Shown: positions 1-45,923 of the stretch, one piece after another
Position numbering within the stretch: position 1 is the first letter of the stretch
Layout of the letters: the number at the start of each line of letters is the position of its first letter
Made by a program: the position numbers and the translations under genes
Origin: a virus
Direction: 5' to 3' (one strand)
Virus record (IMG/VR): IMGVR_UViG_3300045988_112896
Location: 1-45,923 of that record
Length of the DNA stretch: 45,923 bases
The notes under the pieces: model-generated
Databases searched by the model: none
What the model saw: only the letters and a program-made list of their open reading frames with translations
What the model was told of the DNA's origin: nothing

Positions 1-99
1 ACTTTTTTGCCTTAACTCTCCGCTCAATGGTAGCTGCGTACACATCGGGAGAGGGGATATTCCGGCTACAATAGCCATTCAGTGTCATTTGGTGCGGAT
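1..99. repeat. Terminal direct repeat, copy 1 (identical to 45825..45923)
   Basis: Read directly. Nt 1..99 (acttttttgccttaactctcc...catttggtgcggat) recur base for base as the last 99 nt. This is the signature of a circular or circularly permuted molecule opened arbitrarily by an assembler. Confidence 0.95.
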
Positions 100-982
100 A
101 GTAGCTGGCAACATCTTTGTTGCGGATAGAACGAGTTTCACTGGCTTCTTCCTTGTAACAGGGAATAGCACCGTGAATACCACCATAGGCAATCGTGCAG
201 GGACAATCTCCTACCGTAATTTCCAGCTTCTCCTTGAACACCACCTCATTGGGAATGCTCATATCCTTCAACCGGTCAAAAAAGCCGAACACTTCCGGTG
301 GAATATATTGGCGAAGCAACTTGGACGGGTAAACATACTCCCGCTCGTCATAGTGGGGTTTGGCTTCTGCGTCCAAGAACGCAGCAGTCAACTTGGCATT
401 GGTCATATAGAGAGCCTTTGCCGGATAGATGTTCTTCTCCCGTCCCAGGGCCAGCTTGTTTCCAAGATACCCCTGTCGCAGATCGTCAAGCTCATCCGTA
501 GCGTCAACATCGTGGTCACAGTAGAACTCAACCTCGGCCTTTTCTTCCTCGGTCAGAGGACGGTCGATGTTAAAGGACACCGTAGTTTCACGAATATCCA
601 TACCCAGGTGAGCTTCAATCGCTTTCAGGGACAATCCCATCTGACAATCGTCCATCAAGTCATACTGGTCAAAATAGATTCCGCTGTCACGCAAGCCGGG
701 GTGTTCCCACCCCTCATGACCTTGGACAATGATGAAATCATTGACTGCTTTAACCTCTTCCGGGGTATAATCACTGAGGACAGCTCTTAAAATGAACTGG
801 TCATAATGCTTATTGTTGAACCCTGCAAGCAACGGCTCTTGTTCCATGAACTGCTTGACTGCTTCGTTGTCATTCCAAATACGGGTCTTTTCCTTTGTGA
901 CCTTATTCTTGAAAACAAATAGCCAGTCAAATGCGAAAACCTCGCAGTCAAAGATAAACAGATTGTCAAACAGTGGTATCAC
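1..982 (-). CDS. Family B DNA polymerase, N-terminal 3'-5' exonuclease part (gene continues from 45923 across the circular junction)
   Basis: My own translation of the minus frame is open from 985 down to 1. It gives FDNLFIFDCEVFAFDW (ExoI), LLAGFNNKHYDQFIL (ExoII), EFYCDHDVDAT (ExoIII) and DVASYYPHQ (PolB motif A), then joins MTLNGY of ORF 44947..45912. There is an in-frame stop at 986..988. The start is unclear: GTG 980..982 abuts the AGGAGG box, and CTG 971..973 has 8-nt spacing. The + ORF 89..790 is its antisense shadow. Confidence 0.85.
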   Translation of the reverse strand, partial: MIPLFDNLFIFDCEVFAFDWLFVFKNKVTKEKTRIWNDNEAVKQFMEQEPLLAGFNNKHYDQFILRAVLSDYTPEEVKAVNDFIIVQGHEGWEHPGLRDSGIYFDQYDLMDDCQMGLSLKAIEAHLGMDIRETTVSFNIDRPLTEEEKAEVEFYCDHDVDATDELDDLRQGYLGNKLALGREKNIYPAKALYMTNAKLTAAFLDAEAKPHYDEREYVYPSKLLRQYIPPEVFGFFDRLKDMSIPNEVVFKEKLEITVGDCPCTIAYGGIHGAIPCYKEEASETRSIRNKDVASYYPHQMTLNGYCSRNIPSPDVYAATIERRVKAKK

Positions 983-2366
983 CTCCTAAAATATGATTTA
1001 GATACCTCTCGGCAAGAACTTCCTGAACACCTTCCATGATGTAAAGCATACAGGGGAATGCCATTCCGTTACCCCACATTTTGTATTCAACGGAGTCTTT
1101 GTGAGGAACTAAGGCACACCAATTTTTCTCAAATCCTTGAAGAGAAGCACATTCTGTTGGTGTTAGTTTTCTGGCAAGATAGATAATCTCTCCCTTTTCT
1201 GTTTCCATAGGAACAAACAAAGTTTGGTCATTTCCGCAAGCCAGTGTTGCACTTTTGTCTTTCTGTATCAAAGCACCTTTACCCCCCCTCACAACCTGAT
1301 CGAATTTTCAGTGTGTAAGGGATTAAAGCACACGGAAGATGAATATGGTCGTTCTTGGAAGCACATATTGTCATGGCTGTTTCTCCCGTAATGGAGTGAG
1401 AGTGGAAATCGACACCGATTGAAGCACGATTACCTCTGTTCCCCCCCCATATTTCCTCCACTAGCCTTTAGGGTCGGAGCTTTATCCTCATTTTGATATT
1501 GTTCATACGACTTTTGGCTAAATGCCGGTACAAGTATCAGAGGGACATTCCCCCCCTGTACCCATTCTTCCGGCAAGGGTTTGCACGATTCCATCTGATC
1601 TGAGGGTAACTCGGCAATCTTGAGCGTGGTTTTCAACTGCGTAAACGCTATTGTGTTCAATAATGCCTGTTTCAGCAAAGGGTCTAACGGTTTTCCACGC
1701 CGTTCTGACCTTCGTAAAATCCCTTCGCAAGCCCTCTCGCTTAAAAAGTATTTCTGCGGCACATTGTCCTCCAAGATCGAGGACAAGGAACACACGCTTG
1801 CGTCTTTGGGCGACTCCCCAAAATTGAGCGTCAAGTCCTCTCCAAGCGATAGAGGAATGATCTCCCACGATGAACCCCCGTTTCGGCCATTTTTGCCGTC
1901 CAAATCGGTCTTCCTCATATCGAGGAACGCTATCGTCTCCTTCACAGATTTGCCAGAGGGTTTCGAGGACTGTTCGGAAGTCTTCGCCCTGTGTCGAGCT
2001 AAAAGCTCCGTAAACATTTTCCCAAATTGCGATCTGCGGGTATCTCCCATTGGTCGCACACCTCATTTCTCTGATAATCCTGACCGCTTCAAGGAACAAA
2101 CTGGACTGCTCACCAGCAAGTCCTTTTCTGTTCCCGGCAATGGACAGGTTTTGGCAAGGCGACCCAAAAGTGATAACATCGACAGGCTCTATCTTCCCGC
2201 CGTCCATCTTGGTAATATCGCCAAGATGTTTCATCTTCGGAAACCGAGACTGAGTGACAGCCATCGGAAAAGGCTCAATCTCACTCGCCCATGCTGGTAT
2301 GATACCAACAACAGAAGCGGCGAGGGGACAAGTACCGCTACCATCGAACAAGCTGCCCAATTTCAC
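966..2366 (-). pseudogene. DNA (cytosine-5)-methyltransferase; reading frame broken three times at poly-G tracts (coding strand)
   Basis: Four consecutive minus-strand pieces make up the gene. Frame of 1518..2420: FDGSG (motif I), GSPCQ (motif IV), ENV (motif VI). Frame of 1430..2059: GGNVPLILVPAF...APTLKASGGNMGG. Frame of 1279..1461: NRGNRASIGVDF...TLKIRSGCEGG. Frame of 966..1292: KGALIQ...RKLTPTECASLQGF, GNGMAFP. The junctions coincide with printed-strand runs C7 1550..1556, C8 1441..1448 and C7 1282..1288. The likely start is GTG 2366, 7 nt after AGGAGG (VKLGSLFDGSG). Confidence 0.85.
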
Positions 2367-2377
2367 CTTGTCACCTC

Positions 2378-3775
2378 CTATTCCATTATTTTGCACCCAC
2401 ATTTCCGGTAAGTGGTACACCGTTTCTTGTAGCTGCGAATGAGATACTGAATACCGTTGTCCACATAATCGTAGGCAATCGGCTCACCCTTACCCTCAAA
2501 GGTTCTTGCAATCCGGCCTATACTCTGAGCTACTACCGCATAATCTTTCTGGGGAGTGGTAAGATAAAGCCGGTCAAGCCGGGGAATGTCCAACCCCTCT
2601 TTTGCGAGAGAATAGGTTGCAAAGAGATACCGTTTCTTACCGGCTCTCATATCAGCCAGGGCTTGTTCCCGCTTTGCCTTTCCCTTTTTGGAGGTCATCT
2701 TACCGTCAACCATGACCGCTTGCGCTCTCAACTGCTTCGGCAAATGGTTCATCAGGTATTCAAGGTGAGCCAGACGGTCAGACAGGATAAGATTGTAGTG
2801 GTCAGAGTTCAACATGAGATCACCAACAATCAGTGCATTTCTGCAAAAATCCTCGACCAAATAATTGACCAGCTTGGCATAGATAATGGTTCCATCGGTA
2901 TCAAGGAACTCTTTGCTTAAACCCACCTTAGTAGGCCGTGGCAAAACTGTTACTTGCATGATCTTGTCGGCAACAGCTTCGTCCGGCACCTGATAGGCAA
3001 TCTTACCGAGCAACGCATAGGTGGCGGCAATCATACCGTCTGCTCTGTGAACCGTAGCGGACAAGCCGTATTTGTGACGAGCTGCCAGAGCATTCAGGAC
3101 TTTTGAGAACTGAGTGACAGCGGTAGGAGTACCGGCTACTCTGTGACACTCGTCCACAATCACGCAATCCCAGGTGTCCTTATATCTCTCAAGGTCGAGA
3201 TTACACATGGTCTGTACCGTGGCGAAAGTGATACCCTTTCCGATATGAACCCGGCCCTCTGTGATCGTCCCGGTAAGAGCCGAATCCATGTACTGCTCTG
3301 CACGATTTTTACTCTGAATGAGCAAATCTCTCGTGTGAGTCAACCAGAGGGTTTTTCTCCCGATTGCACAGGCCAGAGCAATTCCAATTTGCGTCTTTCC
3401 GCTTCCTGCCGGACTTTGCAAAATCCCGTAGTAAGCGGATAACATAGCGGCCATAGCGTCATGCTGGTAATCATACAGGGGAATACTGCACCCGAAATTG
3501 ACCTCTGTCGGAGTGGGCAAATCGTTTATCACTTCGCAATCCCCAAAGCCAAGAACCGTGTTCAAACAGCCATAGGGGAGAACCAGAGTGTCACCGTCCA
3601 ATTGCATGAGATATAGCTTTTCAGGGGTCTTGCCCAGCCACAGATTCATACGGGCTTTCCGGGCATAATCCGGGTTTTTCAACACCAGATTTTTCTTGCA
3701 CCAACCGATAAGCTCCTGAGACGGATTGACGATTTTGAGCTGGTTGGAAACAATCAACCGCATTTCGACACCCAC
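2378..3775 (-). CDS. SF2 DEAD/DEAH-box DNA helicase
   Basis: 465-aa ORF with Walker A SPAGSGKT, DEAH-type box VDECH and an SAT motif (GLSAT). The C-terminal helicase domain includes QSIGRIAR. Confidence 0.85.
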   Translation of the reverse strand: MGVEMRLIVSNQLKIVNPSQELIGWCKKNLVLKNPDYARKARMNLWLGKTPEKLYLMQLDGDTLVLPYGCLNTVLGFGDCEVINDLPTPTEVNFGCSIPLYDYQHDAMAAMLSAYYGILQSPAGSGKTQIGIALACAIGRKTLWLTHTRDLLIQSKNRAEQYMDSALTGTITEGRVHIGKGITFATVQTMCNLDLERYKDTWDCVIVDECHRVAGTPTAVTQFSKVLNALAARHKYGLSATVHRADGMIAATYALLGKIAYQVPDEAVADKIMQVTVLPRPTKVGLSKEFLDTDGTIIYAKLVNYLVEDFCRNALIVGDLMLNSDHYNLILSDRLAHLEYLMNHLPKQLRAQAVMVDGKMTSKKGKAKREQALADMRAGKKRYLFATYSLAKEGLDIPRLDRLYLTTPQKDYAVVAQSIGRIARTFEGKGEPIAYDYVDNGIQYLIRSYKKRCTTYRKCGCKIME

Positions 3776-4170
3776 TCTTTCAGGGTAATTCCGAACTGCC
3801 TGATTTCAGACCAGTAAAGGCTTTTCCTGGTAAGCATGGCTCTCTCCATGTCTTCAAAGGAAATGAACCAAACTTCTCCGTTGGTCATTCTGAGGGCGAA
3901 CCACCCTTCTCCGTTGCCGGTCTGCCGCCAGAGGGTCATAGCGGAATACTGATTTTCCTCCACCCGTTCCAGACGGAAAATGTCTTTCTCACACACTTTG
4001 CAGTCAATCGGATAGGTATGACCGTTCTTAGCGGCAATCACATCGAAAGGCTGCCCCTGACTGTTCTGAGCAAGGTTGTGTGCCCAAAACCCATAACCGT
4101 AAAGGCTCAGGCACAATTCCTTTTCAAAACAGGTACCAATCTTACGGTTAGTGTTCGTCATGGAAATCAC
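3754..4170 (-). CDS. Holliday-junction resolvase (RecU/Hjc-like nuclease fold)
   Basis: 138-aa ORF. GTCFEKEL...GFWAHNL...PFDVIAAKNGHTYPIDCKV resembles the resolvase core (E...D...E/D-x-K). It sits next to the helicase in the replication module. Confidence 0.6.
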   Translation of the reverse strand: MISMTNTNRKIGTCFEKELCLSLYGYGFWAHNLAQNSQGQPFDVIAAKNGHTYPIDCKVCEKDIFRLERVEENQYSAMTLWRQTGNGEGWFALRMTNGEVWFISFEDMERAMLTRKSLYWSEIRQFGITLKEWVSKCG

Positions 4171-4396
4171 TCTCCAATTCTACAATTTTCTGCTTCAAAG
4201 AGAGGATTTCTGCTTTTAACTCATTGATGGTCTGACCTCGTTCTTCGGCAATTTCATCAGCGAGTTTTTCCATAGACCGGAAATACTTTACCGCTTCATA
4301 ACCCATGTATTTTTCCATGAGATATTCAAAATCTCGAACGGAAAACGGGGTTTCATTCTTGCCGTCCTTCAAGGTGAGAACCAGAGGATATTGCAT
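4148..4396 (-). CDS. Hypothetical protein (82 aa, coiled-coil C-terminus)
   Basis: ORF 4148..4480 trimmed to the internal ATG at 4396 (MQYPLVLTLKDG), which follows GGAAGGAGGAAG. The upstream part of the tracked ORF overlaps the DGR hairpin and VR2. Confidence 0.6.
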   Translation of the reverse strand: MQYPLVLTLKDGKNETPFSVRDFEYLMEKYMGYEAVKYFRSMEKLADEIAEERGQTINELKAEILSLKQKIVELESDFHDEH

Positions 4397-4412
4397 ACTT
4401 CCTCCTTCCTCA

Positions 4413-4430
4413 CCGCCCCTTCCGGGGCGG
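4413..4430 (-). promoter_or_regulatory. GC-rich hairpin 19 nt downstream of the VR2 stop codon (DGR target-recognition-type element)
   Basis: The printed strand reads ccgcccc-ttcc-ggggcgg: a 7-bp GC stem with a 4-nt loop. An almost identical hairpin lies at 13458..13477, downstream of VR1. Confidence 0.7.
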
Positions 4431-4449
4431 GATTGATACGGATTGTGGA

Positions 4450-5247
4450 TTAAACGCAGAAGCCGAAGGACACGCCACAACTGTGGGCGGCGCCGTAATA
4501 GTTGGCGTTGCCGTCACAGTTGACACCGCAGAAGTTGTCGGTGTCGCCGCTACGAGGAGAACGCTCCCACCGCAAATCCCGCTCACCGTTCTGCTTGCAC
4601 TTCCCGTACTCAGTGTTCTCCTGACGGTACCAGTCATACCACCGGCCCTCACCGCCCATGGAGTAAATCTTGCGTCCGAAAATCTCCTGCTCAGACAGGA
4701 TAAAGAGCTTGTCCACGGTTTCACCCATCTTGGGTTCCTTCCCGCCAGTTCCGGTCAGCTTGGAAGTGGGTTTGATGACGGCTTGCAGATCGGAAGGAAG
4801 GTCATTGAACACGGTATTGTTCAGCTTCTTGCGGAGAGCCGAATCCTTCCAGCCGCCCTTGTTGGTAAACTCGTCATTCATGGACATATCCTCGTTCAGC
4901 GTCTCCACGCACTCGAACGAAATGGGATTGATCTGGCCGTTGTTGCTGAAATCGTGATTGAAGCCGATGATACGCGCCGTCAGAACAGTGCCGTCATGCA
5001 GGAAGAAGCTCTTGGTGTCTCCCAGGTCAAACACCTTGTCAGCCATACCGGACTGAGCGTACATGGCAATCTCGGCCCAGGAACAATCTTCCAATTTCAG
5101 CTTGGGCAGATTGACCGCAGACTGGTCGAAACCGCAGGGACAAACGGTTTTCTGAGCAGTAGCCGCCTTGATGATCTGGCTCTGGAACGCAATGGTCTTT
5201 TCCATTTTTTCAAACTCAGCCGCAAGGCGAGAAATACACTCGTTCAT
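4450..5247 (-). CDS. DGR target protein 2 (remote target; C-terminal hypervariable lectin-like domain)
   Basis: The C-terminus WERSPRSGDTDNFCGVNCDGNANYYGAAHSCGVSFGFCV carries VR2. About 200 aa are homologous to target 1 (GDTK, IIGFNHD, GGW, DKLFxLSExEIFG). The chosen start is ATG 5247 (MNECISR), 6 nt after AAGGAG. The tracked ORF extends to 5466. Confidence 0.85.
   Translation of the reverse strand: MNECISRLAAEFEKMEKTIAFQSQIIKAATAQKTVCPCGFDQSAVNLPKLKLEDCSWAEIAMYAQSGMADKVFDLGDTKSFFLHDGTVLTARIIGFNHDFSNNGQINPISFECVETLNEDMSMNDEFTNKGGWKDSALRKKLNNTVFNDLPSDLQAVIKPTSKLTGTGGKEPKMGETVDKLFILSEQEIFGRKIYSMGGEGRWYDWYRQENTEYGKCKQNGERDLRWERSPRSGDTDNFCGVNCDGNANYYGAAHSCGVSFGFCV
4463..4571 (-). repeat. DGR variable repeat 2 (VR2)
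   Basis: My hand alignment of this 109 nt to TR 12851..12959 gives 16 mismatches. Every mismatch is at a printed-strand T of the TR, which is an A on the coding strand. Confidence 0.9.
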
Positions 5248-5260
5248 AAAAATCTCCTTT

Positions 5261-5524
5261 TCAATCATGGAAATGTTTGTTATAATCAGGTTGAGCTTTT
5301 GCGCTTGCCGTCTTTCGGTCTGCATACCGAGGACGGCTTTTTCTTTTATAGGGATAGGGGTCAAATGCGCCGGACAGCTTGCAAAACACATAGAAACAGG
5401 TAAGAGAAATGACCATATAGATCGTTCCCGTTCCAAGGGGAATAGTGTTCTGTTCAACGCCACCAACTACACCTAAGAGCCAGAAAAACGAGAAGAACGA
5501 TAGAACTCCAAAAACCTTTTTCAT
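5261..5524 (-). CDS. Small membrane protein (two predicted TM helices)
   Basis: 87-aa ORF MKKVFGVLSFFSFFWLLGVVGG...IYMVISLTCFYVFCKL with a basic C-terminus. It has an ATGA overlap with the upstream small ORF. Confidence 0.6.
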   Translation of the reverse strand: MKKVFGVLSFFSFFWLLGVVGGVEQNTIPLGTGTIYMVISLTCFYVFCKLSGAFDPYPYKRKSRPRYADRKTASAKAQPDYNKHFHD

Positions 5525-5682
5525 TCACTCACCTTCTTCCAGGCATATTGCTTGCCGTGTTTTTGCCGATACCAATTTTCAAACTCGGCTCGATGACTGC
5601 TGTCTTTGAAGTAGTCCCTGACTCTTTGAACCAACAACAGGCTTGCGGCTCTGGCCTGGGCTTGCTTTTCAGGTACGAACAC
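5521..5682 (-). CDS. Hypothetical small protein (about 53 aa; below the ORF-track cutoff)
   Basis: My own translation reads ...EKQAQARAASLLLVQRVRDYFKDSSHRAEFENWYRQKHGKQYAWKKVSE. It has a GTG start 6 nt after GGGAG, and its stop overlaps the next ATG (ATGA). Confidence 0.4.
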   Translation of the reverse strand: MFVPEKQAQARAASLLLVQRVRDYFKDSSHRAEFENWYRQKHGKQYAWKKVSE

Positions 5683-5684
5683 AC

Positions 5685-5984
5685 TCACGGCTCCCGGCAC
5701 AACCCCATGCGTTCCTGATACTCACGGAGAATGTCAAGGGAACGGCGCAGAATTTCATCGGCCTTACAACCGGTACGGACACAGGAGAGTGTTGCAGACA
5801 TTTCAAACTTGTCCGTGATAAGACCTTCATCGGACAACCGGCGAATGAGCCAGGTATAGGTCAAGCTCGAATCTACCACCATTTCTCTGATCTGTTCCGC
5901 ATACTTGGTTCTTTCCTGTTCCGTAAGCCGGACAACCGGAGCGTCAGGAGTCCAGTAGGGACGAGGGGTAGGGGTTCCCGCCAT
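5685..5984 (-). CDS. First early-operon protein (possible regulator), hypothetical
   Basis: 99-aa ORF preceded by AAAGGAGG. It is the first gene downstream of the strong leftward promoter. No motif was recognised with confidence. Confidence 0.6.
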   Translation of the reverse strand: MAGTPTPRPYWTPDAPVVRLTEQERTKYAEQIREMVVDSSLTYTWLIRRLSDEGLITDKFEMSATLSCVRTGCKADEILRRSLDILREYQERMGLCREP

Positions 5985-6188
5985 TAAAGCGACCTCCTTT
6001 CTCTAATTTACAACTAAAGTTAGAAATAATCCTTGCCTACTAAAATCGCTTATGCTATACTGAACTTGCCACAGGACAATAAGCATTAGAGATTTTCTTT
6101 TGACACAGGAGCCGGATTCCTTTTTGAAAAGAGGAATTTGACCCCTCGGATTAGTGTTGCCTGTTTTCTAACTTTCGTTGTTGTAATG

Positions 6189-6217
6189 AGTATATCTCAC
6201 CACAGTAAGATTGTCAA
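6189..6217 (-). promoter_or_regulatory. Leftward early promoter (sigma-70 type)
   Basis: The minus strand reads TTGACA (6217..6212), a 17-nt spacer, then TATACT (6194..6189). It faces the early operon and lies in the divergent region next to the repressor gene. Confidence 0.7.
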
Positions 6218-6256
6218 TAGGGAAATCTCACTTTAGTAAAATTTTTGGAGGTATTT

Positions 6257-6619
6257 ATGTTTTGGGAGAGATTTTCTGAGGAATGTTCTCTGAAAGGTGT
6301 AAAACCAAATCAAATAATCTCTGAAATTAAGGTTTCTTCTGGGACATTGACGAAATGGAAAAACGGAACCTTACCGAGTGCAGAAAATCTAATAACGCTT
6401 TCATCTTACTTTGGTGTAACTATTGATTATCTACTCGGATTATCTGAAAAAGTAACTCTCAAAGATCGCTTGTTTTCTCAATCCTCATTAAATGAACAAG
6501 AAACGGAGTTAGTTAATTTATTCCGTTCTTGTGAACCATCTGTGCAATTTCAGGTAATTCATATAATGATGACGGAAAAAGAAAAAACAGACTCTACGAA
6601 AAAGTCTGCTATCGGATAA
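6257..6619 (+). CDS. XRE-family HTH transcriptional regulator (CI-like repressor candidate)
   Basis: ISEIKVSSGTLTKWKNGTLPSAENLITLSSYFGVTIDYLLG is a typical XRE helix-turn-helix. ATG 6257 lies 7 nt after GGAGG. The gene is divergent from the early operon and upstream of the integrase. Confidence 0.8.
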   Translation: MFWERFSEECSLKGVKPNQIISEIKVSSGTLTKWKNGTLPSAENLITLSSYFGVTIDYLLGLSEKVTLKDRLFSQSSLNEQETELVNLFRSCEPSVQFQVIHIMMTEKEKTDSTKKSAIG

Positions 6620-6637
6620 AGTTATTGACCTGAGTGA

Positions 6638-8308
6638 GTGGAGAAAGACATTATGAAAAGCATGAAATTTCCGATTGACCTCTCTATGCTGACTGAAGAA
6701 GAAATAGACCAATTCCGACAAGACCCCAGCACTCTTTTTGAGGGGGATACCGATGTATCTCTATATCTTCGATTCAGCTCTGAAAGACAGCGTGAACAAT
6801 CCATTGAGGGCCAACTTCGGGACTGCCGTTCCTTCTGTAAAGTAAACCGATACCGCATAGCTGCCATCTATGTTGACCGGGCCACAACCGCCAGGAAAGA
6901 TGTAGAGAAGCGTATTCACTTCCAAGAAATGATACGGGACAGCGAGAAGAAACCTTGGAAGTATGTTATAGTGTGGAAGTTAGACCGATTTGCCAGGAAC
7001 CGAACAGACAGTGCCTTATTCAAATTCCGACTCAGGAAAAATGGTGTTCGTGTAATCTCAGCCACAGAAGCTATCTCCGAAAAGCCGGAAGGTATCATTC
7101 TTGAAGCTGTTCTGGAAGGTATGGCTGAATTCTATTCCGCTGACCTCTCACAAAAGATCACCAGGGGAATGAGAGAATCTGCCTTGAAGTGTCACAGCAT
7201 TGGTGGTCATGTTCCTCTCGGCTACAAGATTGAGGATCACAAGCTCGTTGTTGACCCGAACACAGCTCATATCGTACAGGAAGCCTTTCAGCTATATGCC
7301 AACGGAGAGACTGTTGCTGAAATATGCCGTATGTTCAATACCAAAGGTTACCGGACAGCCAAAGGTGCTGAATTCAACCGGAACAGTTTCAAGTCCATGT
7401 TCCGCAACGAAAGGTACATTGGGGTTTACACCTACCGTGATATTCGCATTGAGGGCGGGGTTCCGGCCATCATTGACAAGGAATTATTTGAAACGGTATC
7501 TCATAGGCTCTCAGTCAACGCAGAAGCCCCGGCAAGGGGTAAGGCTAAGGTAGATTACCTCTTAGCCGGAAAGCTCTTCTGCGGCCATTGTGGAGGGTCT
7601 ATGAACGGGGAAAGCGGAACCAGCAAAACCAGAGCCATTCATAACTATTACACCTGTTACTCTCGGAAGCGTCATCATTCCTGCGACAAGCGTCCTTTGA
7701 AGAAAGAATGGATAGAACGGATTGTTGCACAAGACGCAATGGAACTCATGACCGATGAAGTCATTGAAGAGCTGGCTGATATGGCTATGGCTCAGACAGA
7801 TCAGGACTTGAAAGAGAATACCCGTATCCCGGAACTGACTGAGCGGAAGAAAGAAATAGAGAGCGGAATTGCCAACATCACAAAGGCCATCGAAAAAGGC
7901 ATTGCTTCTGACTCTTTAATGGAGCGGCTTGTAGAGCTGGAAAAAGACAAAAAGAAAATCCTCCGTCTATTGGAGGAAGAAGAAAAGTATGTGTGCCGGA
8001 TTGACCGGGAACAAATCATATTCTGGCTTGAGAAGTTCAAGGGTGGTAACCTGGAAGATGAAGGGTTTAGAAGAATTATCATTGACCTCATAGTGAACTC
8101 TGTCACGGTCTGGGACGAGCCTGACGGCTTTCGTATCACTACCGCATACAATTTGACCTCTTGTAAAAACAAGACATACCGGGTTTCCCCTTCTTCCGGG
8201 AAGGGGTTCGGATTTGAGGGGTCAGAGTCCACCATTGAGCGCAAATCCGAACCCTACATTGTTTGGGGTACGGTATTTGTGCAAACGAAAAGACACACCT
8301 TACCATAA
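6638..8308 (+). CDS. int: Large serine recombinase (phage integrase)
   Basis: The N-terminal resolvase domain reads YLRFSSERQREQSIEGQ...WKLDRFARN. It is followed by a recombinase domain, a Cys-rich zinc ribbon (CGHCGG...CYSRKRHHSC) and a coiled coil. The start may be ATG 6653. Confidence 0.9.
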   Translation: MEKDIMKSMKFPIDLSMLTEEEIDQFRQDPSTLFEGDTDVSLYLRFSSERQREQSIEGQLRDCRSFCKVNRYRIAAIYVDRATTARKDVEKRIHFQEMIRDSEKKPWKYVIVWKLDRFARNRTDSALFKFRLRKNGVRVISATEAISEKPEGIILEAVLEGMAEFYSADLSQKITRGMRESALKCHSIGGHVPLGYKIEDHKLVVDPNTAHIVQEAFQLYANGETVAEICRMFNTKGYRTAKGAEFNRNSFKSMFRNERYIGVYTYRDIRIEGGVPAIIDKELFETVSHRLSVNAEAPARGKAKVDYLLAGKLFCGHCGGSMNGESGTSKTRAIHNYYTCYSRKRHHSCDKRPLKKEWIERIVAQDAMELMTDEVIEELADMAMAQTDQDLKENTRIPELTERKKEIESGIANITKAIEKGIASDSLMERLVELEKDKKKILRLLEEEEKYVCRIDREQIIFWLEKFKGGNLEDEGFRRIIIDLIVNSVTVWDEPDGFRITTAYNLTSCKNKTYRVSPSSGKGFGFEGSESTIERKSEPYIVWGTVFVQTKRHTLP

Positions 8309-8329
8309 TCGGTAGGGTGTGTCTCTTTT
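8288..8329. terminator. Imperfect 17-bp inverted repeat between convergent genes (bidirectional terminator; also an attP candidate)
   Basis: aaaagacacaccttacc-ataatc-ggtagggtgtgtctctttt, with an A run on one side and a T run on the other. It overlaps the integrase stop codon. Confidence 0.6.
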
Positions 8330-8517
8330 CAATCTTCTCCGATGAACCCATTAGCCTTAGCACACTTCAAGGCTTGAAGAACCAGGCTATGCCGTTTTAA
8401 CTCTTTCTCATAAACGGCCCTGGGTACACCTTCTGAAATTGGGGAAGCGGTTAAAACTCTCTTTCGATCTCTCACTACCTTCCCCTCATAGTAAGAGATA
8501 ACATCGTCAATGTTCAT
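8329..8517 (-). CDS. Hypothetical protein (62 aa)
   Basis: ORF track only. It is the last gene of the minus-strand transcription circle. Confidence 0.4.
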   Translation of the reverse strand: MNIDDVISYYEGKVVRDRKRVLTASPISEGVPRAVYEKELKRHSLVLQALKCAKANGFIGED

Positions 8518-8876
8518 ATCGCAGGACTCTCCAAAGAACCTTCCGGTTCCTGTTTGGGCGTAAACTGATTAGCTTTTGCGGCTGCGTACTTAATTCCTTC
8601 CCCGTCAGCACTGGTATTCTCAGCTCGGCTCTTATCCACAATGCGGACAAGCACAATGGATATGGCGGTTCCGATAGGAGTAAAAACTACCGTCCAGCAA
8701 GCCAGGGCACCGGTGTACTGATATTTGATGCTCAGGACGGCCAGAAGAAATCCTCCGACCAGTCCTATGAGTAACAGGAATACCAGTAAAACAGCCAGAC
8801 AGTTAGTAAAGCCGAGCCGTTCCAGCAAGACAAGAAAGCGGCTTTTTGTAGGAGCCACCCTCTTGCCGGTTCCCAT
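8514..8876 (-). CDS. Membrane protein downstream of the endolysin (2-3 TM helices)
   Basis: 120-aa ORF with hydrophobic stretches LAVLLVFLLLIGLVGGFLLAVL and ACWTVVFTPIGTAISIVLV. Its start overlaps the amidase stop. Confidence 0.55.
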   Translation of the reverse strand: MGTGKRVAPTKSRFLVLLERLGFTNCLAVLLVFLLLIGLVGGFLLAVLSIKYQYTGALACWTVVFTPIGTAISIVLVRIVDKSRAENTSADGEGIKYAAAKANQFTPKQEPEGSLESPAI

Positions 8877-9670
8877 CAGGCCAGACCGTGTTTCTGGGCA
8901 AAGCGATAGAACAGCATAGCCGCCTGTTCACGGGTCAGGGAGTCGGCCCACATCATGTTAGGCTGACCGTCCACGGTAGTACCGTTACCGGCAAACAAAC
9001 CGACCTGGATTGCCCACTCACGAGCCTTGGCACTCCACTCACCGCAATCGTTGTCCTGGAGACTCTTGCGGTACTCAGCCATAGCGACATTGAACTTCTC
9101 ATTGAACTCGGTCTGAGTCATCTCTTCCTCTTCCTTTCCGCTCAGGCGTTTATTAACCTCTTCGGCAATCTGGCCGTGATGCTCATAAAGCCAGTTACCG
9201 GGACAGGCTTTGGCCGCAAACCAACGGTGAACTGTCATGTTCTGCTGGTCTACCTGTCCAATCAGATTCCTGTTGCCCTTCCAAAGCAATTTCTTGATAC
9301 CGTTGCGCTGGCAAATATCCACCAGCAAGTCAATGAGGGACTTGTATGCGGCATCACTGATAGGCCAGGGGTCAGCCGCTACGGTATTGGCAACCTCGAT
9401 GGTGACAGCTCTCTGGTCATTCGCCTTGGACGAAGTACACCAGCTCCGATTGCTCTCATTCACATAGAGAGCGATACGGCCATCACTGCCAATGCCGTAA
9501 TTGCTGGACGCTTTCCGGTCACTGTTAGCAAACAGGGCACCGCAGGTTTCGACAGACAGATTTCCCGCCATGCAATGAACAGAGATGGTGTCAATCACAT
9601 GGGTACGCTGACCAGAGTGGTTCGGACTCAGTTTGGTGTAAGACACCAAGGGACTATTAGTCATCTTCAT
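8876..9670 (-). CDS. Endolysin: N-acetylmuramoyl-L-alanine amidase (Amidase_2/PGRP type) with C-terminal binding domain
   Basis: ISVHCMAG...SSNYGIGSDGRIALYV...AVTIEVAN...HRWFAAKACPG is the amidase_2 pattern. The start is taken at ATG 9670 or 9664 (MKMTNSPLV), after AAGGGGGA. Confidence 0.85.
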   Translation of the reverse strand: MKMTNSPLVSYTKLSPNHSGQRTHVIDTISVHCMAGNLSVETCGALFANSDRKASSNYGIGSDGRIALYVNESNRSWCTSSKANDQRAVTIEVANTVAADPWPISDAAYKSLIDLLVDICQRNGIKKLLWKGNRNLIGQVDQQNMTVHRWFAAKACPGNWLYEHHGQIAEEVNKRLSGKEEEEMTQTEFNEKFNVAMAEYRKSLQDNDCGEWSAKAREWAIQVGLFAGNGTTVDGQPNMMWADSLTREQAAMLFYRFAQKHGLA

Positions 9671-9839
9671 CGTCCCCCTTACCGTCACCGCCGCAGAACC
9701 CGGCCAGAGTGTCTTCGTCCACCACATCTCCGTCCTCGTCATAGATATGGCCGGTTTCCGTGTCTACATTCAGAACGCCCTTGTAAGGCAGATCATCGTC
9801 AATCTCATGGTTGTAGTAGCGGTAGTTCAGATTACTCAT
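9657..9839 (-). CDS. Small acidic protein (60 aa), hypothetical
   Basis: Tracked ORF 9657..9896 trimmed to MSNLNYRYY. It lies between the holin and the endolysin. Confidence 0.45.
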   Translation of the reverse strand: MSNLNYRYYNHEIDDDLPYKGVLNVDTETGHIYDEDGDVVDEDTLAGFCGGDGKGDDEDD

Positions 9840-10128
9840 TCTTCTCACCCCATCCCATAATCTCACGCAGCTTATCAAACCCAAACATTGCGGCATACGC
9901 TACCATAAACCCGATGACCACAAAGGACACCACGATATACCAGGTGACAGCCACGGCGTTAATCTGGCAGTAGGCAAAACCAGCCGCCAGGGTGAGGGCC
10001 ACGGCCACGATCAGGGCGAGAATGTTGGTTGGCAGCTTGTCCCAGGTGGCTTTCTTCGTAACCTCGACAATTACATTGGTCAGGGCCACAAGAAAGCCGA
10101 TGATGGTAATGATGACAGACATATCCAT
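9832..10128 (-). CDS. Holin (three TM helices)
   Basis: 98-aa ORF with three hydrophobic helices and a charged C-terminus, located just upstream of the endolysin. A strong RBS (AGAAAGGAGAA) is supplied by dyad element copy A. Confidence 0.75.
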   Translation of the reverse strand: MDMSVIITIIGFLVALTNVIVEVTKKATWDKLPTNILALIVAVALTLAAGFAYCQINAVAVTWYIVVSFVVIGFMVAYAAMFGFDKLREIMGWGEKNE

Positions 10129-10133
10129 GGTAT

Positions 10134-10263
10134 TTCTCCTTTCTCATTTTGGTGACTTTGGTGAATGATTTTCGATTTTTACCATAAACTCTCTTATAGG
10201 ACGCTATTTAAGGAGGGTTTTATGCAAAATCAAGAAATGAGTCACCAAATACACCAGAAGCAC
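10134..10263 (-). promoter_or_regulatory. Dyad element, copy A (5' leader or upstream region of the holin gene)
   Basis: About 130 nt, homologous to 34176..34300. Arms 10150..10174 and 10234..10256 are inverted copies of TGGTG-nn-TTTGGTGA-n-T-n-ATTT. The centre contains a conserved CTATAAGAG. Confidence 0.7.
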
Positions 10264-10292
10264 AAAATATTATTTGTGGGAACTTAATATTT

Positions 10293-10742
10293 TTAGTTGT
10301 CCTGTTCGTTGGAAGAAGAGCTGAGAAAGTCATGTTTTTGCAGACGATCATCATAACTCCGACTGATATTGGCTATGGCGTGAACGGCACGATTGTTTTT
10401 GTAATCCTTGTGTTCACGACAATAGCGTTCGTAAAAGTCAATGTCAGCCAGAACATTAATGAACTCTTCCTTTGTGTGGGAAATATCCCGCAACAATTCG
10501 TTGTTGAACCTAAGAATACGGGCACGGTGTTCATCTGCGTTTCTCGCTTCATTGGCTTTCACATGGTCAGCCAAATCTTTCTTCACAGTTTCCAATTCTT
10601 TCAGAACATCAGAGTTAATGGCTCTCCCGATAGCCTTTGCGATTGCAGACCAGGGGTTGACCTTAATAGGGGCGATTTGGATAAGGGTCAGCAGAAACAG
10701 GAGCGTACCACCCCCATAACTTAAAATCTCTTGGATACCCAT
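10293..10742 (-). CDS. Membrane-anchored protein, hypothetical
   Basis: 149-aa ORF with an N-terminal TM helix (GGGTLLFLLTLIQIAPI) followed by a helical domain. Confidence 0.5.
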   Translation of the reverse strand: MGIQEILSYGGGTLLFLLTLIQIAPIKVNPWSAIAKAIGRAINSDVLKELETVKKDLADHVKANEARNADEHRARILRFNNELLRDISHTKEEFINVLADIDFYERYCREHKDYKNNRAVHAIANISRSYDDRLQKHDFLSSSSNEQDN

Positions 10743-10771
10743 GCTTCCTCCATTGGTGTCAGATTTTGAAC

Positions 10772-11437
10772 TTACTCAACCTTTTCCCAGCCATCGGGAT
10801 ATGCGTCAGGACTCCAAACATTCCCGTCAACCAAGGAGCGATACAGGGTACCATTGTAGTTCACAATGTCCCCGGTATTGTACGCATCGTGTACCCCGGA
10901 CGGTTGACTCCAAACGGGATAGCCGCTGTCATCAAGGCCGAAAGCGTCATACAGACTCTCACTGTTAGGGCCGGGTTTCCAGTTGTCCTGAGAGGTATGA
11001 GCCTGTACCACCTTGTAAAGCTGCGGGTCACCAACGGAATTCGTACCGTAGGAGAAAATATCGCCCACGGCATAGGTGTGGTCAGGTTCCCACACGGGAT
11101 ACACCGTAGAAACCTCCATGGCCTGTTCCTCAGACAGACTCCCGGCAAACATCTGGACAACCTTCCTGAACTGTTCCGCATTTTTCAGATTGTCAATGTC
11201 GGTCAGCAGAGCAATCAGATTGTCGGCATAAATGCCGTCATCTACCTGGGTAACGGATACGGTTTCCACGCCCTCAAGATCAGGAAGCCCCTCCACATGG
11301 TAGACAGTCCCATCTACCACAATGCCCTGAGCGTTCTCGATGTCACTCAGGCCGTAGGACTCATTCTCCTGCATCTTCACCCATACCGGACTGCCGATAG
11401 TGGCAAACAGGGTACCGCCTTTATAAATCTTATACAT
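10772..11437 (-). CDS. Tail-associated carbohydrate-binding protein (two CBM5/12-like repeats)
   Basis: YAVGDIFSYG...LYKVVQAHTSQDNWKPG and YNTGDIVNYNGTLYRSLVDGNVWSPDAYPDGWEKV fit the aromatic-rich CBM5/12 pattern. ATG 11437 overlaps the RT stop codon. Confidence 0.6.
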   Translation of the reverse strand: MYKIYKGGTLFATIGSPVWVKMQENESYGLSDIENAQGIVVDGTVYHVEGLPDLEGVETVSVTQVDDGIYADNLIALLTDIDNLKNAEQFRKVVQMFAGSLSEEQAMEVSTVYPVWEPDHTYAVGDIFSYGTNSVGDPQLYKVVQAHTSQDNWKPGPNSESLYDAFGLDDSGYPVWSQPSGVHDAYNTGDIVNYNGTLYRSLVDGNVWSPDAYPDGWEKVE

Positions 11438-12581
11438 TGCATTCCCAGCCTTTCTTATTTGGATAGAACCCAAACAGGGATTTCACATATTGATTGGTCT
11501 GTTCTCTCACCTTGAAGCTGTTTCCTCGCTTCATGTGGCCGTGGTAGCTGTCTACGGAACATCGAATATCTGCCAGGGTCATTTCCCCTCTTTTCCACTT
11601 TCCCTGAAAAGAACGAAGTTTCTTGCGAATCAGTTTGGTGGAAGCCGGGTTCATTTTCAAAACCACTTTGCCATTTGAAGTGATGATGAACTTGGTCTTG
11701 AGCCATCGGAAGTAATCAGCCAGGGGAATGACCCTCGTTTTCTTCCAGTTCAGGCGTAATCCTAAACGGTCACACATCATTTCCAAGCCGAATATACATT
11801 CTGTTTTCAGATAATCAATATCCTCGTGAATGGCGTACCCATCGTCCATGTACCGGGCATAACCCTTAATACCGAGATTTTCTTTGAAGTAGTGGTCAAG
11901 AGGACTTGGAAGCAGGAGCGCATTGGTCTGAGAAATCTGACTGCCAAGCCCTAAACCAACAGGGCCAAAATCGGAAATGAAACTGTTGTGAAGCTCCCGG
12001 ACACGATCATCATGGAGCCGTCTTTTCGATTCTCTCAACAGGGGAGCATGAGGTGCTTCATCGAAGAAACTCTTGAAATCGTAGACCAGGATTCCACCTG
12101 TCAGGCCATGTTTCCGAAAATGCCTTTTCAAGTGCCGCACCAGTCTCCTGAGTGCGAAATCCATTCCACGATGTTTCAGGCTTGCCGAGTTGTCATAGAT
12201 GAATGAGGACGAATAGATAGGTACAATGCAGTAATCGCATAGACATTTCTGAACCGCTCTTTCCGAGATATGGACGGAACGAATGTGTCGTTTCTTGCCA
12301 CGCTCCATGATGTAGAACTCATGGAAGCCACGGTGTTTGAAGGTTCCGGTCTGCAATGCTTTCCAGGTGGCGGCAATGTTGGGAATAAGGTTTCCTATAT
12401 ACCGCTGAGTCGAATTCTTCCAATACACACCCTTGCAGCATTTCTTACCGGAAAGGTATAAATGCCGGAACGAAAAGACTTCATCGAAATCCCCACAAGA
12501 TAGGCTCTTTTTCTTTCGGGCCTCGTCCCGCTTCGCCTTTCTGCGTTGATAGCGGATTTCTCTCCGTTCTTCACTTGTCAT
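11430..12581 (-). CDS. DGR reverse transcriptase
   Basis: 383-aa ORF with a YMDD catalytic box (ARYMDDGYAI) and LGLGSQISQTNALLL, the SQ-containing motif typical of DGR RTs. It lies adjacent to the TR. Confidence 0.9.
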   Translation of the reverse strand: MTSEERREIRYQRRKAKRDEARKKKSLSCGDFDEVFSFRHLYLSGKKCCKGVYWKNSTQRYIGNLIPNIAATWKALQTGTFKHRGFHEFYIMERGKKRHIRSVHISERAVQKCLCDYCIVPIYSSSFIYDNSASLKHRGMDFALRRLVRHLKRHFRKHGLTGGILVYDFKSFFDEAPHAPLLRESKRRLHDDRVRELHNSFISDFGPVGLGLGSQISQTNALLLPSPLDHYFKENLGIKGYARYMDDGYAIHEDIDYLKTECIFGLEMMCDRLGLRLNWKKTRVIPLADYFRWLKTKFIITSNGKVVLKMNPASTKLIRKKLRSFQGKWKRGEMTLADIRCSVDSYHGHMKRGNSFKVREQTNQYVKSLFGFYPNKKGWECNV

Positions 12582-12850
12582 AAAAAGGGGTTCCCTCCGT
12601 ACAGTATTTTGTAGGATACGGGTTGTAACTGCTTAGTAATAACAGCCATGAAATGAGTTACCGTATATCACTCACCATGCAAGCAGCGTCCGGCTGATTA
12701 CATCGGAAGCTCCCGTTACCGGAAGGGGCATATTTCATCGATATGCCCGGATGTTTTAGCCATTTGGCAGGGTACAAGCCCTCCCTCTGCAAAAGGTTCT
12801 GATTTCGCCCAATGGGGTTACTACGACTGACCTATACGAAGTTGCAGAGT
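12582..12850 (-). ncRNA. DGR spacer RNA region between TR and RT
   Basis: 269 nt with no credible ORF. It contains a perfect 8-bp hairpin, gggcatat-ttcatcg-atatgccc (12726..12748). In characterised DGRs the TR-proximal spacer is part of the structured template RNA that primes cDNA synthesis. Confidence 0.55.
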
Positions 12851-12974
12851 CCGAAGGACACGCCATTACTGTTGTTGGCGTTGTTATTGTTGGCGTTGCC
12901 GTCACTGTTGACATTGCAGAAGTTGTTGGTGTTGCCGCTATTAGGAGAACGCTCCCACCAGTTGTTCGCAGAAC
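12851..12974 (-). repeat. DGR template repeat (TR)
   Basis: 124 nt that read on the minus strand as AAC/AAT-rich codons (SANNWWERSPNSGNTNNFCNVNSDGNANNNNANNSNGVSFG). It matches VR1 and VR2 except at its adenines. It has about 38 adenines by hand count. Confidence 0.9.
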
Positions 12975-13012
12975 AATAGCAACTAAACAGGACTTGACCC
13001 AATATCAAAAAC

Positions 13013-13441
13013 TTACTCCGGCAGATTTTTATATCTGTCGTTATCAGCTTTCTTCACCTTGGAAATGAGCTGCGCTTCCTCTTTGATAAGATTTCCAAAC
13101 TCCAACATAGCATGGTCAATCCACGGACACTTTTCAGGATTTTGGAGAATACTGTCATAGAGTAAAGTCAGCTTGGGACTTAGGTTTTGGAGGGCAATGT
13201 TCGCTTTCGTCAGACAATCCCGGCGCATCTGAGCTTCGTGCTTGTTCTTGGGATAGATGTTGTTGGCCGCTCTCACTTCATCGTGAACGGTGGAAGCAAG
13301 GTGCATGATCTTGTAAAGAAGATACGGGCCGTAGCGTTTCGGAGCCTTGGTGACTACTGAAAAGGCATGAACTTCCAGCTTTCGAGCGGTTTCAACAAAC
13401 TGCATAGCACTTTCGCCACGCATGGCCTTGATGACAGACAT
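13013..13441 (-). CDS. avd: Accessory variability determinant (Avd-like four-helix-bundle protein)
   Basis: 142-aa basic helical ORF between the target gene and the TR, which is the canonical Avd position and size. Confidence 0.75.
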   Translation of the reverse strand: MSVIKAMRGESAMQFVETARKLEVHAFSVVTKAPKRYGPYLLYKIMHLASTVHDEVRAANNIYPKNKHEAQMRRDCLTKANIALQNLSPKLTLLYDSILQNPEKCPWIDHAMLEFGNLIKEEAQLISKVKKADNDRYKNLPE

Positions 13442-13457
13442 AAGTGTTACCCTCCTA

Positions 13458-13477
13458 CCCGCCCCTTCCGGGGCGGG
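13458..13477 (-). promoter_or_regulatory. GC-rich hairpin 18 nt downstream of the VR1 stop codon
   Basis: The printed strand reads cccgcccc-ttcc-ggggcggg: an 8-bp GC stem with a 4-nt loop. Its twin is at 4413..4430. Confidence 0.7.
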
Positions 13478-13495
13478 ATTTTTGAAGATGATGGA

Positions 13496-14626
13496 TTAAA
13501 CGCAGAAGCCGAAGGACACGCCACGACTGCCGTTGGCGATGCTACTGGCGGCGTTGCCGTCACTGGTGACACTGCAGAAGGTGCTGGCGTTGCCGCTATA
13601 AGGAGAACGCTCCCACCAGTAGTTCGCAGAACCATTGACCTTCTTGATTCTGGAATTACCGGCCTTGTACCACTCATACTGATTGCCCTCTCCGGAAACA
13701 GAGTAGGTGGTAGTACCGAAAATCTCGATCTCGGACAGCAGAAACAGCTTGTCAGAGGTGGTCTGCGTTCCACTGGAAGAACCGTTGCCGGTACCGGACT
13801 TCTTGTTTACCGACTTGATGACAGATTGCAGAGCGGACGGGAGCTGACTCAGGTAGGTACTCATTCTGCTTCTCATGGCAGAACCGTTCCAACCGCCAAC
13901 ATTGGTATTGCTGCTGTTCATCTGAGCGGTAGCGTTCAGACAGTCAACCATCTGGAAGGTAATACCGGCCTTGCCACCAGAAGTCAGATCATCATGGTTG
14001 AACCCGATAATCTGAACCTGATAATTGACCCCTCCGATGTTGACGGTCTTAGTGTCACCGACCTTGAAGAACTGCTGAGCCATACCCAACTGAGAACAGA
14101 TACCAATGTCGGCCCACTCAGTATCTTCCAGATCATCTCCGATTTCAAAGGGATAGACCGTTACGATACCGATAACTTCGAGGGTATAGGTTCTGGTCTT
14201 CTGCTGACTGTTGAAGGTGTAAGTCAACTGCCAGTCACCCAGGACGGTAGGATAAAGAACCGCTTCTCCCCCAGAAACCCTTGCGCTGAGAACTTTACCG
14301 TCCTTGCTCATGGTAACCGTGGTACCGTTGTCCGCAATGACATGAACCTCAGCGGGAGAACCCTTCTGGCTCAGTGCGTACAGAGCGTCATTCACGGTGG
14401 GGTCAGACTGACTCAGTTCCAGGGCCGTCTTCGTGGTGTCGGACAGAAGATTGGCTTTGTTCTGGGGAGTGCCGACCACGGTACACCCAGCGGGGTTCAG
14501 GGAAATGTCCATGGTGGCCGTACCAGCTAAGAGCTGAGAACGCCATTCCTCATAGCTCTCAGGCATGGTGGTTGGGGCTTTCAATGTACGGGAAGTACCG
14601 TCCCCCTTGATAATGGTGTCTTTCAT
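13496..14626 (-). CDS. DGR target protein 1 (tail fibre or receptor-binding protein with C-terminal hypervariable domain)
   Basis: 376-aa ORF ending WWERSPYSGNASTFCSVTSDGNAASSIANGSRGVSFGFCV (VR1). It lies directly downstream of the tail and baseplate genes. Confidence 0.85.
   Translation of the reverse strand: MKDTIIKGDGTSRTLKAPTTMPESYEEWRSQLLAGTATMDISLNPAGCTVVGTPQNKANLLSDTTKTALELSQSDPTVNDALYALSQKGSPAEVHVIADNGTTVTMSKDGKVLSARVSGGEAVLYPTVLGDWQLTYTFNSQQKTRTYTLEVIGIVTVYPFEIGDDLEDTEWADIGICSQLGMAQQFFKVGDTKTVNIGGVNYQVQIIGFNHDDLTSGGKAGITFQMVDCLNATAQMNSSNTNVGGWNGSAMRSRMSTYLSQLPSALQSVIKSVNKKSGTGNGSSSGTQTTSDKLFLLSEIEIFGTTTYSVSGEGNQYEWYKAGNSRIKKVNGSANYWWERSPYSGNASTFCSVTSDGNAASSIANGSRGVSFGFCV
13509..13632 (-). 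repeat. DGR variable repeat 1 (VR1)
   Basis: My hand alignment of this 124 nt to TR 12851..12974 gives 16 mismatches, all at TR adenines (coding strand). Confidence 0.9.
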
Positions 14627-14637
14627 GTTATCCTCCT

Positions 14638-15228
14638 TTATTCACCGCTGTTATAGAGATTGGCGTAATAGAACGCTGCCACGGTGCGGTCGATTTTGGA
14701 GTAAAGCTCCGTTTCCACCTCGGTCAGTGTCTTGTCAATCACAAACAGCAGATATTCCATGTCATTTGCGACAGAGAATGTCAGTCCGTCTAAGGTGGGC
14801 GGGACTGCTGGCGCATCTGCCGGAAGCGAGAGCTGCTGACGCAGAATGACCAGATCATTGAGATAGGCCGTTGCGAGGGATTGTGTCGGGGTATCTCCCA
14901 TGGCCCAATTTGTCTTAGCGGAAACAACCACAGAGGAAGGGTTATAAGGCACATGATAAATAGGGTCATCTGCAACTCCTTTCTCAGCCCGGTAAGCGTC
15001 AAGCTCATTGGGGATAGAAGTCATGCGGTTCGCAATATAGGCAACCACCTGTCCTACACGGTTCATGTCGGTGTAGTTATAGGCACCCTTCATTCCGGCC
15101 ATGTATTCAGCCTTTTCCTCGGCGGTGAGGGCATCAAGCCCTCCCGTGAGGATTTTGTTCTTCAAGGTGAAAACCCTGTCAACATCGGCCTGAGTGCGGT
15201 CATAGACCAAAGTATCAATGACGCTCAT
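14638..15228 (-). CDS. Tail/baseplate-associated protein, hypothetical
   Basis: 196-aa ORF in the distal tail module. Its start overlaps the stop of the upstream gene. Confidence 0.5.
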   Translation of the reverse strand: MSVIDTLVYDRTQADVDRVFTLKNKILTGGLDALTAEEKAEYMAGMKGAYNYTDMNRVGQVVAYIANRMTSIPNELDAYRAEKGVADDPIYHVPYNPSSVVVSAKTNWAMGDTPTQSLATAYLNDLVILRQQLSLPADAPAVPPTLDGLTFSVANDMEYLLFVIDKTLTEVETELYSKIDRTVAAFYYANLYNSGE

Positions 15229-17474
15229 ATCAATCCTTTCACCTTCATCTTTCCGCTCAGAGAGCCGTTGAATGTGATTTCATCGACCAAGATCAATGCG
15301 TCCATTTCATCGGTGTAGAGGGTTTGCAGACCGATAATGTCACCCACTTCCATTTCCGGGTTGCCCCGGTAATCTGCTTCGTAGGTGTTTCGCATGGTCA
15401 GGTAGCTCATAACATGATTTGCAAGAGCCGCACACATTGTATCGTTGGTAATGAGGGGGTTTTCCTCCTTGTCGATTTCTCCCTCTAAGGCTACGGGGTA
15501 GGAAACGACCACCGAGTTCTCAGAGAGAGTCTTGCCGGTAATCACCACAGATTTAGTGCCGGAGGATAACACCAAATCCGCAGCTCTGGCATAGATGTTG
15601 GAGGAAACCAACGAACCGCCAGATACCGAGATGTTTATATCTTGTGCCGGACCAGAGAACTCAACATGAAGCTGAGTCTCGGTGGTCGTTCCCTCATAGA
15701 GTGTCTGCGAATCGTTGTTCGCAGTATAGGCATACTTGGCAACCGATACCGCCTTGAGCTGGTCAATCTTCGAGATTTTCTGACTCTTCTCACCGATAGA
15801 GGTAAAATCCAGAGTGAAGTCAGTCTCCCGATAGTAGAGCTTACTTACCCTCATTCTCCGGTAGGGAAGATTGCCGTACATTGTGACTTCAATCTTGGTA
15901 CAGTCAACCGCTTTGTTGGTGGATACAAAAACCTCAGCGGAGTCCACCTGGACGGTTTGCGTATCAAGCAAAGAAGAATCCTTGTAATACTTCACCTGGA
16001 CGGAAGAGGGATACTCGTCAAGAGAAGAGTCAAACCGGATTGCCATAACAGGGAGATCGTGAGAAACATCAAATTCCTTGGTGAAGACCGGGGGAGTGGT
16101 AAAAGAACCGTCCTCCCCGGTCATTGCTTCACTGATAAAACCTCTGCCGGTAGGGTTCTCGTCAGGGATAATCACCTGACTCCCGCCGTCCAATGTCCAG
16201 CGGTTCAGCTCCAATGTGGCATAGGTGTTACCAGCGATATTCCCCCTGTCCACAGTGTTCCACTCGCTGTACCACAGATGACCGTTGTCGTTCCACTCGC
16301 CACTGTAAATGCCGGTCACGGTCACACCAAAGGGCTTAATGTGAATGATATTGTCATCATCGGTAAACAAGCGACAACGGCAAGCATGAGCGATAAGCTG
16401 CAAACAGTTCATGTGGGTGTCAATGGGTAGAGCTGCCGTTGTGAACATTTGCTTCAAGGCAGGGTCAATATCCCAAGGGTTTGTCCCGTGTTCGGTTAGG
16501 GTCAGCCCTGCGTCTAGCAGGACTTCTTCTGCCATATCATAAAAATTCTTGTTTCCCAACTTGCTCTTGTAGAAAGTGCCGCTGAGACTGCCGATCAAAC
16601 CCGTACAGGAGAAAGTAGCCTGATTGTTCTGAGCCGTAGGCTTTCCGTTCAACAGGTACTTATCTGCCTTGAGCTTTTCGATTGTTCCATCTGGAAGCTC
16701 ATATCCATACCGAATAGAGATAGGGGCATTTTTGTCCACATAGGAGTAGATACCAACCGGGTTATCCGGGTCATAATTGTGTTCGTAATCCAGAATCACG
16801 AACTGCATGGTTTCGGTAGGAAGTCTACGGCTGAGAGGGTCAACATCGTGGCTCTGTTTGACAGATACCAGGTCTTTGTTGCGGAACACAATTTCAATGC
16901 CGTAGAGAACCGCTTGCAGTCTCGGACGGCGATAGGGCAAACATTTTCCGAAAGCAATGGTGATCTTATCGCATTGCTCAGACCTTGCGGAAATGACCAC
17001 GGTGGTTCCGGTTACCGGCTGAGTAACTGTTTCACTTACTTCTCCATTTAACCAGAATTCCACCCTCACCGTTTCCGGCCATTCCTGGTAGAGAGCGTCA
17101 AAGGTTAAGGTCAATCCTGGAAAATCATGAGGGTAAGTAAAGATTTTGGTGATAACCGCTTCGGTTGTAAACTCACCTTCACTGTTGCTCATGTGACTGG
17201 ACACAAACCCGTCATACATCGTGCCGGAAGAGGGTACAATGACCGTATTGCCGTCCAAAGCCCAGCGGTTCAGTTCCAGATCTGCATAGGACTTTTCGTA
17301 TTCGTAATTGTAGTCAAGCGTATCGAATTCAGAATAACTCTGTTCTCCGTTACTGCTCCAACTACCGTCAGTAGCCGCCGTTGCGTCTACATTTCCGAAG
17401 GAAATTTCCACATAAGAGCGGTTACGAAGCATGGACTTCATGCTGGCTTTGTAGGCATTGCTGACCGCTTTCAT
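15225..17474 (-). CDS. Large distal tail / baseplate protein with an internal domain duplication
   Basis: 749-aa ORF. Two homologous modules of about 160 aa run ELNRWALDG...LPYRRPRLQAVLYG and ELNRWTLDG...LPYRRMRVSKLYY. Confidence 0.65.
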   Translation of the reverse strand: MKAVSNAYKASMKSMLRNRSYVEISFGNVDATAATDGSWSSNGEQSYSEFDTLDYNYEYEKSYADLELNRWALDGNTVIVPSSGTMYDGFVSSHMSNSEGEFTTEAVITKIFTYPHDFPGLTLTFDALYQEWPETVRVEFWLNGEVSETVTQPVTGTTVVISARSEQCDKITIAFGKCLPYRRPRLQAVLYGIEIVFRNKDLVSVKQSHDVDPLSRRLPTETMQFVILDYEHNYDPDNPVGIYSYVDKNAPISIRYGYELPDGTIEKLKADKYLLNGKPTAQNNQATFSCTGLIGSLSGTFYKSKLGNKNFYDMAEEVLLDAGLTLTEHGTNPWDIDPALKQMFTTAALPIDTHMNCLQLIAHACRCRLFTDDDNIIHIKPFGVTVTGIYSGEWNDNGHLWYSEWNTVDRGNIAGNTYATLELNRWTLDGGSQVIIPDENPTGRGFISEAMTGEDGSFTTPPVFTKEFDVSHDLPVMAIRFDSSLDEYPSSVQVKYYKDSSLLDTQTVQVDSAEVFVSTNKAVDCTKIEVTMYGNLPYRRMRVSKLYYRETDFTLDFTSIGEKSQKISKIDQLKAVSVAKYAYTANNDSQTLYEGTTTETQLHVEFSGPAQDINISVSGGSLVSSNIYARAADLVLSSGTKSVVITGKTLSENSVVVSYPVALEGEIDKEENPLITNDTMCAALANHVMSYLTMRNTYEADYRGNPEMEVGDIIGLQTLYTDEMDALILVDEITFNGSLSGKMKVKGLI

Positions 17475-17485
17475 GTGACACCTCC

Positions 17486-17869
17486 TTAAAACGGTTCTCC
17501 ACAGTCAATCAGGTTGACTTTGCAGTTGATGTAGTCAAGCGGAAGCTGTGTGTTAGGGTCAAGGTGGAACGGCTCTGCGGTTCTGTCACCGGGGTACATC
17601 TTTCGAGTAGTCCAGGTATTGTTCACCATATCAGGGTAAGAAACCGTGACATAGAAATTGGAAAACTCTTTCAAAATGGCCGACCATTGTTCCGCAGTCA
17701 GGTAAGCCCATTCCAAATTGTTTAACTTCTGCTGTTCCCGGCCCACCACCTGACCGACTACAACCGCATTTGCGTTTCTAGCCGAGTCAACGATGGTGGC
17801 AACCATGAGGTTCAAGCCCCTTCGGGGGCAAGGATATTCATGACCATTGATTCTGATAAAAGCTGCCAT
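17486..17869 (-). CDS. Distal tail protein candidate, hypothetical
   Basis: 127-aa ORF immediately downstream of the tape measure gene. Confidence 0.5.
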   Translation of the reverse strand: MAAFIRINGHEYPCPRRGLNLMVATIVDSARNANAVVVGQVVGREQQKLNNLEWAYLTAEQWSAILKEFSNFYVTVSYPDMVNNTWTTRKMYPGDRTAEPFHLDPNTQLPLDYINCKVNLIDCGEPF

Positions 17870-17881
17870 GTCCTTACCCCC

Positions 17882-20800
17882 TTAGTAAGCGTTGGAAAAT
17901 GCGCCGGAATTTACCCGGACACCTCTCTTCTGACTGTACCGATCATAAGACCGGCCAATCACATCGTCTCCGATAGATACAGACAAATCCTTGTCTTCAA
18001 TGATATTCATGAGTGCGTAGATAGCGGCAATCACGCCGTCATTGGCAACGGTTACGCCAGCGGTGATACCTTCAACAATCTGGTCGTTGTTGGCAACAGC
18101 CGTTCTCCGCCCCATGCTGCCGACCATTTCTGCACCGGCTTCACGGGCAATGAAGAGCTGACCTTCGTCAACGAAGCCACCCTCTGCCAGTCTGGGAATA
18201 GACACTTCCGGGATAAGAGAAATCTTGATACCGAGAATACCCACCAGGCCATTGATGAAGGAAATAACATCGTTGACAATACCGATAACTCCATTGATAA
18301 AACTCTCGAATAGTCCAAGACCGCCGTTCACAAATCCCTTAAAGGCATTGGTAATTCCATCCAACATATACTGAATTTTCTCAGAAAAGAAATCCCAGTT
18401 CAGGGCCACGGAGGAAGCCAGGGTAGCGGCACCGGCCAGCAGAAGACCGATACCAAGGGGGATACCAACGCCCGTTACCAGAAGCAATAGACCGAGGGCC
18501 AGCAATGCGGCACCGGCAGCTACTCCAATCTCTTTCAAAGTGTTCTTCACAGAGGTGACCACGGTAGTCCAGTTCAGAGCGGCAGTTGCGGCAAGACCAA
18601 CGGCACCGAGAGCAATCAGCCCGATGCCCAGGGGAAGCCCGGCACCGGAAAGGGCCAGAATCACGCCCAGGGCAAGAACGGCGGCACTTGCGGCAGCGGT
18701 AATGATACTGATAGTGTTTTGCACTTGGTCAGACAAACCGCTCCAATTCGGCACGATTGCCGTAGCAATCATGACTGCACCGGACAACAGAAGCGCAATA
18801 CCGAGAGGAATATTTGCACCAGAAAGAGCTAAAATAGCACCAAGGGCAAGGAACGCAATCGACACCGCCGTTGTGATAATGGTCAGAGTATTCCTGACTT
18901 CATCGGACAAACCATTCCAATTCAAGACTGCCGCAGAAGCAAGAGTGGCACCACCAATCGCCATCATAGCAATACCGAGAGGAACACCGCCGCCGCTAAA
19001 TGCCAAGATAGCACCCAGAGCCAGGAGAGCGGTTCCAACCAACACTCCAATACGAGACAGAGGTTCACTGATCTCCTTAGTAAGCGTACCCCAATTCAAG
19101 GCCGCTGCCGTTGCAATACTCACAGCACCGATAGCCATAAGAGCAATGCCCAGGCCGGTAGCAACGCCGGTAAACGCCAGCATTGCGCCAACTGCGAGGG
19201 AAGCACCGGCCAGAATACCGGTCAGGGTGGTCAGTGCGTCCGTGATATTCTGGTTACTTGCATTCCAGTTCACAACTGCCGCCGTCACAATGCTTACTGC
19301 ACCGAGGGCCATGAGTGCAATACCAAGGGGAATGTTGGCACCGGAGAACGCCATAATTGCACCCAAGGCAAGCATGAAACCGCCTACCACGCCGGTAATC
19401 AACGCTAGGGTATTTGCCAACTCTGTACTCATACCTCCCCAATTCAGAGCAATAGTGGCTCCAAGACCAACTGCACCAGCCGCCATAAGGCCAAGGCCAA
19501 GAGGGATATTAGCACCGGTCAGAACCAACATGGCACCAACAGCCAGAAGTGCGCCGGAAACAATTACGGTGATCTCAGCCAGGGAGTTTTCAATCATGGT
19601 TTTGATTTCACCAACCTTGGTGGAAATAGCGTCACCAAGGAAGTCATAATCGGGAAGTTCAAAATCAAAACCTCCCGCACCTCCACCGACACCACCGGAA
19701 CCGCTACCGCTTGCTGTATCGGGAGAAAACACATTCAGTTCGTCAAAACCAGCGGTGTACTGCTTCAACTTCTTAGCAGCACCAGCGGCATCGTCAAGGC
19801 CAGTTGCCATGTCTTCGGCACCAGCGGCTCCAAGGGTAAGGCCGGAATAATCAACCTCTGTCATCTTGAACCCAAACAGAGAAGCAAGGGCATTAGCGAT
19901 TTCCCGAATAACCTGAACTACCGCAATGGCATAGGGGAGAATGGCATTCAGAGCGGGAATGAAAATGTTGCCGATTGCTCTTGCCGCCATGGACAACTGC
20001 GCTTGCAGAATACGAAGCTGATTTGCAGGGGCTTCCAGTGTTCTTGCCAAGTCACCCTGAGCGGTTGTGACCTGAGTCATAATGGCATAGTATCGCAACT
20101 CTGCCTTTTCAGCCTGGGTCATAGAAGCCACACTCTTGTCGATACCCAGGGAAAGGGCAACCGCTTCCAATCTGGCTTGAGACAGGTCAAAACCGAGACG
20201 GCGTAACGGCTCCAACTCACCAGAAATGCCGGATTGTAGCTTCTGCATTGCGTCCTCAACAGAAATATTGAAGAAAGAGGACAGATCATAACCGAGCTGG
20301 GTCAGGTTCTTACTCATGAGAGCTGCTCGGTCTGCGGTATCACCAAATCCGGTCAGCAAAGTATTGAAAACGCCCTGGTTTCTAATCCAATCAGACAGGT
20401 CAATACCTAAAACTTCACTAACCGTCTGACCATAGGCAAACGCTTCCTCTGCGTACTCCCCCATAGCAACAGTGAAAAGGTTCAGGTTCTCTTGATATTC
20501 GTTGGACTTAGTGATAGCAGTTCCGACAAGAGACGCTATTCTTCTTAATCCGTATAAAACGGCTGTAAACTTCAACCCACCAAGGACATTGCCAAATAGC
20601 CCGGTTTGGGTAGTAGCATTTCGGATTGTATTGTTATATCTTTCGGTACTAACGATCAGCCTTTGAATTCTTGAAGGAAATGCCGAAAATCCAGCGGCAA
20701 CCCTATTCATTTCATCGGCAAACGGCCTCATTGCAATAGCCAAATCATTCATTTGCCGAGAAAACTTGTCAATGTCGGCCTTTTCTAATTCTTCAATTAC

Positions 20801-21238
20801 ACTGGGAAGCTTCTTGAGCTGATTGATAAAGGTGGTAAGATTGGAGCGTCCTAATTCGGATAGGGGCTTCAATCCATTCGCTAGAGCAACGAGCTTATCT
20901 CCATCAGTCCAACTGATTTTAGAAAGACTTACACTCAAGGCATTAAGCTGATTTGGGATAGAGCTGGATAGTTTCAAATTGCCAAGGTCTTTCAGCGTTT
21001 TTAAGCTGTTTGCAATACGGGTGATTTTCTGCGACATATCACCGCTATTCAAGCCTTTTAACGCATTGCTAAGTTCCTTAATACCCTTACTGGTCTGGGA
21101 CAACCCATTTACGCTTCTGCTGGTTGCTGTCTTCAAACGACTTAGACTATTTCTAAGTGCGTCAAGACCCTCAACTGCACCAGCACTATCCTCTTGAATT
21201 TGAAATTCCAAACCCCGGATTTCGACATTATCAGCCAT
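17882..21238 (-). CDS. Tail tape measure protein
   Basis: 1118-aa ORF that follows the G/GT chaperone pair. It has a helical N-terminal part, a long Gly/Ala-rich TM repeat region and a conserved C-terminal block. Confidence 0.85.
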   Translation of the reverse strand: MADNVEIRGLEFQIQEDSAGAVEGLDALRNSLSRLKTATSRSVNGLSQTSKGIKELSNALKGLNSGDMSQKITRIANSLKTLKDLGNLKLSSSIPNQLNALSVSLSKISWTDGDKLVALANGLKPLSELGRSNLTTFINQLKKLPSVIEELEKADIDKFSRQMNDLAIAMRPFADEMNRVAAGFSAFPSRIQRLIVSTERYNNTIRNATTQTGLFGNVLGGLKFTAVLYGLRRIASLVGTAITKSNEYQENLNLFTVAMGEYAEEAFAYGQTVSEVLGIDLSDWIRNQGVFNTLLTGFGDTADRAALMSKNLTQLGYDLSSFFNISVEDAMQKLQSGISGELEPLRRLGFDLSQARLEAVALSLGIDKSVASMTQAEKAELRYYAIMTQVTTAQGDLARTLEAPANQLRILQAQLSMAARAIGNIFIPALNAILPYAIAVVQVIREIANALASLFGFKMTEVDYSGLTLGAAGAEDMATGLDDAAGAAKKLKQYTAGFDELNVFSPDTASGSGSGGVGGGAGGFDFELPDYDFLGDAISTKVGEIKTMIENSLAEITVIVSGALLAVGAMLVLTGANIPLGLGLMAAGAVGLGATIALNWGGMSTELANTLALITGVVGGFMLALGAIMAFSGANIPLGIALMALGAVSIVTAAVVNWNASNQNITDALTTLTGILAGASLAVGAMLAFTGVATGLGIALMAIGAVSIATAAALNWGTLTKEISEPLSRIGVLVGTALLALGAILAFSGGGVPLGIAMMAIGGATLASAAVLNWNGLSDEVRNTLTIITTAVSIAFLALGAILALSGANIPLGIALLLSGAVMIATAIVPNWSGLSDQVQNTISIITAAASAAVLALGVILALSGAGLPLGIGLIALGAVGLAATAALNWTTVVTSVKNTLKEIGVAAGAALLALGLLLLVTGVGIPLGIGLLLAGAATLASSVALNWDFFSEKIQYMLDGITNAFKGFVNGGLGLFESFINGVIGIVNDVISFINGLVGILGIKISLIPEVSIPRLAEGGFVDEGQLFIAREAGAEMVGSMGRRTAVANNDQIVEGITAGVTVANDGVIAAIYALMNIIEDKDLSVSIGDDVIGRSYDRYSQKRGVRVNSGAFSNAY
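18360..19580 (-). repeat. Seven tandem ~58-aa (174-nt) repeats inside the tape measure gene
   Basis: Each unit ends at a conserved NW (IALNW, AVVNW, AALNW, AVLNW, IVPNW, AALNW, VALNW) and holds two hydrophobic segments. Coordinates are approximate. The antisense ORF 18540..19649 is a by-product of this repeat. Confidence 0.8.
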
Positions 21239-21704
21239 TCACTCCACCACCTTTCTTTTTAAATTTCTGGTTCGTAGCCGCCGCAAACATTTCCATATAC
21301 TGCTTGGCTTTCATATCACTCTTCTCCTGAACAGTGACCTTCTGTTTTTTGTCACTCTTGTCAAACAGCTCATACGGAGCGTCACGATACGGCGTGGGTT
21401 TTGTGCCTTTTTTCGCAAAAGCCCTGAGAACAGGAGAAGCGTCAATGAGAGCTTCATAGATATAGGCACCTTGCAACCATGCGTTTTGATTAGACAGGTC
21501 TTGCCGTATTTTTGCCGCCTTTCTGTAATGCTCTACAAGCGTAGCGTCCTTCTCCCAGAACAGCTCATAAGTCATTCCGATAGACAGATAATATGGAAAG
21601 ACCCGATTGAAAGCGTCTGTGTAAGCAAAACGGGGAGCGGGGCCTTTGTTGCCACCGCCCCCCTCGCTATCGGACGAGCTGCCGCTTACCAAGCAGCCGT
21701 CCAC
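21231..21704 (-). CDS. Tail assembly chaperone frameshift extension (T-like part of G-T)
   Basis: This ORF lies in the -1 frame relative to 21686..22027 and overlaps its end. It has no convincing start of its own. Confidence 0.7.
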   Translation of the reverse strand: MDGCLVSGSSSDSEGGGGNKGPAPRFAYTDAFNRVFPYYLSIGMTYELFWEKDATLVEHYRKAAKIRQDLSNQNAWLQGAYIYEALIDASPVLRAFAKKGTKPTPYRDAPYELFDKSDKKQKVTVQEKSDMKAKQYMEMFAAATNQKFKKKGGGVNG

Positions 21705-22027
21705 TCCAAGTTTCCCTCGTCATTCTCAGACTCAGGGTCATCCAGAAGGGTCAAGAGAGGTTCGTTATACATCTCGACCAGCTTGGAAATCAGCTCGTCC
21801 TTGCGGTTCAGCCGATTGTAGATATTGTTGATCACATCACGCTTCACAAAGCGATGATTAGCCAGAAACGCACCCGCAAACAGGGTGGGCAGCAGGGTCA
21901 TGGGCTTGCGCTCCACATCGGCAGCGATAAAGCCCTGCTTTTCCATGGTTTCGACACTCTTCCGGGTGAATTCCAGGGTATAGGTCTTATCGGAAGAGGG
22001 GTCTTTGATAATGAGCTGTTTAGCCAT
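21686..22027 (-). CDS. Tail assembly chaperone (G-like)
   Basis: 113-aa ORF between the major tail protein and the tape measure gene. It contains the slippery heptamer near its 3' end. Confidence 0.75.
   Translation of the reverse strand: MAKQLIIKDPSSDKTYTLEFTRKSVETMEKQGFIAADVERKPMTLLPTLFAGAFLANHRFVKRDVINNIYNRLNRKDELISKLVEMYNEPLLTLLDDPESENDEGNLEWTAAW
21710..21716 (-). promoter_or_regulatory. -1 programmed ribosomal frameshift slippery site G GGA AAC
   Basis: The minus strand reads GAG GGA AAC TTG in the zero frame, which phases the heptamer as X XXY YYZ. It lies 21 nt upstream of the G stop codon. Confidence 0.75.
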
Positions 22028-22061
22028 GATAAATCCTCCTTATCATTTACGCCGACTGAGA

Positions 22062-22493
22062 TTACTCAGCAGAAAAAGTGATGGGGGTGGACGGAGCAAT
22101 GGAGATGTTCATGTCAACCACCTCATTGACACCGCCGCCCACGGGGTACACGGAAAGCTGGCCCTCGAAAGCGAACTTACCGTTGCTCCCATCGGGAGTC
22201 ACAGTGCCGCCGCTCTCCTGACCGCCGAACCACACGGCATACTTTTCAGTCTTGCCTTCAAGCTGCTTGAGAGACTGGAAAACCGCCATGTCGTAGTTGG
22301 CAACGAAGGACAGGCCGTCAAGGGACTGAATGCCGGAAATGTAGGTCTGCATATTGTCAGACAGGGTGGTGGTTTCCAGCATCTCAGGCTCGCCACCCAG
22401 GTCGGGGAATTCCTTAATGTCACACAGCTTCGTATAGGTGCTGCCGCTGGATTCCTCGTGCATCAGAAAAACCTTGTAGGTACTAATAGCCAT
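22062..22493 (-). CDS. Major tail protein
   Basis: 143-aa ORF immediately upstream of the chaperone pair, preceded by a strong RBS. Its size and position are typical of siphovirus tail tube proteins. Confidence 0.7.
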   Translation of the reverse strand: MAISTYKVFLMHEESSGSTYTKLCDIKEFPDLGGEPEMLETTTLSDNMQTYISGIQSLDGLSFVANYDMAVFQSLKQLEGKTEKYAVWFGGQESGGTVTPDGSNGKFAFEGQLSVYPVGGGVNEVVDMNISIAPSTPITFSAE

Positions 22494-22497
22494 GATC

Positions 22498-22899
22498 TTA
22501 CCTCCTGTAAAGATTTTTTCCGTCCGTCTCGGCCTGATACCGAGCTACGATACGGTAAATGGTTGCATTTTCCAAATTGGGAACCGGGGACATTGCGGTG
22601 CGAATGAAATTACGCCGGTACATGAGGTCATCAATGACCCGCATGATACTTCTGCATTGTGCCTTTTTTCCGGTTGTCTTGTTGGAGTAAATGTTGATCT
22701 CATACATCAGTGTCACGAACTGTTCCGTATCACTGGTGCTTAAATGTTCCGTGGTAGGGTAATTGTCCTGTTCAACAATGCTCACATGGGGGAAAGAGGA
22801 TGGGGTTCTAACATACTCTCCACTTACATTGATACCCGGAAAGGCTTCACGGAGAGCCTGAGCAATCGGCGTGTAAATTTGATTTTCCACATCAATCAT
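22498..22899 (-). CDS. Tail terminator / tail completion protein
   Basis: 133-aa ORF. The assignment rests on position in the head-tail joining block. Confidence 0.55.
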   Translation of the reverse strand: MIDVENQIYTPIAQALREAFPGINVSGEYVRTPSSFPHVSIVEQDNYPTTEHLSTSDTEQFVTLMYEINIYSNKTTGKKAQCRSIMRVIDDLMYRRNFIRTAMSPVPNLENATIYRIVARYQAETDGKNLYRR

Positions 22900-23417
22900 C
22901 GAAAGACCTCCTTAGCTAATCCAGGCAATAATCCTTGAAGATATTTAACGGTTTCGTACATAGACATATTGGCTGGATTACCGTGAGTGATGACTACGGT
23001 ATTTCCATTTCCCTTTATCCGTACTTCACCGTTTGTTCCCGGTTCACCGTAATAACCCCAAGATGATTGCTTTCCATGACCTGCTCCATACTCTCCCCGG
23101 CGCATACCGAGTTCGTCAGCTTCCGGGTGATTATCCGGGTAAGTTACACCGGTTCCAAACTCAATGAATAAAACAGATGCTCCAACTGCAACAATAGCCC
23201 TTGCGTGTTCACCCTTGTATTCAACTGACACAGATACATCTTTAGTTCCATCGTAAATTGCTTTTGAAAAATTTGCCGATGCAACAACAAAACCATTCTG
23301 CGCCAGAAGCTCAAGAAGAATCTTACTACGGTTTTCCAACCAAGTTTTATATTCGTCAACCTCTCGAATGGCCTTGTCAATTCCCGCAACAGAAAGCGGA
23401 ACCTTGATAACTTTCAC
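22896..23417 (-). CDS. HK97 gp10-like neck/tail component
   Basis: 173-aa ORF. The FIEFGTG motif is typical of the HK97 gp10 family. Confidence 0.6.
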   Translation of the reverse strand: MKVIKVPLSVAGIDKAIREVDEYKTWLENRSKILLELLAQNGFVVASANFSKAIYDGTKDVSVSVEYKGEHARAIVAVGASVLFIEFGTGVTYPDNHPEADELGMRRGEYGAGHGKQSSWGYYGEPGTNGEVRIKGNGNTVVITHGNPANMSMYETVKYLQGLLPGLAKEVFR

Positions 23418-23788
23418 GACACATTCACCTTGCTTACAGCATAGGAGATGGAATTCAAACTCTTGGCAACCCGTTTTACAATGTAGTCATACAAAGGATT
23501 GCCGTCAGGGTCATACTCAGGTTCTTTGTCGATGAACAATACGGAATTTTCATCAATCGGACAGGACAGGTCATCGGTTACAATAACCTTGTCATACGAG
23601 ATGAAATTACCAAACTGCTCCACCTGAGCAGAACCAGTTGCGGAAGAAATATTTTCCTTTCGCTGAACGGCTTCTTTGTAGATCACACGGTAGTCACCCG
23701 TTTCATTCCCATCATCGTCGGTCACGGGAACTTTCTTGTCGTACAGGAGATACCAGAATGGTACTTTATTCCGCTCCATCGTTTTCAT
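23414..23788 (-). CDS. Head closure / head-tail joining protein
   Basis: 124-aa ORF. The assignment rests on position. Confidence 0.5.
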   Translation of the reverse strand: MKTMERNKVPFWYLLYDKKVPVTDDDGNETGDYRVIYKEAVQRKENISSATGSAQVEQFGNFISYDKVIVTDDLSCPIDENSVLFIDKEPEYDPDGNPLYDYIVKRVAKSLNSISYAVSKVNVS

Positions 23789-24122
23789 CGGCAGTCACCT
23801 CATGAATCAGACTTGCGAACGGAACAATCTCACGAAGCAGAGTAGGCGGCACATCTCCGTCCTCATAAGAACGAGAAATACCGTTCTCGCTGTGAGAAGT
23901 TTCCCCCTCAGCACCTCGCTTGTTCAACAGATAAGCGGCAATTTCTACTTGGGTGTAAGCATACCGGGCAGGAACCTCAGTTACGGAATCGTCATAGGGA
24001 TAGGCTCTGCGAAGAACCTTATTCCCGGCAATAGAGAGATAGGTGGAAAGAACAGTATCATCAGTCTCACCGGTCATTGCTTTCAGCATAATCAGCTTTT
24101 CCGAATCACTCATACTTTCCAC
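23766..24122 (-). CDS. Head-tail connector (gp6-like adaptor)
   Basis: 118-aa ORF directly after the capsid gene. The pattern LSTYLSIAGNKVLRRAYPYD...EIAAYLLNKRGAEGE is typical of gp6-like connectors. Confidence 0.6.
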   Translation of the reverse strand: MESMSDSEKLIMLKAMTGETDDTVLSTYLSIAGNKVLRRAYPYDDSVTEVPARYAYTQVEIAAYLLNKRGAEGETSHSENGISRSYEDGDVPPTLLREIVPFASLIHEVTADENDGAE

Positions 24123-24146
24123 CTATCCTTTCTCCATCAATTTTGA

Positions 24147-25175
24147 TTAGCCGCCAGCGACTTCCTTGGTGTTCACGGGATTGGACTCGTCATTGGCAAT
24201 GAACACGCTGCGGCTGTACTTGGGAGCAGTAAAGCTCTGAGCAATGCCGGTAAACTTACCATGATACCACTCAGGGCCATGGTCAAGACCAATCTGGCCG
24301 AAGAGCTGATACTTCTCACCGGCACCAGTCTTAGCAAGGGGTTCCAGGAAGAAATTACCCTTGCCGGGAACAGGCTGATACACGGGAGCCAGCACATTCA
24401 GGTTCAGCAGCAGAGCAGTACCAGCAGGAAGGAACTCGCCCAGATACAGGTACACAACACCAATGGGGGTCACCACACTGGACAGCGCAATACCGTTGAT
24501 CTCACGAGCAGCAGGGACAACGGTAAGGCCGTTCTGCACAGCGTCAGCGTTGACCTGGAACAGGGTAGTAGCGTCACACCACAGAACCAGGCCGTCAGTA
24601 GGAGCATTGGCACCGTAAATCTTCTTCACCATATCGGCAATGTCCCACAGACCCAGGGGCTTACTGCCCATGGCCTTGGTATTGGTAGTGATCGCTTCCA
24701 CCAAACCACGAGTCTTGTTCACGGTTGCGTCAGAGGTAGCCTTGTTGAAGGTACCCTGAATGAAAGTGAACTCAATGTCACGGTTCACCTTCTGCATCTT
24801 GGCGGCAACCTGGAAATCCAGCTCATTGATAGGATTGGCCTGCTGGTTGGCAATGTTGATGCCGCTCAGAGTACCCATATTGGACTGCTTGGCATAGGAA
24901 ATGCCAACGGACTCCTGGAAAATCTGAGTCACATTGGTCTTCTGCTCACGGGTCACAACACTGGCTTCCGGGGCAGTCAGAGAGGCAGTCTCAGAAATGG
25001 AGGGCTGAGAGCCGCCACCGGTAGTGTACTCCTGACCGGTAACGAACTCGACATGGTTGGTGGTCTTAGCTCTGCCGCCGATAATGGAACTCAGCGGACA
25101 CCGGGTATTACCCTTGTTGAAGAGCATACCGGAGTAGTTCAGAACACCAAAGCTGGTAGCAAAAGTATCTGACAT
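24147..25175 (-). CDS. Major capsid protein
   Basis: 342-aa ORF after the scaffold gene. The antisense ORF 24261..25172 is a shadow of it. Confidence 0.8.
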   Translation of the reverse strand: MSDTFATSFGVLNYSGMLFNKGNTRCPLSSIIGGRAKTTNHVEFVTGQEYTTGGGSQPSISETASLTAPEASVVTREQKTNVTQIFQESVGISYAKQSNMGTLSGINIANQQANPINELDFQVAAKMQKVNRDIEFTFIQGTFNKATSDATVNKTRGLVEAITTNTKAMGSKPLGLWDIADMVKKIYGANAPTDGLVLWCDATTLFQVNADAVQNGLTVVPAAREINGIALSSVVTPIGVVYLYLGEFLPAGTALLLNLNVLAPVYQPVPGKGNFFLEPLAKTGAGEKYQLFGQIGLDHGPEWYHGKFTGIAQSFTAPKYSRSVFIANDESNPVNTKEVAGG

Positions 25176-25187
25176 GATAATTCTCCT

Positions 25188-25775
25188 TTACTCTTTATTA
25201 GCCTGTGCTTCTTCCTCAGCTTTCAGGCGAGTGTAATAAGCAACAGCGGCAAAATCGCCGTTCTTCTGCGCTTCCTCGATTTTCTTGCCGTAATCAACGG
25301 CACCACCGTTATCCCCGTTACCGGGGGTCGGCTTGGGGGTCTTCTTGAGAGCGTCAGCCTTGACCTTCTTCGCATAATCCTCAAGGAACTTGCTCTGGTT
25401 GGCAAACACCTTGGCACTGTCACCGTCAGCCATGGCCTTAGCAGTATCCTCGGCCAGAGCTTCATCGTAGCCCTGGGCAATGAACTTGGCCTTATACTCG
25501 GAAACGGTCTTGCCCTTTCGCAGCTCGGACAGCTCCTTTTCCATCTGGGCCAGCTTGTCAGCGTCCTCTTGCTTCTTCTTCTCGTCCTCGGACAGAAGAG
25601 CATTGTGCTTACGCTTCCACTCAGCGGCTTCGGAATTGGCCTTGGAGAGAGCGTTCTTCTGCCGTTCCAGCTCGGCAGCGTTATCCTCATACTCAAAGGC
25701 TTCGAGGGCTTTCAGCTTGTCTTCTGCGGACATATCCGCATAACCCTCAATCTTGCTCGTGTCAATCTTTGCCAT
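25188..25775 (-). CDS. Scaffolding protein
   Basis: 195-aa highly charged Ala/Lys/Glu-rich coiled-coil ORF between the portal and capsid genes. Confidence 0.75.
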   Translation of the reverse strand: MAKIDTSKIEGYADMSAEDKLKALEAFEYEDNAAELERQKNALSKANSEAAEWKRKHNALLSEDEKKKQEDADKLAQMEKELSELRKGKTVSEYKAKFIAQGYDEALAEDTAKAMADGDSAKVFANQSKFLEDYAKKVKADALKKTPKPTPGNGDNGGAVDYGKKIEEAQKNGDFAAVAYYTRLKAEEEAQANKE

Positions 25776-25877
25776 AACAAATTCCTCCTGCGTTTAACAA
25801 GGCTGTTCACTCAGCACTATTTTCTGTTTTTGTCGGGGTTGTCTCCCCGTTGCGTTTTTAAGTCTTCACTGACCGTA

Positions 25878-25939
25878 TGGTGACCTTGGCGGGACTTGAA
25901 CCCACACACCTACGGCTCTTGCCATTGAGCTACAAGATC
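25878..25939 (-). ncRNA. tRNA-like element lacking the anticodon arm (encoded CCA end)
   Basis: The minus strand reads GATCTTG TA GCTC AATGGCAA GAGC CGTAGGTGT GTGGG TTCAAGT CCCGC CAAGGTC A CCA. It has a 7-bp acceptor stem, a D arm, a T arm with a TTCAAGT loop, discriminator A and CCA. Only 9 nt occupy the space where about 23 nt (position 26, anticodon arm, variable loop) are expected. Confidence 0.6.
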
Positions 25940-25940
25940 A

Positions 25941-25987
25941 TAAAAAATAGGGCTACCGGAAAAGCATTTCTACTCTTCCGATAGCCC
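25941..25987 (-). terminator. Intrinsic terminator after the portal-proximal operon
   Basis: The minus RNA folds as GGGCUAUCGGA-loop-UCCGGUAGCCC followed by UAUUUUUUAU. One G-U pair exists only in the minus-strand transcript. Confidence 0.7.
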
Positions 25988-26003
25988 GTAATGGCTGTTG
26001 CCG

Positions 26004-26165
26004 TTATCTCGATATAACGACCTCATATTTCTTTTTACTGGATGTTTCCCAAACCACCAGCTTGCCGTTCCTTACGGCAATTTCAACTCCCTTACCACGG
26101 GATAGAATTTCATTGATCTCCTGAATCGCCCTGGTTGACAGGCTCACTACCGGGTTCATTTCCAT
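26004..26165 (-). CDS. Hypothetical small protein (53 aa)
   Basis: Tracked ORF 26004..26234 trimmed to ATG 26165 (MEMNPVVSL), after AGGAGGGA. It overlaps the portal 3' end. Confidence 0.45.
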   Translation of the reverse strand: MEMNPVVSLSTRAIQEINEILSRGKGVEIAVRNGKLVVWETSSKKKYEVVISR

Positions 26166-27561
26166 CGTTCCCTCCTGCCTGAGTTTTCTGCTGTTCAGCA
26201 ATCTTTTGTGCCTTGGCTTCCTGTTCTGCCACATACTCCATGCTCATTTTGTAAGCAACCTGGGGGTCGGAGAACATTCCGCAATGAATGAAAGCCAAAA
26301 TAGGAGCAATCTTAGAATTGTTCAACATAGTAGTGAGAACATTGGCCTTTTCGCTGATATTCTCGTAATTCCGGCGAGTAAATCGAATGTCGATAGCCGA
26401 CAGCTTCAAGTCCAAATCGCTTAAATCCCGGCAGATACGAAGCAACAGCTTCAAAAACTGCTTTTCGGATTTTTTGAACATTCTCTCGGAATCTTTAGCT
26501 CTGGCTTCTGCCGCAGACCAGCCATCTCGCATTATTACAGCAGAGCCGGTATCGCTGGTGGAGGAACCACCGTTCCGGTTCGGCATACCACAAATTGTGA
26601 GGATAATATTATACATACTATCCACCAACGTTTGTGTCTGCGTTTGGTTCAACTCGGCAGTCAGGTATTCAATCTCTGCCTTGAATTGAGGGTCAATGTC
26701 CTTGTACTTGATTGCTCCTTCATCACGAAGTTTCTGGTAATCCTCAGAGCTAATATCGACATTGTGGAAGAGCATGAGTGCCTGAACAAACTGCTCAACG
26801 CCGTCAATCCGATTGGACTCCGTAGTATTGATTGCGTCCAGAAGAGGGAGAACGATTTCAAAAGCACCCAGGCGTGATTTGTTTGCAGGATACTCGATAA
26901 TGGGAATACCCAGGATTTGATCTTCGCTTCGTCTGATTCTCCAAGTGTTCTCAACCTCGAAATAGTGATCTTCCGTATAGCAGCTAAAAACCAGAACGCC
27001 GTCATCTCTCAGAATATACTTTACCCCCATCATAGCGGGATTTCCAAGAGCAACGGAATAGACCACAAAAGCAAATCTGGGGTCAAGTGTGAAGATTTCA
27101 AAAGGAGCTTCGTCCTCTTCCACATTGGCTTCCCCATCGGGAAGAACCATGCGGTAAGAAGTACCGCAAATGTGCCACCACTCGGCCAGTTCTGCGTCCG
27201 CAGACGGCTTATCCTCAGAAAGAGTGTAATCGTTCAGGAGAGTAACCGCTTCCGTGATAGCCGTATCGTCTTTCCGGCTGACATACTGAACAGGCTCCCC
27301 CATCAGATAACCAACCTTGAAAGAAACGATCTCATTGGCTCGATTTTCAACTACCTTGTTGTTGATTTCAGGGCGAACATCCTTTTTCCGGTAAAGGATA
27401 GGCTGGTCACCCTTGTAATACCGATACAGGTAGTTAATATCTGCCTGGTTCAGAAGATGAACGAACAGGGCCTTTTGAAGAACATCAATGATGTTATTGT
27501 CGTTGATTTCGGAAACATCAGTATAAATCACTCTGCGTCCAAATAACGCTCTGGCACCCAT
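26110..27561 (-). CDS. Portal protein (SPP1 gp6-like)
   Basis: 483-aa ORF downstream of terL. Its size, position and acidic C-terminal tail are typical of portal proteins. Confidence 0.85.
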   Translation of the reverse strand: MGARALFGRRVIYTDVSEINDNNIIDVLQKALFVHLLNQADINYLYRYYKGDQPILYRKKDVRPEINNKVVENRANEIVSFKVGYLMGEPVQYVSRKDDTAITEAVTLLNDYTLSEDKPSADAELAEWWHICGTSYRMVLPDGEANVEEDEAPFEIFTLDPRFAFVVYSVALGNPAMMGVKYILRDDGVLVFSCYTEDHYFEVENTWRIRRSEDQILGIPIIEYPANKSRLGAFEIVLPLLDAINTTESNRIDGVEQFVQALMLFHNVDISSEDYQKLRDEGAIKYKDIDPQFKAEIEYLTAELNQTQTQTLVDSMYNIILTICGMPNRNGGSSTSDTGSAVIMRDGWSAAEARAKDSERMFKKSEKQFLKLLLRICRDLSDLDLKLSAIDIRFTRRNYENISEKANVLTTMLNNSKIAPILAFIHCGMFSDPQVAYKMSMEYVAEQEAKAQKIAEQQKTQAGGNDGNEPGSEPVNQGDSGDQ

Positions 27562-27598
27562 TCAGCTCACCTCCTTCCAGACTAATTCTTCATACTTC

Positions 27599-27627
27599 AT
27601 AATATCAAAATATCCAATGGTTGTCAA
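27599..27627 (-). promoter_or_regulatory. Sigma-70-type promoter upstream of the portal gene
   Basis: The minus strand reads TTGACA (27627..27622), a 17-nt spacer, then TATTAT (27604..27599). The -35 box is flanked by the 8-bp inverted repeat CCAATGGT/ACCATTGG (27614..27621 and 27645..27652). Confidence 0.55.
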
Positions 27628-27678
27628 CACTTAACCTTTTAGAATACCATTGGAGAGCTCATTTGTCAAAAATTTCGT

Positions 27679-29334
27679 TCAACAGGGACGCTTGAACACC
27701 TCGATCTTACCGCCTTCAAGCATACGAATCTCATTTTCCAGAAGAGCCAGGGAGTCAGGTGCGTCATCATGGGGAACCTTACCGCTTCTCGTGTAAGTGG
27801 TCAATTCTTTCATGAAATTCCAATACTGACTACCTCTCTTGTAGGTGGAAGGGTGTTTGAAATAGAAATTCTTTTTGATGTTGTCGGACGCAAACTCAAT
27901 ACGGGTCTGCTTGTTGGAAATCGTTCTCTTCGTGCGAATACCAATAGAATATCCCATCTGACGCACGATCTCTGCCACATCACGGGCATAATATTGACCG
28001 GCATTGTTGGACTCAAAAATGGCAGAAGCTACTTTGTTGGTAATCAGACACTTGGCACATTCCGGTTTTGTTACCTCAGCGGGAGAATCGTCAAAGACCA
28101 CATCGGTAATATACACCGACCGGCCATAGATGACTGCTACCGGCATAGAGGTACTGTCGCTTCCGCTTTCGGCGGTATCTCCTACGGCAATGATGGTGTC
28201 GGGGTCAAGGTCAGGCGGCAGCTCAAAGAAGTAATTCAGCTCGTCCTTGTTGAACAATAAGCCCTTGGCTTCAAAAGGCTGTTGCTGAAACTCACTCTCA
28301 AACTGCTCAGAGGAAAGAAGTTCTCTCTGCTCCCGGAAGTAAGCCGTTGTGAAAATCTTCTGGCCCTCCCGCTCATACTCATAATTGCTTTCGTCCGTGA
28401 TAGGGTCAAGAGCCGGAATCTCGATTGCCCTCCAATTCCACCCCTCTCTTTGAGCGTATTCCTGCACACGGCCAATAGGGTCATAAAGGGAATATCGGGT
28501 ACCGGTAAACACCATGGGCGTACCTTCAATAGCACGACCCATAATATCGCCGGAAATGACTTCCCACTTATCATCGAGCCGCTGCCGGTTTTTAGCTTCC
28601 TCACGACCCTCCACACAGTCATCAAGATAGAGAACATTTGTGGCTTCGGACAAACCCACCTGACGAGCGTCAATGGAACGGCACATGATGGTAGGGAATC
28701 GGGATTTGGATTTGAGATTGATGATCTTCGTATCGGCTCCGGTTTGAACAAGACGAGCTTCCGGGAATACATCGTAGAACAGATATTCATTGGGAACCGT
28801 CAGATATTCCAGGCACCCATTATAAAAGCTCTTTACAAGGTCATCACCAGTTCCTTCCATGAGAGTAGCCCTGTCAGGATACTTGCCGGAAATCATATTA
28901 ACAAAATTGATACCAGTTTGGGACTTTCCTGCTCTCTTGGGCATAGATATTGTCAAAAGACGCAGCTTTTTGTCAAGAATATCTTGAAAACCCTGCACCA
29001 TAGGCTTCAAGTAATGCCGCCTGGGAGCATAAAACCTCTTTTCCGGCTTCCTGTCAAGCTCGATGTAGGTCATGAACGCATCGAACTTATAGGGAGCGTC
29101 AAACAGAAGACTCTTTCGCCATGCTTCATAGAACTTTTGAGCTTCCTTCGGATTGCACACTCTTAACTGCTTGGCGCAAAGACTTCTCAGCTTTTCATTC
29201 AGGTCGTGAGCCGCCTGAAAATCAATTCCTTCCCACTGACGGCACAAGGAAAGAAGGTCAATATAAGCCCCCTGGTCATACGGCTTATTTTCAATATGCC
29301 GGACAATATTGTTTGCCAGTTTCACATAATCCAT
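27679..29334 (-). CDS. terL: Terminase large subunit
   Basis: 551-aa ORF with Walker A MPKRAGKS, an ATPase domain and a C-terminal nuclease domain. It lies upstream of the portal gene. Confidence 0.9.
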   Translation of the reverse strand: MDYVKLANNIVRHIENKPYDQGAYIDLLSLCRQWEGIDFQAAHDLNEKLRSLCAKQLRVCNPKEAQKFYEAWRKSLLFDAPYKFDAFMTYIELDRKPEKRFYAPRRHYLKPMVQGFQDILDKKLRLLTISMPKRAGKSQTGINFVNMISGKYPDRATLMEGTGDDLVKSFYNGCLEYLTVPNEYLFYDVFPEARLVQTGADTKIINLKSKSRFPTIMCRSIDARQVGLSEATNVLYLDDCVEGREEAKNRQRLDDKWEVISGDIMGRAIEGTPMVFTGTRYSLYDPIGRVQEYAQREGWNWRAIEIPALDPITDESNYEYEREGQKIFTTAYFREQRELLSSEQFESEFQQQPFEAKGLLFNKDELNYFFELPPDLDPDTIIAVGDTAESGSDSTSMPVAVIYGRSVYITDVVFDDSPAEVTKPECAKCLITNKVASAIFESNNAGQYYARDVAEIVRQMGYSIGIRTKRTISNKQTRIEFASDNIKKNFYFKHPSTYKRGSQYWNFMKELTTYTRSGKVPHDDAPDSLALLENEIRMLEGGKIEVFKRPC

Positions 29335-29343
29335 AATTGCACC

Positions 29344-29712
29344 TCACATGATTCCAAGCTGCTGATACACAGCGTAAATCTTCGGAAACTGAATGGCAAA
29401 CCAGTCCACCATTTCCTCATTCTTTGCCCAGGCTTTTTCGGGAGCAAAACTATTCCATTGAAGACCGGATTCATTAAAAAACGCATGAATAACTTCATGC
29501 CGTAGCGTACAATTCTCTTGACTCTTGCGAACCTCTTCCGGTTCATCGTCCCAATTCGGAACCGTACTCAAATCAAGATAATAAATGCGGTGGTCATCGG
29601 TAGTACACATTCCACCGTAATTCATCTTGCTCATATATTCATTTTCATCAGCCTTTACACGATAAACGGAATACGGAGTGCCAAGAACATTGATTTTCTT
29701 TACCAGCTTCAT
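29344..29712 (-). CDS. Putative zinc metallopeptidase (HExxH)
   Basis: 122-aa ORF containing the LRHEVIHAF motif. ATG 29712 follows GGAGGTAACT. It lies immediately upstream of terL. Confidence 0.5.
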   Translation of the reverse strand: MKLVKKINVLGTPYSVYRVKADENEYMSKMNYGGMCTTDDHRIYYLDLSTVPNWDDEPEEVRKSQENCTLRHEVIHAFFNESGLQWNSFAPEKAWAKNEEMVDWFAIQFPKIYAVYQQLGIM

Positions 29713-29721
29713 AGTTACCTC

Positions 29722-29760
29722 CAAAAGAAAACGGACTACCGGATTTCTCCGATAGCCCGT
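29722..29760 (-). terminator. Intrinsic terminator at the left edge of the island
   Basis: The minus RNA folds as ACGGGCUAUCGGA-GAAA-UCCGGUAGUCCGU (13 bp including two G-U pairs), followed by UUUUCUUUU. It shares GGYAACAGCCAYTACGGGCTATCGGA with the terminator at 25941..25987. Confidence 0.7.
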
Positions 29761-29791
29761 AGTGGCTGTTACCCTTGCCCCTGCAAGAGCC

Positions 29792-29881
29792 TTACAGTAT
29801 TCGTGGAATGATAAATGCTAAAGCAAGTAAGGCTATAATTGCCAGGAGTAGATAACCTATAAGCTCCCCAAAGAACTTCAC
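29792..29881 (-). CDS. Hydrophobic mini-ORF (29 aa)
   Basis: My own translation gives (GTG)KFFGELIGYLLLAIIALLALAFIIPRIL. The GTG lies 6 nt after GAGGTGA. It is below the ORF-track cutoff. Confidence 0.35.
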   Translation of the reverse strand: MKFFGELIGYLLLAIIALLALAFIIPRIL

Positions 29882-29882
29882 C

Positions 29883-30338
29883 TTAACTCACCTCTATACT
29901 TAGTATATCACTCCTGCTGATTTCGTTAAAGTCTGCGTCATTAACTGAGAGGGAAAATTCCAGAGTTTTGACCTCACTGTAATCGGAAATCCCGGCAGTC
30001 TCATTGTTGAAACTCATGGCATACGCCAATTTCTTACCACCTTGCATGGTAGCCGGGGTTCCGCTTACAAATTGAACCATGGAGTCATTTACAGACGAGT
30101 CCAGAGGAAGAACCGTGATTTCCTGGTCACTCAGGTTTTGGAATGACAGGTTCACCGCAGTCATACCCTCCACCATGGGAAGGTCACTGACACCCTCGAA
30201 GGTCACCTCAACATATTCGTCCTTGTAGATGACTTGTGCGGATGGCTCCACAGCAGCTTGCTCAGGCTCAGAGGACGAACCGCAGGAACAAAGGCCCAGA
30301 ATCATCAGAGCCACTACTAAAATCGACAGCTTTTTCAT
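29883..30338 (-). CDS. Secreted lipoprotein (superinfection-exclusion-type candidate)
   Basis: The signal peptide and lipobox read MKKLSILVVALMILGLCSCGSSSE. The 151-aa ORF starts one nt after the recombinase stop. Confidence 0.7.
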   Translation of the reverse strand: MKKLSILVVALMILGLCSCGSSSEPEQAAVEPSAQVIYKDEYVEVTFEGVSDLPMVEGMTAVNLSFQNLSDQEITVLPLDSSVNDSMVQFVSGTPATMQGGKKLAYAMSFNNETAGISDYSEVKTLEFSLSVNDADFNEISRSDILSIEVS

Positions 30339-30339
30339 A

Positions 30340-30924
30340 TTATCCAGCCCTTCTCACTAATTCATACCAAGTGGTTCTGCCAATACCCAACTCCCTGCAA
30401 CAGTCAGCAACGGTCATCTCGCCCTTCTTTTGCTTCTCTCGGCAACTCTCAAAGGCACTCTGATCTACAACAATAGGTTTCCGGCCCTCACGCCAATTAG
30501 GGTCATGCTCACGCTTGTAGGCTTTTCCGTCAGAAGTACGCTCTACAATCATGTCACGCTCATATTCAGCAAAGGCCAGCATGACGGTCACCATGACTTT
30601 ACCCATCGGGCTATTGTCAGCAATACCCATGTTCAGGATATGCACCGTGATACCTCGGTCAACCAAATCCCGTACCAGCAAGGCACCTTCCGGGGCAGTT
30701 CGGGCAAACCTGTCCAGCTTGCAAACCACCATTTCGTCACCGGCTTTCAACTTGGAAAGAAGGTCATCAAATCCAGGTCGTTCCATGGTGTGTCCAGTAT
30801 AGGTGTCAAGGTAGATGTTCTCACGCTGAACACCAGCCGCTATCAAACGGTCAACCTGATCTTCAAGAGACATTCCATAGAGCTTTTGCCCACGGGAGCT
30901 GACTCGACCATAGCCGTATCTCAT
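30340..30924 (-). CDS. Small serine recombinase (resolvase/invertase family)
   Basis: MRYGYGRVSSRGQ carries the catalytic Ser. Other family features are VVCKLDRFARTA, the E-helix region and a C-terminal HTH (CRELGIGRTTWYELV). The ORF is 194 aa. Confidence 0.9.
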   Translation of the reverse strand: MRYGYGRVSSRGQKLYGMSLEDQVDRLIAAGVQRENIYLDTYTGHTMERPGFDDLLSKLKAGDEMVVCKLDRFARTAPEGALLVRDLVDRGITVHILNMGIADNSPMGKVMVTVMLAFAEYERDMIVERTSDGKAYKREHDPNWREGRKPIVVDQSAFESCREKQKKGEMTVADCCRELGIGRTTWYELVRRAG

Positions 30925-31211
30925 TTTGACTCACCGTCCGCAGAAAGAAGAGCGTCCAAGTCATACTTCTTGTCTTCGATCTGGTCAATTACGATTTGGT
31001 CAGCTCTGCGAGGGCCGGGTTTGCGCTCCTGAATCACAATCTCATAGCCCAGGACATTCAGCATCTCAACCGCACTGTTGAAAGACAGGTTTTCGCTTCT
31101 AAGCCGGGAGCTGATTTCATTACCCCGCTCCTTACCCAGAGATTTCGCCATGGTCAGCAGAGAGACATTTTTCTCTTTCATGATATTGCGAATGGCTTTG
31201 TTGATAAACAT
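30921..31211 (-). CDS. HTH DNA-binding protein (XRE-like)
   Basis: MFINKAIRNIMKEKNVSLLTMAKSLGKERGNEISSRL. ATG 31211 follows GAGGTGA. It is the first gene behind the promoter at 31232..31260. Confidence 0.6.
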   Translation of the reverse strand: MFINKAIRNIMKEKNVSLLTMAKSLGKERGNEISSRLRSENLSFNSAVEMLNVLGYEIVIQERKPGPRRADQIVIDQIEDKKYDLDALLSADGESK

Positions 31212-31231
31212 TGCTCTCACCTCTTGTCTAC

Positions 31232-31260
31232 ACTATACACTGAATATATTAAGTTGTCAA
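31232..31260 (-). promoter_or_regulatory. Island promoter 2 (drives the HTH - recombinase - lipoprotein operon)
   Basis: The minus strand reads TTGACA (31260..31255), a 17-nt spacer ending ATTCAGTG, then TATAGT (31237..31232). Confidence 0.7.
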
Positions 31261-31632
31261 TAGGGAGTTAAATAAATTTTGTTACTGAATATATTTGAAT
31301 GTAAATATGTTTTGTGCCTTTTTATATTTTTGAGATTTTTGAAAGTGGGTTACCTGATAAAAGGCTTTTTGTTTTTGTGGGAATTTTCGGCACTCACCCC
31401 GTCTCGACCCCCGGCCATATATCCCCCGGCCCCCTGGCCCCTGGTATCCTGGTAAAAGCCCCATATAATGCAGATCACATAAAATTAGGATAGCAGCTAA
31501 CAGCGAAAAAAAGAGAATGGGCATATAAGGCCATACAATGCCCCACACGCCCGTTTTGTTCTTGCCTATGTTCCTATACTGCTATGCTATTAAACGCCCT
31601 ATACAGGCCATTACAGGGTCATATAATAAAGC

Positions 31633-31667
31633 ATAAAAAGAGGGCCAGCGGATAACCCGCCAGCCCT
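31633..31667 (-). terminator. Intrinsic terminator after the four-gene island operon
   Basis: The minus RNA folds as AGGGCUGGCGG-GUUAU-CCGCUGGCCCU followed by CUUUUUAU. Two stem positions are G-U pairs in the minus transcript but C-A mismatches on the other strand. Confidence 0.7.
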
Positions 31668-31671
31668 TCAA

Positions 31672-31740
31672 TTATTTGTTCTTTTTCACGCAATCAAATA
31701 ATACCATTATCGGGAAAAGTAATACCATGATAAACCACAT
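31672..31740 (-). CDS. Hydrophobic mini-ORF (22 aa)
   Basis: My own translation gives MWFIMVLLFPIMVLFDCVKKNK. The GAGGTGG box lies 10 nt upstream. It is below the ORF-track cutoff. Confidence 0.3.
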   Translation of the reverse strand: MWFIMVLLFPIMVLFDCVKKNK

Positions 31741-31755
31741 ATTTGATATACCACC

Positions 31756-32031
31756 TCAGCTAATTGTAAACCGCTTGCAAGTGACTGTTTTCATAAACTG
31801 TTGCACCAACTCAGGAAAACGGGCTTTAATGGCGGTAGTATCCAGGCGGGACGATTGAACCGTTTTATAACTGACCTTGTATTCACCGGCTACAATCGTT
31901 TCATGATCTCCCATAGCTGCCTTTATTTTATCGCTGAGTGCTTCCATCTCTGCCGTGATTTCCTCTCGCATTCTCAACAATTCCCGGTATTCCCGGCAAT
32001 CTTGCTCAATGAGCTGCTTATAATCCATCAT
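31756..32031 (-). CDS. Hypothetical protein (91 aa)
   Basis: ORF track. Fourth gene of the island operon; its start overlaps the stop of the upstream gene. Confidence 0.55.
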   Translation of the reverse strand: MMDYKQLIEQDCREYRELLRMREEITAEMEALSDKIKAAMGDHETIVAGEYKVSYKTVQSSRLDTTAIKARFPELVQQFMKTVTCKRFTIS

Positions 32032-32609
32032 CTTTTCATGTCCTCCACTTCTTTCATAACCTGGGATTGAATAGCCTTGTAAATATCGGTGCTTTCCTTG
32101 TCAAGCCGAGCCGGAAGAATAAAAGCCGTCATTGCGTCATCAAATCCATATTGAAACATAATACCAGTGTTTTCCCCTTTAATCCTGGGAGAGATACCCC
32201 GGAAGGGTGGTAAAAATCTTTCGTCAATCAAGCAATAAACTTTTTCGTTGGTGATGACTTTTGCAAAACCGGGTTCTTTACAGCCGCCACGCTTGCAAGC
32301 GCAACTCCATTTAGAAACATAGGCCAAGTCATATTCAAACGGATTAAAGCCGAAAAAGATTTTTACTAAATCCTGAGCCGGTTTATCTTTATTGGGCAGA
32401 TCATCAAAAGACAAATCAAAAGCCCTGGCAACCTGGGAAAGCGTGGTATCCTTGAAGCGGATAATCATATACGCATCACAGAAATAGCTATCACCGTCTT
32501 TTTCGGCCCAATAGCAACGGTTTTTCATCTGCACATTGTTTTTCTTGCTATCCTTGTAAAAACGCTTAAAGGCGGGAACATCGATACCCATAAAATCACG
32601 AATTGCCAT
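32028..32609 (-). CDS. Hypothetical protein (193 aa)
   Basis: Tracked ORF 32028..32627 trimmed to ATG 32609 (MAIRDF), after GGAGG. No motif was recognised. Confidence 0.55.
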   Translation of the reverse strand: MAIRDFMGIDVPAFKRFYKDSKKNNVQMKNRCYWAEKDGDSYFCDAYMIIRFKDTTLSQVARAFDLSFDDLPNKDKPAQDLVKIFFGFNPFEYDLAYVSKWSCACKRGGCKEPGFAKVITNEKVYCLIDERFLPPFRGISPRIKGENTGIMFQYGFDDAMTAFILPARLDKESTDIYKAIQSQVMKEVEDMKR

Positions 32610-32623
32610 TTTAATAACCTCCA

Positions 32624-32842
32624 TCAAAAGAAATAAAATAAATTAGAACTTCTAGCAGTAATTGCGTAATAATTGCCGCTTTCCCGGCCCTGGAGCAATC
32701 CACCATTCAGGCCATACACGCCGGAACTATAACCGATCTTTTCTACCGGCTCTTTAATGCTTTTCGGGTCAGCTTCGGTTATGTTTACAGCCATTCCCAG
32801 CCGCACAAGCTCCCGAAGCTCTCGCAAGGTGTATTTTCTCAT
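32624..32842 (-). CDS. Hypothetical protein (72 aa)
   Basis: ORF track. Its start overlaps the stop of the upstream gene. Confidence 0.5.
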   Translation of the reverse strand: MRKYTLRELRELVRLGMAVNITEADPKSIKEPVEKIGYSSGVYGLNGGLLQGRESGNYYAITARSSNLFYFF

Positions 32843-33228
32843 CGTCCTGCTGCCCCCTTTACTAATTCTTGATAAATCAAGTGAGTTAAAAGCCGTTCGG
32901 CTTGCGCTTCGGTATATTGCGCCCGTTCCCGCTCCGATTGCTCCAAAATGTCTCCCAGGTCAGCCACGGCAGAGCGGTTATAGTAATAGCAAGTATCTAA
33001 CACGCTGGGCAATCCCTGGCACCAATCCGCGAAAACCGTTTCATTGGTAAAACCTTTTGCGGCCTGGTATTCTAAGGAATACTGCTTTTCACTGGCGTGA
33101 ACTTCGAGAATGAAGCGGGAAACATTCTGGAAAGTGCAAGGGCCGGTAAAATCATAGCCGCAGGGGTCGAAGTGATCCAAAATGTATTGCCGCACATTCA
33201 AGCGAGCTTGTCTATTTGTCGTTTTCAT
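32839..33228 (-). CDS. Hypothetical protein (129 aa)
   Basis: ORF track. RBS GGAAGGGAG precedes it. It is the first gene behind island promoter 1. Confidence 0.55.
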   Translation of the reverse strand: MKTTNRQARLNVRQYILDHFDPCGYDFTGPCTFQNVSRFILEVHASEKQYSLEYQAAKGFTNETVFADWCQGLPSVLDTCYYYNRSAVADLGDILEQSERERAQYTEAQAERLLTHLIYQELVKGAAGR

Positions 33229-33292
33229 GTTTTACTCCCTTCCGGCCTGTCGGCCTATCGACTGGTAAACACTGAATTTATTTTGTGACTTC

Positions 33293-33321
33293 AATATACA
33301 CTGAATTTATTTTGTTGTCAA
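33293..33321 (-). promoter_or_regulatory. Island promoter 1 (drives the four-gene operon)
   Basis: The minus strand reads TTGACA (33321..33316), a 17-nt spacer, then TATATT (33298..33293). AAAATAAATTCAGTGT occurs twice, once in the spacer and again just downstream. Confidence 0.7.
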
Positions 33322-33493
33322 CCCCTTTTCACAAAATATTTTCAGTGCTTTTTCTGCCTATATAATGTATCCGAAAACTCAAAAGAAAATGAACGGCAAC
33401 GGCAGAAGACCAACCAACCCACCGGGAGCCAGCCGTGCCAGAACCGGCACCCGTTTACACCCTGGGGCCAGCCGGTCACCTTACCCGGCATGG

Positions 33494-33527
33494 AAAAAAG
33501 CCGCCGACCTCCTGAAAGATCGGCAGC
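33494..33527 (-). terminator. Intrinsic terminator downstream of terS
   Basis: The minus RNA folds as GCUGCCGA-loop-UCGGCGGC followed by UUUUUU. Confidence 0.7.
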
Positions 33528-33530
33528 TCG

Positions 33531-33598
33531 TCATAGTCGATAGTCGTTAAGGTTGGCGGCAAAGTCGATAGTCGCTAGGGTCATAGTCGATAGTCGCT
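33531..33598. repeat. Three direct repeats of AGTCGATAGTCG just downstream of terS
   Basis: The printed-strand string agtcgatagtcg occurs at 33535..33546, 33563..33574 and 33585..33596. A partial copy, tcatagtcgctagc, lies at 33611..33624 inside the terS 3' end. Confidence 0.8.
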
Positions 33599-34170
33599 TA
33601 CTCACCCTCGTCATAGTCGCTAGCAGAAGACTCAATATACTTCTGCTGTAATTCTTCCGGGGAAGCAGCTTCTCCAAGCTGGTTGTTGGGTGTCAACACC
33701 ACTTCCTGCTTGTCCTGATAGCCCATGTTGTTCTTCATGAGAAAGATACCAGCAACAGGATTAATCTTACCGTTCTGCATATAGTTTTCCATTTGAGCGT
33801 TCAAATTTTGATACGCCTTTTTTATAAGGTGGCGGCTTTGGGCGGGAATATAGGCACTATCGACATTATTAAGCCACTTCCACAGAGTTGTTCTATCCAC
33901 TCCAAAGGCACAGGCCATACCAGCAACACTCGGTTTCATATCGTCCTCAATACAAATACCGAAATATTGCCTAATCCTCTCAGAAACCTGTTCAGGCTCT
34001 CTCATATCCACTTCCGGCCAATCCCACATTCTCATGGTGTGTTGCAGATACTTCCGATTATCACCGGGGTCAGCATGAACACTTACCGCATCAGTTCGGT
34101 CAGGTCGCTTATTCCCGCCAGTTCCCTTCGGACGGCCACGCCCTCTCTTCGGAACTAATTCTTCACTCAT
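33598..34170 (-). CDS. terS: Terminase small subunit
   Basis: 190-aa ORF with a basic N-terminus, the HTH-like segment SVAGMACAFGVDRTTLWKW, and NPVAGIFLMKNNMGYQDKQE, which is typical of TerS families. Confidence 0.75.
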   Translation of the reverse strand: MSEELVPKRGRGRPKGTGGNKRPDRTDAVSVHADPGDNRKYLQHTMRMWDWPEVDMREPEQVSERIRQYFGICIEDDMKPSVAGMACAFGVDRTTLWKWLNNVDSAYIPAQSRHLIKKAYQNLNAQMENYMQNGKINPVAGIFLMKNNMGYQDKQEVVLTPNNQLGEAASPEELQQKYIESSASDYDEGE

Positions 34171-34175
34171 TTTGA

Positions 34176-34300
34176 TTCTCCTTTCTTGGTGAGTTTGGTG
34201 AATGATTTTCGGATTTTGCCATAAATCCTCTTATAGTACTCTCTATATAGGGACTTTATAGTAAAAACCTGAAATGATTCACCAAATACACCAAAAACAC
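34176..34300 (-). promoter_or_regulatory. Dyad element, copy B (5' leader or upstream region of terS)
   Basis: Homologous to 10134..10263. The arms 34187..34211 and 34271..34293 are inverted copies of each other. It shares the RBS block AGAAAGGAGAA with copy A. Confidence 0.7.
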
Positions 34301-34339
34301 TAATTATATTCAGTTTTTGCTAAAAACATTCAGTGGTCA

Positions 34340-35035
34340 CTAAATATATCTCACTCTTCTGCCATTCTTTGCGAACTCATTGAAAATGACGCTCACAGTC
34401 AGTCTCCCGATGTTCCCAACAAAGTCGCAGTGGAAATGTTCTTTGTCCATTTCAGTGAAACAGTTGCCGAGATCAATGACCAAATCTTTCGTGTTGAAAC
34501 AGGGATATTGCGTTAGCTCAGGAGTCGCATAGATGACCACATCTCTGTCCTCAGTCGCTCGAAACAGGTCAGCAGTTTTGGAATGAGCAACGGTCACAGT
34601 CGCATCATTTTCAATCAATGCCTGAGCCAGTCCCTTAACCGCATGACCCCGACCTACGATGGTGATAGTCTTTCCAACCACCAATCCCTGTCTCAACAAA
34701 AGGTACAATATCCCCAGGGCTACGCACGATGTTCCGGGAGCTTTGATATTATCAATGTCCACATCAGAAGTGAGCGGGTATCCCTTTGTGCCGGGAAATT
34801 CCGTGTCGGCTACGACTCCGGTATAGGGTGGGGAAACCTTACCGAAGTCACACACAAGTCCCATAGAGTCAGCTTTGCGCTTAATGGCATTCAGGAAGAT
34901 ACTATCCTTCTGGCCCAGCAGCAAGAGCTTACCTGGAGTGTCAGCGTAAAGTTCCTTGGTCTGAGCGTCCAGGCTTTTGCAGAGCTGGTCAATTCTCTTT
35001 TGAATGTCCATATCGAGTAGACTCCTTTTGCTCAC
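34340..35035 (-). CDS. FolD-like methylenetetrahydrofolate dehydrogenase/cyclohydrolase homologue
   Basis: GKTITIVGRGHAVKGLAQALIENDATVTVAHSKTADL...DVVIYATPEL...VIDLG matches the FolD C-terminal NAD(P)-binding domain pattern (GK..VVIGRS..VG.P...LL...ATVT.CHS.T). Confidence 0.65.
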   Translation of the reverse strand: MSKRSLLDMDIQKRIDQLCKSLDAQTKELYADTPGKLLLLGQKDSIFLNAIKRKADSMGLVCDFGKVSPPYTGVVADTEFPGTKGYPLTSDVDIDNIKAPGTSCVALGILYLLLRQGLVVGKTITIVGRGHAVKGLAQALIENDATVTVAHSKTADLFRATEDRDVVIYATPELTQYPCFNTKDLVIDLGNCFTEMDKEHFHCDFVGNIGRLTVSVIFNEFAKNGRRVRYI

Positions 35036-35438
35036 GAGCTTCTTTGTTTTTCATGACAAACTCATGAAACAGATAGAGGTGTTTCACGGCTTCTCGCATC
35101 TCTTCCCCGGAAGAAACGAAATCTGTTGCCGGGAGCTTTTCAAGGTCGTTGGTGAGCCGTATCATTCTACGGTAGAGTTTGACCTTCTCATTTTCCGCTT
35201 GCATCTCAGGAACAACCTTGTAAAAATCTGCTTCCCTGGTATTGAACTCGAAACCGTCTTCGCAAACCACTTTGGTTCTCTTGGGAGTGATTCTCTGAAT
35301 GACATGAGAGTGATAGAAAGTCAAGCCAGTATCTTGCGCCCAGCCGTAGCGGATAATCTCTCGTGTGCAAAACTTCATTCCGACTCGAAGATCATCTTTC
35401 GGAATGATTTCCTCGAACTCATTTCTTTTGTAAAGCAC
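34989..35438 (-). CDS. Hypothetical protein (149 aa)
   Basis: ORF track only. Confidence 0.5.
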   Translation of the reverse strand: MLYKRNEFEEIIPKDDLRVGMKFCTREIIRYGWAQDTGLTFYHSHVIQRITPKRTKVVCEDGFEFNTREADFYKVVPEMQAENEKVKLYRRMIRLTNDLEKLPATDFVSSGEEMREAVKHLYLFHEFVMKNKEAREQKESTRYGHSKEN

Positions 35439-35634
35439 TGTTCCGTACCTCCCTCCCGATGGTGGAAATATTTTCAGTGTGAAGAGAAAGCATTTTCTCC
35501 CTTACCAATTTATCCACCACCTGACCGATTTCATTGTATCCGCACATTACCCTCAGCCGTTCAAGGTTATAAACAGACTGAGAAGCAATCAGCATGGAAA
35601 CCCGGCGCAGATTCTTCTTACCCAACTCACACAC
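35419..35634 (-). CDS. Hypothetical small protein (71 aa; possible ribbon-helix-helix DNA binder)
   Basis: ORF track. KNLRRVSMLIASQSVYNLERL resembles an RHH strand-helix start. This is a weak assignment. Confidence 0.4.
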   Translation of the reverse strand: MCELGKKNLRRVSMLIASQSVYNLERLRVMCGYNEIGQVVDKLVREKMLSLHTENISTIGREVRNSALQKK

Positions 35635-37132
35635 TTCCCTTCAAACGAATATCCCGGTAGGAGGGATAGCCAGCATAGACGGTCTTACCGCTATGCCACT
35701 CAGGGTGAGTTTCCATGTCGGCATTGAACCGCTTTGCGCTGCACACAAAGTAGCCGTTGGACTTGCACCAAATCTTATAGGCATCATACATGGACTTGGC
35801 TCGGGTGACTACGCCCTCAACCTTTTCGCACTTCTCTTCCAGGAATTGCAGAACCAGGTCGTTGTCCTTCTCATACTGCTTGATTACCTTCCGCATCTCA
35901 GGGGACATTTTCAGGCCGAACCGCTTGTACTTGAAGTAGCCCTCCAAGAGCCAGGTGAAAATGCCTTGCATGGCTTCGGGAGTCTGGAACTCGTTTTTTA
36001 AGTTCTTGTCCTGCTCGTCCTCAGAAAAGTGGCGGTTGAACTCGATAACCCGCACACGGTCAGAAGCGAACAGACTCTTGTCATTGACAGAGGGAAGGTC
36101 ATTGCAGGAAAGCCAAAGCGTGAACTGAGGGAGGAAGGTAGCCGCAGCTTCATAAAGGTTCCGGGCCTTGATTTCCTCACCACCGGTAAGCTGCTTAATG
36201 GTTTCCTCGTCCAGCTTGCCATACTGATTGCTCTCAGCCATGGTCACAAACCGCTTACCTTTTAGAGAAGCAAGCATGGGGTTGGCGGCTTCTGCATTCT
36301 TGGAACGGTCAGATTTGCAGATGATCGACACGGGGGAGACAGACGCATAATCGCCCAGGAGATGGTGAATAGCACTCAACATGGTAGACTTGCCGTTTCT
36401 GGTAGTCTTGCCGTGAAGAATGAACATACATTCCTCGTTTGCCATGCCCAGCATCGAGTAGCCCAGGGCCTTTTGCAGATAGTCAGCCTTGTCCTGGTCA
36501 TTACAGGTAACTTCCTGAATAAACCGCTCCCACCGAGGGCACTTAGCGTCTTGCAGAGTGTAATCGAAATTGGTCTGCATGGTCAGAAAGTCGTGCCAGT
36601 CATGCTCCCGGAACTCCATTTTTTGAAGATCATAGGTTCCGTTCAGGCAGTTAATGAGAAAGGGGTTTGCGTCAAACTCGCCGGAAGCGATAGGCATAAC
36701 ACTGGCAGCGTCTTTCATGAGCCGGTCACGGAAACGCCGGTCACCCATTTTCGCAATGAACTTCATGTACTCTCTTCGGCGGTCTTCGTTATCAATCTCT
36801 CCGCAATAAAGAGCCATCAGGCGGCAAAATTCCTTGATCTTCTCAGCTACCAGTAGAGAGCCAATGTCTTTTCTCCATGCTCCCTGAGAGTAGGTGAACC
36901 AGCACTTTGCTTCCGGGCAGTACCGGGTATCATTCTGGTAACACTCGGAAAACAGTTCGGCCATACCGGACTCGTCCCAAGAATAGCCGGTACTACTGAT
37001 TTGGTGACTTCGCTCAGGTTGAGCTTCCTTGATGTAAAACATCTTGCGAGATAAATCCTCGTCCATGATGTACCGGCCATTGGAGAGCTGAAAAAGCTCC
37101 TGCTCTTCCTGATTCAAGATTTCATCTACCAT
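35627..37132 (-). CDS. D5/P4-type primase-helicase (SF3 NTPase)
   Basis: 501-aa ORF with Walker A HGKTTRNGKST and a D5_N-like region upstream. This is typical of the phage/plasmid primase P4-family C-terminal domain. Confidence 0.85.
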   Translation of the reverse strand: MVDEILNQEEQELFQLSNGRYIMDEDLSRKMFYIKEAQPERSHQISSTGYSWDESGMAELFSECYQNDTRYCPEAKCWFTYSQGAWRKDIGSLLVAEKIKEFCRLMALYCGEIDNEDRRREYMKFIAKMGDRRFRDRLMKDAASVMPIASGEFDANPFLINCLNGTYDLQKMEFREHDWHDFLTMQTNFDYTLQDAKCPRWERFIQEVTCNDQDKADYLQKALGYSMLGMANEECMFILHGKTTRNGKSTMLSAIHHLLGDYASVSPVSIICKSDRSKNAEAANPMLASLKGKRFVTMAESNQYGKLDEETIKQLTGGEEIKARNLYEAAATFLPQFTLWLSCNDLPSVNDKSLFASDRVRVIEFNRHFSEDEQDKNLKNEFQTPEAMQGIFTWLLEGYFKYKRFGLKMSPEMRKVIKQYEKDNDLVLQFLEEKCEKVEGVVTRAKSMYDAYKIWCKSNGYFVCSAKRFNADMETHPEWHSGKTVYAGYPSYRDIRLKGSV

Positions 37133-37277
37133 TTTTCGTCACCTTCCTCATTGATTTGGCTATTACCAGCATCGAACAAGCTTGAGCGTCTTCGTCCCAC
37201 CACGCACATTTCTCTTCGCAACAATGCAAAACTTCGTCAGCAGAAGCATTGAGAGGACAGTATTTCTTATTCTCCAT
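37122..37277 (-). CDS. Cys-rich mini-protein (51 aa)
   Basis: My own translation gives MENKKYCPLNASADEVLHCCEEKCAWWDEDAQACSMLVIAKSMRKVTKNGR. Its stop overlaps the primase-helicase start. It is below the ORF-track cutoff. Confidence 0.5.
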   Translation of the reverse strand: MENKKYCPLNASADEVLHCCEEKCAWWDEDAQACSMLVIAKSMRKVTKNGR

Positions 37278-37280
37278 CGT

Positions 37281-37628
37281 TTACACCCCCCCATAGAAGA
37301 AAGCGTTCTTGAGAGCCGTATCGACATGGGCCATGATCTGTGGCGGCAGAGTACAAATGTATTTCCAGTCATCGGTCACATCGACCACACGGACTTGCTC
37401 ACACTCAACCATGCTGGGTTCGAGCTTTTCCCAAGTGACAGCGATATGAGTGGGAAGCTCCATCTTCTTGAACTTGGTGGTCAGGGGTACCACAATGGAA
37501 GTAGGAGAGAACTGGTTTCCCACATTGTTCTGAACGATCAGCCAGGGGCGGCAACCTCCCTGAACATGGCTTTTCTCAGGGATAGGAAGGTTGATGATGA
37601 CAACATCTCCACGCTGGTAAGGTTTCAT
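37281..37628 (-). CDS. MazF/PemK-family endoribonuclease toxin homologue
   Basis: MKPYQRGDVVIINLP...VQGGCRPWLIVQNNVGNQFSPTSIVVPLTT...LPTHI closely follows the MazF/EndoA pattern (RGDV..L.P..G.EQGG.RP.L.IQN..GN.FSPT.IV..IT). Confidence 0.85.
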   Translation of the reverse strand: MKPYQRGDVVIINLPIPEKSHVQGGCRPWLIVQNNVGNQFSPTSIVVPLTTKFKKMELPTHIAVTWEKLEPSMVECEQVRVVDVTDDWKYICTLPPQIMAHVDTALKNAFFYGGV

Positions 37629-37630
37629 AA

Positions 37631-37804
37631 TTACCTCCAATATCTGAAACGGTCGAAGAAACCTATTTGATTTCTTCTATCCTTTTTAATAGCCTCTTTG
37701 GTTTTCTGCCACTCTTCGCATTCTTTCTTGTACCTATCGCAGGAAGCGTGACAGTTTTCGGTTCGGAAATGACAGTCATGGCAACACTTGATGGTGCTTT
37801 TCAT
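37631..37804 (-). CDS. Cys/His-rich mini-protein (57 aa) immediately upstream of the MazF-like gene
   Basis: My own translation gives MKSTIKCCHDCHFRTENCHASCDRYKKECEEWQKTKEAIKKDRRNQIGFFDRFRYWR. The RBS is GGAGGTAGCT. Its last codons provide the RBS of the MazF-like gene. Confidence 0.55.
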   Translation of the reverse strand: MKSTIKCCHDCHFRTENCHASCDRYKKECEEWQKTKEAIKKDRRNQIGFFDRFRYWR

Positions 37805-37806
37805 AG

Positions 37807-38592
37807 CTACCTCCTGTACCTTGTAACGCTGTTTACGATCTGCTTCACTTCGGAGCGGGGCAAAGAAGGTTTACAGGCAACAGAATTTGCATACAGGAGT
37901 TCTTTGTAGATTTCCGACTTGGAATACCCCTGATTGTGCATCTGTCCTGCCAGTGAAGTCAGACTCAAATTCCGGCTACCGGTTGTGATGGGAGGATATT
38001 CCGGTTTGAGAGAGATTTTCCCTTTTTCCGGTTTGTGGTAAATCGGAGAATATATCCGCTGCGGGGAAGAGCTGCCGGTATTGTCTTTGGGAATGTCCTG
38101 AAAATACTTGGATACGATGTAATCAATCGCTTCCTGGTTTTCAACGATCTTGGAATAAATCAGAACATTTCCGGTCATGATGAAATAGCGGCCATCTCTG
38201 TAAATCTCCACACCATTTCGATTATTCCGGCCCTTGAAGGGGAGAAAACCTCTCACCAGAATATGAATCCCTCTTCCGCTTCGGCTTTTCTCCGTATAAG
38301 AATGGCACCTTCCGACAATATCTCCTGTCATAGAATTCAGAAACCCGTCCTGGTCAAACCCCATGTCCAAGTCGATACCGACCAGATTGGTGTCATGAAA
38401 CACATAGCCCAGGCCGTCATAGGTTCCGTTTACAACGGCTTTCTCAGCGGCTTCAAAGGAAGACCATGTATCAGGAAGGGAAGAAGAAGCGGCTTTTTTG
38501 ATAGATGACTGCATGGGTATCTTAGAGTTATTCCAGACATTCACCCATGCTTTTTCCTGTTTCAATTCAGGCGGGAGGTTTTCATATTTCAT
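37807..38592 (-). CDS. Primase-polymerase (AEP/PrimPol) with PriCT-1-like C-terminus
   Basis: GIDLD...SRSGRGIHILV...GVEIYRDGRYFIMTG is the bifunctional prim-pol core. The C-terminal segment GSRNLSLTSLAGQMHNQGYSKSEI is PriCT-like. Confidence 0.8.
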   Translation of the reverse strand: MKYENLPPELKQEKAWVNVWNNSKIPMQSSIKKAASSSLPDTWSSFEAAEKAVVNGTYDGLGYVFHDTNLVGIDLDMGFDQDGFLNSMTGDIVGRCHSYTEKSRSGRGIHILVRGFLPFKGRNNRNGVEIYRDGRYFIMTGNVLIYSKIVENQEAIDYIVSKYFQDIPKDNTGSSSPQRIYSPIYHKPEKGKISLKPEYPPITTGSRNLSLTSLAGQMHNQGYSKSEIYKELLYANSVACKPSLPRSEVKQIVNSVTRYRR

Positions 38593-38601
38593 GGGACTAC
38601 C

Positions 38602-39137
38602 TCAGCTTTCATAAGGTGACAGCAAACTCCAATCCCAGGTCTGTCCACCTTTATACTCATTTCGGAAGTAATTTCTCTTTCCATCACCGAAAAAGAAAAG
38701 GTAATCCGATGGAAGCACTCGACCTACATCAGACTCTCCCGCTTTCTCGTCAAAGTATCTGGTCAAAACATCTTCACACAGAGATTTCAGAGTTTCGTCA
38801 ACAGGATTATCAGGGGAATATCCTGCGAACTGGTAAGGCGCATTTACAACTTCGAGGATTCCTTTCCCGTAAGCGTCACACCGATTCAGAACACACCACA
38901 CACAAGCTGCCTTTTCCGTATCAGAGGGAACACCTCTCGCTTCTCCCCACAGCATTTGAGCCAGGGCCACGGCTTCTTCTTCGCTCCAAAGCGAGAGAAA
39001 AAGGGAGAAGGAGATTGTGAGATAACCGGACTTTCGGGAGGTTCTGTGATAGGCTCTGACGAAATCACTTCTGATTCATTGGAACAGGCCACTAAGACCA
39101 GAAGAAAAATCGCCAGAGCCAAACACAATTTACTCAT
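38602..39137 (-). pseudogene. SleB-like cell-wall hydrolase lipoprotein; signal peptide and catalytic domain lie in different frames
   Basis: ORF 38886..39137 starts MSKLCLALAIFLLVLVACSNE (lipobox). The frame of ORF 38602..38970 reads SEEEAVALAQMLWGEARG...VWCVLNR (SleB/Hydrolase_2). The frames can be joined at the T5 run (printed A5 38998..39002) by adding one T. Confidence 0.65.
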
Positions 39138-39354
39138 TCTCAGGTTCCTTTTTCTTGGTTGCCCTGGTTTTCTTCATGGCAAAGAAGAACTTATTGTCTA
39201 CGCATACCGGGTAACCGGGAAAGCGGTTACTGGCCCTACGCTTTCCGTTGTCATAGATTTTCTGAGCTTCCTCGAACGGCATTTCCCCAGAAACATGATC
39301 GACTCTGGCAACCATGATATAGGGAACTTTCCCGTTATTGTTCACGAATGTCAT
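39130..39354 (-). CDS. Hypothetical protein (74 aa)
   Basis: Tracked ORF 39130..39393 trimmed to MTFVNNNG. Confidence 0.45.
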   Translation of the reverse strand: MTFVNNNGKVPYIMVARVDHVSGEMPFEEAQKIYDNGKRRASNRFPGYPVCVDNKFFFAMKKTRATKKKEPENE

Positions 39355-39685
39355 ACAGACTTCCCCTTTCTCGGTTCCACTGTTCCACATCAACGCCGAT
39401 CTTTTTCAGCATCTCTTTACAGAGCCAAGGATACTCTTCCGGCATCTCGTAATGCTGAACCAAACGGTCATGTTCGGCAGCAAATGCTTCATAGAATTTC
39501 CGAAGACGCTTAGGGCCAAAACCCAGGTGAACAGACAGGGTGTAAAGAACCATTGCGTCAATGTCATCGGTATATCTCTTATCGGCTTCAATGATTTGGC
39601 GGTTGATTTCCATTTCCATTGCCTTGCGTTCAGCCGCCGTAAAAGTAGCCCCGTAGACCTTTCCACCGGCTTTCTTCACAAGCAT
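39335..39685 (-). CDS. Hypothetical protein (116 aa)
   Basis: ORF track only. Confidence 0.5.
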   Translation of the reverse strand: MLVKKAGGKVYGATFTAAERKAMEMEINRQIIEADKRYTDDIDAMVLYTLSVHLGFGPKRLRKFYEAFAAEHDRLVQHYEMPEEYPWLCKEMLKKIGVDVEQWNRERGSLYDIREQ

Positions 39686-39687
39686 GG

Positions 39688-40312
39688 TCAGCTCACCTCA
39701 ATGTCTTCAAAGAACACGGGGTAATGGGCCAGGAGAATGTCATAGACCATCTTTGCGACTATACGCATATCCGGGTGGGCGGCGGGAGCACAACGCAGAC
39801 GCAGGAAATGTCTCCACTCCCTCATGTTGGCCGTCATAACAACCTCGGTCTTGAGGGAATTGGGGAGGACAGAACGAGCTTCCTGGGGACTCTGGCCGAA
39901 AGTGAGAAGGTCAAAGTAGGCTTCCTCCGCACAATGACAGGCATCTTTCCAAATATCCCAGCCGGGGTCTCCCTCCGAACACCAAGAGGGTTTGATAACA
40001 GTGATCTCACCGCCGAAACCGTCCTTGGAGTAATTACAGTACCGGGTAGATTCCTGACAGTAAGCCGCTAACCGATGACGGACAATTTCATGGCTCACGC
40101 CACGGTCACAGGTAATACGGAGCGTAACGCTTCCATGTTCGATGACCGCTTCATGACCTCTCTTCAAGAGGTTGCGGATAAACTTCTCAGCACTGTCGGA
40201 AGTGATCTTGTTTTCCGACTTGTAACAGGTGCGTCCGGCCTGTTCTATCAGAGAGAAGATTGTGATAATCAGGAGCATTGACAAGCTCCACCTTGGGTTC
40301 AATGATTTTCAT
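39688..40312 (-). pseudogene. thyX: FAD-dependent thymidylate synthase ThyX with a frameshift after about codon 17
   Basis: The ThyX signature RHRLAAYCQESTRY (RHRxxSxxxxSxRY) lies in frame 39688..40302. The natural N-terminus MKIIEPKVELVNAPDY, with RBS GGAAGGAG, is in another frame (ATG 40312) that stops at 40187. The frames meet at CACAATCTTCTCTCTG (about 40245..40270). Confidence 0.75.
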
Positions 40313-40314
40313 AG

Positions 40315-40893
40315 TCAGACTCCTTCCACATGACTTGCCAACATATCGGCTTGATGTGTCCAAAGGACATTTGGATAGGCTCTTACCGCTCTGGTGTAAT
40401 CGTTCCACTCGGACTTTTCGGTGAAAGCTCCCATGTGATACCGGATACACAAGACCTCTTCCTCGGTCAGTGTGTAAAACTGGCTCAGGAGCATAACCGA
40501 TTTATCACCATGACCCTTGAGAAGAGTGTTAGGGTTATACTCCCACTCATTCTCAGAGTACAGTTCAGTTCCGTCCAGAAGGTGAAGGTCTAACTTGGGA
40601 TGACGGTACTGGTCAATCTTACACAGATCGTGGAAGATACCGACCAAGTAGGGAGAACGGCAGTTTGCCCATTTGAGCTGCAAACTCTCAGTCAAACCGA
40701 CCAAGTGTTTTGCCACGGACAGGGAATGGTCAAATAACCCTCCCTCATAATTCCCGTGATACTTGGTCGAAGCGGGAGCCACAAAAAATCCATTGGCAGT
40801 CAAGTAATCCAGAATATCAATCGTAGCGAGAGGACTTCCGTCCGGCATACGCATGAAATTCAGGAACTCAGACCGTCTATCACGCTCACTCAT
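40315..40893 (-). CDS. HD-domain phosphohydrolase
   Basis: KYHGNYEGGLFDHSL...GIFHDLCK contains the H...HD...D pattern. The start is taken at ATG 40893, after AAAGGAG. Confidence 0.75.
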   Translation of the reverse strand: MSERDRRSEFLNFMRMPDGSPLATIDILDYLTANGFFVAPASTKYHGNYEGGLFDHSLSVAKHLVGLTESLQLKWANCRSPYLVGIFHDLCKIDQYRHPKLDLHLLDGTELYSENEWEYNPNTLLKGHGDKSVMLLSQFYTLTEEEVLCIRYHMGAFTEKSEWNDYTRAVRAYPNVLWTHQADMLASHVEGV

Positions 40894-41239
40894 GGGTGGT
40901 ACTCCTTTCATACTCGGGGCGATGAATACTGCGGTTCGGGTCAAAGCCGTCAGGATAACGAGCCAGGAGCTTATTGATATTCGCCGAGAAAATGTCATCG
41001 AGATTCTTCCCGATTGCAGAAGCGGTTATTGCCAGATACCAAGCCACATCGCCAAGTTCTTCGGCAATGTGTTCTGTATCGAGCTTATGCCCTTGGAAGG
41101 TAGCCTTTTTGATAATGTCGGCAACTTCCCCGGATTCTCCGCAAAGGCCGAGTACTCCATTGATGACCATTCCGTGATGTTCATAATTCATGCCACTGGC
41201 TGTACGGAGAGCCGCTTTCTGGTACTCATTACCGGTCAT
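40886..41239 (-). CDS. mazG: MazG-like nucleoside triphosphate pyrophosphohydrolase
   Basis: MTGNEYQKAALRT...GLCGESGEVADIIKK...EELGDVAWYLA is the EExxE/D MazG core. Confidence 0.8.
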   Translation of the reverse strand: MTGNEYQKAALRTASGMNYEHHGMVINGVLGLCGESGEVADIIKKATFQGHKLDTEHIAEELGDVAWYLAITASAIGKNLDDIFSANINKLLARYPDGFDPNRSIHRPEYERSTTHE

Positions 41240-41510
41240 TCTGAGCAACCTCCATTTCCAAAACGGTCATGATTGCGTAATTAGCGAGGTCAATCAAGGT
41301 ATCCCGGATAGACTCGTCATTGACTTTCTGCTCCTGATTGCGAGAGAGTATCTTGAAGCGATTGAGCTTATCGCTTAAACGGATACGGGCCATTGCCATT
41401 CCCTCTTCTTTGAAGGTCTGACCGAAACTATCTCCGTAATCTGCGTTCTTGGCGCAATAGAGGGAGTGAATTTCATTGCAGATCGCTTCGTGCTGCTGGT
41501 ATTTGTCCAT
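41229..41510 (-). CDS. DUF1599-like helical protein (family often linked to nucleotide-metabolism genes)
   Basis: YCAKNADYGDSFGQTF...ARIRLSDKLNRFKIL...DTLIDLANYAIM resembles the DUF1599 pattern. The start is at MDKYQQ. Confidence 0.55.
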   Translation of the reverse strand: MDKYQQHEAICNEIHSLYCAKNADYGDSFGQTFKEEGMAMARIRLSDKLNRFKILSRNQEQKVNDESIRDTLIDLANYAIMTVLEMEVAQNDR

Positions 41511-41595
41511 GTATCTTATCCTCACTTTCAACAGAGTTTTCCACAAACCATTGGAGAGGGAGAGGGTAAAGATTACCGCTCTCCCTCACACTCGG

Positions 41596-42078
41596 TTATC
41601 CCAGCAGAGCGGCCAAATCCATAGAGGGCTTCTTAGGGGCCTGAGAAGACGCAGAAGCCGTTTTTGCGGCAGGGGTAGTAGTAGGTGCGGCAGTCTCTTC
41701 CCAGCCGTCAGAGGGCCGTTTATCGGCCAAACGGGCGAAGGTAATGGTCTGCCCAGGCTTGTTCTTGTTCTCCTGAACATCATGCTCCACATCACACTCG
41801 ATGAAATGACCAATCAGGTCGGTGTGGTCAATGTCCGTAAGAGAGAAATCGTTGAGAGCGGTCTTGGCGAAATAGCTGAACGCATTCAGCGCACCTTCGT
41901 TGGCAGAGCCATCAGCTTTCAGGAGAGAGTACCGCTCAATGTGCTTGGCACCAGCCTGGGTCTGCATGGTCACTTCCAGTTTGCCAAAGGCTTCCTTGTA
42001 GTTGACCGCCGTGATCTTGAACACATAGGTTCCTTCGGGGATAAGAGTGAATCCATCGGTGAGTCCGATTCTTGCCAT
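41596..42078 (-). CDS. DUF669-family protein (phage ssDNA-binding-type)
   Basis: 160-aa ORF with an N-terminal beta-rich domain and a low-complexity Pro/Ala/Thr tail. It sits in the recombination module beside the ERF and exonuclease genes. Confidence 0.55.
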   Translation of the reverse strand: MARIGLTDGFTLIPEGTYVFKITAVNYKEAFGKLEVTMQTQAGAKHIERYSLLKADGSANEGALNAFSYFAKTALNDFSLTDIDHTDLIGHFIECDVEHDVQENKNKPGQTITFARLADKRPSDGWEETAAPTTTPAAKTASASSQAPKKPSMDLAALLG

Positions 42079-42092
42079 ATTGGTTGTCCTCC

Positions 42093-42578
42093 TTAATTTT
42101 CAGGTACGGGAAAGATAATCCCTACCAGTTCGTCATCATCGTCCGGCAGCTCAGGATACCGCTTGACCAGCAGAGCCTTACCGACACTGGTATTAGTATC
42201 AATGTCGTAGGCATACAGAATTTCGCACAGGTCGGATTTCTCAATGAGACTCCAATCGTCATTGCTGATCTTGAGGGAAATCGTGCCGTCCTTGGTCTTA
42301 AAGACCCGAATGCAGTCTTTGATTTTGCCATCAGGGTAAGGCATAATGGCCTCGGTAAGCTCCGCATACTCGGTATGACCAATCTGGTCAATCATCTTGC
42401 TAATGGCCGTGGGCATATTCTGAATGGCCGCAGCAGTTACGCTCTTTACCGTAGTGGGAATGAGCATCATAGCCGTGGGAGAAGCTAACCAGCGGTCAGC
42501 AAAAGGAAGGTCTTCGACTCCACGCTGATAGATGACTCCGCTGGAAGCAAGGGTTTTCACAAACTTCTCAAATTTCAT
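42093..42578 (-). CDS. Hypothetical protein (161 aa)
   Basis: ORF track only. Confidence 0.5.
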   Translation of the reverse strand: MKFEKFVKTLASSGVIYQRGVEDLPFADRWLASPTAMMLIPTTVKSVTAAAIQNMPTAISKMIDQIGHTEYAELTEAIMPYPDGKIKDCIRVFKTKDGTISLKISNDDWSLIEKSDLCEILYAYDIDTNTSVGKALLVKRYPELPDDDDELVGIIFPVPEN

Positions 42579-42590
42579 GACAAGTCCTCC

Positions 42591-42689
42591 TTACTTCTTT
42601 CTGCCGCACCATACGGCATAAATGATACAGGCAAGCAGTTCAACCATGATGATCGAAACCACACCAGCAACAAAGGGATCAACATACAT
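42591..42689 (-). CDS. Hydrophobic mini-ORF (32 aa)
   Basis: My own translation gives MYVDPFVAGVVSIIMVELLACIIYAVWCGRKK. The RBS AAGGAGG lies 8 nt upstream. The ORF exactly fills the gap between its neighbours. Confidence 0.45.
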   Translation of the reverse strand: MYVDPFVAGVVSIIMVELLACIIYAVWCGRKK

Positions 42690-42692
42690 AGG

Positions 42693-43733
42693 TCAGCCCT
42701 CCTTAATGGCTTTCGGAGTAATCCGATAGCTGTCCTCAGTGGTGGTGTACTTCTCCAACACACCGTCCGCTTTCATAGCGTCCTTATTGATCTTGCTGGT
42801 GGAAGTACGACTGACCTCCCAGGTATAGGCGGTACCGGAAATGGATACCTTCTTGTCACCGTCACGGAATTGGGAAATGGCAGACTGCTTAATCATATCG
42901 ACCAGCTTCTTATACCGTTTCTCGTCCTCAGCAATGGTGGCCTGAACCTTGTCAATCTGGGCTTTCAGCTCTTCGGCTTCCTTTACCAGAGCCGCCATAT
43001 CGGTTTCCGGGGAAAGGTTGTTGGTACGAAGAGCTTGCAGAATTTCGGCATCCTTTTTCTCGTCATACTCAGGGGAAAGGCCGGTATCAACATGGTCTTT
43101 CCACCACTTCATAGCGGGTTTCACATACCGCTTCTCGAAGTCCGGGTAACGCTCAGACACTTTGAAGGGCCGGGTAATCGTGTTGGAAGAGCTGCATACG
43201 AAATTCTCAGGGTGGTCATAATCGCCGGGGTCAAGGAAGGAAGCGACCATGATTACATCGTCAACTCCCAGGAGGTAGGCATAAAGAGCCGCTTGCAGAG
43301 CATAATACTCAGGAATGTCCTCTGTCCAATCCTCAACCCGCTTGGAGGTCTTCATTTCGAGAACCGTGGTGGGCTTTCCGTTCTTATCATGCAGAAGGTA
43401 GTCCCACATACCGCCGAAAACCGGAACCTCGTGGAAGAAGTCACCGAAGGTCTTCTTGAAGTAGTCAGCACCGTAAATGTCGGTAGGGGTAACCAGATTG
43501 TTCATGAAGTAAGCGTCCTTCATGTACTGAGCCTGTTTCGGCTCAATAGTCTTACCGGCAATGGTGTAGATCGTGTCCTCAAAGGGCTTCTGATAGGTGC
43601 GGGTAACCTCACACCAAATCTCGAAGGGAGTAGACCAGGGGTTAAGTCCGAGGACGGTAGCAAAGCGGGTGGCCGTCAGCTTCTTTGGACGCTTGGGCGG
43701 CACAATCTGGATTTTGTTATCACGCCATTCCAT
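42693..43733 (-). CDS. YqaJ-like recombination exonuclease (PD-(D/E)XK)
   Basis: LTATRFATVLGLNPWSTPFEIW is the YqaJ N-terminal signature. LEMKTSK supplies the catalytic E-x-K. It is paired with ERF. Confidence 0.8.
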   Translation of the reverse strand: MEWRDNKIQIVPPKRPKKLTATRFATVLGLNPWSTPFEIWCEVTRTYQKPFEDTIYTIAGKTIEPKQAQYMKDAYFMNNLVTPTDIYGADYFKKTFGDFFHEVPVFGGMWDYLLHDKNGKPTTVLEMKTSKRVEDWTEDIPEYYALQAALYAYLLGVDDVIMVASFLDPGDYDHPENFVCSSSNTITRPFKVSERYPDFEKRYVKPAMKWWKDHVDTGLSPEYDEKKDAEILQALRTNNLSPETDMAALVKEAEELKAQIDKVQATIAEDEKRYKKLVDMIKQSAISQFRDGDKKVSISGTAYTWEVSRTSTSKINKDAMKADGVLEKYTTTEDSYRITPKAIKEG

Positions 43734-43735
43734 TG

Positions 43736-44950
43736 TTATCCCTCCTGAGACTCGTAGGCCGTCAGCATTTCGGTCACACCGGCAATGAGCTGGGCGCAAG
43801 CATCAGAGGTGATCTTGGTGAATCCCTCGGTCTTGACGGCCACACTCTGAACGAAAGACTCCTGTTCCGGGTCAATCTCCATAAGCTCCTTGAGCTTAGA
43901 TTTCAGACCCTTAATCTGCTCTTCGCTGGCAGAATCGGAAGGAGGGGAAGTCAGCTCCGTCTTGATCTCCTGACGCTTCTCCTGCGTCACAGGGGGCTTT
44001 TTGGTAGGCTTGGGAGTAGGAACGGGAGAAGGACTGTCGGTAGCATCATCGGCACCGGAAGTGTTGTCAATGCTGTCGGACTCGATAATGTCCAAGACAA
44101 GCTGCCACAGGTACCGGCGCATATAGGTGATAGAACTACCCAGGGCTTGCATCTCATTGGTGACAACCTTACCGGTATTGGACACGATGGGAGCAATCTG
44201 GGTGAAGGGGGCCTCGAACACAATGGGGTCTTCGTCCCGGTCATCGACATTGTAGACCTTGGCCGTTGCAGACTCCTTACCGAAGGTAGGAACCATCAAC
44301 AGGCCGACTTCGGAGAAGATGGACTCAGCAGAAGGAACAATGTCCTGCAACTCGAAGTACATGAATTCCAGGTGAATGTTCTTGCCGGTTTTCTTCACAC
44401 CGGCTTGCAGGAACTTCAACCGGGCAATCTGCAACTTCTGACAGGCGTTCATGCTGGTGTAGTCCACGGTGGCGGTTTCCTCAGTTTTCTTGGTAGGCAT
44501 ATTTGTTTCCTCCTTGTTAAAAATACAAAGCATTGAAGGGAAAGGTGCTGTTCCAACGGATTGTCCACGATCTTCAAATTTCAACCGGCCTTTCAGAAAA
44601 TGAACGGTAACACCCGGCTTGTTATAGATGAAATCATGAAATGATTTTCGATCTGTTCTTGCCGGGATAAGAAGCACGACCAATGTGTTCGGCTTTTGAG
44701 CTTCTTCCCAACATTTTTGAGTCCATAGGCCAGTTTCAACATTTCCGTAGGGAGGATTGCAGAAGACACGCTCCCCCCCCCAATCCTGAGCCAACCCGTC
44801 AGTTTCCTTGGTATAGTACCGAGGTAGCTTGTGATTGCTGTCACTTGCGGCAGCGTCAAGGGTGAAATGGAAGTGTTCATGGAGCTTGTCAAAAAGACTT
44901 TGAGGGGTTTCCCAATCGTCCTTCTTGCTCATGAAGTGAACATTATTCAC
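43736..44950 (-). CDS. Single ORF fusing a phage Dam-type N6-adenine DNA methyltransferase (aa 1-150) to an ERF single-strand annealing protein (aa 151-404)
   Basis: The N-terminal part reads WETPQSLF...FTLDAAAS...VFCNPPYG (NPPY motif). The C-terminal part reads KKTGKNIHLEFMYFELQDIV...GSSITYMRRYLW (ERF pattern). An internal AAGGAGG (44509..44515) and ATG 44500 are in frame, with no stop between the two domains. Confidence 0.8.
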   Translation of the reverse strand: MNNVHFMSKKDDWETPQSLFDKLHEHFHFTLDAAASDSNHKLPRYYTKETDGLAQDWGGERVFCNPPYGNVETGLWTQKCWEEAQKPNTLVVLLIPARTDRKSFHDFIYNKPGVTVHFLKGRLKFEDRGQSVGTAPFPSMLCIFNKEETNMPTKKTEETATVDYTSMNACQKLQIARLKFLQAGVKKTGKNIHLEFMYFELQDIVPSAESIFSEVGLLMVPTFGKESATAKVYNVDDRDEDPIVFEAPFTQIAPIVSNTGKVVTNEMQALGSSITYMRRYLWQLVLDIIESDSIDNTSGADDATDSPSPVPTPKPTKKPPVTQEKRQEIKTELTSPPSDSASEEQIKGLKSKLKELMEIDPEQESFVQSVAVKTEGFTKITSDACAQLIAGVTEMLTAYESQEG

Positions 44951-45923
44951 ACTTCCACCTCCATCATAGCCAGCAGCTTCTTCTTGATGGAATTGACCTT
45001 TCTGGTATTCCGCTTGGGCGGTTTCAATCCGAGGAAGTCACGGACATACCGCTTTGCCAGACGGATATACCAGTCACGGTCTACCACATCAATGGTCAGG
45101 TGATTGTCATTGTCCACCACACACTTAGACGGAAGACCGGCAATCTTCACAGGGTTTCCGGTACTCAGGTGCATTTTGTAGAGTGTTCCGTATCGGTGGT
45201 CACTCGTGGCGTACACACGATTTACCTTCTGGACTACCACCATTTCCCCGTCTACCTCATGAAGAGCATCGCCGTATTTACTACCGGCTTTTGCAACCAA
45301 CTGGAAATCCAGTAACCGGTCACACTCCATAATGGTCTTTTCAACGGGAACTTCGTAGGCCAGATAATCCTTAACCGCTCTTGCTACTACACAAGCGTTG
45401 TTGTTGATGTTGAACGCTCCTGCCGGGGCAATCCCTCGAACCAGGACACCGCCTTTGATTTTCGGCTCTCCCTTAAAGGGCACCTCAACATAATTGTTCA
45501 CATCTTTCTGGCAGATCATCTTTATCAGGTCTTCTTCCAGCTCAAACCCGGTACGCTGTTCCCACTCCTGAGTAATCTCCTGATACTTGGGAATATCCGA
45601 GTTATCCAAGCTGACCATGATACCATCGGTGTTGAGCTGAATGATTTTCAAAGTGGGACATTCCTGAGTAAGATGTTCTGCCATCTCAAGCAACTGTAAC
45701 TGACCTGAGATACAAACCGACCGGCCCATGAGAGGGTCATAGAGGGCGTTGTACTTATTCAGCATAGCTCCATAGGTGGTATTCAGAACCAGCTTCAAAG
45801 CATTTGCCGTGGCTTTATCGCCGGACTTTTTTGCCTTAACTCTCCGCTCAATGGTAGCTGCGTACACATCGGGAGAGGGGATATTCCGGCTACAATAGCC
45901 ATTCAGTGTCATTTGGTGCGGAT
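44947..45923 (-). CDS. Family B DNA polymerase, C-terminal polymerase part
   Basis: ORF track 44947..45912. KLVLNTTYGAM matches PolB motif B (KxxxNSxYG) and QLNTDGIMV matches motif C. The frame stays open to the window end and continues in 1..982. The combined gene is about 619 aa after removing the 99-nt duplicate. Confidence 0.9.
   Translation of the reverse strand, partial: PHQMTLNGYCSRNIPSPDVYAATIERRVKAKKSGDKATANALKLVLNTTYGAMLNKYNALYDPLMGRSVCISGQLQLLEMAEHLTQECPTLKIIQLNTDGIMVSLDNSDIPKYQEITQEWEQRTGFELEEDLIKMICQKDVNNYVEVPFKGEPKIKGGVLVRGIAPAGAFNINNNACVVARAVKDYLAYEVPVEKTIMECDRLLDFQLVAKAGSKYGDALHEVDGEMVVVQKVNRVYATSDHRYGTLYKMHLSTGNPVKIAGLPSKCVVDNDNHLTIDVVDRDWYIRLAKRYVRDFLGLKPPKRNTRKVNSIKKKLLAMMEVEV
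45825..45923. repeat. Terminal direct repeat, copy 2 (identical to 1..99)
   Basis: Same 99-nt string as the window start. Confidence 0.95.

Follow-up and report, generated by a model that had tools for sequence, protein, structure and literature searches.

Phage DGRs in which one TR serves both an adjacent and a remote VR are already in the literature. Wu et al. (2018; PMC5758913) described many phage-associated DGRs that pair an adjacent target with a non-adjacent one inside a single prophage, and targets whose 5′ mutagenesis boundaries differ, and a 2025 study in Nature (PMC12629997) found distal second VRs of gut prophages near methyltransferases. These systems belong to the same general class as the locus analysed here, and are described there at survey level. 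In Roseburia phage Shimadzu (LR596903; Cornuault et al., 10.1101/575076), a myovirus with a Lachnospiraceae host, VR1 lies in a tail gene beside Avd-TR-RT, and VR2 lies at a distance of about 14 kb, at the 3′ end of orf43; the product of orf43 is a small DUF6273-like protein (209 aa) whose function is unknown. About 2% of the reads from virions showed mutations at both VRs (10.1101/575076), the experimental support consisting of this read variation. The Shimadzu VR2 differs from its TR at 15 positions, all of them A, its homology begins 17 nt later than that of VR1, and we mapped orf43 between a DNA methyltransferase and Erf/SSB genes. The Faecalibacterium myoviruses Lelie, Toutatis and CP11 also have two VRs for one TR, with a large target downstream of the RT that carries an internal VR. 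"Large and small" DUF6273 targets have been reported for Lelie and CP11, and both CP11 VRs are hypervariable across cognate genomes (PMC11792537). The small DUF6273 protein of Lelie and Toutatis is encoded far from the cassette (16–17.5 kb). In Toutatisvirus it is a core protein of unknown function, encoded 17.5 kb from the TR (10.1101/2024.10.15.618418). The Lelie small target (215 aa; phrog_9958) is encoded between methyltransferase and peptidase genes on one side and regulator and replication initiator genes on the other; it has no coiled coil, and its VR lies about 117 nt before the stop codon. In nd4 and nd12, a small DUF6273 target (tgt2) is encoded inside the DGR cassette, beside tail genes, and is partnered by a tentaclin whose VR is N-terminal (PMC10743442). 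Tentaclins consist of an N-terminal C-lec domain that bears the VR, followed by between one and four Ig-like domains plus a C-terminal anchor motif (Baykov et al., 2023; PMC10743442).

Two further systems serve as points of comparison. The DGR of Bordetella phage BPP-1 (Mtd, Avd, TR, bRT) diversifies a single adjacent target by adenine-specific mutagenic retrohoming from an AAY-rich TR; it has distinct IMH and IMH* elements, a GC hairpin with an 8-bp stem and a 4-nt loop a short way past the VR, and Avd encoded between target and TR. Mtd-like tropism determinants combine N-terminal beta-prism and beta-sandwich attachment domains with a CLec domain, and sit as trimers on tail fibres. The DGRs of Treponema denticola and Legionella use one TR to serve several VRs in trans regardless of distance, but are cellular, act over distances that can reach >100 kb, and diversify surface lipoproteins that carry export signals.

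We analysed a stretch of viral DNA of 45,923 nucleotides (IMG/VR record IMGVR_UViG_3300045988_112896; hereafter the window), which represents one circular 45.8-kb genome, that of a gut prophage, with a 99-nt terminal repeat. The window contains a DGR cassette in the order target 1 - Avd - TR - RT:

11430–12581, minus strand: DGR reverse transcriptase, 383 aa (PF00078, E 9e-9; phrog_1423, E 8e-72).
12582–12837, minus strand: TR-RT spacer, with strong conservation among relatives in its TR-proximal ~70 nt.
12838–12850, minus strand: IMH*-type 3′ end of the TR, ACTCTGCAACTTC, unlike the VR ends.
12851–12974, minus strand: TR (template repeat), with adenines all at codon positions 1–2 of the target frame.
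13013–13441, minus strand: Avd-like accessory protein, 142 aa (phrog_30516, E 9e-14; phrog_3206, "Avd protein of DGR", E 1e-4).
13458–13477, minus strand: GC hairpin 3′ of VR1, 8-bp stem and GGAA loop (DNA fold −11.9 kcal/mol, z −3.8).
13496–14626, minus strand: target 1 gene, 376 aa (PF19789, E 5e-21; phrog_10993, "Hoc-like").
13509–13632, minus strand: VR1, 124 nt.

The RT has the sequence LGLGSQISQTN at aa 209–220 and YMDD at aa 244, in line with the [ILV]GxxxSQ and YxDD motifs of DGR-clade RTs. The Avd-like ORF occupies the canonical position between target 1 and TR, as in BPP-1; its assignment has only moderate support because it has no Pfam match. The conserved TR-proximal part of the spacer (GTATAGGTCAGTCGTAGTAACCCC... 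across loci) may, by the BPP-1 model, be the priming region of the DGR RNA. In the target frame the TR contains ten AAC and four AAT codons. Target 1 is encoded by the last gene of the tail module, with genes for the tape measure and tail proteins as its neighbours, and consists of an N-terminal region, an Ig-like stretch and a DUF6273 domain; its Ig-like stretch is N-terminal to the lectin domain, unlike in tentaclins.

A second sequence related to the TR lies in a gene outside this cassette, which we refer to as target 2:

4413–4430, minus strand: GC hairpin 3′ of VR2, 7-bp stem and GGAA loop (DNA fold −11.6 kcal/mol, z −2.7).
4450–4476, minus strand: IMH-like 3′ end of VR2, consisting of an A-free GGCGTGTCCTTCGG common to the TR and then a VR-specific CTTCTGCGTTTAA that includes the stop codon.
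4450–5247, minus strand: target 2 gene, 265 aa; AAGGAG lies 7 nt upstream of its ATG.
4463–4571, minus strand: VR2, 109 nt homologous to TR 12851–12959.
5261–5524, minus strand: gene for an 87-aa protein with two TM segments by hydropathy, immediately upstream of target 2 and syntenic in relatives.
6189–6217, minus strand: candidate early promoter (TTGACA-17-TATACT, 11/12), divergent from the repressor gene, from a consensus scan only.
6245–8308, plus strand: lysogeny module, with an HTH repressor (6245–6619) and a large serine integrase (6638–8308).

The original prediction was that one TR serves two VRs, and that VR2 differs from it at 16 positions, all TR adenines. An in-register comparison on the coding strand gave the same count: all 16 mismatches fell on TR adenines (9 A>G, 4 A>T and 3 A>C), of which the matched 109-nt stretch contains 34 (hypergeometric P = 3.7e-10). 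VR1 likewise differed from the TR at 16 positions, 16/16 of them TR adenines (P about 4e-10). The A-site patterns of the two VRs were unlike each other, as had been proposed, and the TR homology of VR2 indeed began 15 nt later than that of VR1 on the 5′ side. A repeat search over positions 4000–15000 returned exactly three copies, namely TR, VR1 and VR2, and one RT was present among the ORFs scanned. VR2 is thus a non-adjacent, A-to-N-only match to the TR of the same phage genome.

The 3′ ends of the repeats also agreed with the prediction that both VRs end in the same non-TR sequence followed by the same hairpin. VR1 and VR2 both terminate in GGCTTCTGCGTTTAA(stop), for which the TR counterpart is GGACTCTGCAACTTC; the IMH-like and IMH*-type elements accordingly differ in sequence (CTTCTGCGTTTAA in both VRs, ACTCTGCAACTTC in the TR). 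The VR-type end was kept after every VR2 in 31 loci. The hairpin, CCGCCCC-GGAA-GGGGCGG, lies 16–21 nt past the stop codon of both targets, and all relatives retain it after VR2, including those in which another gene lies downstream. One relative (L009) has a single compensatory pair change in the stem (CCGCTCC/GGAGCGG), and the loop is of the GNAA type, consistent with the hairpin/cruciform of DGRs such as that of BPP-1. We considered whether the VR2 hairpin is an intrinsic terminator and rejected this, because it has no T-run, is followed immediately by the next gene's ribosome-binding site, and was not called in the scan for terminators. The shared 3′ element and hairpin support the earlier suggestion that both VRs are competent for homing.

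The prediction placed VR2 in the early/replication region rather than the structural module, and the gene context bears this out. Target 2 is the fourth gene of an early operon divergent from the repressor gene, upstream of genes for resolvase, helicase and methylase; the genes downstream of it function in replication and recombination, and it lies upstream of the terminase gene by ~21 kb of co-directional genes. A scan for minus-strand terminators and promoters between the candidate promoter and target 2 found none. Based on gene order and this one consensus promoter match, we infer that target 2 is probably expressed early; its position resembles that of the accessory genes of the lambda PL region. 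Its upstream neighbours had been described as small membrane proteins, which fits the 87-aa protein with its two TM segments but not the 99-aa and 59-aa products, which are soluble by hydropathy. The prophage edge is just past the 3′ end of the integrase gene: many related contigs stop 50–110 nt beyond the integrase, and L033 and L034 contain host flank that gives the prophage borders. The stated spacing of about 8 kb holds only for the circular form (8.3 kb), and not for the integrated prophage, where VR2 and TR are ~37 kb apart, near opposite ends.

The relatives include 30 IMG/VR contigs with full-length target 2 orthologues and invariant synteny (int <- rep <- | -> p99-p59-p87-T2-(p82)-resolvase-helicase). 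The same slot is occupied in one Oscillospiraceae prophage (Oscillospiraceae bacterium CM18GR_63), the only prophage from the genome contig scan, which is enough to place the host family and the prophage borders but not host range. Orthologues at 42–49% identity occupy the same slot, which is held across 42% to 97% identity. Megablast of 25 kb against INPHARED returned only three short unannotated gut-virome fragments, and hence no named close relative, and a tblastn search of phages with target 2 as query yielded distant matches at <=41% identity (Pioen, Taranis, Roos and Shimadzu), with no orthologue among them. When each VR2 was compared with its own TR, the mismatches (total/at A, by locus) were 16/16, 20/19, 17/16, 22/21, 22/21, 24/18 and 5/5, and the A-site pattern differed in every locus compared. 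Across 30 VR2 copies, entropy was 1.39 bits at TR-A sites and 0.21 bits at non-A sites. Two contigs (L001 and L002) have TRs that are 100% identical and VRs that are different. Among 18 near-identical metagenome proteins, aa 1–231 were almost invariant and hypervariability was confined to the AAY-encoded residues 232–257; one of these proteins (P0001) matches the window protein over aa 1–224 and differs from it at 15 VR residues. In total we found 245 target 2 homologues, all about 265–277 aa long with PF19789 only, and their 90%-identity clusters contain up to 7308 distinct member sequences. The original prediction would have been refuted by a VR2 without variation next to a variable VR1, and the hypervariability of VR2 at A-encoded positions across relatives clearly speaks against this.

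Taken together, the absence of non-A mismatches in the window and the variation among relatives indicate that VR2 is very probably an active second DGR target. A single phage DGR would then diversify two paralogous genes for DUF6273 lectin-like proteins, the second of them non-adjacent. By analogy with BPP-1, RT and Avd would reverse-transcribe an RNA comprising TR and spacer, with random bases inserted opposite template adenines, and the cDNA would act in trans to replace DNA that bears the VR-type 3′ element (GGCGTGTCCTTCGG plus CTTCTGCGTTTAA) followed by the GC hairpin. The end of homology would set the 5′ junction, which we propose as the reason that VR2 is 15 nt shorter than VR1, and a diffusible cDNA would make the distance between VR2 and cassette irrelevant in either the circular or the prophage form. 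These cDNA steps and the RT-dependent transfer from TR to VR are what we infer from that model.

One alternative sees in VR2 a dead relic, a 3′ piece of target 1 that was duplicated and still resembles the TR but is no longer homed into. The lack of read-level variation at either VR in a culture of Lelie (PMC11792537) would fit such a view. However, VR2 has accumulated no non-A mismatch in 109 nt, it retains an intact, conserved 3′ element and hairpin, the A-site pattern relative to the TR of the same locus is different in each relative, proteins that are otherwise nearly identical vary in the VR alone, and homologue clusters contain thousands of distinct members; we regard the relic reading as effectively refuted, with a vanishingly small residual chance. 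A second alternative, which we consider highly improbable, is that recombination or gene conversion among the three direct repeats, rather than retrohoming, maintains the similarity of VR1, VR2 and TR. About 27 nt at the 3′ side are indeed identical among the repeats, which also have the hairpin in common, and VR1 and VR2 within one genome have the same base at 34/54 co-mutated A sites. In addition, target 2 is fused directly to avd-TR-RT in one contig (L020), as would be expected of a recombinant or of a chimeric assembly; we rejected it as an alternative arrangement and treated it as a chimera or a recombinant through the shared VR ends, because the contig is only 6.9 kb long and just 22 of its 33 mismatches are at A. 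Gene conversion would nevertheless neither restrict differences to TR adenines nor yield a unique A-site pattern in each genome, and it accounts poorly for the many A sites at which VR1 and VR2 of the window differ, and for a TR that is identical between genomes whose VRs are not.

The product of target 2 is predicted to be soluble, with a coiled coil, one lectin-like domain and a last stretch of ~26 residues that is randomised. The domain is DUF6273 (PF19789, E 4e-14), and VR2 codes for the ~35 C-terminal residues. The homology of about 200 aa to target 1 noted previously was confirmed (47% identity over 215 aa, E 4e-55). The stated lack of a signal peptide agrees with a hydropathy scan, which found no hydrophobic N-terminus, TM segment, signal peptide or lipobox. 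The AF2 model has a helix at aa 3–31, a confident core at 50–225 and low confidence for VR residues 228–265 (pLDDT <50). Hydrophobic residues occupy 82% of the heptad a/d positions of the helix, which is modelled as a 4-heptad coiled coil. Based on the DUF6273 match, the domain is putatively C-type-lectin-like, and a C-lec fold has been assigned to DUF6273 (PMC10743442; 10.1101/2024.10.15.618418). A Foldseek comparison of the model with PDB structures had no match below E 0.7, a profile search of the PDB sequences yielded no meaningful match, with no similarity to Mtd or TvpA, and the BFVD fold matches were other DUF6273 proteins, among them long tail-fibre-like proteins. With its single 30-residue N-terminal helix, target 2 lacks the Mtd-like architecture, and with a single domain, a C-terminal VR and no Ig domain it is not a tentaclin.

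Set beside the published systems, the layout found here is confirmatory. The original prediction regarded a diversified early protein as functionally unexplained, which still holds, but the implied novelty does not stand, since the layout has already been published. Like Shimadzu, the window has one TR, a VR1 in a tail gene beside Avd-TR-RT and a remote VR2 at the 3′ end of a gene for a small DUF6273-like protein; unlike Shimadzu, it is of siphovirus type, target 2 has only 26% identity to orf43 over the domain, orf43 has no N-terminal coiled coil, and orf43 lies deeper in the replication module whereas target 2 is fourth after the early promoter. The Lelie, Toutatis and CP11 genomes differ in the placement and internal VR of the large target, and the nd4/nd12 tgt2 in its location inside the cassette. 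In the papers cited here we found no description of a siphovirus-type lineage with a serine integrase and an Oscillospiraceae host.

As to what target 2 does, we lean, on inference, towards a free, probably oligomeric, hypervariable binder that would be produced early in the lytic cycle, stay out of the tail and act on a variable host or competitor molecule, in counter-defence, host takeover or exclusion; we hold this reading tentatively, since it falls somewhat short of an even chance. The lack of a TM segment or signal peptide supports it, as do the remote targets of Shimadzu and Lelie, which are bare DUF6273 proteins with no N-terminal extension encoded among methylase, Erf, SSB and replication genes; distal VRs have also been found near counter-defence genes (PMC12629997). 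Somewhat less probable, although a serious contender, is that target 2 belongs to the virion, as an accessory receptor-binding protein or adhesin, and is merely encoded outside the late module; the coiled coil would then trimerise the protein and dock it on tail or head, giving each particle two independently variable specificities. To our knowledge, all experimentally characterised phage DGR targets to date are receptor-binding virion proteins. The identity of target 2 to target 1 across the whole lectin domain points the same way, as do the BFVD matches to DUF6273 domains within long tail-fibre-like proteins, and the heptad helix at aa 3–31 might serve as a stalk for virion attachment or trimerisation. 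The authors who described the small DUF6273 targets guessed at a receptor-binding role, both for the nd4/nd12 tgt2 beside tail genes (PMC10743442) and for the Toutatisvirus small target (10.1101/2024.10.15.618418). On the other hand, target 2 is the fourth gene of an early operon, far upstream of the terminase gene, in a slot held over a wide range of identity; its Shimadzu and Lelie counterparts lack an anchoring extension, and the target 2 N-terminus (aa 1–52) matched other window proteins only at noise level, with no shared virion-docking motif. That target 2 is something else than these two is unlikely.

A soluble decoy or blocker is improbable. Such a protein, released at lysis or exported non-classically, would coat receptors or debris and so protect progeny or exclude competitors, much as T5 Llp masks its receptor. 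Early synthesis, if correctly inferred, solubility and a multivalent coiled-coil lectin layout would suit it, as would the 2-TM protein encoded immediately upstream. Yet target 2 shows no signal peptide or lipobox, the membrane-protein neighbour is absent in Shimadzu, and VR1 and VR2 diversify independently, so that the two targets would seldom share a ligand. Broadening the free-binder reading to the small early-operon DUF6273 proteins as a group (target 2, Shimadzu orf43 and the Lelie/Toutatis small target) gives a more doubtful proposal: these would be non-virion, DGR-diversified, intracellular or lysis-released binders, produced as the lytic cycle begins, that recognise variable molecules of host or rival phage, for example to neutralise defence proteins. 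If true, this would amount to an antibody-like counter-defence arm that shares one template with a receptor-binding protein.

With VR2 as a live DGR target, the lineage of the window would be the third or fourth independent phage lineage to have a bare DUF6273 protein encoded among early/replication genes, and in those lineages a single template supplies the hypermutation of both the small protein and the tail-module target. Its recurrence in siphovirus-type and myovirus genomes, with Oscillospiraceae, Faecalibacterium and Roseburia hosts, argues that the early placement is functional rather than accidental. The number of homologues, and clusters of thousands of variants, make this lineage a good system for finding the ligands. 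If the small targets are non-virion binders, the biology of phage DGRs would reach past host-range switching.

We compared the variable repeats (VRs) and the template repeat (TR) in register on the minus (coding) strand. Over 109 nt, VR2 (4463-4571), in target 2, and the TR (12851-12959) disagree at 16 positions, every one a TR adenine (A>G 9, A>T 4, A>C 3); given 34 TR adenines in this stretch, the probability that 16 random mismatches all hit A is 3.7e-10. VR1 (13509-13632, 124 nt), in target 1, also has 16/16 mismatches at A, in a pattern unlike that of VR2. A repeat finder recovered exactly three copies: VR2, VR1 and the TR. Both VRs end in GGCTTCTGCGTTTAA, where the TR has GGACTCTGCAACTTC, and both are followed, 16-21 nt further on, by the hairpin CCGCCCC-GGAA-GGGGCGG, with stems of 7 bp (VR2) and 8 bp (VR1) and DNA folding energies of -11.6 and -11.9 kcal/mol, respectively. 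TR homology starts 15 nt later in VR2 than in VR1. The original prediction, a second target of the diversity-generating retroelement (DGR) served by the same TR, is thus confirmed with respect to the adenine-only mismatches and their distinct pattern, the common VR-type 3' end and GC hairpin, and the shorter 5' homology of VR2. In the shared reading frame, every TR adenine falls at the first or second codon position (AAC x10, AAT x4), as in a classic DGR template.

At TR adenines that are altered in both VR1 and VR2 of a genome, the two repeats have the identical base in 34 of 54 cases, against a naive expectation of ~0.4 (pairs from the window, 4463-4571 vs 13509-13617, and from related loci L003, L019, L021 and L026). 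This agreement probably reflects shared scaffold constraints or a site-specific A>G bias.

A scan of IMG/VR for target 2 found 30 contigs with full-length orthologues (61-97% identity). All 30 share one gene order: repressor and integrase in one direction and, divergently, p99-p59-p87-target 2-(p82)-resolvase-helicase, where p99, p59, p87 and p82 are small ORF products named by length in amino acids. Target 2 is therefore conserved at its locus, a check that had been proposed, and its slot is unchanged in orthologues of 42-49% identity. For related loci that include their own TR, VR2 differs from it at 20, 17, 22, 22, 24 and 5 positions, of which 19, 16, 21, 21, 18 and 5 are at A, and no two A-site patterns are alike. 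Sites with an invariant TR adenine have an entropy of 1.39 bits across the 30 VR2 copies, invariant non-A sites 0.21 bits. The 245 target 2 homologues (~265-277 aa) have DUF6273 as their sole Pfam domain, and the 90%-identity clusters to which they belong contain as many as 7308 distinct sequences. Aligning 18 near-identical members shows almost no change over residues 1-231 and hypervariability over residues 232-257, exactly at AAY-templated positions; one database protein is identical to the window's target 2 over residues 1-224, yet 15 VR residues differ. Each VR2 is followed by the VR-type 3' element and the hairpin, also in relatives with a different downstream gene, and in one lineage the stem has changed in a compensatory way (CCGCTCC/GGAGCGG). 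The invariance that, according to the original prediction, would mark VR2 as a relic is clearly contradicted by this conserved position, the almost exclusively A-site differences, the entropy, the protein variation and the retained cis elements; judged from these sequences, VR2 is alive.

Several relatives depart from this arrangement. In L028 (2643-2800 of IMGVR_UViG_3300045988_077424) the "TR" has 21 adenines vs 32-35 elsewhere and a VR-type 3' end, GGCTTCTGCGACTTC. It has 6 mismatches to its VR2 (5 at A) and 19 to its VR1 (6 at A). Changes extend into the 15 nt common only to VR1, so conversion from VR2 cannot explain them; this looks like natural self-mutagenesis, with the TR as its own homing target, and then re-homing into VR2. 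The TR of L020 (4433-4590), with a partly VR-type 3' end (GGCTTCTGCAACTTC, 2/3 IMH-type changes) and its adenines kept, may be an intermediate towards that state. On the same 6.9-kb contig, target 2 is fused straight to avd-TR-RT via the common VR end, and contigs L002 and L019 end inside or just past VR2. All three are breaks or chimeras produced by assembly at the repeat, which is to be expected of a hypervariable sequence in three copies; some room is left for a true recombinant between the direct repeats. The closest relative, L001, whose TR is 100% identical to that of the window, has a 60-nt in-frame deletion inside VR2 (10677-10738; gene of 738 nt vs 798 nt), which could have arisen by aberrant homing or template switching, or by the assembler collapsing a mixed population. 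Some database proteins called DUF6273-Hjc fusions (P0077 and P0105, 385-429 aa) are probably read-through or mis-called genes over the short target 2/p82/resolvase interval in relatives lacking p82.

A perfect 99-nt direct terminal repeat (1-99 and 45825-45923) closes the window into a circular assembly of 45,824 bp. The minus strand holds almost all genes, arranged as follows.

6217-6189, minus: strong promoter-like site (TTGACA-17-TATACT), divergent from the repressor gene
6245-6619: HTH repressor, divergent from the promoter-like site
6638-8308: large serine integrase, beside the repressor
Between promoter-like site and target 2: three small ORFs (99, 59 and 87 aa)
5261-5524, minus: the 87-aa ORF, a membrane protein with two TM helices and a basic tail, directly upstream of target 2
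4450-5247, minus: target 2, then an 82-aa ORF
Next: Holliday-junction resolvase, SF2 helicase, C5 methylase
Past the circular junction: DNA polymerase, methylase/Erf-like ORF, RecE-like exonuclease, primases
Then: terminase, portal, tape measure, tail proteins
Last: target 1, Avd, TR, RT, CBM5/12 protein, lysis genes

Based on this order, target 2 is the fourth gene of the early operon, with the terminase ~21 kb downstream and co-directional genes between; its placement in the early/replication region, outside the structural module, is borne out. The small membrane proteins said to adjoin it reduce to one, the 87-aa product; the 99- and 59-aa ORFs do not encode membrane proteins. The 87-aa gene is syntenic in nearly all relatives, and may be functionally paired with target 2. 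The DGR motifs LGLGSQ and YMDD are both present in the RT, and a 142-aa ORF matches PHROG Avd families. The 233-aa CBM5/12 protein (10772-11473, minus), encoded directly downstream of the RT with an overlap of 44 nt at the RT end, has two carbohydrate-binding repeats and may be a lysis-module cell-wall-binding accessory or a further adhesin. A 404-aa ORF (43736-44950, minus) matches a DNA methyltransferase family over residues 1-180 and Erf-like annealing proteins over 147-400, and is either a fusion or a mis-joined gene pair. Besides the integrase there is a second, small invertase-like serine recombinase (194 aa; 30340-30924, minus) just upstream of the terminase region.

Many related contigs end 50-110 nt past the integrase, and host genes abut it in L033 (an Oscillospiraceae genome) and L034 (a metagenomic contig). 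In L012 (5500-6600), a second serine-recombinase-like gene lies in tandem just outside the integrase, and could reflect tandem elements or a neighbouring element integrated at the same site. Once integrated, the prophage has target 2 ~3 kb from one of its ends and the DGR cassette near the other; the predicted separation of about 8 kb holds only for the circular form, and in the prophage the distance is ~37 kb. Following the BPP-1 paradigm, RT/Avd would reverse-copy the TR-spacer RNA into adenine-mutagenised cDNA that would replace VR1 or VR2, each independently. The cDNA would be diffusible and act in trans, with the 3' element, hairpin and 5' homology as its only guides, and the ~37 kb separation fits this.

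The lectin-like domains of the two targets share 47% identity, upholding their predicted homology, and a C-type-lectin fold has been assigned to DUF6273 (PMC10743442; 10.1101/2024.10.15.618418). In line with the predicted lack of a signal peptide, a hydropathy scan of target 2 showed neither a hydrophobic N-terminus nor a TM segment. Its AF2 model (mean pLDDT 73) has a long helix at residues 3-31, a confident core at 50-225 and a low-confidence VR; the helix has a clean heptad register (a/d positions 82% hydrophobic), and in the model this suggests oligomerisation. Foldseek and profile searches of the PDB with target 2 gave no matches, and BFVD matches were other phage DUF6273 proteins, some inside long fibre-like proteins.

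Our tentative preference is for target 2 as a free binder outside the tail, made early and probably oligomeric, because its early slot is kept over wide divergence, it has no recognisable virion-docking domain, and its equivalents in phages Shimadzu and Lelie consist of the bare domain and lack even the helix. Moreover, lambdoid phages have accessory genes in the corresponding region (ral, gam, sieB, kil) whose products target host or rival functions. A virion-attached accessory adhesin is the main rival, a lesser but real possibility; in its favour are the paralogy of the two targets, the DUF6273 relatives that are fibre-like, and the coiled coil of target 2.

The original prediction is right on mechanism and location; the novelty it implied for a second remote target is overstated. 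Many phage-associated DGRs have one adjacent and one non-adjacent target per prophage, with 5' mutagenesis boundaries that vary between targets (Wu et al., 2018; PMC5758913). In Roseburia phage Shimadzu we mapped the TR (19582-19710), VR1 in tail fibre orf22, and VR2 (33483-33593) in orf43, flanked by methyltransferase and Erf/SSB; this VR2 has 15/15 mismatches at A and homology starting 17 nt later than in its VR1. Unlike target 2, orf43 has no two-TM neighbour. Both Shimadzu VRs were mutated in 2% of virion reads (10.1101/575076). In Faecalibacterium phage Lelie, the 215-aa orf58 carries VR2; it lies 16 kb from the TR, surrounded by methylase, regulator and replication genes. For Lelie/CP11, "large and small" DUF6273 targets are described (PMC11792537), and according to the iLund4u preprint the small target of Toutatisvirus is a core gene lying 17,480 nt away from the TR (10.1101/2024.10.15.618418). 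We found no close relative of the window phage in INPHARED; with its siphovirus-type genome, serine integrase and Oscillospiraceae host, this element adds a new lineage to a known layout. The second-target finding is confirmatory, and this lineage, with thousands of sampled variants, would lend itself well to work on the function of early-region DUF6273 targets.

Follow-up and report, generated by a model that had tools for sequence, protein, structure and literature searches.

A phage-encoded diversity-generating retroelement that probably serves two DUF6273 targets in a temperate gut phage

Does the end of the tail module in this viral genome carry a complete diversity-generating retroelement (DGR), and how many target genes would such a system serve? 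The window, i.e., the whole stretch of 45,923 nucleotides analysed here (IMGVR_UViG_3300045988_112896), represents a temperate, siphovirus-like genome that closes into a circle of roughly 45.8 kb; it belongs to an uncultured temperate phage of gut Oscillospiraceae. A preliminary description had placed at the end of the tail module a complete DGR with the order target, avd, template (TR) and reverse transcriptase (RT). Every part that it named was found where it had been located, its three open reading frames were recovered with the extents and lengths listed in Table 1, and the peptides that it quoted are identical to the computed translations. The description therefore stands for its target gene, but it was not complete with regard to targets, as a second target gene with its own VR (VR2) is present elsewhere in the genome. 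We give a probability of about 93% to the reading of these elements as a complete phage-encoded DGR of layout target-avd-TR-RT, in which one system serves two targets. The analysis supports the presence of each component in this order, each having passed its own independent test.

Table 1. Components of the DGR and of its two target sites, with positions in the window
Feature	Position	Strand	Remarks
Target gene 1	13496..14626	-	376 aa, final gene of tail module
VR1	13509..13632	-	Encodes target-1 residues about 333-372
IMH-like 3' boundary of VR1	13496..13508	-	VR1 CTTCTGCGTTTAA (stop codon at end) vs TR ACTCTGCAACTTC
GC-rich hairpin after VR1	13458..13477	-	CCCGCCCC-GGAA-GGGGCGGG
avd-like accessory gene	13013..13441	-	142 aa, pI 9.3
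TR	12851..12974	-	124 nt, 38 adenines
TR 3' end with IMH*-like segment	12842..12863	-	Predicted pairing with spacer 12774-12792
Structured spacer RNA, TR to RT	12574..12835	-	Rfam RF03077 (RT-2 RNA)
Spacer strand of putative TR:spacer duplex	12774..12792	-	UUGCAGAGGGAGGGCUUGU
DGR reverse transcriptase	11430..12581	-	383 aa, Pfam RVT_1
Target gene 2	4450..5247	-	265 aa; short N-terminal helical segment and DUF6273 domain
VR2	4463..4569	-	Matches 3' 107 nt of TR
GC-rich hairpin after VR2	4413..4431	-	Same sequence as hairpin after VR1

TR and VR1 had previously been compared by hand, and a formal alignment gave the same result. It is gap-free and contains 16 mismatches, all 16 at TR adenines (9 A>G, 4 A>C and 3 A>T on the minus strand), a placement whose hypergeometric chance, given the base composition of TR, is about 4e-10. 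A repeat finder returned the pair as one direct repeat (12844-12977 / 13502-13635). In the frame of the target, the 38 TR adenines all occupy codon positions 1 or 2, and none of the TR codons can reach a stop by adenine mutation. Randomisation is open to 22 codons in target 1 and 20 in target 2, corresponding to about 10^22 and 10^20 protein variants, respectively, with stops never created. Just 3' of the repeat, two fixed TR/VR differences (A/C at 12850 and C/T at 12849) constitute an IMH/IMH*-like boundary and are not additional mutagenised sites. Among 82 genomes, 33 distinct TRs were counted, and two relatives with an identical RT (L003 and L004) have a TR that is 100% identical to that studied here.

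The YMDD and GSQISQTN boxes previously recognised in the RT are present at residues 244-247 and 213-220, the latter overlapping the segment LGLGSQISQ (residues 210-218). Family searches assigned the protein to phrog_1423 (E 7.6e-72), and a PDB search gave a single match, bRT, the DGR enzyme of Bordetella phage, in the DGR RNP 8ub7 (E 2.4e-14, 56 bits), with which the I/L-G-x-x-x-S-Q palm segment aligns. The tblastn matches include RTs of Roseburia, Faecalibacterium, Vibrio and Bordetella phages, and some phages with related RTs are described as DGR carriers. Judged from these similarities, the gene probably encodes a DGR-clade RT with intact YxDD and [I/L]GxxxSQ motifs. The best NCBIfam match is a group II intron RT/maturase (55 bits) and DRT models were weakly matched, which could suggest that the RT comes from a group II intron, a retron or a defence system, the repeats being coincidental. 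However, the cut-off of the intron model (TIGR04416) is 300 bits, group II intron RTs of the PDB are unmatched at E <= 0.01 whereas bRT is matched, and an Rfam scan of the whole window gave no above-threshold RNA family of group II introns or retrons. Moreover, the adenine-only TR/VR pattern, which is DGR-specific, recurs in about 96 VR copies, and the chance of such an origin appears negligible. A group II intron was rejected on the family cut-off and the lack of an intron RNA family in the window; a retron or defence RT was likewise discarded, as PADLOC gave generic RT-domain matches (<=64 bits) and the Rfam scan no retron RNA.

The 142-aa ORF between the target gene and TR had been described as an Avd-like helical protein. 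It weakly matches the profile phrog_3206, 'Avd protein of DGR' (E 9.8e-5), and the Avd of Roseburia phage Shimadzu (BLASTP E 0.001); a Pfam search gave no match, and a PDB profile search found no Avd. Its AF2 model (pLDDT 89) is a four-helix bundle made of four long helices, for which the best TM-scores, normalised to target length, range from 0.62 to 0.84 with non-significant Foldseek E-values; the structures concerned are 2gsc, 4dwl (the Avd of Bordetella phage BPP-1), the Avd chains of 8ub7, and 2rld. The earlier description is thus borne out by a basic four-helix-bundle model and a weak profile match, and the predicted fold suggests that this small protein encoded beside TR is Avd, albeit with weak sequence support.

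With regard to target 1, VR1 had been situated in a 376-aa ORF downstream of the tail genes, and this ORF indeed encodes a DUF6273 protein that follows the tape-measure and distal tail genes. The DUF6273 domain (Pfam PF19789) is C-terminal (residues 235-371, E 4.5e-21), and an Ig-like beta-sandwich was located at about residues 90-157 by structure modelling and fold search. The protein also resembles the annotated tail fibre of phage Shimadzu (BLASTP E 4e-10). Target 1, encoded after the tail genes, would most likely be a receptor-binding tip. DUF6273 has been presented as lectin-like in the literature (PMC10743442); Foldseek run with the target-1 AF2 model, which is poor across the VR (pLDDT below 50 over residues 329-376), gave the Ig-like domain and no lectin fold.

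The variation found in nature follows the same rule as the TR/VR1 pair. Across 119 metagenomic orthologues of target 1, VR1 entropy amounts to 1.96 bits at A-containing TR codons and 0.01 bits at A-free codons, with a mean of 0.078 bits over the rest of the protein. In 80 related IMG/VR contigs, VR1 mismatches number 1100 at adenines versus 75 at non-adenines, and 67 of 68 VR1 sequences are unique. As seen in the orthologues, natural variation is confined to TR-adenine codons. A few related contigs (L022, L034, L039 and L051) display non-adenine mismatches or VR indels; these odd VRs may result from faulty assembly or from decay of the copies.

Both VRs are followed by a common boundary sequence (GGCTTCTGCGTTTAA in VR, GGACTCTGCAACTTC in TR), which is kept in relatives, and most TRs hold the other version. 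Downstream of each VR lies a GC-rich hairpin of the general form CCCGCCCC-GNNA-GGGGCGG. That of VR1 begins 18 nt past the target-1 stop, just ahead of the avd ribosome-binding site, and its DNA fold has a free energy of -12.5 kcal/mol (z -2.6). All relatives keep the hairpin behind both VRs, with GGAA, GTCA, GTAA, GTTA or GCAA loops and one compensatory stem change. From sequence comparison, these elements would represent the IMH, its IMH* counterpart in TR and the downstream GC-rich inverted repeat of DGR target sites.

The second target is a small, stand-alone DUF6273 protein with 47% identity to target 1 across 215 aa (E 4e-58), and its gene starts with an ATG at 5247 served by an AAGGAG ribosome-binding site. 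Its homologues measure 265-277 aa and all contain PF19789. In both targets, the VR is C-terminal. The gene is non-adjacent to TR, from which it is 8.4 kb away, and its neighbours encode an Hjc-like resolvase and a helicase. This location outside the cassette, amid replication and recombination genes, and the fact that VR2 has 107 of 124 nt in common with TR, could mean that VR2 is a leftover from an event that duplicated or recombined the target C-terminus, and not a functional second target. Yet all 16 mismatches between VR2 and TR fall at TR adenines, and the IMH-like end and the hairpin are retained although the sequence between them has diverged. In 25 related genomes, VR2 differs from its own TR at 409 adenines versus 36 non-adenines, and 20 of 21 clean VR2 copies are unique. 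Furthermore, clusters of target-2 homologues contain as many as 7308 distinct sequences, and non-adjacent DGR targets inside a prophage are on record (PMC5758913). A leftover is accordingly very improbable, and we retain VR2 as the variable region of a second target of the same DGR. If attP adjoins the integrase, as we infer, target 2 and TR would lie near opposite ends of the prophage.

The spacer between TR and RT matches RF03077 over its full length (cmscan, 148.4 bits for a gathering score of 40, model positions 1-222). RNAalifold applied to 33 distinct spacers predicted 65 pairs; compensatory changes occur in 12, compared with 3.8 +/- 1.1 in shuffles (0 of 500 reaching 12) and 0-3 in slid controls. 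Consensus helices 1 and 2, which associate the TR 3' end with the spacer, comprise 18 pairs, including 3 with compensatory changes; the spacer strand involved is conserved, yet unpaired in the Rfam RT-2 consensus. Covariation thus supports pairing of the spacer with the TR 3' end as a putative template:primer duplex, the BPP-1 counterpart being TR117-129:Sp47-56 (bioRxiv 10.1101/2023.10.23.563531). The last mutable TR adenines are 12866/12867, and the next one, 12850, faces a fixed C that is identical in VR1 and VR2 of the present genome; all relatives keep the VR-type CT at 12850/12849. This pattern fits a cDNA start between 12866/12867 and 12850, where the predicted TR:spacer duplex has its edge. 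By strict analogy with BPP-1, the priming nucleotide would be U (12774), not A, and priming details are uncertain.

The VR data for this genome come from one assembled sequence, from which within-sample VR heterogeneity is not visible, and it may be asked whether the DGR was once active in the lineage and is now a fossil, non-functional in this genome, with inherited VR differences. Such a view could find an argument in one relative of identical RT and TR (L003), where VR1 has a 23-nt deletion and VR2 is collapsed, pointing to defective copies or misassemblies in the lineage. Against it, all parts are intact in this genome, namely, a full-length RT with YMDD, avd, a stop-safe TR, the IMH-like end and the hairpin of each VR, and an RT-2 RNA of full length. 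The closest target-1 orthologues, 94-96% identical, differ mainly inside the VR (13 of 16 differences in P0001), and the other relative with the same RT and TR (L004) bears its own set of 14 VR1 mismatches, all at adenines. We therefore regard a fossil as improbable and keep to the reading of a complete DGR.

Its mode of action can be drawn by analogy with BPP-1. A transcript of the avd-TR-spacer-RT region would be made, the RT-2-type spacer RNA of which may fold, bind the RT-Avd complex and pair with the TR 3' end. This pairing would allow reverse transcription to be cis-primed just upstream of 12851, and the RT would then copy TR toward its 5' end, putting random nucleotides opposite adenines. 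Finally, the cDNA would take the place of VR1 or VR2, the target sites being presumably marked by the common IMH-like end and by the GC-rich hairpin downstream of each VR.

Compared with known systems, the DGR described here is a well-supported but ordinary case; two-target DGRs and DGRs with DUF6273 targets have already been described in gut phages. Its genes are ordered as in BPP-1 (mtd-avd-TR-brt); in both systems, a tail-associated target bears TR-to-VR differences specific to adenines at its 3' end, and the accessory protein is a basic four-helix bundle. In both, too, the boundary is of the IMH/IMH* type and the VR is followed by a GC-rich hairpin whose loop measures 4 nt (PMC3240598, PMC5758913), and there is a structured spacer RNA, one strand of which pairs, here by prediction, with the TR 3' end (bioRxiv 10.1101/2023.10.23.563531). 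In contrast, the RT match to BPP-1 reaches only 56 bits, sequence comparison barely reveals Avd, a DUF6273 protein takes the place of Mtd as target, two targets replace one, and the host is a Gram-positive-type gut anaerobe. The spacer RNA also differs, being Rfam RT-2 here, whereas BPP-1 is reported with the RT-10 motif (PMC5737381). The RT-2 family (Weinberg et al. 2017, PMC5737381) is matched here at full length (148 bits) and where one would expect it, directly preceding an RT gene. It was reported just as 'near RT genes', an explicit DGR role being proposed for RT-10 only (PMC5737381); compared with that description, the present RNA lies between a verified TR and its RT, and the stretch unpaired in the consensus covaries with the TR 3' end.

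Roseburia phage Shimadzu (LR596903.1) also carries tail fibre-Avd-TR-RT at the end of its tail module, its record annotating tail fibre, Avd and RT in the order seen here. It has a TR/VR pair (129-nt), an RT-2 RNA in the TR-RT spacer and a homologous target C-terminal domain, with identities of 43% for RT, 27% for Avd and 26% for the target. It is, however, of myovirus type, with baseplate J and P2 genes, and no second VR was seen within the 13-kb stretch examined. Two-target DGRs are known from Faecalibacterium phages Lelie and CP11, with large and small DUF6273 targets (PMC11792537), and from phages nd4 and nd12, with a tentaclin and a small DUF6273 target (PMC10743442). These four resemble the present system in that one TR serves two targets with DUF6273 in both, the larger tied to the structural module and the other small and single-domain with short flanking helices, and in that VR2 is shorter than VR1. 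Their RTs are only about 30% identical to that described here, where both VRs are C-terminal without an N-terminal-VR tentaclin, and where the second target lies at a distance from TR and not in the cassette.

The window carries on its minus strand a diversity-generating retroelement (DGR), for which a preliminary description had proposed a target-avd-TR-RT order, two RT motifs, and differences between the template repeat (TR) and VR1 that are confined to TR adenines. This observation proved correct in all details. The three ORFs and both motifs, YMDD and GSQISQTN, are present, and an ungapped alignment of TR and VR1 on the coding strand contains 16 mismatches, 16/16 of them at TR adenines (9 A>G, 4 A>C, and 3 A>T). 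With 38 adenines per 124 nt in TR, the chance of such an adenine-only pattern is about 4e-10. A repeat finder returned the pair of segments containing TR and VR1 as the sole direct repeat of the region. All 38 adenines occupy codon position 1 or 2 in the frame of the target, and a stop codon is unreachable by mutation from any TR codon. By every criterion testable in silico, the element is a DGR, and a well-supported one.

Features of the DGR and of the surrounding genome (positions in the window)
Feature	Position	Strand	Remarks
Terminal direct repeat	1-99 and 45825-45923		99 nt, exact
Third repeat copy	~4404-4571		from a scan of the entire window
Target 2 gene	4450-5247	-	265 aa
VR2	4463-4569		gapless against the TR 3' 107 nt (12851-12957)
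Large serine recombinase	6638-8308	+	Resolvase, Recombinase, and Zn-ribbon domains
Repeated intergenic element	10149-10301 and 34186-34338		~150 nt, 73% identity
Gene after RT	10772-11437	-	~221 aa; overlaps the RT stop codon
RT	11430-12581	-	383 aa; GSQISQTN, residues 213-220; YMDD, residues 244-247
RT-2 RNA match (RF03077)	12574-12835		full-length
Extra spacer segment	12695-12740	-	~40 nt
Spacer side of predicted helices	12774-12792		
TR 3' end in predicted helices	12842-12863		
Direct repeat	12844-12977 and 13502-13635		contains TR and VR1
TR	12851-12974	-	
Avd candidate	13013-13441	-	142 aa
Target 1 gene	13496-14626	-	376 aa
VR1	13509-13632		
Duplication in 749-aa tail protein	16185-16225 and 17250-17290		spacing 1065 nt (355 codons)
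Tape-measure gene	17882-21238		
Five-copy array in tape-measure gene	18395-19327	-	63-nt unit; spacing 348 nt, then 3x 174 nt (58 codons)
tRNA-like Rfam match	25881-25939	-	41.5 bits, threshold 29; weak
AT-rich repeat	31202-31260 and 33263-33321		59 nt
Inverted repeat arms	34183-34225 and 34255-34297		43 nt

With regard to the RT, the protein passed the Pfam RVT_1 model, and a comparison with PDB sequences gave a single match, the 328-aa RT in entries 8ub7-8ube (E 2.4e-14), labelled in the fold library as the RT of a DGR ribonucleoprotein; none of the group II intron RTs among PDB sequences was matched. Its LGLGSQISQ segment aligns to IGSLTSQ of bRT, the RT from the DGR in Bordetella phage BPP-1, including the palm residues I181, G182, and Q187, which in bRT touch the template and the incoming nucleotide. 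A group II intron RT identity was rejected, the model scoring 55 bits against a cut-off of 300, as was that of a defence RT, for which only generic matches of at most 64 bits were obtained. Relatives were detected by tblastn in 93 phage records, including Faecalibacterium, Vibrio, and Bordetella phages. The RT of the Roseburia phage Shimadzu shares 43% identity with that of the window, and the annotated tail fibre-Avd-RT gene order of this phage is the same. The gene following the RT has the DGR on one side and a putative holin/lysis region on the other. In its product, the CBM_5_12 carbohydrate-binding module occurs twice (Pfam E 2.6e-12); the protein may serve as a tail accessory or bind the cell wall.

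Sequence searches gave little for the Avd candidate, so that its membership of the family relies on its PHROG match, its predicted fold, its charge, and the position of its gene. The protein matched neither Pfam nor NCBIfam, scanning each of 39 aligned homologues against Pfam yielded one marginal bAvd-like match (E 0.095), and a profile search of PDB sequences returned nothing relevant. Matches were obtained with phrog_3206, 'Avd protein of DGR' (E 9.8e-5), and with the Avd of Shimadzu (E 0.001), and the protein is basic (pI 9.3). The predicted structure is a four-helix bundle (pLDDT 89) with best TM-scores to 2gsc, the BPP-1 Avd 4dwl, the Avd chains in 8ub7, and 2rld; none of the Foldseek E-values reaches significance, as expected for a simple helical fold.

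The target 1 gene comes after the tape-measure gene and three more tail-region genes, and the C-terminal half of its product shows homology with the tail fibre of Shimadzu (E 4e-10). No match to target 1 was found among PDB sequences. The AF2 model, computed from an alignment of 65 target-1/target-2 homologues, has an overall pLDDT of 66, with values under 50 throughout the VR; in a fold search of the PDB, it gave small beta-sandwich matches only, at residues ~90-157, with no lectin fold among them, the VR part being poorly modelled. Two other tail proteins contain internal repeats: the 749-aa protein encoded upstream of the target harbours a duplication, also carried by the relative MT837512.1, and the five-copy array corresponds to an internal periodic repeat of the tape-measure protein.

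A third copy of the repeat includes VR2, which forms the C-terminus of a second target gene and differs from TR at 16 positions, again 16/16 at TR adenines. The ATG at 5247, with AAGGAG in front of it, is the true start of target 2, whose homologues measure 265-277 aa. Across the C-terminal 215 residues, the two targets are 47% identical, and both match Pfam DUF6273. Directly 3' of the common repeat, GGCTTCTGCGTTTAA is found at both VRs and GGACTCTGCAACTTC at TR. About 18 nt further 3', both VRs possess a hairpin, CCCGCCCC-GGAA-GGGGCGG(G), after which comes the next gene's ribosome-binding site. Behind both VRs, related genomes retain the hairpin with GGAA, GTCA, GTAA, GTTA, or GCAA loops, and one copy carries a compensated stem change, CCCGCTCC...GGAGCGG. 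These VR ends and hairpins match the IMH/IMH* boundary and the GC-rich hairpin/cruciform involved in BPP-1 target recognition (PMC3240598, as summarised in PMC5758913).

Hypervariation is evident across the lineage. A protein search revealed 5128 homologues of target 1, and nearly all of the best 120 are singleton clusters; the closest (94-96% identical) differ mostly inside residues 335-368. Among 119 equal-length orthologues, entropy averages 1.96 bits over the 22 adenine-containing TR codons, 0.01 bits over the 18 that have no adenine, and 0.078 bits over the remainder of the protein. At the most variable AAY positions, the observed residues are subsets of those reachable from AAY. At the DNA level, the VRs of 80 related IMG/VR contigs were each compared with the TR of the same genome, giving 1100 adenine and 75 non-adenine mismatches for VR1 (71 copies), and 409 and 36 for VR2 (25 copies). 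The non-adenine mismatches cluster in a small number of loci, which carry indels or are probably misassembled. In any single copy, about half of the adenine sites are altered, and nearly every copy is unique (67/68 for VR1 and 20/21 for VR2). The hypervariation of this lineage, as seen in metagenomic orthologues, obeys the DGR rule in nature. The two contigs with an RT identical to that of the window, L003 and L004, are only ~95% identical to it, with indels. L003 (IMGVR_UViG_3300045988_099538), whose RT and TR are both 100% identical, has no clean VR: 23 nt are deleted within VR1, and VR2 is truncated/collapsed (8970-9075, ~17870-17915). The L004 contig terminates within VR2. Such defects would stem either from faulty assembly at hypervariable sites or from aberrant homing.

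The 269-nt spacer between TR and the RT start codon is better conserved than the flanking genes: one relative shows 89% identity here, compared with just 74% in the RT. The spacer matches the Rfam RT-2 RNA at 148 bits (gathering score 40), as do the equivalent spacers of Shimadzu and three relatives. For 33 distinct spacers, RNAalifold predicted 65 pairs with 99.6% of cells paired; compensatory changes occur at 12 pairs, compared with 3.8 +/- 1.1 in shuffles (0/500 reaching 12) and 0-3 with slid partners. In addition, two predicted helices (18 pairs, 3 with compensatory changes) join the TR 3' end to a spacer segment that is conserved, yet unpaired in the RT-2 consensus. This pairing is similar to a template:primer duplex, TR117-129:Sp47-56, that cryo-EM revealed in BPP-1 (bioRxiv 10.1101/2023.10.23.563531). 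A template:primer role fits the mutable adenines, which end at 12866/12867, and the fixed positions beyond: the next TR adenine, 12850, is a fixed C in both VRs of this genome, and the VR-type CT at 12850/12849 is kept in all relatives. The exact priming nucleotide is one that we infer. Of note, the extra spacer segment, shared by the subgroup of relatives at 81-100% RT identity and absent from that at ~75%, forms one or two added hairpins, GGGCAUAU...AUAUGCCC and CCGGUAACGG, covarying within the former subgroup. Of the RT motifs, RT-10 alone was tied to a DGR by Weinberg et al., who speculated that others might be DGR parts too (PMC5737381). Here, the RT-2 RNA lies inside a verified DGR, which ties an orphan Rfam motif to DGR spacer RNA, with covariation for a BPP-1-like TR:spacer duplex.

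Target 2 lies next to genes for a Hjc-like resolvase and a helicase, among replication/recombination genes and far from the structural module, and may not be a virion receptor-binding protein. Its expression could be uncoupled from that of the tail genes, for instance in the lysogen or at an early stage of infection, and the diversified protein could so target the surface of the host, the environment, or competing phages. The idea that both targets recognise the same receptor is unsupported, since VR1 and VR2 are no more alike within than between genomes (0.439 at adenine sites versus 0.422 +/- 0.018 for permuted pairs, p ~0.17); their independent variation within a genome is compatible with different ligands. 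We consider it unlikely that target 2 serves a purpose other than virion receptor binding and, separately, that the RT-2 class is the cis-priming scaffold of an entire clade of Clostridia-phage DGRs.

The terminal repeat most likely arose as an overlap in the assembly of a ~45,824-bp genome, either circular or terminally redundant, and points to circular closure at ~45.8 kb. The window, which encodes an SPP1-type portal, a SU10-type capsid protein, a terminase, a tape-measure protein, and a D5-like primase-helicase, is a temperate siphovirus-like phage. Related prophages reside in Oscillospiraceae (Dysosmobacter segnis BX15, NZ_JACOQI010000020.1; Oscillospiraceae bacterium CM18GR_63; and Candidatus Heteroscillospira). 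DNA comparison revealed no similar named phage and matched only two unannotated gut-virome fragments. Many related contigs end ~4 kb downstream of the RT start, a point at which prophage L083 has a tRNA and an SRP RNA gene; on these grounds we infer attP at ~8.3-8.9 kb, which would bring VR2 and the DGR cassette near opposite prophage ends. The tRNA-like match lies between capsid-region and portal genes, and ARAGORN found no tRNA within the window. The ~150-nt element, one copy of which is downstream of the lysis-region genes and the other of which holds the inverted repeat, could be a regulatory or terminator element. The two copies of the AT-rich repeat (..TATACACTGAAT.TATT..GTTGTCAA), both in the early region with 2 kb between them, resemble a promoter or operator that has been duplicated.

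The target-avd-TR-RT order is the commonest DGR architecture. What goes beyond the preliminary description is the second target and the RT-2/TR pairing, and the conserved two-target design, with one target outside the structural genes, is, along with the RT-2 link, the most useful by-product. Non-adjacent DGR targets inside one prophage have been documented (PMC5758913), and DUF6273 targets are known in Faecalibacterium phages (PMC11792537) and in gut phages nd4 and nd12 (PMC10743442), including large and small target pairs sharing one TR (PMC11792537, PMC10743442). The element belongs to a known class rather than a new kind; it leaves the current understanding of DGRs unchanged and adds to the known systems a fully dissected DGR from an uncultured, very widespread phage lineage.
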